Source of the DNA: Balanoglossus misakiensis
Taxonomy: Eukaryota > Animalia > Hemichordata
NCBI GenBank assembly: GCA_040954595.2
Contig: CM082576.2
Span: 15,857,028 to 15,921,027 of the forward strand
Direction: 5' to 3'
Length of the DNA stretch: 64,000 nucleotides
Shown: one piece after another, positions 1-64,000 of the stretch
Layout of the letters: the number at the start of each line of letters is the position of its first letter
How positions within the stretch are numbered: the stretch's first letter is position 1
Position numbers and translations under genes: made by a program
The notes under the pieces: generated by a model
What the model saw: the letters and a program-made list of their open reading frames with translations, nothing else
Told to the model about the DNA's origin: nothing
Databases searched by the model: none

Positions 1-740
1 TCTCTCGCGGAGGCGCGGTCACCCCTCGTTCATGTCGCTGCGCTGTAGGAGTTGCTCTAAAAAGGCAGCCAGGCTATTATAAAGATGTGTCAACATTTAG
101 TGATCGTTGGCCTTATGTGACAGAAATTGGCTCGAACATCATAGGACCAAAGTCTGTAGTGTGTGGATTCACCAATAAGTACCTTGCATAGACTTTGTCA
201 GGTGACACCGTGGTTCGGAGATGTAACACTTAAACGACGCATCGCGAATAAAAAAAACTTAAAAAAAACTGATAAAACAGTTTGTATTTAATTTTAACTA
301 CTGGTTCATTCTCAAATCTTTCCGTATATACAAATATGACCCAGGATTACCTTGAAGTGATAACCACTTCACCCTAAACAGCAACCCTCTCCTTTACCAA
401 GAAAGCATTGCATAATCTAACATACATATGCGAACATTAAACATATGTCAATCGACTGACAGCATACGTGATTGTCACTCACAGGGAATTCAAAAGGATT
501 GTATAACAAATGCCTAACATCTGCATTCCGTAAAGAGTTATACCATAAATGTTAACATTGGTGGCCATAGATATATTCAAGCCCTTTAACGTGTTCTTTT
601 TTTTTCTGGTGTCAGATCATGCTACCTGTTTTCTATCCCCTTCCGTTATTTTTAAAAAATCCTATGACAGTTATAATGGTCTTGATAATGGAAGAAAAAT
701 AATAAGAAATGTCTCGATTGATATATTGTTCTGCATACGT

Positions 741-910
741 TCAGATAACTAAGCTTCTTCCTTCTTGTCCTCTACGCGGTCGCTTCCTGCGTACGAACAA
801 TGCTTTACAGGAAACCACGGTCACGAACACTGCCGCTGCCACAACGGCGGCGATGCTGATATAAAGCCACAAGATATCTCTGGTCGGAGTCGTTTGCGGG
901 TTGTCCAAAC
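741..910 (-). CDS. Terminal exon of LRP-like gene: TM helix and short basic cytoplasmic tail
   Basis: Acceptor ctttcggtag|GTTTGGAC; [55 protein letters not shown]. Confidence 0.8.
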
Positions 911-3900
911 CTACCGAAAGACGTACACGTGGAGTATTTTTGGTTATGAATACTTTAACTGAATTTAAGGAAATGTTACACAATCATACAATTCATAAGC
1001 CTGCAAAGAAAGGTTTAGTCAAGTTGGTACAATATTTTCTTTAATAATATACCTCGTGCTAATACTGTGTCGTGATTCGCCAGAATCCGTCACGTGATAG
1101 GAAAAAAGAAACGACTGTGAATCCCGAGGGAAGTAGCAGAAAAAATATAAACCGGTCACGTGACCAGCGTGAGTTCACAGACTCGGGTCATGTCAATCAG
1201 CGTCGCGTCGTTGGCGTAAGGTTTATTATAAAACACCTATTGCCTGGCCTATATTCAGGCCATAGCAGCCGTTTTTATCCCCTTACGGCCTCGAGAAATA
1301 GCACGTGATCCTGGTAACTCACAGCCCCTCGGGGGTAATAAACGGCTGCTATGGCCCTCATGGCCGGGCAATAGGTGTTCAATATTAACATATGTGTGTG
1401 ATAAGATACCCATACACTGGAATGCACAACTGTCAAATATCTTCAGAGGAGACTCGGTTAAATACCATAAGAAAGGGTTGTACAAAACAAGATGAAAGTG
1501 GAATATGTGATAAGTTTAACAACAAATGTCACTTCTATGCAGTTTAATACGACGAGCCATGTGTTGTTTGTCCCATGAGAATGCCCCCCCCCCGAATAAA
1601 CTGCCCAGCCACACTGATCTCGCAAGCGTCTGGGAGTTGACCAAATAGTCTATTTAATTCTATTAAACTTCAAATCTTTTTCGATACAAAATATCAGAAT
1701 TGTGGCCTCATAACAATCAATCATGTTAAACAGTGAAATTGTAAAAAACTATTTTAAGACTATTTTCAAATCGCCACAAATTGAAGTAGTTCCAATCGTG
1801 TTGTACAGGCGATTAGCATAGTTTACGTTCACTTACACTGAAATTTCGAATAACTTCCGACGTCTTCGGTGTATTGGTCGTCAGCACAGGTCTTGCATTC
1901 TAGTTGGGCTTCCAGATTTTGGTATGTATTGGCGCCACAGAATGTGCACTGGTTGTCTGTCACGTTGTAGTAAGTTCCAAAAGGACAGATTACTGGAATA
2001 TACGAATTGAAATGAACTGTTTAAGTTAAAAAGCGCGGTAGGCCTTTTGTCTTAGAATTTTTGAAAATCTCGACGGTAATAGAATGTTACATGGCACTTT
2101 AAAACGACATTAGCACTACACTTGACATTTTTTCTATACTGAATTCACTTGTTGTTTTTAAGCTAAACACATTTTATAATGCTGAACAAGATAGTGAAGA
2201 CGAAACACAGAATAAACAAAAAATGACAAGTTACAGATAACGGAGGTTTCAATTCATATTTCCATACGTACAACACCCCTGCGCTGTAATCGCTTGACCT
2301 TCCAAGCAACTTCGTACTGGTGCGCGTACGATGAAGGAATCCATATCAACTTCATACACTGTGCCATTAACATCGACTGAAAAGTTGTCATTCTTTACAA
2401 ATTCTTCGATTCTAGCGATGGTCTCGTTCAGGGATTTCTCAAGGCCCTCGTTGATGGCAGGCACGTCAGTGGCGGGGTTCGTAGTGCGGTTATAACTGAT
2501 CATATCCGCAATTACTTCAATCTTCAATTCAATGACAAGATCGTAGTCTACCGACCGTTTGCGTCGCTTTCTATTGGCACAACGCCAATTGATGCTATCC
2601 CGGTTGCACAGTCGATTACCGCCTGTTGTGACGCACAGTTTGTGATCGTCCAGGAGTGTCTGAAGTTTCTCTATAATTTCGTCAATAAACTCTTGTTTCG
2701 TTTCACAAACACCTTCATATGTGAAAGTCACGGCCTGCTGCATTTTGTGTAAGCCAAGTATCTCTGTAAAATTAAACAGCATTTTCATTGTTATGTTAAT
2801 AATCCTTCTAAACTTGTGAGGGATCGTGCTGACATACCACAGAATACAGTTTTATCATCAATGTGTAGAAGATTTATGTTGTGATTGACGAAAACATAAT
2901 TTGATATTATTTTGGTGAGTAGTTCAACAATACTTGTAGATAATGTGTTCACTAAATTTTACAAATTAGCTGTTGATTACACCTACACCAATTTATCATT
3001 ATGAAATCTACATTCTTGGTGTAGTAGTTGTTCTTGGTATACGCCAATGTGAACATGGAAATCTCCACAGTTATCCGTTACTATAGAAATAAAATGTTAC
3101 AACGAGAATTGTGGAACAGAAACTTTTCACACGTGAAATACCTGTATTTTAAATTGACTGCTCACCTACGCACAGAGGTGGAGACTTGGGCACCCAAGTG
3201 TTATCAACACACGTTAACTTTGTTTTGCGAGGTTTTACAGGTCTGTAGCCATTTTGGCAATGTAAAATGCAAGAGAATCGTCCATCTGTATTTTGACCGC
3301 AAGCCAATCCTCCATTCGCTGGCACGATGAGATCGTCTTCACAGCTACCTGTCAGCAGTCATTTGAAGGATACATTATTCAGTTTCTCAAGTTAATGCAA
3401 ATTTGATGAAAATACGGTTATTTGATTATCTTTTTTTCATATCATTTTAGGTGTGTTGAATTATTATCACAAGTTTTCTCTCAACACAAGCACAATATTC
3501 ACATTGACTTATTTAAACGCCTTAAAGGGACAACGTCTCTTTCTCGCCGCCTTTTTTTCGTTAATTATGTTTGATACAAGACACCCTTTATGTTAATTTA
3601 CATGTGTTTAAAAGTAAATGAACGTTCAACCACAGACAACTTCCATTCCGCTGGTATGATATGAGAGTAAAAAACTCGCCCAAAATGAATAAATAGTAGA
3701 GACCGATCATTTTGGCGAATTTTTCTCTCGTGTCTACAAGTGTGATGTAAGTTGTGTGTGGTCAAAAGGTTAATTCACGATATATCCACGGGAACATTAA
3801 CATAAGCGGTGTCTTGGAAAAGGTGCAGCGAGAGAGAGACTTTGTCCCTTTAATGTAACATATAAATAACACTGACACTTCATAATTTAAAAATGCATTT

Positions 3901-6900
3901 TTTTCGTAGATTTTCCCCCAGCTAAACCAATTATAGGTAACTAATTGACATCCCATGAAAGCAACATTGAGAGACCGACTATAGGGTCTGACTAAGGTAA
4001 GGTTAGTTTGTGTAGCAATAATTGATATTTGGGGTTTAAGTGTCCATAAATCATCGGTGAATCATTATATATTCGATGCAACCATTCGTTGAGACAACTG
4101 TGACATGGTTATGAATAACTGCAATAGTATGAGTTAGAGGGGTGGAATAACAATTACATTACTTACTCGGGTTGTGCTGAAGGACGACAATGAATGTACA
4201 CGTTTCCGTGTTTCCTGATGAATCCAATGCTGTCACTGTTACAGTAGTGCTTCCCACCGGGAACAGGCTTCCACTGTCCCTTGACGACGATGGTGCAATA
4301 TCTCCGTCTACGTTATCGTAGGCTACAGGATCTGCCCAATACATTTTAGTTTCCGTGCCGCTTGCCGAACCCTGGGGACCGGGAGGACAGGACAGGCGAG
4401 GAGGTTGCTTGTCTAGACAGATTTAGAATATTAATTTAGTCATATCGCTCATTGAAAGTCTTCCTGCGGTTGAAAATTTATAAAGAATACACAAATCAAA
4501 TTCCGTCGATACTCGAAGCATATCCGCCATGTCGTTGCAGATATGCACGAATTCTGTATTCATAAAAAGATAGTCTGAAAAAGGAATAAAGCAAAATATA
4601 AAACTATTGATTTGGGACCTTACCATGTAAACTGCCTAGCCACGCGAGATCTCGCAGGGTCTCGTGGAGTTCAGAACATGGTCTATTGCCATAACTTACC
4701 GACAACTTTGATTCTGAATGTACAATATGCATCTTTGCGTCCATCCGTTGCATGGACAGTGACGTGTTTCACAAACTTGTCGAATTCTAAACGTCCTGGA
4801 ATCTGGATGCTTTGGTCAAGGATTGTGTGAATAATTGGTTGACCCCTGCCATCGACTGCTTCTATTGGTATGTCATTGATATATGCATAACTCTCATCAA
4901 CTTCCACTTCATATTCAAATTCCTCGCCCTCGGGACATATCGTGAAAGATGGGCCTGGGTCTGAAAAGGGATATACATGTAAGAACTTATAGTTAAACAA
5001 TGTTTATAAAAAGAAACATGATATCAAATCTAACATGACTCTATACATGTATGTGACCTTGTGATACAGAACCTTTTTATCGAATGATATGCGGTTTTTT
5101 TCCTGTAGCTATCTTTACATGAGTGAATATAGCAGAATGTACCTCATTGCACGTAACCATTTACCATAACAGTCAGATTTTGATCGAAATACAAACTTTA
5201 GTAATCAATAGTACCAGTTCAATAATATTTATCATTCTGTATTTTGAGTTAACATTGTAGCTCACTTTCAAATTCAATCTAAAATTGTTTGGTTTACGTA
5301 AATGGATGGGCCTCTAAATTCAGTGAAATAAATATATAAATAAGCAATGGTCAAAATGAGATTAAGTTGTATGAAAAGTCTATTGACTAAATAAACCAAT
5401 GTAGTTTGCCAAACTAGGGTCATGAAAAGTGAGTACGATTTGTGCGCTCCCTTACCGATTGTGGTTTTTGTAATGGTTGTGGCACCATTGGTTGTTGGTG
5501 GGTGTGTACTAGTGCGGGAAACAGCTTCATGTGCCCGGGTTGTGGTTGAGGTCGTGGCCAATGAAGGACGACCACTGCTGTATTGGTGTGTGGTTTGTGT
5601 GGTACTGGTAAACGGCTGGTCTTCTGTGGCAGTGGCTGGTGCTGCCCCACCATTTGTCTGGAGTGTAGTAGCTTCCGACGACATCACAGATGACGGACTC
5701 GTAGTTTTAACCGTAGTGGTTTCATCAATCGTTGGGGTCTGGTGTCTAGTGTTTGGACCATGATCTATTGTCGTGCTCTCTGTTTTGCTGTCGGGTACTA
5801 TTGAGGTAGAAATACATATGCCCAATTACGTTAAAACAGACGATACTGTATAAACCCGGCATTCTGCTGTGTTGTAGTCCAACATACAATTACATGGTGG
5901 GGACAAAGTCTCTCTGTCGCTGCCCTTTTGCCATTAATTATGTTTGATACAAACACTGTTTATGTTATTCTACATGTGAATATATAGTGAATCAACGTTC
6001 CAACTCACACAACTTCCATCCCACTTGTAGACACGAGAGTGAAAAACGCGCCAAAATGAATAATCGGCGTTTACCATTTATTCATTTGTGCGAGATTTTT
6101 ACTCTCATATCCTGCAAACAGGATAGAAGTTTTCTGTGGTCGAACATTGATTCACTATATATCCACATGTTGAATAACATAAACAGTGTCTTGTATCAAA
6201 CATAATTAATGGCGAAAAGGAGAGCGAGAGAGAGACTTTGTCCCTTTAATTATCATACACTGTGGTATATTGTGTTACGAGGTTGTATACGCTGTTGGTT
6301 GTAATCTCGTACATTTCGGTAAAACTGAATTGCCTAAATAAAACGAAAAGAAATATTAAACACATTCAGATAATGCTATGCCATCGTTTGATTATATTTC
6401 CAATACTTGCTCACTTACCAGTCGTAGTAAGTGCCTTTGACGTGGAATCTCTGGTAGTTTCTATGTTAGACCTCGTAGTGGAGATGTGCCAATTTTCGCG
6501 CTCTGTCGTTGTATCCTGTACAGGGTATCTAGTGCTGTATTGGTTCGTAGTTTGCTGATCACTTGTCGGGTGGTCGTTGATTTCTGTGGTTGTTTTTGAT
6601 TTCTCAGTGGTGGTGCTTGTGGCACGTTCCCAATGCTGTGTGGTAGTCTCCACGTGGCTGGTGGTGATTGTAGTCTTAGCGGGTGAGAATGGCTGGGTAG
6701 TGGTTGCATCACTGATTGTCGTCAATGTCGTCTTTTTTGGACTGCTGTGTGTGACAGTTGTGTAGCCAGTGGTCATCCGTGAGGACGGAGAAGATGGCTG
6801 GGTAGTGGTTGCATCACCGATTGTCGTCATTGTCGTCTTTTTTGGACTGCTGTGTGTGACAGTTGTGTAGCCAGTGGTCATTCGTGAGGACGGAGAAGAT

Positions 6901-9900
6901 GGCTGGGTAGTGGTTGCATCACTGATTGTCGTCATTGTCGTCTTTTTTGGAATGCTGTGTGTGACAGTTGTGTAGCCAGTGGTCATTCGTGAGGACGGAG
7001 AAGATGGCTGGGTAGTGGTTGCATCACTGATTGTCGTCATTGTCGTCTTTTTTGGACTGCTGTGTGTGACAGTTGTGTAGCCAGTGGTCATTCGTGAGGA
7101 CGGAGAAGATGGCTGGGTAGTGGTTGCATCACTGATTGTCGTCATTGTCGTCTTTTTTAGACTGCTGTGTGTGACAGTTGTGTAGCCAGTGGTCATCCGT
7201 GAGGACGGAGAAGATGGCGCATGCCCAGTGGTGGTATCGTCGCTTGCTTCTTTTGTACTGGTGGTGCCCTCGCTTGGCAGGTCGTTTGTTGTGATTTTGC
7301 TGCTAAAGGTTGTTTGAATGGAAGGCGTGGAATATCCTTGGAATATGGGAGTAGTTGTTTGATCTGGAGCAGTAATTATAGAAATGAAAGAAGCTGTGAG
7401 CAGAATGACATGTGAAACTGCATTATGTGCATCATGAACTTAATGCCGCAATTATGAATCATTTAGAGAAATGTGAATTCTGGGTACTTAACATCGTGCA
7501 ATAGGTAAAATCACATTATAAGAATTGCATTATGGGGGAAGGGTCGATAACTCACTGTAATAAGAGGTAGAAGAAATGATATGGTAACAGCATTTCATGA
7601 CTTCCTTTGGTCAAACATGTCTGCCTTTGTTATTAGCATTTAAAACTCGTTCCAATCTTTTAACAGTTTATAATTTTATTTGTTAGAATTTTCATAAATG
7701 ACCCAATATAACTTAAGCTAATGGACAAGAAACTTCAGCAGTTACAAAAATACAAATTCTGAAAACATAGCAAAAGGGTAGAGTTAATGGAGATTTAAAT
7801 TATAATGACATGGAGAATATTGTTAGTTACCTGAAGGTAGCATCTGGAAGAAATGGATGTCGTTGGCTCTTTGGAAAATGCTGTGCCCAACGCCGACGAC
7901 ACCCCCTCCGGATTCCTTGTCTGCCCGCTGCAGTTGCCTTTGATTCCAATCCGTCCAATAGATGTTGTCACCAACAATGCACAAACCGAACATGTGGACA
8001 TTTTGAAGCTCTAGATTGATCAGGGTTATCCTGACATTTGATTGGAGGATAACATACTCGATTCTGTCACGATGGGCATCACACCAATAAAGCCTTCCTT
8101 CTGCAGTATCAAACATTTAATATGTTCTATATGAGAGGAGTCTACCAAAAGGTTTTCAATGTGGAATAAATTTATTTTCAAAATGCGCACATTATACTAG
8201 TATTCATTGCATATATGTGTGATGCCAACATTGAATGGTCAACTTCTGCTGTTTTTTACTGTGCTAAATCCGTTCTTTTCAAGTGCAAACATTCACGTTT
8301 CGACAAAAAGTCGTTTCTTCTATAAAATGTTATCCTTATCACATATTCATTTTAAAGCCGAAATAAATTGTGAAACGGATATATACCTTCCTTATCCAGA
8401 GCCAATCCATTTGGCCATCCAAGATCTGTAGACACTAGAGTCTGCCTGCCCATACCATCCAGATTTGATCGTTCAATTTTAGGTGAAGATCCCCAATCCG
8501 ACCAGAACAAACTACTGTTATTATGGAATTAAATAAAGTTTAAATATATAAATTTCAGGGTTTTCGTAATTTGACATGCGACTCTAAATTTTCCAAAGTT
8601 TTTGAAAACGCACCAGTTAGCTCTTCGGTATGGTACAGGCCAACTGTACGAGTCACTAACCCCATGGGTGTTGGGAAGTACAGTACAGTGCAGTACAGTA
8701 CAGAAGCTTAAAACTTACTCGTTTTCGGCATCCACAATAATAGCACGAGGTTCCTCGAGATTGTCCGAGACAATCAGTTCACGACCACTGCCATCCAAAT
8801 ATGCTCGTTCTATTTTATCTGTCCCAGTGTCGGTCCAATACACCTTCCGATTTACAACGTCGAGCGCCAGACCATCGGGTACTGTGAAATAATCCATATA
8901 TACGTTGGTGACACGTGCACACAAAATTGGCCAATCCCACCATGACCAAACCGTTGTCTCCTCTATTCAATTCCGGCTGCCTTAGATAGGTTTTCACTTT
9001 GCGCTAGGGGGTCAAATCACATTGAATTCTGGGCGAAAAGTCGACAACCCAGTGTAGTAAGAGATAGAAGAAATGATATGTTTGGGTATTTCATGACTTC
9101 CTCTGGTCAAACATGTCTGTCTTTGTAGTTACCATATTAAACTCATTAAACTTTTTTCACATTTTGTTATTTTTTCTGTTAAAATGTATCAGAATGACCC
9201 ATCACTTTAGCTTTTGAACTCCCATTTCTTAAACGCGTCAAAAATCGGCAATCTTGAAATTGTGTCGACCATATGAGATTTTCATTACTCACTTATAGGT
9301 AGCTTAAAACCTATTCAAGGTAGGGAGAATTGGCACCGCAGTCATGAAAAGTTGGCATGCGGAGCACTCCCCTCAGCCACGTTCTTAATCTCCAAGTGAC
9401 CTTTACATCCTAGCATGTTGTTGGTATGAGGTCACCATTTTGAGATTAAACTTTGGAAGAGTCAATGATACAGTTGAATTTGTATAGACTAACTTATCCT
9501 AGAAAAGTTTTTTTTTTTCTGAGACAAAAAGACTGAATTTTATATATCAAGTTAAACGATGATGTCATAGACAAAAATAGGATATAAAGTCATTCGGAGG
9601 ATCATCAAATTGGCCTATATCAGTAGCTGACTATATTAAAAAAACGTTTTGCAAAAGTCAGTACACTTTTAACCGACCGAACAGAATTTATCCTCAACGC
9701 ATTGAATATGAATCATAATTAAACGCGGAGGCTTCATCCGCTCGTTGTAACCGTTACAGACTGACACACGCTGTCAGTACCTACTGCAAAATTAGCCCCA
9801 GTTGGCATGGAAAGTGGATTCCGACCAACTCATATATTTCGACTGGCAAGCCTGTGACAAACTGTGCCAATACGTAAGCATTCAATGACTTGGGCGCACC

Positions 9901-12900
9901 ATGTTAACCATATATAAACAACTGGAAATAAGAGGTGATTACAATGATTCAACTAAGAATTAAAGAAAATATAGCGTCGACTTTGAAGCATATACTTACT
10001 GACTATATCAATGGACAATATGATTTCTTGTTCATTGCCATCTAACGACGCCCTGCTGATGGTTTTGCTTTGCACATCTGTCCAATACATCTTCTTTTCA
10101 ACATGGTCAAAGTCCAGGGCGATTGGATTTGAGAGGTTCGTCAATGGCATGTCAATGTAATCCAGAGTAGGTGACAATAAGTTGATGTAGAAGATTTTTC
10201 CCTGTGAGTCCGTCACAAGGAGAAAATAATCCAATGCAAAGTCTGCAATAGAAAATGATAGTCCTGTATCTACTGTGATCGAATAAAAATGTCAAATTGA
10301 CGGATATGGTGTATAGATGCGTGATTGCGTGTATGGTGTATCATCCATGCATGTTTGAAACACGCTCCTAAAGGAATACTAGTACACTGCAAGAAACGGC
10401 GTTCAAACGTTGGCTGGGTCGCGTGTCCGAAGATGATGGGAAGAGAGCAACATATCATTTAATGACGAAATTGGCACTTGATGTCCATGGATGAGATGGA
10501 GGATAGTTTGAAGTTGCGATACATATTGTCGCAAGCTCTTCTGAACTTGTGCCGTTCACTTTAGCAGGTAATCAAACCATAAAGAGGCTTTTGCAAAGTA
10601 TATGAATCTGTTAATTAGCTTACCTGGTGTACACGATGTCCCATCAGCGTGCAATACGTACCCACGGATACACAAACACTTGTGGCCGTTGGGGTCGCCA
10701 ACACACAGCTGCTGACATCCGCCATTGTTGGTAGTACAAGGACCTTACGGGATGGTACAGAGTATTTCACTCAAGGTATGAACAATGAAGCTTTCTTGCA
10801 GCCATAATAACCCCAAGCCCAAGCGATGTAATAATCAAAAAGAATTTAAGAAATACCAACGACTATATGAGGTGATCTACATACTGGATGAGAGCGATTT
10901 TAATATGAAACACACATTCCATGACAAAAGTGTGTCCAACTCCACTGATGCACGGACGCTTCACGAAGCACACTATAGACAAAATAGCTGTTTTGATACA
11001 TTCAATTTATCATGTTCATAACTCCAATTTTAATACCACTCCTGTTATCGATTGTTCTATATAACTAATAAAAGGGAATCTTAGAACTCACTTTGACCCG
11101 GCTGTTGCCTCCATTCGGACCAGTATGATACCCCCACAGGTAAGAGGTTATATGTTATCCCAACGTTGATGGTTGTGTTGGCTCGGTTTATTAAGTGTAT
11201 GTTTGCAGTTGCAAAATCGCTGACAAAAATGAACTCCTGTCAAAGCAATTATCACACACATGTTGAAGTACTATTTGTAAGTAGATTAAAACAAAAAGAG
11301 AAAGTCTCAGAATGGAATTATGAGAATACAGGAGATATTAAAAGTTATGAATTCTCTATGACTTGCCTCTGATATGGTTAAGTCAAAGGGAAACTGGAGA
11401 ACGGAACGCAATTGAGGGTCAAATTCACTGACTTCATGTGGATGGTCCAGATTAATTGACATGACAGTATTTAATCCGTCGTCCGTCCAATAAAGCCTGA
11501 AAGGGAGACAAATTGATCCATTAAGTCCTGGATAGGGAGTTCAAGTGGGGGGGGGGGGAATCATGAAAACTAGAGTGAAAGAGCTTATTCGCCTCCTTAC
11601 TAGAATCTGCGCTGCGTGGCGCCGTCCCACATATCCAGAAGAGACAAGTATCCAAGCCATTGTATCAAATCCACGTTATAACACGTCACGTAATTGCACA
11701 TGCAAAATGACGTGAACAGGTCATCGCACATGCGCAAAGACGTGGGCTGGACAAAATGGCGGTGTACATCCGAGGGTCTTGAAACACAACGCTAGGGACG
11801 AGCCTCCCTGCTTACCTATTTTCTGCATAGTCTATGGACAAACCACTTGGTAACTGTATACTGCCATTCCCATGTGTTTGTTGACTTACGATGGTTTGAC
11901 GATGTTCGCCGCTTAAAGTTGACTTCTCAATTCTAGGATTCGCTCCAAGGTCACACCAGAAAAGATACCTACACAGGAGGAAGAAAATGATAATATCAAT
12001 GCAACGAATATGCCGTTGTTCCGATATAACATATGTTTAAAATAAAAATAAAATAAAATAGATGATCGATTTTGATTATTTTGAAGTTTTTTTAAATACG
12101 TCAAAAATATTGCTATTAGGCCTACTTTTTAAAACTATTGATAAGATCTGTAAGGAAAGAAGTAAGCCATACCCTTTACTTGGATAGACAGCGACCCCTC
12201 TTGGCCTGTCTAGATTTGAGTAGATCAATGGATATGCGTATTGTCCATTGTAGTCAGACACCATTATCCACTTATACAATTGGTCAGTCCAATAAAGCTT
12301 ATTGGACATCCAGTCTACGGCCATGACCTCCACAGTGTTTGAAATACCACCATATATTGGTTGTACTAATCCATTTGCAACATTGTATTTGTAGACCTGC
12401 TTGCCTATCTGGTCTGTGGCGAAGATGAGGTTGTCATGGTAGTCATACCCTAATGCTGTCAAGAACGCGTTGGTTCCAGTGAGTAGTTTGTTTGCAGTTA
12501 CGATGTAGCCGTACGTTACGTTTGTATAGATTTCTCGACCGTCCCCTTGTATCAAGAGCAAATAGGACGGCGAACTCGGGCCTGCTGACACTGCCGTCCA
12601 CAGCAATCCCGGTTCCGACAGTACTTGAGCTCTTGCAACAATCACTGGGAAGAAGCAAGAAGCACACGCATGACAGCAAGGGAGCAGATTTTAATACACC
12701 ATTTTTCGACCTCCACGTCACCTGCGAGATCTCGCGTGACTGGGCAATTAACATGGAAGGATATTGTCAAGTGACACAGGACAAAAACGCATGGCCCACC
12801 GTGTTACTTGTTACAAAAGTTACAATTTATCTTAAACTCCAGGTTCATACAAATTTGGCTTTTGTACTACTTGGCTAGCCACCCGTTGCGAGATCTCGCA

Positions 12901-14499
12901 ATGGACGGAGAATCCTCTATTTCCCCATGTTAGAAATCACCAAATACATTCGTGTGGCGTAGTGGGTCCCGTCATAGGCTACATGTACTTAAAGGTATAC
13001 GGTCACCTATGCAAATTTACCTACAGTTACCATGGTAAATTGGGATCTAACCAATCACAGATTTTCCGTGGGTGGCACACGCGAAAAAATAGCGCCACCA
13101 TAGGTTTTTTTAGAACACTCAAATACGCCGGCCCATTTCAGCTATATATGGCGATATGCAAATTGGAAGTGACCGTATAGCTTTAATAGTGGGGACGGGT
13201 TGATTATTCCTTGGTTTTCGTGGGCCTTGGTTGTCCGAAAATAGTACCGGGTAAATAAAACGCACGTAAAGATCTTCCTCAATAGTGCAGGTCAAATAAT
13301 TTTGTTTCCAATAAACAGTTGCCTGCTAACACACAGTTGTTTGTTTGCCTCTATTGTATTGCCCTGCGATCTTGAGTGGAGCTGTGCGCCTGTGACAGTT
13401 TGGTTCCGCTCACACACAAAGAAACATGTCTCCATGGTATGGTTATCAATGTCTCTATGGAGTTACGCCTTTGAGTGCAGACTATTTAAAGTTCAACGCA
13501 TAATTTCTTAAAGTCACATTTTCGAATTTTCAAACTTTTCTTTTGAAGAGGAAAGGGCCGGGATTTTGGGGTTGTTCTCTTGCTTCAATAATACAATTAT
13601 GCCACTTTTTCGGAAACCAACACCTTTCAAGGGTCATCAAAGTAGCTCTTCTGTCCTCTAACTGTATGCCATGTTCGCCGCTCCAGCAATCATTGTCTGT
13701 CCCGAAAAATGTACACAGATGGTAAGAAAATTAATCACCCGAATCCGATAGGGTGTGGGCATAATTTTGTAGTTTCTCCATACGCCAAAATTATGTTTTG
13801 ACGTAATAAATTACTTTCAATAAATTAGAAATAGACTTTTTTCTACATAAAACTATATAGAAGATATGGCCGGTAGTAGACAAAACATGGTGTGATATTG
13901 CGCAATGGACGAATATGTGCTTATGTATAGGAAACGTGGCTAACCTAATTAATCCAGAGAGTTTATTCAGAATGATGAACCCGGAAAAGTGAACCCGGAA
14001 ATAAGTTGACATACATAGAAAAAAAGACACTTTCTGTGCGTAGTCACGGCTATAGTTCGAGCACACAGAATGTTTGAACAAATTACATTAAACGCGGGAA
14101 ATAGTATGAAATGAGAAGACATTTCCGAGTTACAATTAGTAGTTGTGATAGTACAGAGCTGGAAGTTGGAAATGGAACAGTTTGGTAAAAATCAACTGTA
14201 AAATTCGTTTTCAACATAGTGTATACTTGTACATATACGATGTTGGGTTCCTGTCCTTTACTTGCCAAATTTAAAGATGGTGATACCTTTTTCCATCTTG
14301 CAAATTGTCTTTCTAGTGTTTTTACAAGTGAACCTGATTTGAAAACTAGTGTCCAACCTTTCATGTGTGGTCTAGCAGCCGAAAGCAATAGGGAAATACG
14401 TAACTTAGTATTCCTAAACCTGACCCTGAACCAGTTACGTTGTGCGCACTTACCTATGGTGAACGCCGTCACCAGCTGAACAGGAAAGCAATGGATCAT
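741..14499 (-). CDS. LRP-like (YWTD/EGF) + mucin + HYR + sushi + ephrin-receptor-like type I membrane protein, 18 exons, ~1554 aa
   Basis: Exons: 14499-14454, 12644-12173, 11968-11816, 11496-11367, 11236-11092, 10743-10624, 10242-10000, 8881-8719, 8514-8387, 8100-7831, 7363-6419, 5797-5456, 4960-4700, 4412-4167, 3348-3166, 2763-2272, 1992-1837, 910-741. Total 4665 nt, phases compatible. Signal peptide [22 protein letters not shown]; LYWTD/MYWTD/VYWTD repeats; [16 protein letters not shown]; [24 protein letters not shown] followed by RRKRPRR. Confidence 0.85.
1231..1380. mobile_element. Hairpin-type non-autonomous element fragment (Crypton/Helentron-like)
   Basis: aacacctattgcc..ggccatagcagccgttt / aaacggctgctatggcc..ggcaataggtgtt form an imperfect ~60 bp-arm inverted repeat. 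Confidence 0.5.
1837..1992 (-). CDS. Ephrin-receptor-like (GCC2/GCC3) Cys-rich exon
   Basis: [42 protein letters not shown] fits the CPxGTY..C..C..YQ..Q..C..C pattern; flanked by AG/GT. Confidence 0.8.
2272..2763 (-). CDS. SVEP1/hyalin-type juxtamembrane exon with furin site
   Basis: Within ORF 2249-2788; VTFTYEGVC...[14 protein letters not shown]; ends [13 protein letters not shown]. Confidence 0.75.
3526..3849. mobile_element. Palindromic MITE with TTAA target (Kolobok-like)
   Basis: TTAA|AGGGACAA...TTGTCCCT|TTAA with long imperfect inverted arms; related copies at ~5899 and ~56553. Confidence 0.75.
4167..4960 (-). CDS. Two HYR domain exons (4960-4700, 4412-4167)
   Basis: [10 protein letters not shown]...[21 protein letters not shown] and [10 protein letters not shown]...[12 protein letters not shown]...[32 protein letters not shown] are classic HYR motifs. 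Confidence 0.85.
5456..7363 (-). CDS. Thr/Ser-rich mucin stalk exons (7363-6419, 5797-5456)
   Basis: Very Thr-rich ORFs bounded by canonical splice sites, phase 1-1. Confidence 0.8.
5899..6245. mobile_element. Second copy of the TTAA palindromic MITE
   Basis: gggacaaagtctctc...gagagagactttgtccct|ttaa; homologous to 3526-3849. Confidence 0.7.
6676..7217 (-). repeat. Coding VNTR, ~5 x 105 bp (35 aa [35 protein letters not shown])
   Basis: Near-identical units at 105 bp spacing. Confidence 0.95.
7540..7720. repeat. Dispersed intronic repeat (second copy ~9040-9220)
   Basis: Shared agaagaaatgatatg...atttcatgacttcct.tggtcaaacatgtctg.ctttgt. Confidence 0.6.
7831..10242 (-). CDS. Second YWTD beta-propeller (4 exons)
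   Basis: PIALDFD..KMYWTD; [17 protein letters not shown]; PRAIIVD..LFWSDWG; [14 protein letters not shown]; IYWTDW. Confidence 0.9.
10624..12644 (-). CDS. First YWTD beta-propeller plus EGF module (5 exons)
   Basis: [14 protein letters not shown]; [17 protein letters not shown]; [17 protein letters not shown]; EGF with 6 Cys at 10743-10624. Confidence 0.9.
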
Positions 14500-15767
14500 C
14501 CCGTATGAAGGTGCAGATGTTTCAATTTTCTTAGAAGAAGCAGAAGGCTCTGGGTATCCGAGACTATTTTCTTACAGTGCTTGCACGCCCGCGAGCGAGG
14601 ATCGGCAATCTCACCACATGCGGCTGGTGCAGACACTGTTGACTCCACTTACATGGCCCTGGCCCTGGGTCGGTACTGCGGCCGTAAAACCCCGGAGCGT
14701 CGATTGGCCTGGCTCCAAGTATTTTACGCACAGAACAAAAAAGGCCCATTAATCTTGTCTTGTTGTTGTGCTGTTTATGCTCCCGGTAACCGTGAACAGC
14801 TACTGTTGTGAATCTCTGTGTTCAGCACCGACAACTTTCCACTTAAAATTAAATAGCGTCGCGATATAAGCACACAGAGCATTATAATAATAAAATAGCT
14901 TTATTTGCATTTCAAGGCCTCCGGTCCATGTGCAAAGGGGGGTTACATTGAGTGTTTCTATCACCTCATCACTAAAAAAGTATTACAAATACCTCATGAA
15001 TATGAAAACAATATGCGGAAGTAAAGTACAGAGGGAAAAATACACATCGGCTCTTTCTCTGAGCTTGACTGCTTTATGTACAAAATTACAAAGCCTGAAT
15101 GTGATATCTGAATCATTTGTGTTCATTACATCGATAAACTTATGAAAGTTTGGCTCTAAAAATAAATCCGTTGGTAATTATCGTACTCTGAGATTGTTAT
15201 ACAGTGGACATATTACTAAAGAATGGTACTCATCTTATACTTCTTTTATGTTACAAAATGTACAATGTCTGTCTGCTGGGTCAATGTGGTGTCTTCTACC
15301 TTCCTCTATAGCGAGAGGAAGTGAAGAACACCGAAAACGTGAATATACAGAGCATTATCACACATAGCAGAAATTATAATGCCTTTAAGCTACCGTGTAT
15401 TGCAAATATATTTATTGGAGAACTGTAAATCGCAAAGTTTTAACATAATTGCAATAACCAATGAGACATAGGAATGAATCTTTAGCAGTAATTGGGAAAA
15501 AACGACACTCACGTGTAATTAAGGTAGGGGACAACCCAGATGTAGTGTATGGTTATCATATTCGATAGCCTTTTATATGTAGAATTGTGATAAAACATTG
15601 TTATTGCAATGTTGGCATGTTCTTGAAATTTTCCTTATTTGTCAAGTAATATTTTCATGGTGTAAATATTTCACAACTCTTGAGATCTTTAGAGCTTATG
15701 GCTTATATGAGGACTTCCGGGTGAATTACAGCTTATTGACATCAGAGTTACTGAGGTATCAATTCTC

Positions 15768-15895
15768 CAAAAGGAGGTTAGTTATAGGGAGGTCAAATAG
15801 GTCTAATGCGCTTAATTTGGATACTTCTATTTAGTTGCTATCGGTCTCATGGTATGCCCAATGCAAACACTGAACATGCGTGTCGGAGCGCACAG
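15768..15895 (-). pseudogene. Relic of the 3' end (last codons + 3' flank) of a cGLR paralog
   Basis: cttaatttggatacttct..tagttgct..catggtatgcc.aatgc..aacactgaacatgcgtgtcggagcgcacag matches 47480-47571 (stop region of the cGLR gene). Confidence 0.8.
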
Positions 15896-17287
15896 CCAGC
15901 GTGAGCAACGGTGAATCGACTATGAAGATGGACGACCGCATGCGTCATCTTGCGAAGGTTATGAGTGCGGCCCCCGGAAACTATGTGAGTGACCCTAGTA
16001 TTCGGTTAGAGTGTGTTTTAGTCGATGGAAAATTGTTTCTTTTTCTGCCAAATTTAGTCTTCGGTTGTAGTCATATCCTTTCACGGGTAAGCTTCTGGTC
16101 CGCTTACAATGAACACCCATTTTTGCCATTCCAGTGGGCACCTTAAGGGACCGTTCAGTTTTTACGGCCGGGGGGGGGGGCAAAATCAGGGGGGGGTCAC
16201 TTAAATTTTGGAATCCAAAAGAGGGGGGGTCATCTTTTTTTCGAAGCGTTTAGGTGGGGGTCATTATATTTTTTTTTTAATTAAAAGTTGAACGTACTGT
16301 TTTCTCTGACATGAAATGATACATGGCAAAACCACATTTGAATTTATAAGACATGGCCATGCCACGATATTATTCATGCTGAATGTGTATTGCAATTTTG
16401 AATCTTTAAAATGAAGTGACAGACAGGTTTGCTTCATGGTATTTCAAATTCATGTTTATGACTAGTCAGATAACCTGTCAACCATTTCAATATATTCAGA
16501 TTGTTTTCTTTTATTTAGCATCACAACATGAATGATTTCTTTCAATACAAGTTTTATTTCACAGTGTTTAAAAATAGAACTGAAGAACAAAAGCAAAATA
16601 AATAGTATATATGTTTTAATCAACAATAAAATGGTCTCTGTCATCATTTTAAATCAATATAAAGTAAAACTATTTCTGTGTCATCATAAAATCAATATAT
16701 TTATAGTATAAGTATAAAACTAATATATAAAACTCTCTCTCTCTGTAAAATGCCAAGCGAACAGGTTTTCAATCCAGGAGTGCAGTTCCAGGGTCAGCTT
16801 ACATAGAAAAGGTGTTTTCATTCATAGAAGACCACTTTCATGTAGGTGAACATTTCATGGAGTATTTGAAGCAAGGGTGCCTTGAAAAGGGGGAACATGT
16901 GCAAATTTTGTAGTGATCACCCATTTACTGGACCACAGATGGAGAGAATCCCTCAACCCATTCCTGTTTAAAATAGGCCATATCATTTTATGAATGTCTT
17001 TGACACCCCCAATGTGAGCGAAGCTGGTCAGCCCAGACAAGCGGATGATTGGCAGCGTCGAGTCAACATCACCAAGCTCTTTAGAAGTGTCCAACTATCG
17101 CTTGACAACACTGAGGGCATAAGGGAGACTGCCGTACAATATGCGGTAGAAGAAGAGGATGTAAAATCATGTCTCCAGCATCTGACAACCTTAAAACAGT
17201 CCAGAGAAGGTGAGAGGAAGAAAAAACAACAGGAAAAGAAAGAAAAGCAGTATCATGAATAGGACTGGATGAGTCATGTTTTGAATG

Positions 17288-18080
17288 TGTTACGACCCGC
17301 AGGCCGTCCGAGCCAAAAATATGCGGATAATAGAGAGGCCAATTTACCTGACCGGATGGTTTGTTTTACACCCGAACCGACCAACAGGCCGCAGCAAAAG
17401 AAATGGTCAAAGACAGCACACGTACAACAAACCAGTCTATTTACAGTGTTAATTTAATTGCAGATACGAGTAATATTCACAATATGTTAACTAATATTTA
17501 CAATAAACTACAAACTAAACTCGAGCGTGACCAGGTGACCAAAACAAAATTCCTAACACGTTCAAAGTGTCATAAACAGTTCGGTGACTCGACGCCCGAC
17601 GATACTGGCCTTTGACTCGACGCACAACAATTCTGGCCGTTCTGTCCGTTTTACGCCAGTGTACAATTAAAGACAGCCACATATTACCTCAGATACAGTT
17701 CCGCCGTGTAGTCCACAGACAGCCACGTATTACCTCAAATGCAGTTCCACAGTGACCTTGAGACGCGCTCCCTCAGGACGGCTCCCAAATTCCACTCGGC
17801 GTCCTCGAAAACATCCACCACGACTTCACAAGTCCCTTCGGCAGTGTCAATCCTCAGCTACCACAGTAGACAGGCGCTCCGTACGGTGGGCTCAAAAAAC
17901 TCCTCGACAAGGCGACGGCACAGCTACCAGACCAGAATCAAAATGAGCCACACGACAACGTGGCACTGGGCGGCTTTTATACGACCAAAACTAACACCTG
18001 GTCACGCTAATATGTTAAATAAAGAAATTAACATAGGTGCACCTGGCCACGAAACAAAACAAATAAGAAACTTCGTCACA
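17288..18080 (-). mobile_element. Solo LTR inserted in the transposon ORF
   Basis: AATG|TGTTACG...CGTCACA|AATG (TG..CA ends, 4-bp TSD); removing it restores DWMSHVLNGTLKK. Confidence 0.85.
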
Positions 18081-18305
18081 AATGGTACACTGAAAAAACT
18101 GACTGTAAGAGAGCTGGATAAGTACTTGACTCGCCATAATCTGTCAACAAAAGGGAACAAAGGCGATAAAGTGAAGGCAGTGACGTGTGATGTTATGCGG
18201 AAAGAAGCACATAGCCAAGAGAAAACGAACGAACTACGTACAAAGGCACCTACAGCGTGAGGATACAACCAATGACAGCGCTACGTCAGAAGAAGAACTG
18301 TTTCC

Positions 18306-18347
<42 letters not shown>

Positions 18348-19493
18348 CACTATTGTACAGGAAATAGGCAGCAGTTAGGAAGATGAAATTACTGAAACTT
18401 TACATACAGTGTACACAAGATCAGGATGACGAGCAGGCTCTTGGAAGTAAGCTTTTTTACTCCACAAGTAGTTGTGTAATGTTAGTTTGGAGGGAGGGGG
18501 GTCATCACATATTTTGCCTGTCAAAGGGAGGTCATCATTTTTTAGTCTAGGGTGATGGGGGGTCTGTCTGATTTTGAAAACCGATGTCACAAACATGCCC
18601 CCCAGCCGTAAAAAACTGAACGGTCCCTAAGTACAACATTAATTGGTGATCTTCAGCAGTACGAAAAAAAACTCATATACATATTTTTTCATGTGTAATT
18701 GAGAATTAAAGCGACATGCCTCATTTCACTTCCAGGAACACATGCGGGCGAAACCACCAAAGCTTGAATATGGTCAACCCTACGAATCAATGTATGGAGC
18801 TGATCATGGCTTCATGAGACCATACGTTGCAACTGGCTCTGAGGTAATGTGAGAACTGCTCTATCTGTTCTCAATATCCTTGTTGGATCTGACCTCAAAT
18901 GTATTTACCTGATGAATAATAAGCGAACTCGGTACCATTTGTTAGACAAGCCGGTTTCTGTCTCTCAGGATCCAGGAGTGCAGTTCTAGGGTCAGCTTAC
19001 ATAGAAAAGGTATTTTCATTCATAGAAGACCACTTTCATTTAGGGGAACTTTTCATGGAGTATTGGAAGCAAGGGTGCCTTGAAAAGGGGAACATGTGCA
19101 AATTTTGTAGTGATCACCCATTTACTGGACCACAGATGGAGAGAATCCCTCAACCAATTCCTGATCAAAATAGGCCATATCATTTTATGAATGTCTTTGA
19201 CACCCCCAATGTGAGCGAAGCTGGTCAGCCCAGACAAGCGGATGATTGGCAGCCTCGAGTCAACATCACCAAGCTCTTTAGAAGTGTCCTACTATCGCTT
19301 GACAACACTGATGGCATAAGGGAGACTGCCGTAAAATATGCGGTAGAAGAAGAGAATGTAAAATCATGTCTCCAGCATCTGACAACCTTAAAACAGACCA
19401 GGCAGATCAGAGAAGGTGAGAGGAAGAAAAAAAAACAGGAAATGAAAGAAAAGCAGTATCATGAATATGACTGGATGAGTCATGTTTTGAATG

Positions 19494-20959
19494 TGTTACG
19501 ACCCGCAGGCCGTCCGAGCCATAAATATGCAGTTCCACAGTGATCCGGAGACGCGCTCCCTCGGGACAGCTCCCAAATTCCACGCGGCGTCCTCGAAAAC
19601 ATCCACCACGACTTCACTAGTCCCTTCGGCAGTGTCAATCCTCAGTTACCACAGTAGACAGGCACTCCGTACGGTGGGCTCCAAAATATCCTCGACAAGG
19701 CGACGGCACAGCTACCAGACCAGAATCAAAATGAGCCACACAGAATACGTACACTCTACTGCAATTTTAATTCAAGCTCTAATTTCTTAAATATCATATT
19801 GATCTCTTTCCCTATCCCTTTCTGCTTGCAGATCTCGTTCTCTTTTTAATTCCAATTTAGCCAATACTATATCCCGTGGTACGCCCGTTTGAAGCTCGGT
19901 CTCATCATCAGAATATTTCAAGTCTAATTCAATAGCTACAGCTTAAATTATATCTACTTTACGCATTTTTTGTGTGACATCAACCCCAATTGCGTCAGCT
20001 AAATCTTTCAATTCAGCTTTTCGCTTACCCATTAACTCGTCTACGGTAACATTAGGAGCAGTAGCCATTCTTATTGTACAAACAACCAAAAGTATATATA
20101 CAATAGTAAACGTCTCTGCTTTGACCATCGAGCTACAATATACTAAGAATTGAAGGTGAAATATTTATCCCGGACGAGCCCCCAATTTGAGCCAAAAATA
20201 TGCGGATAATAGAGAGGCCAATTTATCTGACCGGGTGGCTTGTTTTACACCCGAACCGACCAACAGGCCGCAGCAAAAGAAATGGTCAAAGACAGCACAC
20301 GTTCAACAAACCAGTCTATTTACAATGTTAATTTAATTGCAGATACGAGTAATGTTCACAATATGTTAACTAATATTTACAATAAACTACAAACTAAACT
20401 CGAGCGTGACCAGGTGACCAAAGCAAAATTCCTAACACGTTCAAAGTGTCATAAATAGTTCGGTGACTCGACGCCCGATGATACTGGTCTTTCACTCGAC
20501 GCACAACAATTCTGGACGTTCTGTCCGTTTTACGGCAGTGTACAATTAAAGACAGCCACATATTACCTCAGATACAGTTCCGCCGTGTAGTCCACAGACA
20601 GCCACGTATTACCTCAAATGCAGTTCCACAGTGACCCGGAGACGCGCTCTCTCAGGACAGCTCCCAAATTCTACGCGGCGTCCTCGAAAACATCCACCAC
20701 GACTTCACTAGTCCCTTCGGCAGTGTCAATCCTCAGCTACCACAGTAGACATGCACTCCGTACGGTGGGCTCCAAAAACTCCTCGACAAGGCGACGGAAC
20801 AGCTACCAGACCAGAATCAAAATGAGCCACACGACAACGTGGCACTGGGTGGCTTTTATACGACCAAAACTAACACCTGGTCACGTTAAAATGTTAAATA
20901 AAGAAATTAACATAGGTGCACCTGGCCACGAAACAAAACAAATAAGAAACTTCGTCACA
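19494..20959 (-). mobile_element. Deleted Gypsy-type LTR retrotransposon (5' LTR, tRNA-Pro PBS, gag N-terminus, truncated 3' LTR)
   Basis: Same AATG TSD site; PBS TGGGGGCTCGTCCGGGAT (minus strand, 20184-20167); gag-like MATAPNVTVDELMGKRKAELKDLADAIGV with an in-frame stop followed by an E/R-rich coiled coil. Confidence 0.85.
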
Positions 20960-21180
20960 AATGGTACACTGAAAAAACTGACTGTAAGAGAGCTGGATAA
21001 GTACTTGACTCGCCATAATCTGTCAACAAAAGGGAACAAAGGCGATAAAGTGAAGGCAGTGGCGTGTGATGTTATGCGGAAAGAAGCACAAAGCCAAGAG
21101 AAAACGAACCGCGTACAAAGGCACCTACAGCGTGAGGATACAACCAATGACAGCGCTACGTCAGAAGAAGAACTGTTCCC

Positions 21181-21181
<1 letters not shown>

Positions 21182-21259
<78 letters not shown>

Positions 21260-21281
21260 GATGATGATGATGGTGATGATG
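21182..21281 (+). repeat. (GAT)n microsatellite encoding poly-Asp (shorter copy 18306-18346)
   Basis: Directly visible. Confidence 0.95.
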
Positions 21282-23256
21282 ACACTGTTGTACAGGAAAT
21301 AGGCAGCAGTGAGGATGATGAAATTACTGAAACTTTACATACAGTGTACACAAGATCAGGACGACGAGCAGGCTCTTGGAAGCAAGCTTTTTTTACTCCA
21401 CAAGTAGTTGTATAATGTTAGTTTGGGGGAGGGGGTCATCACATTTTTTGCCTGTCAAAGGGGGGTCATCATTTTTTAGTCTAGGGTGAAGGGGGGTCTG
21501 TCTGATTTTGAAAACCGATGTCACAAACATGCCCCCCCAGCCGTAAAAACTGAACGGTCCCTAAGTACAACATTAATTGGTGATCTTCAGCAGTACGAAA
21601 AAAACCTTATATACATATTTCTTCATGTGTAATTGAGAATTAAAGCGACATGCCTCATTTCACTTCCAGGAACACATGCGGGCGAAACCACCAAAGCTTG
21701 AATATGGTCAACCCTACGAATCAATGTATAGAGCTGATCATGGCTTCATGAGACCATACGTTGCAACTGGCTCTGAGGTAATGTGAGAACTGCTCTATCT
21801 GTTCTCAATATCCGTTTTGGATCTGACCTCAAATGTATTTACCTGATGAATAATAAGCGAACTCGGTACCATTTGTTAGATATAGCCGGTTTCTGTCTCT
21901 ATCAAAAGAAAATGCTGGTTAGAGTTAATGCGAGTCTCATTTTGCACTTGTCAGATTCAGAATTTTGATTTACAATCCTTACATCGTTTTACAGGCATCG
22001 GCGAGATACTCGGACTGATCTATCCACCAAACGTACTAAGTAAGCAGCTGTAACCCTGTGAGGCTCGGGATCTTGCTCCAAAAAGCGGTCAACACGCAGC
22101 CGTGAGGGATGTGGAAATTCCGTTCTATGCATGAATCCCGGTAGCCATCGTTATTCCGCCTGCTTCGTTTGGTAATCTTATATGGGGACATACATGCCGA
22201 TAATTGGCTTTGAACAGTATTAGAGTGCGCTACTATAAGGAGTGACACTCGAACCGAATGATGTGATTTGGACATAACGTTAACAGTTTACTTTGTAAAA
22301 TATTGTAAGTGAAACTTAATATGCTTGGGAACAGGACTGTCAAGATCTTATTTTTTATATTCAAATGTGTTCATAAAACAGACCAAAAACAAAACAAATT
22401 AATAATGTTTCGGTAATATTAAATTAATTTACATTAATTTAACTTTTTGAAAAGAAATCAGAAAGACAAAAATGCCTTGATCAAACTTTTTTCGAAAATT
22501 TGGTTTATATAATCGAGCATTTAGATGTACAAAAATAGTACGGGATATGTATACACTATAAGTTGGATCGTCTAATGCCTCAAAACTGTATTAATCAGAC
22601 GTAACTTTCCTATTTCCCCGATGTTATTGTATCTTCACTACGAGACGACCATCCCTAGCAATATGTCAACAGCATTTTGTAATATATATGGTTGGAATTA
22701 TCTGAGATTATCCTAATTTAGCGGTCCTGGTTGAAACAGTGTTACAAGGCGACATTCAAAGTTAAATAGTCTTCGTTACTGGTCCAGTTACATGTATTTA
22801 CGAAAAAAGTAAGCATTGCTTTTTTTTTCAGATCACGTGTCATCCCAAAGTGACACAGTGGTACGGATGTCTTTTACTACTTTAAGGTAAAGCCGACCAG
22901 TCTTTGAACTGTAAGCATTAAGGTAAATTTAAATACTGCGGTATTGGACGATTTATCAGACAACTATTTATATTATTTTTGGTAATTTAATGACAATTCT
23001 GAAATTGCAACGCATTTTTGGTAGTCTTTCATTTTATTTAAACAAGATGTATGGAAACATTTTTGTATTTATTTACTCTTTTACCGATATATTTACAGGT
23101 TAACCGTACATCCGCGAAGCCTTTGACATGTCTGCCATTGCTCTAATCCTGTCGCGTTTATGCGCATGCGTTTACGAAATCCCATTCGGCAATCTTGGTT
23201 GCTTTATCGGCGGTAACACACGAAGCAAGATCGTCGAATAAAATTGGGAACCTTCC

Positions 23257-23320
23257 AACCCGCCCTTAGAGAGATTTTATGTAACATTTTTTCGGTTCAT
23301 GAACAATCTGGGTGTAAGTA
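23257..23320. promoter_or_regulatory. Conserved ~60 bp element shared with the region just upstream of the cGLR start (63022-63083)
   Basis: ccaacc.gcccttagagagattttatgtaac...tttcggttcatgaaca...gggtgtaag at both sites, same orientation. Confidence 0.45.
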
Positions 23321-23974
23321 TTACTAAATGCATACGATTCTATTCGCATTATTTTAGCATGACTAATCAACAGTATTATAATTGGAAATGTGTATATGAA
23401 ACAAAGAAAATGTGTTGTAAACACGAGACGAATAAATGGCTATAAAATATTTGTATATTCATAATTGTGAGACCGCGTTAGTTGCAAGTTTATGTTATTC
23501 ATAGTTTAATATAATTAAATTAATGTTAATAGCCGGTTTGAATTTTATGCTGAGCATAAGAATGCGTCTCTTTTCTCCAACATTACTACACCAATATCAT
23601 CAAACAATAGGGTGACGACACCCACCCTGGACTACAAAAAGCGCTCTAGGAGTAACATCGTACTGTATTCAGTAGTGATCATCTCGAGACAAAAGCTAAC
23701 GGGCGTTAACACAAAGACCCCCACGGGCGATGTAACACGTTGGGTTTAAAAGCGTATTGTTGGTGTATTGATCGGCTTACAGTGTAAATAACGGTGCTCA
23801 CACTTTTCTTTGTCAATGGGCGCGTCCGCTACGTAAGTGAGACACCCGAGAACCGTGTACCAGGCACCGGTAGGCGATCTTCCCTCGCAGTCGTGAGCCG
23901 AGTTGCAAGCAGGCAGACTGACAAGCGGGCAATCGGGCAGACAGAGGAAGAGGGTACGCTGTGGAGGCCACGCA

Positions 23975-26900
23975 ATGACGGTTTTTATGAAAAACTCATT
24001 TCCATTATTACTATCCTTTGTGTGGATGCTCGGTTTCCAATGCAGCCAAACAGGTATATATAACCATCTTATCTTACATTAATAGTATAATAGATAAAGA
24101 TAGACAACTTTGAGATATGTTGACGATGATCTAACATGTTCAACCTATTTTTAAATAGTAGTAGAACGTTACGCTTGACACATTCATGCAGTTTGATTAT
24201 CCTATGCAAGGAAATATACGTACTCCAAATATTATTGATGGTAAAATTGCCACCTACATTTAGGGCACATTTCAATGCGATATCAGAAGCACTTTTCATG
24301 TTTAGATGCACCTAAATAGTTGATCATGGTCTAGGGGCCACGGCGGCGTCCCTTGAAGTGCTGTTTTATGTGAATTTTCAAATGCTGGAATCGAAGGTAC
24401 ACTTGGTGGCTGTCATTTTCAGATTAGTTTGGAAGTAAATAAAACAAATGAGAGCGATATAGCCGATTCCACGATATATTTAAGTTTTAACACTCCGTGA
24501 TTTCGCTGTTAAGCTGATTTTCTGAACATCAGAGGAAATTCGAAATCGATGACTTGAAGTCGTGTAACTGTTCTGGTTACGTAACGAGCAAAGGTAGTAT
24601 GTTGACTTAGGCATCGCAAGATCTGAGATACTGTGTACATTGTAAATGTAAAGGTTCCCGAGAAGGGAAATTGATATCTTCGATAGCAAACAAAACAATA
24701 TCAAACGTGGCCTTTGTGCACATTCGATGTAAGCTCGTTTGAGATAACCCACTTTTATGATACTGAGTTTTGAGCAATTGAGACTCACTGTAATCATTTC
24801 ATGCTAGCGATCGTACATGGAGTAAATGATGACAGCGAGTACGGTGCTTATGTAACGAACGAAGTGACCGGCACTGAAAGTACAGAGCAAGCGACAGGCG
24901 ATTTTGCGACTGCCGAAGACGAAATTGCTGTAACCAGCGATGCCACTCCCTATGACGTCACAACCGAAGCAGGTACGTGCCAGTCCTGTCCCTTAAACAA
25001 GCTGTGTTTGTTTTAACGATCACAAACTCACTATTTAATTACTTAGTGAAAGGCACTAGACAGCACTGATGCACTGATGATCGGTATTGATTTCTATAAA
25101 CAAGAAATTAGGAGTTTAACCAAACATGTAGCTATTGTGCTCCATATCACGAAGACTCATGTGTAGTTCGTCCTGTGGCACGAGAATATCCCCGTATAAA
25201 TTGCCTATCCACGTGAAATCTCCCAGGGCGTGGCGGACTATGGAAAATGGTCTATTGTTGGCAGTTGTGTATTATCCGAACTTGGAGATGTCACCAATCG
25301 TTTCTCATACACTCCGGCACGTACCACCAAAGCATTTCCCCCAACTTGATAATGTACGTAGTTGAGGATAGGAATGTCTCTATACAAATATCACTGGTTC
25401 AGATTCAATGGCCGGGAATGTCGTCTTATTTAACCACCTGCGGCACATTATCGGTCGTGACAAGCAGAGATCTTCCGAACATACCAGCGTCATTGTAGAG
25501 TCTCTCAACCACTGCGAGGAAAAAAAACTCGAGTTATATACGTGTTTTTTGCTCCTCCAAATGCGTGACCGATAATAGGTGGGTCATTTTCAACATTTCT
25601 ACCAGGAAATGTCATTTGATTATTGCTCTCGTTTTATTCAGACGTGGTGGAACCCCCTGAGTGCAGAGAACCTCGGCGCCGGCAAAACGGTATCCTAGTG
25701 ATATTAGGCGATCAAGACCACCCTTTAACCGAGGGTACAAATGCTACTCTACAGTGCTTCGACGGGTTCACAAGAGTTGGACCAGAGTTTTCCACCTGCT
25801 GGCTTGGTCGATGGCAACCACCGCTGTGGCACATGGATTGTCTTGGTATGGGTTTCATTACTTTCAACTTTGAATCTAAGAACGCTGATTCTGATTATGG
25901 TCATTGTTGAATGTGTAACACATTCTCTATATATACCATCTTTTCAGAAGCTACCAAATGCTGTGTACCCATTCACCTGAATACGGACAACACTGCCCTC
26001 CCGACCTGATAATGGCAAAATCCGAGTTGCTGTCCCATGACAATATGCAACTTAATAGAATACTGCAATTAGCTTTCAATCATACACGCCTTCTTTTAAA
26101 ATGGAATTTCTTTACCTACAATTTAAGAATGTGCAAACAATTGGATGTCATTTTTCCTGCTCACAGCGTCTTGCCCACAACCCCCTATAATGTATGCCAG
26201 GAATGGCGTATTTTCGGAAACTGGTGGCAGACATGGCGATGAGGTAACACTTCACTGTGACGAAGGCTACACACGCGAGGGACCACCGTCGTCCACGTGT
26301 CGTAATGGCACGTGGTTTCCACCGCCATTTCACATGAAATGTGTCAGTAAGTATTCTAGTGTTATTTGGCCTTTTAATGCAAAATCACAATGAATGTCTC
26401 CACCATTGTTCATATAATGATTATCGTGCCAATTTGCACTGTGGTTTATTTGAGGGCTGTGTTCATGCAAGTGACCCAACCAGGTAATGTCAGGGGTTAC
26501 AGGGTGTGGTCTTGACTAAACATCTTTGACGATTATGGTCCACGACAAATCTCTAGACAACATATGTCCTTAAAATCTAGAATACAATCCAGAATAAAGT
26601 GATCAGGTATAAAATGTCAACAAACAAAATCAACAATCTCCTTATATACCAGAACATTGCATCAACCCTGGAGTACCAAACCACGGCATGCAAGTTGAAA
26701 AGTCGAACTACAAAGCTGGGACATGGGTGGAATTCAAATGTCGACACGGATATCAGCTGCATGGTAATCGATTCAGCAAATGTATCAATGGCAACTGGAG
26801 TTCTCCGGTACCGTCATGCGTTGGTAAGTGTCAGACGGACTTCCTTCAACCATCTATGATTATTTTTCCTCTAAGAGTATTTAAACTAAGAAGTGAATAC

Positions 26901-29900
26901 TTACTTCAGAGAAAATACAAATAAATTAAAGCTGCAAGCAGCATTGAATGGACCCAAGCAAACAGAGGTAATCATGACAAAATGGATGGGTTACATAGCT
27001 CATGTAACTTGTACGACTTTGCGAATTTTGGTGATTTTGTCATTTTGGACATTTTTCATGGGTTATAGCTCATGAAAATCATCAAAAAATGACAATTTTT
27101 CGACTTTGCGAATTTTCAAAATTTCCTTATTTAAAAAAAAATTATGGTTTATAGCTCATGAAAATCATCAAAAAATGAGGTCACCCAAAATTTGGGATAC
27201 AAATTTTGACTCCATATTGGTCCATGTGCAACAAAAACCAGACTTTTAACCCTTTTGGTTAGCCTGCAATTCGGTATGCACACAATTAATGAGTTAAGTA
27301 GGTGTCACAGGTGACCCCCAAATTTGGCTTTTAATTTTGGTCCCATGCTGCTCACTGGCCCATTGGCAGTCACTGTCCAGGACCATTGCACATGCCAGAA
27401 TTCCACAATAAGATGTGGACATAGGCCAATTGGTTGGTCCAATGGCCATAAAAAATATGGAAAAAATATTATAAAAATTATCTTCTCAAAATCGACATGG
27501 CCTAGGACCTTCAAATTTGGCATACAGGATCTTGGTCATATGGTCTACAAAGTTTGAGAAAAGAAATTTAATGCCGCCATTCGTATGCAAATTATGTCAA
27601 TTTGAAAAGTTTGATCGGCTATAGCTACAAGGTCACGTGACTAATTACAAATGCAAAGGTTCCATGCACTACTACTCATTGGCCCCAACCTCTGGGCCAA
27701 AAAACGCGTTAGAATAAAAAAGAAAAATGTCAGCAATTACAATAAACATTGTCCTTTTTATTTTTAGGAACATGTCAGCGTCCACCCCTTCCTATTGATA
27801 TTATTGATCACCTGCCCCTCTTTATACTGAACGTACCATCACAGTTTATTGAAAAGTTCCAATACGGAGATGTTCTTTTGCCTGGACTTGGGGGAAGACA
27901 TCCTGATAGGCGTGATCCGGAGGAAGATGGACCAGAAGAGGAGAGACCGGAAGGAGATAGACCAGAAGAGGAGAGACCTGAAAGAGATAGACCAGAAGAG
28001 GATAGACCGGAAGAGGGTGGACCAGAAGAGGATAGAACGGAAGGAGATGGACCGGAAGGAGTTGGACCGGAAGGAGATAGACCGGAAGGAGATAGACCAG
28101 AAGAGGACAGACCGGAAGTAGATGGACCAGAAGAGGATAGACCGGAAGGAGATAGACCTGAAGAGGATAGACCGGAAGATGATGGACCACAAGAAGATAG
28201 ACCGGAAAGAGATGGACTGGAAGAGGATAGACCGGAAGGAGATAGACCAGAAGAGGATAGACCTGAAGGAGATAGACCAGAAGAGGATAGACCGGAAGAG
28301 GATGGACCAGAAGAGAATAGTTCGGAAGGAGATAGACCGGAAGAGAATAGACCGGAGGAAGGTGGACCGGAAGGAGATGGAACAGCACCTGATAGACAGG
28401 AGGATTGGAGTAATGGCGATCAAAATGGAGAGGGGTGGTCGGAAAGGGCATACCCTGAAGTACCTTTCCCAGACTGGCCAGATGATCTATTGGTTCCACA
28501 CAATCCAATGGAAAGCCCTCTTCTTTACCCATTTTTGCCTTCTTTCGAGCTAGGAGGAGGGGAAGATCAACCCGATCAGCAACCACCAGGACAAGATGAT
28601 CAATCGCTGGGGCGAGGAGAAGGGGAGCACGATGAGGGAGACCCACATGAACAAGATGTCCCACAACCTGATCATCAGCCACCGATCGGTCTACCGCAGT
28701 TACCCTTCCCTGACTTGCCTGATGGTATCCTTGACCTTCCTCCAGGTATTCCAGACAGTATTTTCCCAAACAATCCATTAGAAAACCCAATGGATAATCC
28801 AGATCTCCCCATGGATCCACAACTGCCATTTCTACCGGAAATTCCTGAATATGGACCAGGGGAGTTTCCCGAAGGAACAAAACTGTTCTTCGAATGCGAA
28901 CCAGGAACATTTCTTGTTGGGATGGAAGTTCTCCGGTGCCATAATGGACGTTGGAATGGAGTGGTTCCGATTTGCATTGGTATGTACATGGATATTGGCT
29001 TTTATCAGTGGGGCAATCTTGAATTTAGTGGTACTTCTATTATGAATTATTTCCTCATGACATAGCAAATTGTTTTTTAAAATAATCTACAAGACTGGAT
29101 ACATGCCCTTAATCTAAATGATTTTTGGATTCAAAATCGGATTGTGTAAGTCAATACGCATATTTCTATGTAAACATAAATAACATCCTTTCGATATCCT
29201 TATACATTTGAAATCAGCATTCCTATGAAATTCATACTGTATTTTTGCACCATCCAATGAACATAATTATTTGTGTTTGACAGGGAACTGTCCTAAACTG
29301 AACAAACCTTTACATGGAATGTTTTCAAATACAAGTGGTAGAAATGGTGATAATGTAACAGTTCGATGTGATGAAGGATACACGCTGATTGGTAAAAACT
29401 CATCAACGTGTAACAATGGTACTTGGTTTCCTCATCTGTCAAACATGACCTGTGCACGTAAGTATAGTTTGATGTTGTTTGATTTGGCGAAAGCCACAAC
29501 ATTGATCTATATCCTTATACATTTGAAATCGTCATTCCCGTGAAAATTATGGTGTATCATTCCATTTACTTCCTAGGTAACTGCCCCAAACCAAATGAAA
29601 CCCAACATGGTGCCTTCGCGCATACAAGTGGGAGACACGGCCATAATGTAACTCTGGAGTGTTATTATGGATATGCCCCAGCACCACACGATTCCTCAAC
29701 ATGCCAACATGGCATGTGGGACCCACCGCTGTCTCATTTGAAATGCCTTCGTGAGTTATACATATTTTCCCTTCTCAGGGTGTTATTCTCAGAAAAAAAG
29801 TCTCCAATGAGATATACATAAGTGTAAAGCAGAACAAATGAACATCAAATAAATATAGTCAATGTTGCATTCAATTTCAAAGTGGAAAACATTCTTATGT

Positions 29901-32900
29901 GCATCTATTTGAGATACAGTTGGCATGTGGTTCTTTTACCAATGGTGAGATTGGCAAAGAACTCTATATTCCGTTTAAAATTTCATTAAGTTTATATGTA
30001 TGTCATAATGTTATACAAGTAACTATCTTTTTACCTAAAAGGGCACTGCCGGGACCCAGGAGAACCGCGGAATGGTATGCAGGTTGGCGAATCAGACTAC
30101 AAAGCAGAATCATGGGTTGAATTCAAATGTCGACATGGCTACCAGCTTTACGGTCACTCCTTTGTCAAATGCATTGACGGCAACTGGAGTTCTCCAATTC
30201 CGTCGTGTGTTGGTAAGAAAACATTTACTTTGTAAAATTACTAGTGAGTTGACCAAAAGTGAAATGTTTCACCCAAAACGATACATTACAATGTGTTCAT
30301 CGCAAATGCTTTGCATAATAATGACTTTCTTTTTTCACAAGGAACCTGTTACATTGAACCTCTTCCACAAGACCCCAATGCCAATACTCCTGATGTTGAA
30401 GTCAACATACCTCCACAATTCATCGGACATGGTGATAATGGAGAATCAATGAAACCCAGCGACATGCTTGGATATTGGCCTGGGTCAGACACCGAAAACG
30501 TTAACGAATCTTGGTTGAAATCATATGTGATGCCGCCTGGTGGTCAGTATCCTAGGCAAGATAACAATCAACCTGAGCAAGATAGCTACCAGTCAGGTGA
30601 CCAGGATCTTGGACAAAACGACCAACAAGCCAGTGAACAAGGGTTTGGCGATATGCCCTCTGATGGACATTCTCTCCAGGAAGATGGTGAAAGACCAAGA
30701 CCAGAAGACCAGCAACCAGATAACCAAGACATGGGAAAAGAAGATACACTACCAAGTGAACGAGCAGCGGGATCAGGGAGTACGCCACCTGGTGGCCAAC
30801 AGCCAGACCAGGTTGAGGACCAACCTGGACAAGAGGAACTTAATCCAGACCTAGAACAAGGAGATCAAAAACCAGACGAAAACCCTTATCCAACCCCAGA
30901 GTGGCCTGCACATGGAGACACCCCTTTCCCACTGGAAGTGCCTCGGTATGGCCCAGGCGAATTTCCCGAGGGGACAAGTCTAGAATTTGAATGTGGACCA
31001 GGAACATACCTTTTAGGCATGGCAGCAATCACGTGTCATGATGGGCAATGGACTAATGTGTTCCCTGTTTGTAAAAGTGAGTAGTCATTTATTGAGTTTC
31101 TGATTTGACACATTCATATATGTATGCATATATCATTATATGGTTACAGTTTGGCTCATAATCACTGATCGTAATTTTTGTCTAATTATCTGAAGTTATG
31201 CACAAGGGATCGCTTTTGAAATTATGGTCTAAAGAATCAAAATATCTCATCTTACAGACATTATGACAGAATCCCCGGATGAAGCAACGACCGAGGCCGT
31301 CGACTTTGAAACGACAGAGGACATGTCACGTGATAACGATGATGAACCCAGGGAAGAACCTCTTCCAACATCACCAATTCCTGTGACGAAACCCACGTGC
31401 CCTCCCGCAGCAACTAATGAGGGTTCCTGTACAAGAACCATCACTGGTCCAGCTTTCAGTTCAACCCTTGTCATTGAAGACGGCTTGGACTGGGACGAAG
31501 GCATGAGTGATCCCACTTCATGTACATACAAAAACGCCTCTTCTGATCTTGGATACAAGGTATCGAACGATTAAACTGAAGCAATCAGTTCTTAAATTGT
31601 ATTTACTAACAGTTCTAAAGCTAGTAGCACTAGTTGGTCCGTGTGAATGAGCTAGAAATCAATCACGTTATGTTTTTCGTTTCAGTTGGCCCAGATTTTT
31701 AATGCCAGCTCGCTGACTGATGCATTCGACTGTATCAAGATCGACTCGTTCAGGTAAAATATTTCAATTTCACTCACACAAATCACGACATGAACATCAG
31801 CACGCACATGAGGAAATAAAAAACAAACGAATCGCATCAAACAATATGGCAGCTAGTGTGAAGCGCCCTCAGTCGGCATGAGTCAGACTTAGGTATTCTA
31901 ATGCATGCAGCGATATACATTTTATAGAAGTCTTCTTTCCAAGGCAATATGAAACGCAAATCGCCGAAACTAAGTAACCTTTTTGGCGCCAACAGCCAAG
32001 GAAGTGTAGAAGTGAACTACAAAGTGGTATTTGAAGAGGAAGCGGAAGTGACGGAGACAGACGTACAAGCTGCACTGTCTGAGGGGTTGAATAAGACGGA
32101 CGTCTTTCAAGATTTGACAATCGACGTGGAGGAGATTGTTTTTGTCGCTGTCGGTAGGTATAAAATCTTGTTTTCCATCATTGCAATAATGGACGTTGGA
32201 ATGGAGTGGTTCCGATTTGCATTGGTATTACATGGATATTGGCTTTGATCAGTGTGGCATTCCTGAATTTAGTGGTAGTTCTACTATGAATTATTTCCTC
32301 ATGACATAGCAAATTGTTTTTTAAAATAATCTACAAGACTGGATACATGCCTTTAATCTAAATGATTTTTGGATTCAAAATCGGATAGTGTAAGTCAATA
32401 AACGTATTTCTATGTAAACATAAATAACATCCTTTCGATATCCTTATACATTTGAAATCAGCATTCCTATGAAATTCATACTGTATTTTTGCACCATCCA
32501 CTGAACATTATTATTTGTGTTTGACAGGGAACTGTCCTAAACCGAACCAACCTTTACATGGAATGTTTTCAAATACAAGTGGTAGAAACGGTGATATTGT
32601 AACAGTTCGATGTGATGAAGGATACACACTTATTGGTAAAAACTCATCAACGTGTAGAAATGGTACTTGGTTTCCTCATCTGTCAAACATGACCTGTGCA
32701 CGTAAGTATTGTTTGGTGTTGTTTGATTTGGCGAAAGCCACAACATTGATCTATATCCTTATACATTTGAAATCAGCGTTCCTTTGAAATTCATACTTTA
32801 TTTTTGCACCATCCACTGAACATAATTATTTGTGTTTGACAGGGAACTGTCCTAAACCGAACAAACCTTTACATGGAATGTTTTCAAATACAAGTGGTAG

Positions 32901-35900
32901 AAATGGTGATAATGTAACAGTTCGATGTGATGAAGGATACACGCTGATTGGTAAAAACTCATCAACGTGTAACAATGGTACTTGGTTTCCTCATCTGACA
33001 AACATGACCTGTGCACGTAAGTATAGTTTGATGTTGTTTGAATTGGCGAAAGCCACAATATTGATCTATATCCTTATACATTTGAAATCGTCATTCCCGT
33101 GAAAATTATGGTGTATAATTCCATTGACTTCACAGGTAACTGCCCCAAACCAAATGAAACCCAAAATGGTGCTTTCACGCATACAAGTGGGAGACACGGC
33201 CATAATGTAACGCTGGAGTGTTATTATGGATATGCCCCAACACCACACGATTCCTCAACATGCCAACATGGCATGTGGGATCCACCGCTGTCTCATTTGA
33301 AATGCCTTCGTGAGTTATACATATTTTCCCTTCTCAGGGTGTTATTCTCAGAAAAAAAGTCTCCAATGAGATATACATCAGTCTAAAGCAGAACAAATGA
33401 ACATCAAATAGATATAGTCAATGCTGCCTTCAATTTCAAAGTGGAAAACATTCTTATGTGCATCTATTTGAGATACAGTTAATGTGGTTCTTTTACCAAT
33501 GGTGATGTATATCTACGTTAGCCACTTGTCATACGAGAGAAAAAATGGTTTATTAAACGCGAATTTGAATATGAAGAATAAGAATATGAATCTGTATGCA
33601 AACGTTTAATGGGTATCTTTAACAGGTAGCTGTCCTATGCCACATAATGTGGCGAATGGAGTTTTTACACAAACAAATGCAAGACATGGTGAACATGTTA
33701 CACTGCGTTGTGATCAAGGATACTCCACAGTGGGTCAAAATGCTTCCATGTGTAAAGATGGATGCTGGCATCCTCCACTACCTGAAATGAAATGTTTAAG
33801 TAAGTAATTGATATTTGTGAATGAACTTTAACGAAATCACTCGAAATAAGTTATGGTGAATAATATTCCCATGTTGTGACGTCACATGTTGGCGAATGCA
33901 CGCGAATAATACAGAAAAATGATGAGATTGGCACAGAACTCTATTTTCCGTTTAGAATTTTATTAAGTGTATATGTATGTCATAATATTATACTAGTAAC
34001 TATCTTTTTACTTTAAAGGGCACTGCCGGGACCCAGGAGAACCGCGGAATGGTATGCAGGTTGGCGAATCAGACTACAAAGCAGAATCATGGGTTGAATT
34101 CAAATGTCGACATGGCTACCAGCTTTACGGTCACTCCTTTGTCAAATGCATTGACGGCAACTGGAGTTCTCCAATTCCGTCGTGTGTGGGTAAGAAAACA
34201 TTTACTTTGTAAAATTACTAGTGAGTTGACCAAAAGTGAAATGTTTCACCCCAAATGATACATTACAATGTGTTCATCGCAAATGCTTGGCATAATAATT
34301 GCTTTCTTTTTTTCACAAGGAACCTGTTACATTGAACCTCTTCCACAACACCCCAATGCCAATACTCCTGATGTTGTAGTCAACATACCTCCACAATTCA
34401 TTGGACATGGTGATAATGGAGAATCTATGAAACCCAGCGACATGCCTGGATATTGGCCTGGGTCAGACACCGAAAAGGTTAACGAATCTTGGTTGAAATC
34501 ATATGTGATGCCGCCTGGTGGTCAGTATCCTAGGCAAGACGACAATCAAGCTGGGCGAGATAGCTACCAGTCAGGTGACCAGGATCTTGGACAAAACGAC
34601 CAACAAGCCAGTGAACAAGGGTTTGGCAATATGCCCTCTGATGGACATTCTCTCAAGGAAGATGTTGAAAGACCAAGACCAGAAGACCAGCAACCAGATA
34701 ACCAAGACATGGGAAAAGAAGACACACTACCAAGTGAACGAGCAGCGGGATCAGGGAGTACGCCACCTGGAGGCCAACAACCAGACCGGGCCGAGGACCA
34801 ACCTGGACAAGAGGAACTTAATCCAGACGACCACCAAGAAAACCTAGAACAAGGAGAGCACAAACCAGACGAACACCCTTATCCAACCCCAGAGTGGCCT
34901 GCACATGGAGACACCCCTTTCCCACTGGAAGTGCCTCGGTATGGCCCTGGCGAATTTCCCGAGGGGACAAGTCTAGAATTTGAATGTGGACCAGGAACAT
35001 ACCTTTTAGGCATGGCAGCAATCACGTGTCATGATAGGCAATGGACTAATGTGTTCCCTGTTTGTAAAAGTGAGTAGTCGTTTATTGAGTTTCTTATTTG
35101 ACACATTCATATAAATATGCATATATGGTTACAGTTTGGCTCATAATCACTGATCATTATTTTTCTAATTATCTGAAGTTATGCACAAAAATGCACAAGG
35201 GATCTCATTTAAAATTATGATCGAAAGGATGTACCCTTTCCTCAAGAATCAAAATATCTCATCTTACAGACATTATGACGGAATCCCCGGATGAAGCAAC
35301 GACCGAGGCCGTCGACTTTGAAACGACAGAGGACATGCCACGTGATAACGATGATGAACCCAGGGAAGACCCATTTCCAACATCACCAATTCCTGTGACG
35401 AAACCCACGTGCCCTCCCGCAGCAACAAATGAGGGCTCCTGTACAAGAACCATCACTGGTCCAGCTTTCAGTTCAACCCTTGTCATTGAAGACGGCTTGG
35501 ACTGGGATGAAGGCATGGGTGACCCTACTTCATGTACATACAAAAACGCCTCTTCTGATCTTGGATACAAGGTATCGAACGATTAAACTGAAGCAATCAG
35601 TTCTTAAATGGTATTTACTAACAGTTCTAAAGCTAGTAGCACAAGTTGGTCCGTGTGAATGAACTAGAAATCAATCACGTTATGTGTTTCGTTTCAGTTG
35701 GCCCAGATTTTTAATGCCAGCTCGCTGAATGATGCATTCGACTGTATCAAGATCGACTCGTTCAGGTAAAATATTTCAATTTCACTCGCACAAATCACGA
35801 CATGAACATCAGCACGCACATGAGGAAATAAAAAACAAACGAATCGCATCAAACAATATGGCGACTACTGTGAGGCGACCTCAGTCGGCATTACGTATTC

Positions 35901-38900
35901 AGACTTAGGTATTCTAATGCATGCAGCGATATACATTTTATGGAAGTCTTCATTCCAAGGCAATATGAAACGCAAATCGCCGAAACTAAGTAACCTATTT
36001 TACGCCAACAGCCAAGGAAGTGTAGAAGTGAACTACAAAGTGGTATTTGAAGAGGAAGCGGAAGTGACGGAGACAGACGTACAAGCTGCACTGTCAGAGG
36101 GGTTGAATAAGACGGACGTCTTTCAAGATTTGACAATCGACGTGGAGGAGATTGTTTTTGTCGCTGTCGGTAGGTATAAAATCGTGTTTTCCATCATTGC
36201 CACAATTGGCGTTGGAATGGAGTGGTTCCGATTTGCATTGGTATGTACATGGATATTGGCTTTGATCAGTGGGGAATCTTGAATTTAGTGGTAGTTCTAT
36301 TATAAATTATTTCCTCATGACATAGCAAAGTGTTTTTTTAAATAATCTACAAGACTGGATACATGTCCTTAATCTAGATGATTTTTAGATACATGCCCTT
36401 AATCTAAATGATTTTTGGATTCAAAATCGGATAGTCGATAAGCATATTTCTATGTAAACATAAATAACATCCTTTCGATATCCTTATACATTTGAAATCG
36501 GCATTCCTATGAAATTCATACTGTATTTTTGCACCATCCACTGAACATAATTATTTGTGTTTGACAGGGAACTGTCCTAAACCGAACAAACCTTTACATG
36601 GAATGTTTTCAAATACAAGTGGTAGAAATGGTGATATTGTAACAGTTCGATGTGATGAAGGATACACGCTTATTGGTAAAAACTCATCAACGTGTAACAA
36701 TGGCACTTGGTTTCCTCATCTGTCAAACATGACCTGTGCACGTAAGTATTGTTTGTTGTTGTTTGATTTGGCGAAAGCCACAAAATTGATCTATATCCTT
36801 ATACATTTGAAATCGTCATTCCCATGAAATTTATGGTGTATCATTCCATTTACTTCACAGGTAACTGCCCCAAACCAAATGAAACCCAACATGGTGCTTT
36901 CGCGCATACAAGTGGGAGACACGGCCATAATGTAACGCTGGAGTGTTATTATGGATATGCCCCAGCACCACACGATTCCTCAACATGCCAACATGGCATG
37001 TGGGATCCACCGCTGTCTCATTTGAAATGCCTTCGTGAGTTATACATATTTTTCCTTCTCGGGGTGTTATTCTCAGAAAAAAGTCTCCAATGAGATATAC
37101 ATCAGTCTAAAGCAGAACAAATGAACATCAAATAGATATAGTCAATGCTGCCTTCAATTTCAAAGTGGAAAACATTCTTATGTGCATCTATTTGAGATAC
37201 AGTTGACATGTGGTTCTTTTACCAATGGTGATGTATATCTACGTTAGCCACTTGTTATACGACGGGAAAAATGGTTTATTAAACGCGAATTTGAATATGA
37301 AGAATAATTATATATAATTCCCCCGTATTTCGAACGAGTGTGCCTGCGTCGCGGACGAGTGATTCCCCGTATAGCGGCCGTATCCCTCCGAGCCGCAGGC
37401 GAGGAGGGATACAGCTATACGGGGAATCACGAGTGAGGAATACGGGGGAATTATATGTTTATCACATACATAGATCCGCTAATTTTGATTTTCAAATAAA
37501 TCTCTTAGTGGTTGCGATAAAATTTGGAACTATTTTGTGCAAAATTGAAGATCGATGTTATGCGGTCTATCTATCAGGTGACTCAGGTCACGACCTGGAC
37601 GATTCTGGTTTTGGCGATGACCCGTCTGTCGTGCGTCAGCTGGATTTCATCGTCCGTTAAGGTTTCACTGGAGCAGGAAACCTCTCTTATGCCTTTTGCT
37701 TTATGACTAGACCGTTTTGCTCTAATCGTCGCATCAAAATTTTTGCGAATACTCAGTTTTGTACCTGTCGCTCGTTCGACAACGCGACGACATTGGCTCA
37801 GCACTGACGACCTCGCGACAGTTTTGGTGCCGGTTGGTGCGATAAAAATGTACACAGGTAAAATTCCCATGTTGTGACGTCACATGTTGGCGAATGCACG
37901 CGAAAAATACAGAAAAATGATGAGATTGGCAAAGAACTCTATTTTCCGTTTAAAATATTATTAAGTGTATATGTATGTCATAATGTTATACAAATAACTA
38001 TTTTTTACCGAAAAGGGCACTGCCGGGACCCAGGAGTACCGCGGAATGGTATGCAGGTTGGCGAATCAGACTACAAAGCAGAATCATGGGTTGAATTCAA
38101 ATGTCGACATGGCTACCAGCTTTACGGTCACTCCTTTGTCAAATGCGTTGACGGCAATTGGAGTTCTCCAATTCCGTTGTGTGTGGGTAAGAAAACATTT
38201 ACTTTGTAAAATTACTAGTGAATTGACCAAAAGTGTGATTCATTACAATGTGTTCATCGCAAATGCTTGGCATAATAATGGCTTTCTTTTTTTCACAAGG
38301 AACCTGTTACATTGAACCTCTTCCACAACACCCAAATGCCAATACTCCTGATGTTGTAGTCAACATACCTCCACAATTCATTGGACATGGTGATAATGGA
38401 GAATTAATGAAACCCAGCGACATGCTTGGACATTGGCCTGGGTCAGACACCGAAAACGTTAACGAATCTTGGTTGGAATCGTATGTGATGCCGCCTGGTG
38501 GTCAGTATCCTAGGCAAGATAACAATCAACCTGGGCGAGATAGCTACCAGTCAGGTGACCACGATCTTGGACAAAACGACCAACAAGCAAGTGAACAAGG
38601 GTTTGGCGATATGCCCTCTGATGGACATTCTCTCCAGGAAGATGGTGAAAGACCAAGACCAGAAGACCACCAAGACATGGGAAAAGAAGATACACTACCA
38701 AGTGAACGAGTAGCGGGATCAGGGAGTACGCCAACTGAAGGCCAACAACCAGACCAGGTTGAGGACCAACCTGGACAAGAGGAACTTAATCCAGATGACC
38801 ACAAAGAAGACCAAGAACAAGGAGAGCAAAACCCAGACGAAAACCCTTATCCAACCCCAGAGTGGCCTGCACATGGAGACACCCCTTTCCCATTGGAAGT

Positions 38901-41900
38901 GCCTCGGTATGGCCCAGGAGAATTTCCCGAGGGGACAAGTCTAGAATTTGAATGTGGACCAGGAACATACCTTTTAGGCATGGCAGCAATCACGTGTCAT
39001 GATGGGCAATGGACTAATGTGTTCCCTGTTTGTAAAAGTGAGTAGTCATTTATTGAGTTTCTGATTTGACTCATTCATATACGTATGCATATATGGTTAC
39101 AGTTTGGCTCATGATCACTGATCATTATTTTTTCTAATTTATGCACAAAAATGCACAAGGGATCGCTTTTGAGATTATGGTCGAAAGGATGTATCCTTCC
39201 CTAAAGAATCAAAATATCTCATCTTACAGACATCATGACAGAATCCCCGGATGAAGCAACGACCGAGGCCGTCGACTTTGAAACGACAGAGGACATGTCA
39301 CGTGATAACGATGATGAACCCAGGGAAGAACCTCTTCCAACATCACCAATTCCTGTGACAAGACCCACGTGCCCTCCCGCAGCAACAAATGAGGGCTCCT
39401 GTACAAGAACCATCACTGGTCCAGCTTTCAGTTCAACCCTTGTCATTGAAGACGGCTTGGACTGGGACGAAGGCATGAGTGACTCCACTTCATGTACATA
39501 CAAGAACGCCTCTTCTGATCTTGGATACAAGGTATCGAACGATTAAACTGAAGCAATCAGTTCTTAAATGGTATTTACTAACAGTTCTAAAGCTAGTAGC
39601 ACAAGTTGGTCCGTGTGAATGACTTAGAAATCAATCACTTTATGTGTTTCGTTTCAGTTGGCCCAGATTTTTAATGCCAGCTCGCTGACTGATGCATTCG
39701 ACTGTATCAAGATCGACTCGTTCAGGTAAAATATTTCAATTTCACTCGCACAAATCACGACATGAACATCAGCACGCACATGAGGAAATAAAAAACAAAC
39801 GCATCGCATCAAACAATATGGCGACTAGTGTGAGGCGACCTCAGTCGGCATGAGTATTCTAATGCATGCAGCGATATACATTTTATATAAGTATTCTTTC
39901 CAAGGCAATATGAAACGCAAATCGCCGAAACTAAGCAACCTATTTTGGTGCCAACAGCCAAGGAAGTGTAGAAGTGAACTACAAAGTGGTATTTGAAGAG
40001 GAAGCGGAAGTGACGGAGACAGACGTACAAGCTGCACTGTCTGAGGGGTTGAATAAGACGGACGTCTTTCAAGATTTGACAATCGACGTGGAGGAGATTG
40101 TTTTTGTCGCTGTCGGTAGGTATTAAACCTTGTTTTCCATCATTGCTTGAATTGAATATTTATTGACCTATTCGCGAAATGTTCATAAACCACCATGCAG
40201 TGTAAAACTTTTTTCCTCCCAAAGGAGTGTTGATGTTATCAAAAACGACTAGAAAAGCATAGTTGTTTTGTTACGTTTTGCAGTGCCGACTACAACGGAA
40301 AAATCCTTACCCACAACACTGAAAAATATGATGGTAACAACAACATACAGAACAGAGGAATCTGATCCAATGGAACTCACGGCATCAGCCGAAACAGAGG
40401 AATTGTTTTCAACAGATGATGATGTAACGCAAAAGATGACGACAGAAGTGACAACAGTTGCCATGCAAACAAGTAGAGATGCGAGGTCTTCGAAGCTTCC
40501 AACAGTCTCTGAAGTGTGGTCCAGTCCGTTAAAACCAACGACACAACAAACTACAGAACAAGAAGAAACAACGGAAGTAACAACTATACGGCAAACTACT
40601 GCCAAACCCACAAAACCGGCAACAACCACATCGAAAACTACTCGAATTACAACCAGATCACTAACAACAGCACTGCCTACCGATAAACAAACAACCAGTG
40701 TGGGTACCACGAAGCAGACCACAGTTTCTCAAACATCAACCGAAGCAACTACACTGAAACAGACATCAACAACATCGCAGCAAGAGATAACCTTAGCAAC
40801 TACCATACCCACTACTATGTTGCCATCCACAGACCCACAATCTTCTACAACACTCACCACCACCATGTCGCAATCGACAAACATACCAACTTCTACAGCA
40901 ACCACCACTGCTATGTTGCGCTCAACAGACACGCCATCATCCGCAAGAAGAACCAGTGAAAACCCAACAACCGAGAACAAAGACACGACGTTCAGACCGA
41001 CATGCGCACCAACCGTCACACGGGGGTCGTGCGAAGGGACCATATCCGGTCTTTCCTACAGGTCCACCTTGGTCATTGAAATTGGCATAGAGTGGCAGGA
41101 CGCGTTGGTGGATCCCACAACTTGCGAATACGGAGAAACCGCAGCACAATTATCGTACATGGCAAGTCTCTTATAAAACCATTAACTTTACATACAGACT
41201 TGGAGTCCAGTTACAGTCTCATAAAGTCACCAAAGTGTGTGCTATAGTATAGTCGTTTGTACACTTATCACTGTGCAATTCTGCTTGGCCAAAAATATTC
41301 CATGGCATAACAAGTCCTTTAGAAATCTACGATAACTCACCACATGTAGTGATGAGACTGTAACGATGTTTTATATATTATTTTCAGCTTGCTGAACTTT
41401 TCAATTCAACTTCTATAGCTGATTATTTCAACTGCATACATGTCGACTCTTTCGCGTAAGTAGATATCGTGTTTCATATTACTTAGTCAACGAGAAACTT
41501 AATAGCGAGCTACCTGACCCTAGATTTGTGAAAATGTCCTAAATGGGCAGTGGTCTATTGGTGCACATTGATTGTGTGTAGCCACCATGAACAGTAATAT
41601 ACAATTTATCTACAATAATATTTGCGGATGTTTTACTACAGGAAAGGCAGTGTTGAGGTGACGTATGATGTTGTGGTAGAGGAGACCGCCGAAGTGGGCG
41701 AGGAAGTCATCGCTGAAGCGTTCAAGGAAGGACACAACAAGACGGACGTGTTTAAAGACCTTACTATAAACACGAACGTTGTCGAGTTTGTACTAGTAGG
41801 TGAGTGTGAAACACCCCCTTTCGGTTTTTTTTTTTTTTTTGTCAATTCAAATCTTGTTTATACTCAACCAGGCTACCATTGCCTTTTCCAAGAACAATGA

Positions 41901-43515
41901 TTTACTGTTCAATATTACTGAAATAGGACAATTGTATGGTAACTGTACGGCGACAATAATTTGGAGCAAAACATTTGCTGGCACTCATAATAGATTAATA
42001 CAAGCTTATGTCTGTAGCTCCACCTTGAGTTTAATGGTTACAGATACTTTCTACGTATTGACACACAATTTGATTCACATGATACACGATTTTACAATGT
42101 AACGTGAAATGACCACATATATTTTTACCTGTTTAGAACCGACAACTGTAACTCCAACAGAAGAAGGGGACAGTGATGACGACACTGGTAAGGCGCTAAA
42201 TTCGTATAACCCAATTCGTGGACAAATTTGATATATTATGATTTGCTGTTAGTGGACAATATATTGTGTAATCAATTTGTAATCTGACATAAGCAATTTT
42301 CTCGCCTCGAAAAGGGTCAACTGGATTTTGCTCTGATGTAGTTGAATGTGATGTGGTATTACATGTATAACGCTTTGAATGAATGCATTGCGTTCTGTTC
42401 CTGTGCAGTTCCTCAGATGGTTGTCATCATAGTGGCTGGTGCACTCGGTGGAGTGGTGGTGTTACTCGTCATACTTCTGGCAGTCTCGTACGTGACTTGT
42501 AACCGAAAGAGGGCGGGTCCTGTACGCCGACACCCGAGGGAAGCATCCACGAAAGGCAAACTAAAACACCGTCACGGTGACGAAGAATCTCTGGCGTCTG
42601 ACGACTCCAGGAGAATGTTCATCGATACTTTCAACAGAGAAGGGGTCGTCACCCTGCCAACGGGGGCTGGGAATCGACTGCAGCACTACTCAGTGGCTAA
42701 TGTGGCGTCTAGGCCTTTTGCCTCGAAGCCGTTCGTAGTCGAAGTGAGTGTCAAGGCAAGCAAATAGTGAAGATGGATATAGTGAACACACATATATTAT
42801 TCTTATAGTAATGTCCACCTTTCTACATGTACATGTACACATGACTTACCGAATATACTTAGTTTCCTTGGTCTCTGTTTTGAAGTGGTTACTTGCACAG
42901 TTGGCTGTACATAGTGGATCTGAATGACCGGCTGGTTGGGTCGTAGGTGCCGGAGACAGCTAGCTGAAGGTCGCGGCACATCAATAGCTTGGGAGACACA
43001 TATTGCAGTTCGAGTTGCGTCAACTAGGGAGAAGGAAATGGAAAAAACATCACTCGCACCAAAATGGCAATTTAGCGTTTATGGCTAGAGGGTTAACACA
43101 TTCAGTTCAGATAAAGTAATCCGCTTATTTTAAAGATTGCCATAACAATTCTGCCACTTCTTTCATTTGCTCAGAAGAAATACACGGAGACAATACGCCA
43201 AATTGACTTTGGGCCATCCCATGTACCACCGGCCGATTACGAAGTGGAACGAGGAAACTTTACAACTCCGTACATAGCAACTGGACAGGAGGTGAGATCC
43301 CGAAAGACGGAATTCTAATTTACAAATAATACTGGTAGTCTACAGATAATTTTGAACACTTTTTCAATCAGTGAGCACATATAAATATATCACGAAAACT
43401 TACTTTTTAGGTATATGCGATTTTCGGCAGATGGTGAACGATAACATTTTGTTTTCTGGTGTCTTCTTTCCAGCTGGCGAATAATAGCTATAGTAATTAT
43501 GGTTATTACGACTGA
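23975..43515 (+). CDS. Large type I membrane mucin with ~18 sushi/CCP and 4 SEA domains
   Basis: Signal peptide exon 23975-24053 (MTVFMKNSFPLLLSFVWMLGFQCSQT); acidic exon 24808-24972; sushi exons 25642-25845, 26167-26346, 26653-26823, 27768-28979; three repeat units of sushi + SEA; Thr-rich exon 40283-41162; SEA exons 41388-41455 and 41642-41799; 42137-42187; TM exon 42409-42743; tail exons ~43174-43291 and 43474-43515. Confidence 0.85.
26930..27715. mobile_element. Intronic non-autonomous element (Helentron/DINE-like)
   Basis: Internal duplicated atagctcatg motifs; terminal short hairpin ttggccc..gggccaa followed by an A-run. Confidence 0.35.
27768..28979 (+). CDS. Split sushi exon with a ~350 aa acidic/Pro-rich insertion
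   Basis: GTCQRPPLP (Cys1) ... FPEGTKLFFECEPGTFLVGMEVLRCHNGRWNGVVPICI (Cys2-4 + Trp). Confidence 0.85.
27925..28380 (+). repeat. Coding 15-bp repeat, ~30 x PE[E/G]D[R/G]
   Basis: ccagaagaggataga / ccggaaggagataga units. Confidence 0.95.
31258..32153 (+). CDS. SEA domain exons, unit 1 (repeated at ~35270-36169 and ~39230-40115)
   Basis: FSSTLVIEDGLDWDEGMSDPTS..YK | LAQIFNASSL..IKIDSF | SQGSVEVNYKVVF; contains the SEA autoproteolysis motif G^SVxV. Confidence 0.85.
37309..37862. mobile_element. Hairpin-bearing insertion replacing a sushi exon in repeat unit 3
   Basis: atataattcccccgtatt..gtgattccccgtatagc..gtatccctcc / ggagggatacagctatacggggaatcac..aatacgggggaattatat; absent from unit 2. Confidence 0.65.
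40283..41162 (+). CDS. Thr-rich mucin stalk and start of the fourth SEA domain
   Basis: Within ORF 40268-41176; ends YRSTLVIEIGIEWQDALVDPTTCEYGETAAQLSYM|gcaagt. Confidence 0.85.
42409..42743 (+). CDS. TM exon of the sushi/SEA mucin
   Basis: VVIIVAGALGGVVVLLVILLAVSYVTC followed by NRKR. Confidence 0.85.
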
Positions 43516-45134
43516 AAGATCGAGTTGGGAGGAAATGGTGTCCATCTATCAAAGCAATAGTTTAATTAGAATTTACCCCTGTACATTAATAACACGCGTG
43601 TCTTTTGATCAAGTAACCCTCTTTTTTCTTTACATTTACCAATGTGCGTTGTATTATACACAAAATATCGTCAAGTATCCCGTCGTAATGTGTTGATGAT
43701 TGTCATGTCTCTAAAATTACACACTTTTGTGAACAACGTAATCCCATCTACTATTGCTTTAACACAAAATAATTCATAAATAATATAAACGTTTACGTTT
43801 ACCAGGGCAGATATTAATTTTCCGTGACAATAACTATTTAATACTAATAACAACTTTATCTGAGAAAGTAACTATATTTTATACCATACAAATATTTACA
43901 ATCGTTCAAAGGGTAGTCGGGAAATATGTATAAATTATTTGTTATGTTCGTGATCGTTATGTTCCTCTTTTCTGAAATAATGAATCCTTGAAATATTATA
44001 ATTACAGTGAAATTAACATTACAATGCCACACTTAATTACGATGTTTGGGATATTAATTTGCATAATAAAGCGTGTTATCAGAGTAAACTTGGCTAAATG
44101 GGAAATACAAATGAAAATACAGTCACATATGGAACAAACAATCCCTAAATTAAGGTTATCACCTACACAACCCAAGAGGGCATATGATCACCCCATCCCC
44201 ACCATTGAACTGAGGGGATGTCTACTTCCACGTCAATTGCCTGACAGACATAATAATTAACGTTGCTGGCGAAGTGTTTGTCAAACTGTAAAGTTCCATC
44301 TTAAACTGTATATGGAAATGAGCGATTATTCGAAATAAAGCGAGTCTGTGTTTTGCTACTTTTACTCTGGTGGTTTTTATTTTCGGGACAACCTATGTCT
44401 CCAATTGTGTTAGTCTTGTTTGTGTAAACACAATGTATGGATCATTGGAGATAAATTTCATAAAATGCCATCAGTTAAATGGCGTAAACAATTTTTAGAT
44501 AACATTACCACACTGTGACGCAATACGCGTGGGATAGCCAATATAATCATAACAGGCTGTTACATCAATATTCCAAATTTGCTCATCAAAAAAAAATAGT
44601 TTTCGAAGAATTGGTGTAGAAACCATGCATCTCAATTTTTATATGAATTAATTTTACAATATATTCACACAAATAATGGGCATCTCGATGAAAGAAGGGC
44701 ATTTCATACTTCGAATACATGTACAAACTTTCATGTCCATGCAGTCAAGATGAAGCTGCTTTAGGTGGTAACTGATGAATAAACATTATCGACTGAATAG
44801 TAACATCTGCGTACCCCGAAAGTTGAATGTGTCATTATAATAAATATAACCAACATATGGAATATCCAAAAATGCGAAAATACAACTACAAGTTCGTCAG
44901 ATATTTCAGTTAGACTGAAAAAGGAAGGGAAGGGAATAGTTAGTGAATGAGCGAAATACAACATATAGAGGCATCTATTTAATTGATCACCGTCCACATT
45001 AGGTAACAAAGATGTAACTATATGTACTATAAACTACTTAAAACATCGGCTCATGTGTATTTTGTTCTTTTTTACCTCATTCAAATTTTGCTGGGGCATA
45101 AATGACAAAAATGCGCGTATAATGTGTTACAAAA

Positions 45135-47372
45135 ACAGAAAGTTTACATAAATGAAAACCTAACCCCTAATGCTCGTAAACTTCTAAAATTGACGAACCA
45201 GTCAACTACAGGTTCATATGGACGCGAAACTGCCAGGTCTACGTGAAGAAAAGTGAGCAGTCGGGTGTTCTAGCGATCAGGAGTGAACATGACCACGTCA
45301 AAATCGTGTAAGGTACACTTTCTGAGTATTTATTGATCTTAAAATGTGTATTTATTTCTGAGTTTTAAGATCTTACATGGGCTTCACTTTTGATGATTTC
45401 GAGGAGCCTACAAATGAAATCACTTGTGAAATGTATACCGTCAGTAAATTTAATCATATTTTTCCTGAAACTTAGAATGTTTTTTCTATATCACATCTTA
45501 CTATTAGATCCCTGACGAAGAATAACGATAACCTCAATTTATTTTATGAGGAATGTGTAAAAACAAGGTTCAGTTTAATCGCCCTTTCAGAAATTTGTAT
45601 GAAAGCCCGTAAGGGACATTTCGTAAAGCAAAAAAAATTTTTTTATCTCGTGAGCACGAGATACTAAGTCGTGAGCACGAGATACTAAGTCGTGAGGCGC
45701 ACGACTTAGTATCTCGTGCTCACGACTTAGTATCTCGTGCGCACGACTTAGTATCTCGTGCTCACGACTTAGTATCTCGTGCGCACGACTTAGTATCTCG
45801 TGCTCACGAGATAATTTTTTTTTTTGCTTTACGAAATGTCCCTAACGGGCTTTCATAAATTTGGAACGTTGTAGATAAAGATATTTTATTTACTTTATCA
45901 GGATACTCATTTGAAATTAATTGTATGAGCCAAGGTAGAGGGGGAGGAGTTGGTTTGTATCTTCAGGATTCTTTAAATAATATTGTATTACATAATATTG
46001 AAATCAGCAATTGAGTCCCTCTGGGTGGAGCTAAAAATTGGAAAAAAGTTTATTTAGTTGGGGTTATATACAGACCTTCTAACACGAATGAAGACGACTT
46101 TATTTCCAGCTTAGAACATACAGTAAGTTCATTGTCACATAAGTATAATGGTTGTTTTATTGTCGGTGACTTTAATATAGACTTAAGTCATTCATCAACC
46201 CCAAAAAGGAAACATTTGTTAATTTTCGGTGACTTTAATATAGACTTAAGTCAATTCATCAACCCCAAAAAGGAAACATTTGTTATTTTTTTTTCCTTTT
46301 TTTTTAATTTCGAGCAAATAATAAGCTGTCCTACTAGAGTATCAAAAACGTCTTCTACTATTATAGATCACATTTATACAAATGTAACGGGTGAAAATAT
46401 TTCAGCGGGTACAATACTTACAGATATTTCAGATCATTCACCTATATTTGTTATTTTCCCTTCTCCTTCCCATCCTTCCTCCATTTCTATGGTACGTGAT
46501 TATAGGAATTTTCATTTGCAAGCTTTCCTTGATGAGCTTAAATCTGAGGGATGGTAGGAAGTGCTTAACTGTCAGGAAGTTCAATTATCATATTCAAACT
46601 TTGTTAGTACTTTTCTTGCAGTTTGCATCAAACACGCTCTTTTAGTACTTAAAAAATCAGTATGAGAAAAAAAGGATAAACCCTGGATCACAAGTGCAAT
46701 TAAAAAGTCTATAAGGAAAAAACATAAGCTTTTTGGAAATTTGCAAAAATTCTCTCTTAATGAAATAGCTTTAAACTATTATAAGAGATAAAGGTATATC
46801 CTGACAGATGTTTTGAGAAAGGCTAAAAAACAGTACTATACACACTTATTTTCCGAAAATAATGTAAAAATCAAAGAAACATGGGAAGTTATTAACGATT
46901 TAATTGGCAAACATAAAAAATGACACTTCCAGACCATTTGGAAGTGGTTTGTATGGGTACAAAAGAGGTTCATTCAGACATCAATGACACTGTAGAAGAT
47001 CTTAACACTTACTTTGTTAACATAGGTGAAAATTTAGCCAATCAAATTTCTCGTCAAAGCAATGTTACTTTTGATACTTTTTTGCAAAACAGTACATGTA
47101 ATTCCTTTTTTCTTCAGCTAGTAGCTTTAAAGGAAATTGAGAATTTAATTTTTAGCCTGGACATTCGCAAGGCAACTGGTTGGGACAATATTCCGTCTCG
47201 ACTTGTAAAAGCAGCCAATACATATATCTGTATAATTCCACTTTGTCATATATTTAACCTTTCTTTCATCACTGGTCAATTTCCTAACCTCATGAAGGTT
47301 GCACGTGTATTGCATTTATACAAAAAAGGAAATGTTAATGATATTGGTAATTACAGACCAATAAAACGTTGA
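45135..47372 (+). mobile_element. Degenerate CR1/L2-clade LINE (ORF1 C-terminus, APE endonuclease, pre-RT region), lacking RT and 3' end
   Basis: ORF1-like VYINENLTP..FIWTRNCQVYVKK; APE motifs GRGGGVGLY, IYRP, VGDFNIDL, PTRVSKTSSTIIDHIYTN, ISDHSPIF; KPWITSAI; KATGWDNIP; NYRPI; many stops and frameshifts. Confidence 0.9.
45598..45857. mobile_element. IS3EU-like non-autonomous DNA transposon (MITE) inserted in the LINE
   Basis: AATTTG|TATGAAAGCCCG...CGGGCTTTCATA|AATTTG: 6-bp TSD, TAY..RTA termini, long TIRs, internal 21-bp repeats; excision restores LSEIWN. Confidence 0.85.
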
Positions 47373-47532
47373 ACATTAAACACATGTTAATCAACTGACA
47401 GCATGCGTGAGTCTCACTCACAGGCATGTGGGATATTCAAAAGATTATGTTGGTTAGGGAGATCAGAACAGAAAGATCAAATGCACTTAATTTGGATACT
47501 TCTTTTTAGTTGCTGTCTGTCACATGGTATGC

Positions 47533-48338
47533 CTAATGCATAACACTGAACATGCGTGTCGGAGCGCACAGATTCCTCATGTAGACATGAGGCCTTCTGC
47601 GGACTTCTCTGACACACTGGAGAGTTTTTTGGATGTCCTCTTCTGGGATGTGGCTTATCATGTTGTTCTCCGGCAGGAAGAAATTCGGCACGTTGCCCCG
47701 CTCCAGGAAATGTGTCAATAGATCAAAGAAACCAATGTATCGATCGCCGTAGTCGGTCCTTTGCCACTGGTCGGTCGGAGTGTGTTCGCACAGCCATAAC
47801 ATAGTCGTCTTCATGTGGTAGGACGAGAGTGTTTGAGGCTCCTGAAAGAGATTTTTGTGGCAAGGATATTTGTGTAACTTACATTTTGGTGATATCATCT
47901 TTTAGTTTAAACTTCATAAATCATCGACCAGTTGCTTACTGCATCATTATGATTTGCAAGGTATTAAGCCCACAATGAAGACCAATGGCGATGACATCAA
48001 ACTTTCACAAGGAACACTTACCTTGAGATGGGTTCGCCAAACTTTCTTCATTACGAGGTAGAACGTCCGCTGTGTTTCTGTGAAGGCGTGGGCTAGAGTC
48101 CTTTCTGCCAGAGAAAATGACAGTCGCCATTGCAGGCATTCGTCACCTTCTTTTCCGGGGTACGACTTTGGGACGACATGGCATCCAGCGGCAGTGATAG
48201 CACGGACGACGTCGCTGGTTGGCCATTTGCGATCGCGTGTTACCCAATGCGAGGCGATGGACGGCCATTCCTTGCAGGCTAGTACCAAAGCACCATCGAC
48301 TGTCTGTTCAAACTCAGCTGTTGTGGCGCTTGGTCCAA
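47533..48338 (-). CDS. Mab-21 core and C-terminal exons (48338-48022, 47841-47533)
   Basis: Third catalytic Asp (TVDGALVL), WRLSFSLAERTL, LSSYHMKTTMLWLCE, VPNFFLPENNMI. Confidence 0.92.
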
Positions 48339-51067
48339 CTGCAAGTGTAAAAAATAAATTGATAGAGATGTCAACGTTTAGTCTCCAACCACTCTGAGCA
48401 GTTCCAAACTATGTGAATTCGAATGGTATTTGATCGCCTCCCCAGTAATATTGACATGACGATACCTTGTTCAGATGTTGCAGTGTAGTGCAAACTTAGT
48501 GTCTGGACAGGACCCTGCTGCACCAGTTCCACTCTGCCACGGAAGCCTCCGTGTTTTTCGTAATTTCTGTCGATCTCTGCTTGGACGGCCGGAATTCGCG
48601 AGCGGACGTATTCTTCTTGGATTTTCAGTAGTTTGGATCTGGACAGATAGAGACGGGCGGGCCCACTTGCTTCGTCCGATTGGATGGCTACGCACAGTTC
48701 TTTGATGAATTCTTTGGAGTAGGCCTGTTTCTTGTCTGGTCGTACTTGCACGCGCACGTAGCCTGGTTGGGGAGTGCGTATCCATTGAAGTGGGGGAACG
48801 TCTCTTGACAGTTGAGATAGTCCTACTTGTTCAAGCTCGCTGATGAGTGATTCTAAACCGTCGGCCCTGTTACAAGAGGCGGTCTGTCCACCACCATCTC
48901 TCGATTTATCGTTGCTCTCTCCATGGAAACCAATCACATCTCTGCCGTCTTCACCAACGGAACTCTCATCAGAGGTCACCGGAGCTTCGGATACCATGGA
49001 TACGGGTATCATCAAATCCATCTCGTCATTCAGATATCGTTCAGTTCGTGCGCTATGATCCGTGATGGCAAAACCCTCGCTGGTACTACCAGTCCACACA
49101 TACTCGTCCACATTGGCCAGGTTGTTGAAGCAAGGCTTCAGGACATACTGAAAGATGCCTGCCAACCTACCACTTAACTTGTTCGGCTCTCTTGGGGCAA
49201 AATTGCTACGCTCGTACATAGACAGAGCAAGGCCGTGCATGCTGACAGAATTCCCTACGTGAGATATTAATTCTCTCGACACGGGATCCATTCTCATCTG
49301 AGGGTTGCTTACCAACCGATTTGTAGCAAGTTGGTCGTTGATTGCATACAGTAAGTCTGCCTCGTTTGCACACCCCGCAGTGATACGCTTCTCCACTCCA
49401 ACCATTTGCTCCATCTGACCAAAAATCTTAGCTTGGAGTTGTACGGCTGGTATCCCGATAAAATAATACACAAGTTAGTATACAAAACCGTCAGATCCTA
49501 ACACCTTCAAAGTATCTTTTGTAGACAACATGCTGTATTTTGATTTTGTCAAACGTATCCGACTAATGTATCAGAAACAATAATGGGAGAAGTATCAATT
49601 ATCATTTCTACTGGTGCTTCCGAACGGCAAATAACCAGAATGACAGACAAACATGACATGCTTTGTCTGACTGTAAACTACCTACCAGCGTGACCTGATC
49701 GAAAAATCTGTGTGTCTCCATGAGTTTCGTCAGTGAAATCCCGTCCCCAGGGTGATCTTTGTCGCTCGAATTGCTCTGTACCCTTCACTCCTGTCGTAAA
49801 CTTGAAACTTTCTACAAATGTAAAGGATCATTTGCCTTAGCATATTCGAAAAGAAACAACACCAAAAATTGTTGACTGATGGACCTTTCCATTATAAGAA
49901 AGCAACTACTAAAGTCTTCGTTGTGCGTAAAGCTATGGTTTAACCTTTCGTGCTTCCCTCTTTTAGGCCCTCATGAAAACAGCCAATGAAAAAGTGTGCG
50001 CATGGTGGACCATAACAGCAATGCTAAATTTTGCACGACGCTCTGTTGTAAGGAAGTCGTACAAACTGGTGTGTCATAAACCGATAACAAAGAAATGAGT
50101 TCGGCGCCTTAGAAATCGTTTCTAGAAGAAAGGGCACACAGGATAAAATTACCAATGGGTTCCAAGAGGCCCGCCCCTTCGTCGGACGAAATATTCTGCG
50201 GAAGCTCGATGTGTGAAGGCTCATCAACGATAGAAACTTGTATACATTTACCAGTAACAGCAACCAGGGGATATACATCTGTGGGAGGAAAAAATGTTAC
50301 TCGGTGAAATATTTCAATTGTCATGTTTAAAAGCCATACAGAACTAAATTTAAGTCATCAAAACAAAGGTAATATAATACCTTCTGGAATGTTGCGAAAT
50401 CCCATCCCTTTAGACACACCATTATAGTAGTAATGGAGGGTCTTGTCTTGGAGTAGAACAATACCAACACGGTCGCCTTCCTTGATTTTATCCAGATCAA
50501 GGTCATAATGACCACCGTTGACTTTGAAATCTTTCAAGAACTCAGAATTCCTACACAATAAAGGAAATTATCTGTAACTATCCTAAAGTATTCCCATATT
50601 CAAAATATTTGGTTGCGTTACAACTACTTTCGAATGTATCCATTGTTGTAGTCTATGTTCTGTCTAACAAGATGTTGGCGTGTTCTGTCAAGGGTAACGT
50701 GAACCTTGGCCATTATCATTGAAAGGTATCTACTGATTATTCTGTCCTTTGACTCAGGACTTGCAATGAATCCTGTACCCATTTTAAAAATTGCGTCAAG
50801 GACACTGTGGTCCCATTTGAGGATTATTCGGAAACAGTGACACACCAGAATAAAAATCACAGGTGACATTGCAAGCAGATATGATCTTACCATATGGAAA
50901 TATGGAATGTAAAAAAATTAACAAGGAACATGCCCAATAAACTGTCATGTGTCGTGGCAGTCTTACAAGTGGTGCTAGAAAAAAATTGACCAAAAATTGT
51001 CTGTACAAACACATATGAGAAGCAACTTCTTTCAGTCAGCCCTGGAACAGACAGACACACACAGACA

Positions 51068-51139
<72 letters not shown>

Positions 51140-54100
51140 TACATACATACATACATACATACATACATACATACATACATACATACATACATACATACAT
51201 ACATACATACATACATACATACATACATACATACATACATACATACATACATACATACATACATACATACATACATACATACATACATACATACATACAT
51301 ACATACATACATACATACATACATACATACATACATACATACATACATACATACATACATACACACATCATCATCATCATATGTGGATTTTGGCAAGAAA
51401 CTGCATAAGTCACATAAAACATAATAGAGCTAACGGGGCTTTTCTGCCCACTGTGGTAACCAACACTTCCATTTGTATGGCACATTGAAACTATGAGTGA
51501 ACGGACACCGATGCTCTACAAACTTCTCTGCCATGAGCGGGATTTTCACCTTGATGTCCATGAAATCAACAGTCCTCTGAGGCTGTAGCCATGACAACGG
51601 AAACTCATCATTCTCATCGGCAAACATCGTGATGACTTCCCTCCTCTTTGCTTGTCGTTCTGCTTCAGTCCCATAGCTGTACTTTGGTTTCTTTTATTTT
51701 GATAGACACTCACATGTTGATATTTAAATTTTGTTGATTTTATTATATCTATGCAATACATCAAACGCAATAGTATTTCCAGTAGGACACTGATGTTGAA
51801 AATTTGAAATTTAAACAAAACTAAAACAACTTTAAAAAGAATTAATATACATAAAAGTGCTTCCAAGTTAATACAGAGAGTGTCAGAATATTCATACCAA
51901 ACTTGATTGGTTGATACAGATTTTTGTGTGAATATTTCTAGGAAAATACAGCTTTTCCGCTCGAATTTGAAAAAAAAGAAAACTGTGTTACATAGAGTAG
52001 AAATGGAACTATAATTTTCAATGTTTACATTTTTTTGAAAATTAAAATTGTCACTTTGGTACACTATTTATATGGCTTATGCATTCGAAGGTGAAAGACC
52101 AGAGTCCATCTTCTCTCTAACGTCAACAGTTGCGGATTTTGCTTCTTTGACATCAGCCACTGGGACAGTTGTTTGTAAAGATTGTTTGTTAATACAGAGA
52201 GTCTTATGGACACTTATTTACTGCGCTAATACATTTACACAGTCGTTTCCATAGTCAACGACCAGAACCTTACAAAGTGGTTCATCATCCGTTACACAGA
52301 TACCATGGGGTTGATTGAGTCCATCATCATCACTGTCAACACGACAGACAAATTTCCCCCCAGATTCATATTTGACAATTCTGTTATTGCCGCTATCTGA
52401 GACATACACATAGCCGTGTTTATCCACAGCCACTCCGCGTGGGGAACTCAGCTGACCATCTCCACGTCCTTCGGATCCGAATGTATACAGGAAGTGACCA
52501 TCACCATCGAACACTTGAATTCGATGGTTTGTGGTATCTGATACATAGACATTGCCTTTGTCGTCCATGCAGACAAACCATGGGCAGATAAACTCACCCT
52601 CCTCACTTCCCTCTCTCCCAAATGATTTGATATGATTTCCATACTGGTCGTAGATGTGAATACAGTGTGCACTGTTATCCACAACACAAACCCTCCCATT
52701 GACAGGACTTATGCCAATACCGATCGGCCATTTAATCTTTCCCTTCCCAAAACACCTGATCAGTTTGCCATTCTCGTCACAGACAATTACCTGCTTATTT
52801 CCTTCATCTGTTGTGAAAACATTTCCATCTACTGACACAGCTGCATCGTTTGGTTTAAACGCGTTACTCAAATTTCTAAATCGGAATATTTTCTGCTGTT
52901 TTCCACCCACACTGAAAGATTGCAATCTACGATTACCAAAGTCAGAAACTAACGCATCTCCTGTTTTTGTGAGGGTTACCCCATATGGATACTTCAGCTG
53001 CCCAGCTCCTGAACCCTTCTCCCCAAATTTACACACCAACCCCTTCTTATGAATAACTTTAAATCTAACCGGTGAACCCCGTACTACTTTCTTACGTACC
53101 GACACTGACAGTTCACGTTCGCCTTCCGTGTTTGCACGAGTTTTTAAACTCAGAGTCCCGTCGTTATTATCGCTGACTTCCACTTTTTCTCCTGATGTCA
53201 AGGCAGCCTCAACTTCTCCAATATTTGTCTTAACCGGTGACGTCATTGTAACGCAGATTTCTTCGTCTATTCTTGTGAAGTCTGGAGCATCAAGTATTCC
53301 ATAAGGAACTGTAATCTCTATCGCTCCTACCTTCTTCTCCGTACAGAAATCATCACACGGTTGGAACTTCAGGTAGTCGCTCTCCATCGGTTCGGTTTCT
53401 GTCTCCAATTTCAGCAATTCTGTCATCTGACTGCTTATCCCTTTCTTTGCCGTCATCAACTGCGTAGCGTTGCCATGGTGAAGCAGTTTCTCGGCGTATT
53501 CTCTCGCGTGCGACAGATCATTATGGCAAACTTCCATTTCTTTCAGCTGCGCGTTTAAATTCAATTTTCGCCTGTCGTATTCGTCTTTCAGTTCTTTCAG
53601 AAGTTTGTCGCCGTTTTCTTGTATCAGACGAGTGAGTTCTTCGATTGTTTTACGGATGTGTTCTCTCAGTTTGTCGTCATCTCTCCTGAAGCTCTCGTCT
53701 AAGGATGTCGATACTTGGGTAACAGCTATCGTGCTCTCACTGACTTGAGTTTCTTTCGTTTTCACTTTGTCAATGGTCGTTAGCAAATCTTCGGCGTAGG
53801 CTTCGGCTGCCTGTTTCACACAACGGTACTGGTGATCGGGTTTGCAATGATCCAACGCCGTGCACTTCAGACAGATCGCCTTGCCGCACGTATCGCAGTA
53901 GAATTCGATCTTGTAGTCTGGATGTTTGCTGCAGTAGATCGGTGGCTGAACGGAGGCGGGGTCGACCGACTTGGCGCTGTTGTATTCGACCACTGAAACG
54001 AGCCGGTGCAGTTTCGTCAACGGGACTTTTACGTGTCCCCTGGAACAAGCATCACACATTTCGAGAGAACACTCGACACAGTGCATGGTCCGAACGCCCT

Positions 54101-54704
54101 GCTCGCACAGTTCACACTTCATCGTTGACGTCGAAGTGTCTCGTTTATTGAGCAGTTCAACCAAATCGTTCAGAAAACCGCTGGTGTCGAAGCCGGACAC
54201 GCCATTACCAGGAAGCTCGTGGGACCGCCGACATATTGGACAGTTTACAGCACCATGAGTTTTCTCTGCCAGCTTACCCAGACACGGCGCGCAGAAAGTG
54301 TGTAGACACGGTAGAATTTTCGCATTCTTGTACCTCTCTAAACAGACAGTACAGAGGAGGAAATTCTCGTCGATTTCCGTTGCAACCCCGGAATCCTTGG
54401 CAGCCATAATTGCGCTGTTCGTTGATCGTCTGTTTACCGGACTCGTGACCTGGCTAGTTATCATCACATGACCAAATTCTACGAATTCATTGTGTGACAA
54501 TGGATTTCTACGAAGTGGGCAATGGTGCATTGTGGGGCTTAGACATTAAGACATTTCTGATTCGTGAGCCGTTGTCCTCAGGTGAACTTTTAAATGACCC
54601 GACTTGACCTTATGATTTCCATAACTGTGCATGTACGTTGTATCTCATCTTTCCATTCCTATAAGGCCTAAATGTCGAAATGTCACGTGTAGGACACACA
54701 CACA

Positions 54705-54769
<65 letters not shown>

Positions 54770-57700
54770 ACCTGCCACCGGTAATTAAAAATTTAATAGC
54801 TGGTGGTCTCTGTAACAGCCAGCCTATTAAAGTTATGTAAACATGTCTTAGTTCGGGGTAACAACTCCTTGTAAATAGTAACTTTAAAAACAACTGGTTT
54901 AGGAGAAGATTTGCAAACCAAAAACAAAGAAACTTTCAAATAAAACTCGCTAAATATTGAATATTTCTGATCTGATATCAGAATTGAATAAAAGTTGCAC
55001 ATATACATGACTTGTATGTGTTATGAAATTATATCCTAAATTTCAAAGCAATCAGAGAAAACACAAATTTCAAAGCAATCGAACAAGCAGTTTCACAGAA
55101 AATATTTGTTCAAAAGTGGCAAAAACACAAATATGCAAATATCACCAAAATTGTACAATATCTTACTTCAATCACTACAAGGAACATGCTGCCAAAGAGC
55201 AATGCAATATGACATGCGGTTTCAGAGAAAACAATTTTTGACAAAAATTGCCAAAGTTTCCTCGATGACACATGTATGCAAATATCACATTTTTTACAAC
55301 ATATTACTTAGGTTACCCCTACGAACATGCCTACCAAATTGCAAGGCAATCTGGCATGCGCGTTTAAAGAAGAAGAAAAGTTGACCAAAAGTGGCAAATA
55401 TTGCTCAAAATTATAAATATGCAAATTTTGCAGCAATATGGTTACTCAGACAACCATTAGGAAGCTTCATACTAAATTTCAAAGAAGTAAGCCCATCACT
55501 TTCAGAAATGAAGACTCTTTACCAATGACATGGAAAAATACAAAAAAATGCATAACAAATAGGTAATCGATATTATTAGCTCAAAACATACACGACTGTA
55601 TGAGGTTGACATAAGGTACATGCATACCAATTTTCAAATCAATATGACCAGTGGTTGTCGAGTTTTTGAGTTTTGACCAATTTCACATTTTCCCAGCTAA
55701 TGTGCATATTTTTGGCAATGACAACTTCATTTGAACAAACTCCCATCTACAGCTCTACCTGCATCTACACACCAAATATCGAGGTCATACGCGCAGCGGT
55801 TTTCAAGTTTTTGATGTGGACGGACATACAGACATACATCCATACATCCATCCATACATACATACATACATACATACATACATACATACATACATACATA
55901 CATACATACATACATACATACATACATACATACATACAGACGCAACCGATCCCATAAGGTCCCATGGTACATACCAATGGGACCAAACAAGTGTTCTCTA
56001 TATTTATCATACGAATACGTTGTGGTGTTAACGTACCTAAGAAACCAAAATCCAGCTCCTTCCCCATCACCTTGACCGTGGTATGAAACGTCATCAGGAA
56101 ATTCTTTGTACATGGTGACACCTGAAGAGAGTATTAAGGAATACTAAGTTTATAGAAAGTCCTTTTAATAAAAAAAAGGCACTGAGAGATATACAGGATC
56201 CACATTCGTAGAAAATTAGAACCATTCAGAGACACAGAGTAAACTCGTAGGGGACAAGAATTAAGAATCTATAAGTACGTAAATTGGTTGACTGGTTACA
56301 TACCAAATTCTAGAGAATCTGCCACCCTTTCAGTATCCATTTTGTCAATATGTATTTCGAAAAGTTGATTTGTTGCGAGAGGTTTGTCTGTGATGAATAC
56401 TGCTTTGTTGTCAGCCCACAGGTATTCCCAATCTTGTCTGTACGCTACACGCCCGTCATTCTTGACCCTGGCACGTTTGCCTGCTGGAATAAACCGCATC
56501 CCTTGGTACCCCGTGCCTTCCTGTTAACAAACAACACCATTTGCAACGTTAAAGCGACAAAGTCTCTCAGTCTCTCGCTGCCCCTTTTCCATTAATTATA
56601 TTTGATACAAGACACCATTTATGTTACTCTACATGTGGATATATAGTGACTGAACGTTCGACCACACACAACTACCATCACGTTTGTAGGATATGAGAGT
56701 TAAAATCACGCCAAAAATGAATAAATGGTAGAGACTGATTATTCATTTTTCGCGAGTTTTAACTCCCATGTCTGCAAGTGGGATGGAAGTTGTGTATGGT
56801 TGAACGTTGATTCACTATATATCCACATGTAGAATAACATAAACGGTGTCTTGTATCAAACATAATTAATGGAAACGGCAGCGAGAGAGAGAGAGACTTT
56901 GCCCATTTAACACCAAGAATTAGTTTAAATTGACTGATGGACAGTAAGTATTTATTGATGCTAGAGTTAAATAATAACACATGTTAGCGAGGGCAATATC
57001 ATGCGGCGAGGGCATCATCAATATTATGGTCAGAGATCACCAGCCCGAGGGCAGACCAAAGATCATGATATTGCCCGAGCATGACATGTGTTATTAATTT
57101 TATTATACCGAACATTTGACCATACACAGCATAGAGGGTTACGTCCATTTCCAACGATGCAGGTTGCAGTGAACTAAAATATCTCGCTGTACAGTGTACC
57201 GACTTTGGTGTATTTACTGTCCGTTTGCGGTAAAATATCGTCAAGTTGAACAGAATACAGAGTGAGGTGTAATAATTTCTTTTAGTGACGTTTGGGAAGA
57301 CACTTACAGGCTTAGGTGTGACTTCCTCGACATTGCTTGACGGTTTCCCGTCTACTGAATTTTCAATCTTCGGAGGCCAGTGACGTTTAGGTTTCTCAGC
57401 GTCCGGGCTGACCTTAGGAAGTCCCATTAATTCAAGATTCGCATTTGCCACGGCCTGCACCTTTTAGTGAGTGAGTGAGTGAGAGAGAGAGACAGGAGAT
57501 GAGAGGGGGGATAGACAGACAGGGGAGGGTGCATCATTACGAAAAGCACTGCTGAAAATGTAGTACTGACAAAAGTGGCATGGACAGCTTATTAATTACG
57601 TCAGGTATTGTCTCGAGAAAGCACATAACGACTTGTGTCATAATCTTTAAAGATGTCATTACCAATGTCATAAATGAACTACCTTATCCTTCAGGTTTTG

Positions 57701-58007
57701 GCAGTGTTGCTGACAAATATTCAACAAAAACTTCACGAGCCCAGCATCACCCGCAGCAGATGCGAATACGAGACTTGCGTCTGTGCAGTTCATAAAGACG
57801 TTATTCAAAGCTCCTAAGCCTTCCCATCGTTCCTTGTCCATATACGCACCGTCTTCTCCGTTACCATAAAAATCCAGGGCTCGGTTCATCAGAGTGTCTG
57901 GAGAGAATTGTAAATAAACTGTGTTACATCTCGAATCGCACCAAATTTCGCAATTTATCTATTTATCAATTTATCTGTCTGTCTGTTTGCCTATCTGTCT
58001 GTCTGTA

Positions 58008-58038
<31 letters not shown>

Positions 58039-61000
58039 ATGTATGTATGTATGTATGTATGTATGTATGTATGTATGTATGTATGTATGTATGTATGTAT
58101 GTATGTATGTATGTATGTATGTATGTATGTATGTATGTATGTATGTATGTATGTATGTATGTATGTATGTATGTATGTATATGTATGTATGTATGTACGT
58201 ATCTATTGGCTAAGCCTATAGATAGCACGTTGTCACTTACATCATCCGACGTGTATAATATTTACTAAAACCAGTAATATTAGCAGCATGCCTGCGTTAT
58301 ATTAAAATGTCATCACACAGAAATACTAACCTAAACCACCATCTGTGTCCGATATTCGTTCAGCAATAGCGGCCCTGTCTTTTCTATTGGTGTCGCAAAG
58401 TGCCTTAGAAACAGCCACAATGACATCTTTGGCCTCATCTGGTTTCATTTCTCCGAGACTAGAAACTAGACTATCGACAAACGCGCAGGTTTCTGCCACG
58501 CTTTGATCACAACCGGCTGCAAAGGTGTCAGATGTAAGGAGGATATATGAAGAGAATTACAGCAGAGACGATGAGTGCATAAGCTTGTAAGGACTATACA
58601 ATATTAATCTAAAATCGTGTTTCTGACAAACAGAGATCCCCAGTGAAACGAGACTGGAAGATCTCTCGTATGATTCGCTAATGGAGATTGCCTCAATCGA
58701 TGACGTATTTCCGACCCTAATGGGTTAACTGTCTTTACAACCTTTATGTGGTCGGGATGATTTTTTGTTATAACTCACTACTCCCAGATCGTTCGTCCGA
58801 AGCTTTGTTTTCTTTTGACGTCTGGTCATCATCTTTGCTGTAGAGATCGAATTTGTTCAGCAGACGACGAACAGCATCATGGTCCGGTCCTTCGCATCGC
58901 TCCAACACGTCAAACAAGACAGGCACTGCATGCGTCATTACCTTATTCATGTGACAATAGAGAGATTTCAATGCCAAATTATGAACCAGAATGAAAGTTA
59001 TCAAGTTATTGTGTCACGATTGAGTTTTAACGATCATAGATCTTGTTTATGATTAAGTAAGAAGTCATTCACTTGTATGGTTTTAGTCCAGTATTGACAT
59101 AGGTACTTGACCCAGAGTAAACAAGATTGTGTAATTGATACATGTCAGAAGGAGATAGAGATATCACGCGCTAAGTTCATGTTTAAGAAATATTAAGATG
59201 ACGTGTTCCTTTTATGACTTAATACTTGACTAACGTATTAATAAGGTGTGGTGAAATTTGAGATCACACGTTTATAACGGGAGATCCGTGATGGGAGTCA
59301 ACGAGCATGGATCGAGTCGTGTAATTCTTACGTGTGACCAGTAATAAACCAGAACTTTGTGTTACTCGGAAAACTTGTTGCAAGTCTCTGTCTACGAAAG
59401 GTTTACGACCTGCCGGGTACCTCTCTCGGACTTTATGAATATGTTGGGTGGAGAAGGAGATGGAGAGAATTTACGCCGTCACCCTTCGGACGTGGCTGAT
59501 TCCCCACAGAAGCCCCGATGAGGTGAGCGTCGGAAGGACGGCGGGCGGGCGTAATAATAACACATGGTGTTAGAATCCGGGTAGGCAGAGATGTTGCAAC
59601 TGATTCCTGAACCGAGAAAGAAGAGAAAAAGCTGGCGAAACTGACGATTCAATGGTCTGCTTCAGAAGGAAACGAGAACAGAAAAAAGGTTGGTGCTGAC
59701 TGTTGACTGCATGGAATGCGTGGACGGGTTTTCAACGATGGATCTGTTGTTTGATCAGAGGGGCGTCGTATCCAGAAGCATGTAGTTGAAGCAGTTCGGG
59801 CGACGAAGAAAAGAGGTCTCGTGGAATGAAGAAGGGAAGACTCTTGAATCGTCTGCTATCGCAAAAGAACTGTGATAGAATGACATTGAACTGAATAATC
59901 AGCCTTTTTAATATATAGTTTGGGAGATTTGATCATTGAAATATTGCGTGATCGTATTTTCTTTGTCTACTCTGATGACGTGAGTTAGTAGACGTGAGTT
60001 GACTGACCGTTATTTAACCGCTTTTGATTTGATATTGTTTTCCGCCAAGTTTTTGCCTTGTTTTCGACATTGTAATTGTGTATTCTTTTGTTGAAGTGAT
60101 GCCGTGAAGTGTAGTGAAGTTTACTAGTAATAGGTTTTTGAGGAGTTGTTGAAGTTTTTGTGATGACCGCAAGAGAGACGGTCTGGTGATGAAGTCGTGA
60201 TGTTTTAATGACCGCAAGGGAGACGGTCTGGCGTATGAAAATGGCCCTTTGAGTTGGCATGTGAGTTCATACGAGGGACAAGAGAGAAGACCCAGAGTGT
60301 AGTTGAAGTTAAGCGTGATTTAATTGTAGTCTTACGCATCCTTTCACATAAGAATTCGTTTCCATTGTCGTGGTTATTTTTGAACGTGACAGTATGATGG
60401 AGTGTATTATGTTTGTACACAAGAACTATCAGACTTGATTTTTTTTACGCGGTTATTGACTGTTGAATTTTGCACTGGAAAAGAGACACTCTTTGACGAG
60501 AAGTCAGAACAGTGAAGTCGTTTTGAATTTTGACATTGAAAAGTTTCATGCGATTTTCTTTAATTTGTTTGAACAGGCTGTGATATTTTAAAGGTGATTA
60601 TTGAGTTTGATTTTGACGTAGTGTATTTAAAACCGATAGCGCAGACCTGGTTTTCGTTTTCATTCTTTCTTTGATCGAACGTGGAAGTTCGATTATTGGA
60701 AAAGTGGGAAGTGTCACGATTGAGTTTTAACGATCATAGATCTTGTTTATGATTAAGTAAGAAGTCATTCACTTGTATGGTTTTAGTCCAGTATTGACAT
60801 AGGTACTTGACCCAGAGTAAACAAGATTGTGTAATTGATACATGTCAGAAGGAGATAGAGATATCACGCGCTAAGTTCATGTTTAAGAAATATTAAGATG
60901 ACGTGTTCCTTTTATGACTTAATACTTGACTAATGAATTAATAAGGTGTGGTGAAATTTGAGATCACACGTTTATAACGAGAGATCCGTGATGGGAGTCA

Positions 61001-62825
61001 ACGAGCATGGATCGAGTCGTGTAATTCTTACGTGTGACCAGTAATAAACCAGAACTTTGTGTTACTCGGAAAACTTGTTGCAAGTCTCTGTCTACGAAAG
61101 GTTTACGACCTGCCGGGTACCTCTCTCGGACTTTATGAATATGTTGGGTGGAGAAGGAGATGGAGAGAATTTACGCCGTCACCCTTCGGACGTGGCTGAT
61201 TCCCCACAGAAGCCCCGATGAGGTGAGCGTCGGAAGGACGGCGGGCGGGCGTAATAATAACAATTGTGCTGTGTCTATCGCAAATTGTCTTGCATATCAG
61301 AGGAAAAGACAACATTATTATCTTATGAAGAACACCCCCATGTCTGCCGCCTTATCATAAATACAACAAAAGTGTAGAAAAACGCGCAATGAATGTTCTT
61401 GATTCGACTCACATTTTCTCTGTTTTGTGGGTGAAGCGACAGGTTCTCCAGGGCTTCGGCAAGTTCTCCTATGGAAAAAGACTGCGGTCCTTCTACTAAG
61501 CACTTCTGAAGCCATATAACAAGTTCCTTTATAACACCTGCCATGACAAAAACAAGTGACGCGGTGTTTAATGTAACCAATCTTAACAGCGGGATGTTAT
61601 GTACTGTGGTGTGATATGGTGTGGTATGGAGCGGTGTGATGTGATGTGATTTCAGTCATGTGATATGATGGAAGGAAATGAGGTGCAATTTTAGATATAC
61701 AACACAACAAAGTTTCTCAAGCTTTTATCGACAGTTAGTCGTATTTCAAAATAGCGTTAAAACATTTTTTCGTGTTTTAAAAACTTGAACAAAATGATGT
61801 TAAATCTTGCACACATACTGCAGGAATAATTACCGTTTTCGTCTTTAATGAGGTCCACTTCTTTGGTAGGGTCGATCACATAGCTCAACGTCAGACAGGC
61901 CGCCAAACGACGTCCTGGGTCGGCTGACCCCTTGTAAAAATGTAGAAGACGTTTCGTTTCCGGGTTGTCAAAATACACACGGTTAGTTTTCGATTTGACA
62001 AGATTGTGCAATGTAAACAAACACGTGCAAACCAAGTTCCATCTCCTCTGTCAAAAGGAAAATAGGATTATCATAGCTTTAAAGTAAACTTCAGAAACCT
62101 GTTGAAGAAACTGAAATGATTTCCTATTTGTCCGGCTAATAGGGTGTCAAGTGACTGTTTGGGAACCAGACCCCATCATGCAATGCAAGTACCTTCATTT
62201 CCTGTCCCGCCGACACCCATTTCGTCACTTCCGCAATGACAGTTGATACGTCCTCTCGTTTACAGTCAGCATTCTGGGAACCACGCAGCACATCTGAAAT
62301 GAAAGGATGAAGTCCAATGTGCATAAAATACTGGTTTTGGTCTACAAGAATGATTTTCGCTATTTGACCTTCTGCGGCAAGTTGAGGCACCCCTTACACT
62401 GTTCAGGGTTCAGTTTGTATTGCTAGATAAAATATAATCTACTGCCGCGCCGTCGACTGTGACGAGGTAAGCATGACAGAAAAACAGAGACCAAAGGTCA
62501 AACAAGGCAACGGGTTACACGTACCAAAACAAACCGAAAGCTGAATAAAAATGTGAAATTACTCCGATATATTGTAGGCAAATTGAAAAATTACTAACAC
62601 ACAGAAAGATATGAAGTAGTTGAAGTGAGTGAAATCATTTTTTGATCCTTGATGACAGTTATGTTTGAGCGGAATGGTTTTGATGGAATGCGGAAGTACA
62701 TGTAACCGTCTGTTCGGAAAATCGTGCTTTGCCGACGAATGAGATATGAATCTGGTTAGTGTCCTCACAAAAACACCATGGAGTTAGCATGGGGTTGGCT
62801 TACCTGCTATCTGTACAGCAGCCAT
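47533..62825 (-). CDS. cGAS-like receptor (Mab-21/cGLR nucleotidyltransferase) with N-terminal ARM-like and Neuralized (NHR) domains, 16 exons, ~1169 aa
   Basis: Exons 62825-62804, 62293-62193, 62047-61834, 61537-61413, 58941-58779, 58516-58331, 57897-57683, 57460-57308, 56520-56304, 56121-56037, 50550-50381, 50278-50153, 49811-49686, 49446-48466, 48338-48022, 47841-47533; 3510 nt in frame. Motifs TGSTSEG..DEMDLM, TVDGALVL, WPSIASHWVTRDRKWP, GCHVVPK, WRLSFSLAE, SSYHMKTTMLW, PNFFLPENNMI. Confidence 0.8.
48466..49446 (-). CDS. cGLR NTase-core exon
   Basis: YVWTGSTSEGF...LNDEMDLMIPV (GS plus E-x-D catalytic motif); PGYVRVQ; QGPVQTL. Confidence 0.9.
50153..56520 (-). CDS. Neuralized homology repeat (NHR) encoded by four exons split by a 5.5 kb intron
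   Basis: MRF..GKRARVKNDGRVAYR..NKAVFITDKPLATNQLFEIHIDK..SLEFGVT..FP..GFWFL | DLDKIKEGDRVGIV..TLHYYYNGVSKG..NIP | DVYPLVAVTGKCIQVSI. Confidence 0.8.
51055..51380. repeat. (CA)n + (CATA)n microsatellite
   Basis: Directly visible. Confidence 0.98.
51430..51685 (-). pseudogene. Orphan C-terminal coding fragment, possibly LicD/FKRP-family
   Basis: EFPLSWLQPQRTVDFMDIKVKIPLMAEKFVEHRCPFTHSFNVPYKWKCWLP resembles LicD-family C-termini (from memory, not searched); no upstream exons found. Confidence 0.35.
52218..54407 (-). CDS. Intronless TRIM-NHL E3 ubiquitin ligase (RING, 2 B-boxes, coiled coil, filamin-like, NHL repeats; TRIM2/3/56/71-like), 729 aa, nested in a cGLR intron
   Basis: MAAKDSG..LLCTVCLERYKNAKILPCLHTFCAPCL..CPICR; CELC..CVEC..CDAC..H; CSKH..YCDTC..ICLKC..DH; VRGSPVRF; NHL repeats FGEKGSGAGQLKYPYGV, FGSEGRGDGQLSSPRGVAVD. 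Confidence 0.95.
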   Translation of the reverse strand: MAAKDSGVATEIDENFLLCTVCLERYKNAKILPCLHTFCAPCLGKLAEKTHGAVNCPICRRSHELPGNGVSGFDTSGFLNDLVELLNKRDTSTSTMKCELCEQGVRTMHCVECSLEMCDACSRGHVKVPLTKLHRLVSVVEYNSAKSVDPASVQPPIYCSKHPDYKIEFYCDTCGKAICLKCTALDHCKPDHQYRCVKQAAEAYAEDLLTTIDKVKTKETQVSESTIAVTQVSTSLDESFRRDDDKLREHIRKTIEELTRLIQENGDKLLKELKDEYDRRKLNLNAQLKEMEVCHNDLSHAREYAEKLLHHGNATQLMTAKKGISSQMTELLKLETETEPMESDYLKFQPCDDFCTEKKVGAIEITVPYGILDAPDFTRIDEEICVTMTSPVKTNIGEVEAALTSGEKVEVSDNNDGTLSLKTRANTEGERELSVSVRKKVVRGSPVRFKVIHKKGLVCKFGEKGSGAGQLKYPYGVTLTKTGDALVSDFGNRRLQSFSVGGKQQKIFRFRNLSNAFKPNDAAVSVDGNVFTTDEGNKQVIVCDENGKLIRCFGKGKIKWPIGIGISPVNGRVCVVDNSAHCIHIYDQYGNHIKSFGREGSEEGEFICPWFVCMDDKGNVYVSDTTNHRIQVFDGDGHFLYTFGSEGRGDGQLSSPRGVAVDKHGYVYVSDSGNNRIVKYESGGKFVCRVDSDDDGLNQPHGICVTDDEPLCKVLVVDYGNDCVNVLAQ
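54694..54767. repeat. (CA)n microsatellite
   Basis: Directly visible. Confidence 0.97.
55000..55990. mobile_element. Helentron/DINE-like non-autonomous element with (CATA)n and terminal hairpin
   Basis: Internal aaatttcaaagcaatc repeats, (CATA)n at 55824-55937, then hairpin ggtcccat..atgggacc plus A-rich end. Confidence 0.5.
56553..56906. mobile_element. Third copy of the TTAA palindromic MITE
   Basis: ttaa|agcgacaaagtctctc...gagagagactttgccca..ttaa. Confidence 0.7.
56969..57100. mobile_element. Hairpin-type element fragment (Crypton-like)
   Basis: taataacacatg..gggcaatatcatg / catgatattgccc..catgtgttatta. Confidence 0.45.
57975..58197. repeat. (GTCT)n/(GTAT)n microsatellite
   Basis: Directly visible. 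Confidence 0.97.
59012..61262 (+). mobile_element. Young non-autonomous LTR retrotransposon (TRIM/LARD-like) in a cGLR intron
   Basis: 551-bp LTRs at 59012-59562 and 60712-61262 (TG..CA, ~3 mismatches seen); ATTG TSD; PBS-like TGGTGTTAGAA after the 5' LTR; PPT GGAAAAGTGGGAAG; ~1.15 kb internal region with no gag/pol ORF. Confidence 0.92.
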
Positions 62826-64000
62826 TCTACCAAACACTTAAAATCTGAATCCAATATTTGACGCAGCCGTGAGGGTGACTGGAGTGCGATCACCTGACTA
62901 TACTGATGTTGTCACCTGACTATGTTGTCATTAGTTTGCGTCTCTGACCTATATCACTTCGCCGTATTTTATACATTGGTAGAAGTCATTCCTAAATGTT
63001 GTTTATGATGTAGAACCTATACCAACCAGCCCTTAGAGAGATTTTATGTAACCCCTTTTCGGTTCATGAACATGTGGGTGTAAGCCAAACAAATAGTCAG
63101 AATGAAGCAATCTATAAGTCTTCACGCGGCAATCAAAACACCCATACACTGAGTGATCTCAGAAACAGCGAAATAATGGTTGTGGTCTGTTTGACAACAG
63201 GCGAATTGAATCTGCGATGAATAAACAAGCGGATGTTAATTAGTCGACCCGTTGAAACATAGAGTTGTATGACAGACAGAACAATTAGAACTAGAATACA
63301 AAATAGAACTATATTACAAATTAAGACGTGCAATTACTTTAACATATCAATATCTTTTTCTGTTAATTTTGAAGTAATTCTATTCGGTGAATCTGTAAGG
63401 TGTTTGTCGATGACCTCGTTTAAACACCTATCCAGCACATGAGGGCGCTGTCACAGTAGCAGAATTATTCGCAAAATGTACACCTTTGTTGATGATGCGA
63501 CATTTTCAACAAAAGTGATTGACAACATCCTACAGACGATAATTTCAAAATTGTGAGTAGATAGAGTTTTCATGGACGAAGAAACAAAAACAAAAACAAA
63601 ATGCAATATTACAGATTTGTCACAATGCTGAACAAATGAAAATGACCAGGTTATTAGATAAGTGGTTTAATTATAGAGTAGATATTTGTGGAAAAATTGC
63701 CTCGAAATCAATGATCAACATTTCGTCATTTTGACCACAATAGATAATGCCTATCTGCACTTCCAAAATCGTAATAGTAAATTATTAAAATTGAAAAGTA
63801 AAGAACACTCCGTTCATTATTAAAATATCAATGCTTCAGTCAATAAAGAAAAGATTATCGGTATGTAATGGTCAAATAAGGAGAGTGGGTTACAATTCGA
63901 AAAGTTAACCATAGAGGGCGTTTACACCGTGACATCCATCATTAAGATTTTCATGACGTTTTATTGTCGCATGTAATCGGGAACGACCTCAGTCCTGACA

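What the first reader, a model, noticed from the sequence alone, without database searches (positions are those of the whole stretch)
47533..62825. Multidomain cGAS-like receptor: ARM-like + Neuralized (NHR) + catalytically intact Mab-21/cGLR
Seen: 16 exons splice into one 1169-codon frame that joins helical ARM-like exons, a full NHR domain and a Mab-21 NTase retaining GS, E-M-D and the third Asp. Known: animal cGLRs make cyclic dinucleotides that activate STING, and NHR and ARM domains bind proteins or peptides. Inference: this could be a cGLR activated by a protein ligand, or recruited through NHR/ARM, rather than by nucleic acid. I do not recognise this architecture among characterised cGLRs.
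Basis: partly seen in the sequence, partly recalled or inferred. Interest (0 to 1): 0.85.

Follow-up and report, generated by a model that had tools for sequence, protein, structure and literature searches.

The report
cGAS-like enzyme with permuted armadillo sensor
This 16-exon gene model encodes a cGAS-like enzyme with intact catalytic residues behind a Neuralized domain and an armadillo module whose two halves are swapped relative to invertebrate ARM-TIR proteins, and it likely makes an immune nucleotide signal when these domains bind a protein rather than DNA or RNA.

Summary
Sixteen minus-strand exons (15 GT-AG introns) give 1169 codons, 59% identical end to end to a Ptychodera flava RefSeq protein. 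G754-S755, E776, D778 and D976 are intact, and the fold matches Sp-cGLR1 (Z 21.6). The NHR+Mab-21 fusion is not unseen: 13 of 15 homologs, all from acorn worms and crinoids, carry it, and five sit in Li et al. 2023 Table S2, undiscussed and unscreened. New here: the N-terminal module is the ARM module of invertebrate ARM-TIR proteins, circularly permuted. Order is B-then-A in 111 of 137 non-family hits (0 reversed) and A-then-B in 18 of 24 family rows (0 reversed). The break sits at a phase-0 intron also predicted in a canonical ARM-TIR gene (L063), pointing to exon-block reshuffling. The enzyme domain is not basic (pI 6.4; nucleic-acid sensors are reported above 8.5). Best reading: a cGLR-like enzyme gated by a protein ligand through ARM/NHR (0.45). 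Nucleic-acid activation (0.25) and protein nucleotidylation (0.13) remain open. No RNA evidence for this genome, no activity data. New variant of a known kind.

The parts
47533..62825 (-). Whole coding span, 16 exons, 1169 aa: ARM half A - acidic linker - ARM half B - linker - NHR - helical connector - Mab-21/cGLR-like NTase
   Evidence: 59% identity to P0001 end to end
62193..62825 (-). Exons 1-2 (62825-62804, 62293-62193), aa 1-41, N-terminal helices; exon 1 weakly supported
61834..62047 (-). Exon 3, aa 42-112, start of ARM half A; begins in phase 0 at the position where half A starts in ARM-TIR genes
61413..61537 (-). Exon 4, aa 113-154, ARM half A; both flanking introns match ARM-TIR gene introns in position and phase
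58779..58941 (-). Exon 5, aa 155-208, end of ARM half A and acidic, predicted disordered A-to-B linker; ends in phase 1
58331..58516 (-). Exon 6, aa 209-270, start of ARM half B (the N-terminal half in ARM-TIR proteins)
57683..57897 (-). Exon 7, aa 271-342, end of ARM half B; ends in phase 0 at the ancestral B|A boundary (within 0-2 codons)
57308..57460 (-). Exon 8, aa 343-393, variable linker
56037..56520 (-). Exons 9-10 (56520-56304, 56121-56037), first half of the NHR domain (domain aa about 401-569)
50153..50550 (-). Exons 11-12 (50550-50381, 50278-50153), second half of the NHR domain
49686..49811 (-). Exon 13, aa 593-634, connector between NHR and NTase
48466..49446 (-). Exon 14, aa 635-961: two extra helices, spine helix, G754-S755, E776, D778 and about 100 residues of insertion in the NTase lobe
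48022..48338 (-). Exon 15, aa 962-1067: third catalytic Asp D976, PF03281 match, no zinc-thumb insertion after WRLSFS
47533..47841 (-). Exon 16, aa 1068-1169 and stop: Mab-21_C helical lobe
52218..54407 (-). Separate nested intronless TRIM-NHL ORF (729 aa; RING, B-box, filamin, NHL) in intron 10; not part of the 1169-aa frame

Best explanation
The gene encodes one predicted protein that joins a circularly permuted ARM module and an NHR domain to a cGLR-like nucleotidyltransferase with intact catalytic residues, and it likely works as a cytosolic immune receptor in which binding of a protein ligand to ARM/NHR would switch on cyclic dinucleotide synthesis for STING. Shown by sequence: the reading frame, the three domains, the catalytic residues, the swapped order of the ARM halves, and introns shared with ARM-TIR genes. 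Predicted: the two ARM halves fold into one rigid unit joined by a disordered acidic tether, most likely restoring the ancestral B-on-A stack. Inferred: the module came from an ARM-TIR-type gene by exon-block rearrangement (tandem duplication of a B-A block, loss of the outer halves) and was coupled to a new nucleotide-signal enzyme; the ligand is a protein or peptide; the product is a cyclic dinucleotide; the receiver is STING.
For: Fusion: 10 of 15 hits hold A-then-B ARM, NHR and Mab-21 in one record; trees of the three domains, built separately, recover the same four starred groups (P0014+P0015, crinoids, P0004+P0006, P0012+P0013). Active site: GS and E-x-D in 16 of 16 rows, third Asp in 15 of 15 rows that reach it; that Asp aligns with the Asp of Sp-cGLR1; AlphaFold model of P0001 matches Sp-cGLR1 Z 21.6, rmsd 4.0, 316 aligned; mouse cGAS Z 21.0; NEURL4 NHR Z 16.7. 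Non-basic enzyme: pI 6.39, 55 K+R vs 60 D+E against >8.5 reported for dsDNA/dsRNA-sensing cGLRs (passage); the segment that aligns with the start of the cGAS spine helix has 0 K/R here and at most 2 in 15 of 16 rows. NHR domains bind protein substrates (PMC6506465 passages). ARM origin: 73 of 137 non-family ARM hits carry TIR_2, 9 carry NHR, others CARD, kinase or SH2 (counted by eye); HHalign probability 99.5. Permutation. Shared introns. ARM model pLDDT 86.6, pTM 0.83, linker disordered; order-dependent aligners mostly fit only one half of it to ARM solenoids. S. kowalevskii has 1 and A. japonica 3 STING genes.
Against: No ligand, activity or transcript was observed. The pI rises to 7.5 without the acidic insert 791-832 and residues 833-1169 alone give 8.6; helix 1049-1066 stays basic in all 15 rows that hold it, so nucleic-acid binding is not excluded. 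pI was computed with another algorithm than in the paper. The top sequence and Foldseek hit is human MB21D2, for which I know no shown product (recalled). D778-to-D976 spacing is 195 residues against 50-90 in the published motif. Full-length model pTM is 0.46, so domain packing is unknown. The NHR is well conserved among paralogs (48 of 169 columns at 85% or more), unlike a fast-diversifying pathogen-binding surface; it may bind a host protein. STING was not checked in this genome (none held).
Confidence: 0.45

Rival explanations
1. A dsRNA- or dsDNA-activated cGLR; ARM and NHR only place it, scaffold partners or control its turnover.
For: Nine of the 15 active enzymes in the Li et al. screen respond to dsDNA or dsRNA (figure legend). 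Helices 904-933 and 1049-1066 keep basic residues across the family; the C-terminal 337 residues have pI 8.6.
Against: Whole enzyme domain pI 6.39, 5.5-6.7 in 14 of 15 homologs; uncharged first half of the spine helix preceded by two extra helices; no zinc-thumb insertion (position recalled).
Confidence: 0.25
2. Not a second-messenger synthase: NHR (a substrate receptor in E3 ligases) recruits a protein that the NTase nucleotidylates, or the protein has a non-immune Mab21/MB21D2-like role.
For: NHR acts as substrate receptor in NEURL1; best hits include MB21D2 and MAB21L1; enlarged NTase lobe.
Against: Both lobes of the caged cGLR fold align with cyclases at equal or higher Z; multi-copy, lineage-restricted family and an ARM module shared with TIR and CARD proteins point to immunity.
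Confidence: 0.13
3. Metabolite-gated enzyme: the ARM module binds a small molecule and releases autoinhibition, as the SARM1 ARM does with NMN/NAD+.
For: The donor family is ARM-TIR, often with SAM, a SARM1-like domain set, and 25 of 30 aligned members keep an S-x-x-C-x-x-E motif read as the TIR catalytic Glu (reading recalled). SARM1 appears among fold hits (Z 9.4, rmsd 4.8, 118 aligned). SARM1 gating by NMN: search listing only.
Against: The SARM1 match ties with unrelated solenoids; SARM1 is not among the 60 best of 193 PDB sequence hits of the ARM-TIR profile that were shown; half B has only 6 of 137 conserved columns.
Confidence: 0.1
4. The exons belong to two or more transcripts (ARM or ARM-NHR, and NHR-NTase), or the TRIM gene in intron 10 ends transcription early.
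For: Some RefSeq models are split or short: P0027 (ARM only) and P0005 (NHR+NTase) have consecutive accessions in Glandiceps; P0022 is ARM-NHR without NTase; P0017 starts inside the NHR. Intron 10 holds a same-strand TRIM-NHL ORF followed by two polyA-like hexamers.
Against: 10 of 15 homolog records from four species are whole; the NHR fold needs exons on both sides of intron 10; junctions 10/11 to 15/16 are gap-free; all frames and splice sites are intact.
Confidence: 0.07

Closest known systems
cGAS-like receptors (Li et al. 2023; Sp-cGLR1 8gjy, Cv-cGLR1 8gjw, Tc-cGLR 7lt2, cGAS)
   Same: Mab-21 + Mab-21_C fold (Z 19-22), GS loop and acidic triad; five homologs of this protein are in that paper's cGLR list with SPRY/NHR-like hits.
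   Different: About 690 extra N-terminal residues (permuted ARM, NHR, connector); triad spacing 195 instead of 50-90; non-basic; no family member found in the screen table; ARM part not annotated in the Table S2 rows seen.
Human MB21D2
   Same: Best PDB hit by profile (E 2.3e-30) and Foldseek; intact triad, no zinc thumb.
   Different: 17-18% identity in the structural alignments; MB21D2 has no ARM or NHR; no orthology was tested.
Invertebrate ARM-TIR(-SAM) proteins (named ARM-TIR in PMC4346834 and PMC9334734; function stated as unknown in the latter)
   Same: Same two-half ARM module and three intron positions with phases.
   Different: Halves in reverse order, last ARM repeat of half A lost, no TIR or SAM; output is a Mab-21 NTase.
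NEURL4/Neuralized NHR domains; invertebrate NHR-ARM proteins (P0064, P0132)
   Same: NHR fold (2e63 Z 16.7, 2yue Z 14.6); NHR already occurs with the unpermuted ARM module in 9 of 137 hits.
   Different: Single NHR placed after the ARM, not before; no RING or SOCS box in the protein; peptide-binding residues not tested.
SARM1
   Same: ARM regulatory module in front of a nucleotide-consuming enzyme (analogy).
   Different: No specific homology beyond generic ARM; different enzyme.

Membership tests
Mab-21 superfamily (PF03281 + PF20266) | Both Pfam models above their curated cut-offs | tested here: met
   48.9 and 61.5 bits against 24.1
Mab-21 superfamily (PF03281 + PF20266) | NTase lobe plus helical lobe in the cGAS fold | tested here: met
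   on the model of homolog P0001: Z 21.6, rmsd 4.0, 316 aligned with 8gjy
cGLR in the strict sense (Li et al. 2023); not filed as a proven member | h[QT]GS, X8-20, [DE]h[DE]h and a third h[DE]h | tested here: met
   WTGS, X20, EMDL, VDG; third Asp aligns with Sp-cGLR1
cGLR in the strict sense (Li et al. 2023); not filed as a proven member | 50-90 residues between second and third acidic residue | tested here: not met
   195 here, 150-343 in homologs; the authors' own list nevertheless holds homologs with 168-182
cGLR in the strict sense (Li et al. 2023); not filed as a proven member | Ligand-dependent synthesis of a cyclic dinucleotide | not testable with these tools
   needs an enzyme assay
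cGLR in the strict sense (Li et al. 2023); not filed as a proven member | STING receptor in the same genome | not testable with these tools
   no genome held; S. kowalevskii 1 and A. japonica 3 STING genes
Nucleic-acid-sensing cGLRs | Basic enzyme domain (pI above 8.5) | tested here: not met
   pI 6.39, or 7.5 without the acidic insert; different pI algorithm
Vertebrate cGAS | Zinc-thumb insertion after the WRLSFS strand (recalled) | tested here: not met
   no Cys/His insertion there
NHR (PF07177) | Pfam and fold match | tested here: met
   exon 9 alone 33.6 bits against 23.3; P0001 63.1 bits; Z 16.7
NHR (PF07177) | Binds a protein or peptide | not testable with these tools
   no ligand known
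ARM-TIR family | ARM module homologous to that of ARM-TIR proteins | tested here: met
ARM-TIR family | Half order B-then-A | tested here: not met
   A-then-B in 18 of 24 family rows, none B-then-A
ARM-TIR family | TIR domain | tested here: not met
   no TIR hit in 15 of 15 homologs or in the window ORFs scanned
SARM1-type ARM sensor | Specific likeness to the SARM1 ARM and its NMN pocket | tested here: inconclusive
   SARM1 ties with unrelated solenoids; pocket residues not tested

The most novel reading that the evidence does not exclude
An animal cGLR switched on by a protein ligand through a fused sensor: an ARM module taken from the ARM-TIR family was circularly permuted at an ancestral intron and rewired, with an NHR domain, from a TIR output to a cyclic-dinucleotide output in the ancestor of acorn worms and crinoids. 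The permuted ends could also let ligand binding turn the intramolecular B-on-A contact into head-to-tail assembly that clusters the enzyme.
Probability: 0.35. Interest if true: 0.86.

Novelty: new variant of a known kind. Interest (0 to 1): 0.66.

Why it matters
Li et al. 2023 state that acidic cGLRs probably respond to unknown non-nucleic-acid ligands. This family carries its candidate ligand-binding domains in the same chain, so pull-downs with ARM and NHR and domain deletions make that open question directly testable. The same ARM module sits in front of TIR, CARD and kinase domains in invertebrate proteins of unknown function, so a ligand found here may explain ARM-TIR proteins too. Apart from function, it is a clean natural case of circular permutation of an ARM solenoid whose break maps to a conserved intron.

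Tried and rejected
No genome is held for this window, so paralogs and STING could not be counted. The look-up of sequencing runs listed no RNA holder; no reads were laid; this is no evidence on expression. Complex prediction on two copies of the ARM module gave 'no answer' (0.00 and 0.01, mark 0.32, alignment not used): no evidence either way. The full-length alignment search returned only 3 proteins because candidates were capped. No relative in viral contigs (0 of 8 pattern matches); the prokaryote scan could not run. No second copy in the window. Pfam gives no ARM call on the window exons or, beyond one weak ARMC5 hit, on 15 homologs; a PDB sequence search with the ARM profile gave nothing under E 0.2 and Foldseek nothing under E 0.001. 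My first splice attempts had wrong boundaries (one L063 acceptor, corrected in 103). The chance figure printed (1.5e-9) assumes four exact intron matches and is rejected: the exon 6|7 intron is the same phase but one codon off in L063; for three matches the same formula gives about 3.5e-7 (hand arithmetic). Generic ARM self-similarity as cause of the apparent permutation was rejected: half B never matched downstream of half A in 137 non-family proteins although further ARM repeats lie there. A TRIM-cGLR fusion was rejected: the TRIM ORF has its own stop and homologs lack it. Five look-ups of earlier findings returned nothing.
Full report
Observation. The model aligns over residues 6-1169 with a Ptychodera flava RefSeq protein (P0001) at 59.3% identity. 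Exons 2-16 each score above all 2000 shuffles; exon 1 does not; 13 of 15 junctions are gap-free, among them all from 9/10 to 15/16. Intron 10 (5486 nt) splits the NHR domain and holds an intronless TRIM-NHL ORF on the same strand. No genome and no reads were available, so splicing rests on sequence and homology.

Family. Exon 14, searched against longer proteins, found 15 hits, all from acorn worms (Ptychodera, Saccoglossus, Glandiceps) and crinoids (Anneissia, Antedon); a search with the NHR-connector region found 14 of them again plus one more P. flava protein. 13 of 15 carry both Neuralized and Mab-21; 10 of 15 also carry the complete ARM module. Several records are split or short. Both searches scored capped or length-limited candidate sets, so absence from other phyla is weak evidence. 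Trees for the three domains share four starred groups (all rows with more than 60 residues in the domain; midpoint root only), so the fusion is old and has been inherited whole.

Enzyme. G754-S755, E776 and D778 are kept in 16 of 16 rows and D976 in 15 of 15 that reach it. The AlphaFold model of P0001 (pLDDT 66.3, pTM 0.46) matches Sp-cGLR1 (Z 21.6), mouse cGAS (21.0), MB21D2 (20.6), MAB21L1 and Cv-cGLR1 (20.4) over residues about 700-1165, and NEURL4 and Neuralized NHR domains (16.7, 14.6) over about 397-575. The lobe is enlarged: 195 residues between D778 and D976 against 50-90 in the published motif. The domain has pI 6.39 (7.5 without an acidic insert). The helix that aligns with the start of the cGAS spine has no K/R here and at most 2 in 15 of 16 rows, while a C-lobe helix stays basic. 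That the cGAS spine and this helix touch DNA is recalled, not from a call.

ARM module. A profile of eight family N-termini found 365 cluster representatives at E up to 0.001; the best 150 were returned, 137 of them outside the family. Pfam on all 137 gave TIR_2 in 73 (40 of 66 at E 1e-3; 33 of 71 at E 1e-6), NHR in 9, and single CARD, kinase and SH2 cases; a family NTase profile hit none. Named examples are from lungfish, amphioxus, a crinoid, molluscs, a brachiopod and P. flava. Split into halves, the profile shows B before A in 111 of 137, A alone in 26, A before B in 0; in the family A before B in 18 of 24 rows, B alone in 3, neither in 3. A reverse profile built from 98 non-family proteins places window residues 39-170 on positions 151-287 and 213-341 on 16-152: a circular permutation. 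In P0090 the SH2 domain lies between the B and A matches.

Route. Exon 3 starts and exon 7 ends in phase 0 at that break. A scan of metagenome contigs gave 80 ARM-TIR loci. In 21 of 80 one alignment crosses the boundary with no intron; most others do not reach it. In spliced locus L063 the predicted exons give 221 codons without a stop, in B-then-A order, with a phase-0 intron at KENVSSK|NVYYVLKSS; window exon 3 aligns gap-free from that point, and exon 7 ends within 0-2 codons of it. L063 also shares the exon 3|4 (phase 1) and 4|5 (phase 0) introns; the exon 6|7 intron is one codon off. L065 and L068 share 3|4 and 4|5, L080 shares 4|5, and L068 has a phase-0 intron in the same loop, eight profile positions earlier. 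These introns are predicted, not read from RNA. The phases (0-A-1-B-0) fit tandem duplication of a 1-B-0-A-1 block with loss of the outer halves; ARM proteins with two B-A blocks exist (P0032, P0039). This route is inferred.

Fold of the module. The model of the module alone has pLDDT 86.6 and pTM 0.83 with only the linker disordered; the linker is acidic and 21-56 residues long. Order-dependent aligners fit about 110 residues of one half to ARM/HEAT solenoids at about 3 A; the few rows that span both halves give 14-22 A, except a closed toroid (7.5 A over 267). This is what a B-on-A stack in one chain would give, but I did not see coordinates.

Mechanism. Most likely (0.45) a cytosolic receptor whose ARM/NHR part binds a protein, pathogen-derived or a guarded host protein, and so activates cyclic dinucleotide synthesis for STING. 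Rivals: nucleic-acid activation (0.25), protein nucleotidylation or a non-immune role (0.13), metabolite gating (0.10), split transcripts (0.07). The structural facts (one frame, intact triad, permuted ARM-TIR module) I hold at about 0.9.

What is in print. Li et al. 2023 (10.1101/2023.02.22.529553, PMC9980059; passages; supplement rows): Table S2 has five SPRY/SPRY_NHR_like rows; four are homologs found here (P0004, P0010, P0011, P0021) and the fifth is a like Anneissia protein; none of the five accessions, nor either species, occurs in the screen table; the main text has 0 'neuralized' and 0 'armadillo'. One supplement PDF was too large to read and the journal version was not seen; both may bear on this. 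Passages only: PMC10732462 and PMC10855445 (0 hits for neuralized, SPRY, armadillo), PMC8195603, PMC9334734, PMC7075850, PMC4346834, PMC6506465. 10.64898/2026.04.20.719644: passages and section 8, which report cADPR-making animal TIRs; the figure was not seen, so I do not know if this ARM-TIR family was tested. Searches that showed no description of this family or of the permutation: 20 of 43 listed; 20 of 61; 12 of 350; 0 papers with both 'cGAS-like receptor' and 'neuralized'. The library lacks most subscription papers.

Verdict. Real gene; catalogued but unstudied NHR-cGLR fusion; the permuted ARM-TIR module and its intron-guided origin appear undescribed. New variant of a known kind, interest 0.66.

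Noticed in passing
window 52218-54407 (-): Intronless TRIM-NHL ORF (729 aa; RING, B-box, filamin, NHL) nested on the same strand in the intron that splits the NHR domain; polyA-like hexamers at 51744 and 51698. An E3 ligase gene inside an immune gene; link unknown.
   Followed up: partly
window 59011-59310 and 60711-61010: 99% identical direct repeat 1700 nt apart in intron 4; by eye it extends to about 540 nt; possibly the ends of an inserted element.
   Followed up: no
window 46015-47372 (+): Broken ORFs that read like the endonuclease and linker of a LINE element (recalled likeness), just past the gene's stop.
   Followed up: no
window 27746-41176 (+): Repeated proline/acidic exons each ending in a sushi-like cysteine motif, then mucin-like threonine-rich and SEA-like exons; three near-identical copies at 30263, 34259, 38239.
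   Followed up: no
window 2249-12690 (-): Mucin-like repeats and a YWTD-like propeller exon of another gene.
   Followed up: no
protein P0013 (Antedon): Family member with fibronectin type III domains inserted between NHR and NTase: a further added binding domain.
   Followed up: no
proteins P0022, P0056, P0174, P0179 (P. flava): ARM-NHR records that stop before the NTase core: split models or enzyme-less decoys.
   Followed up: partly
proteins P0032, P0067, P0090: The unpermuted ARM module also occurs with CARD, with Mind-bomb SH3 repeats plus kinase, and with an SH2 between its halves.
   Followed up: partly
L019:726-3554: Two intronless ARM-TIR-type modules in tandem on one contig.
   Followed up: no
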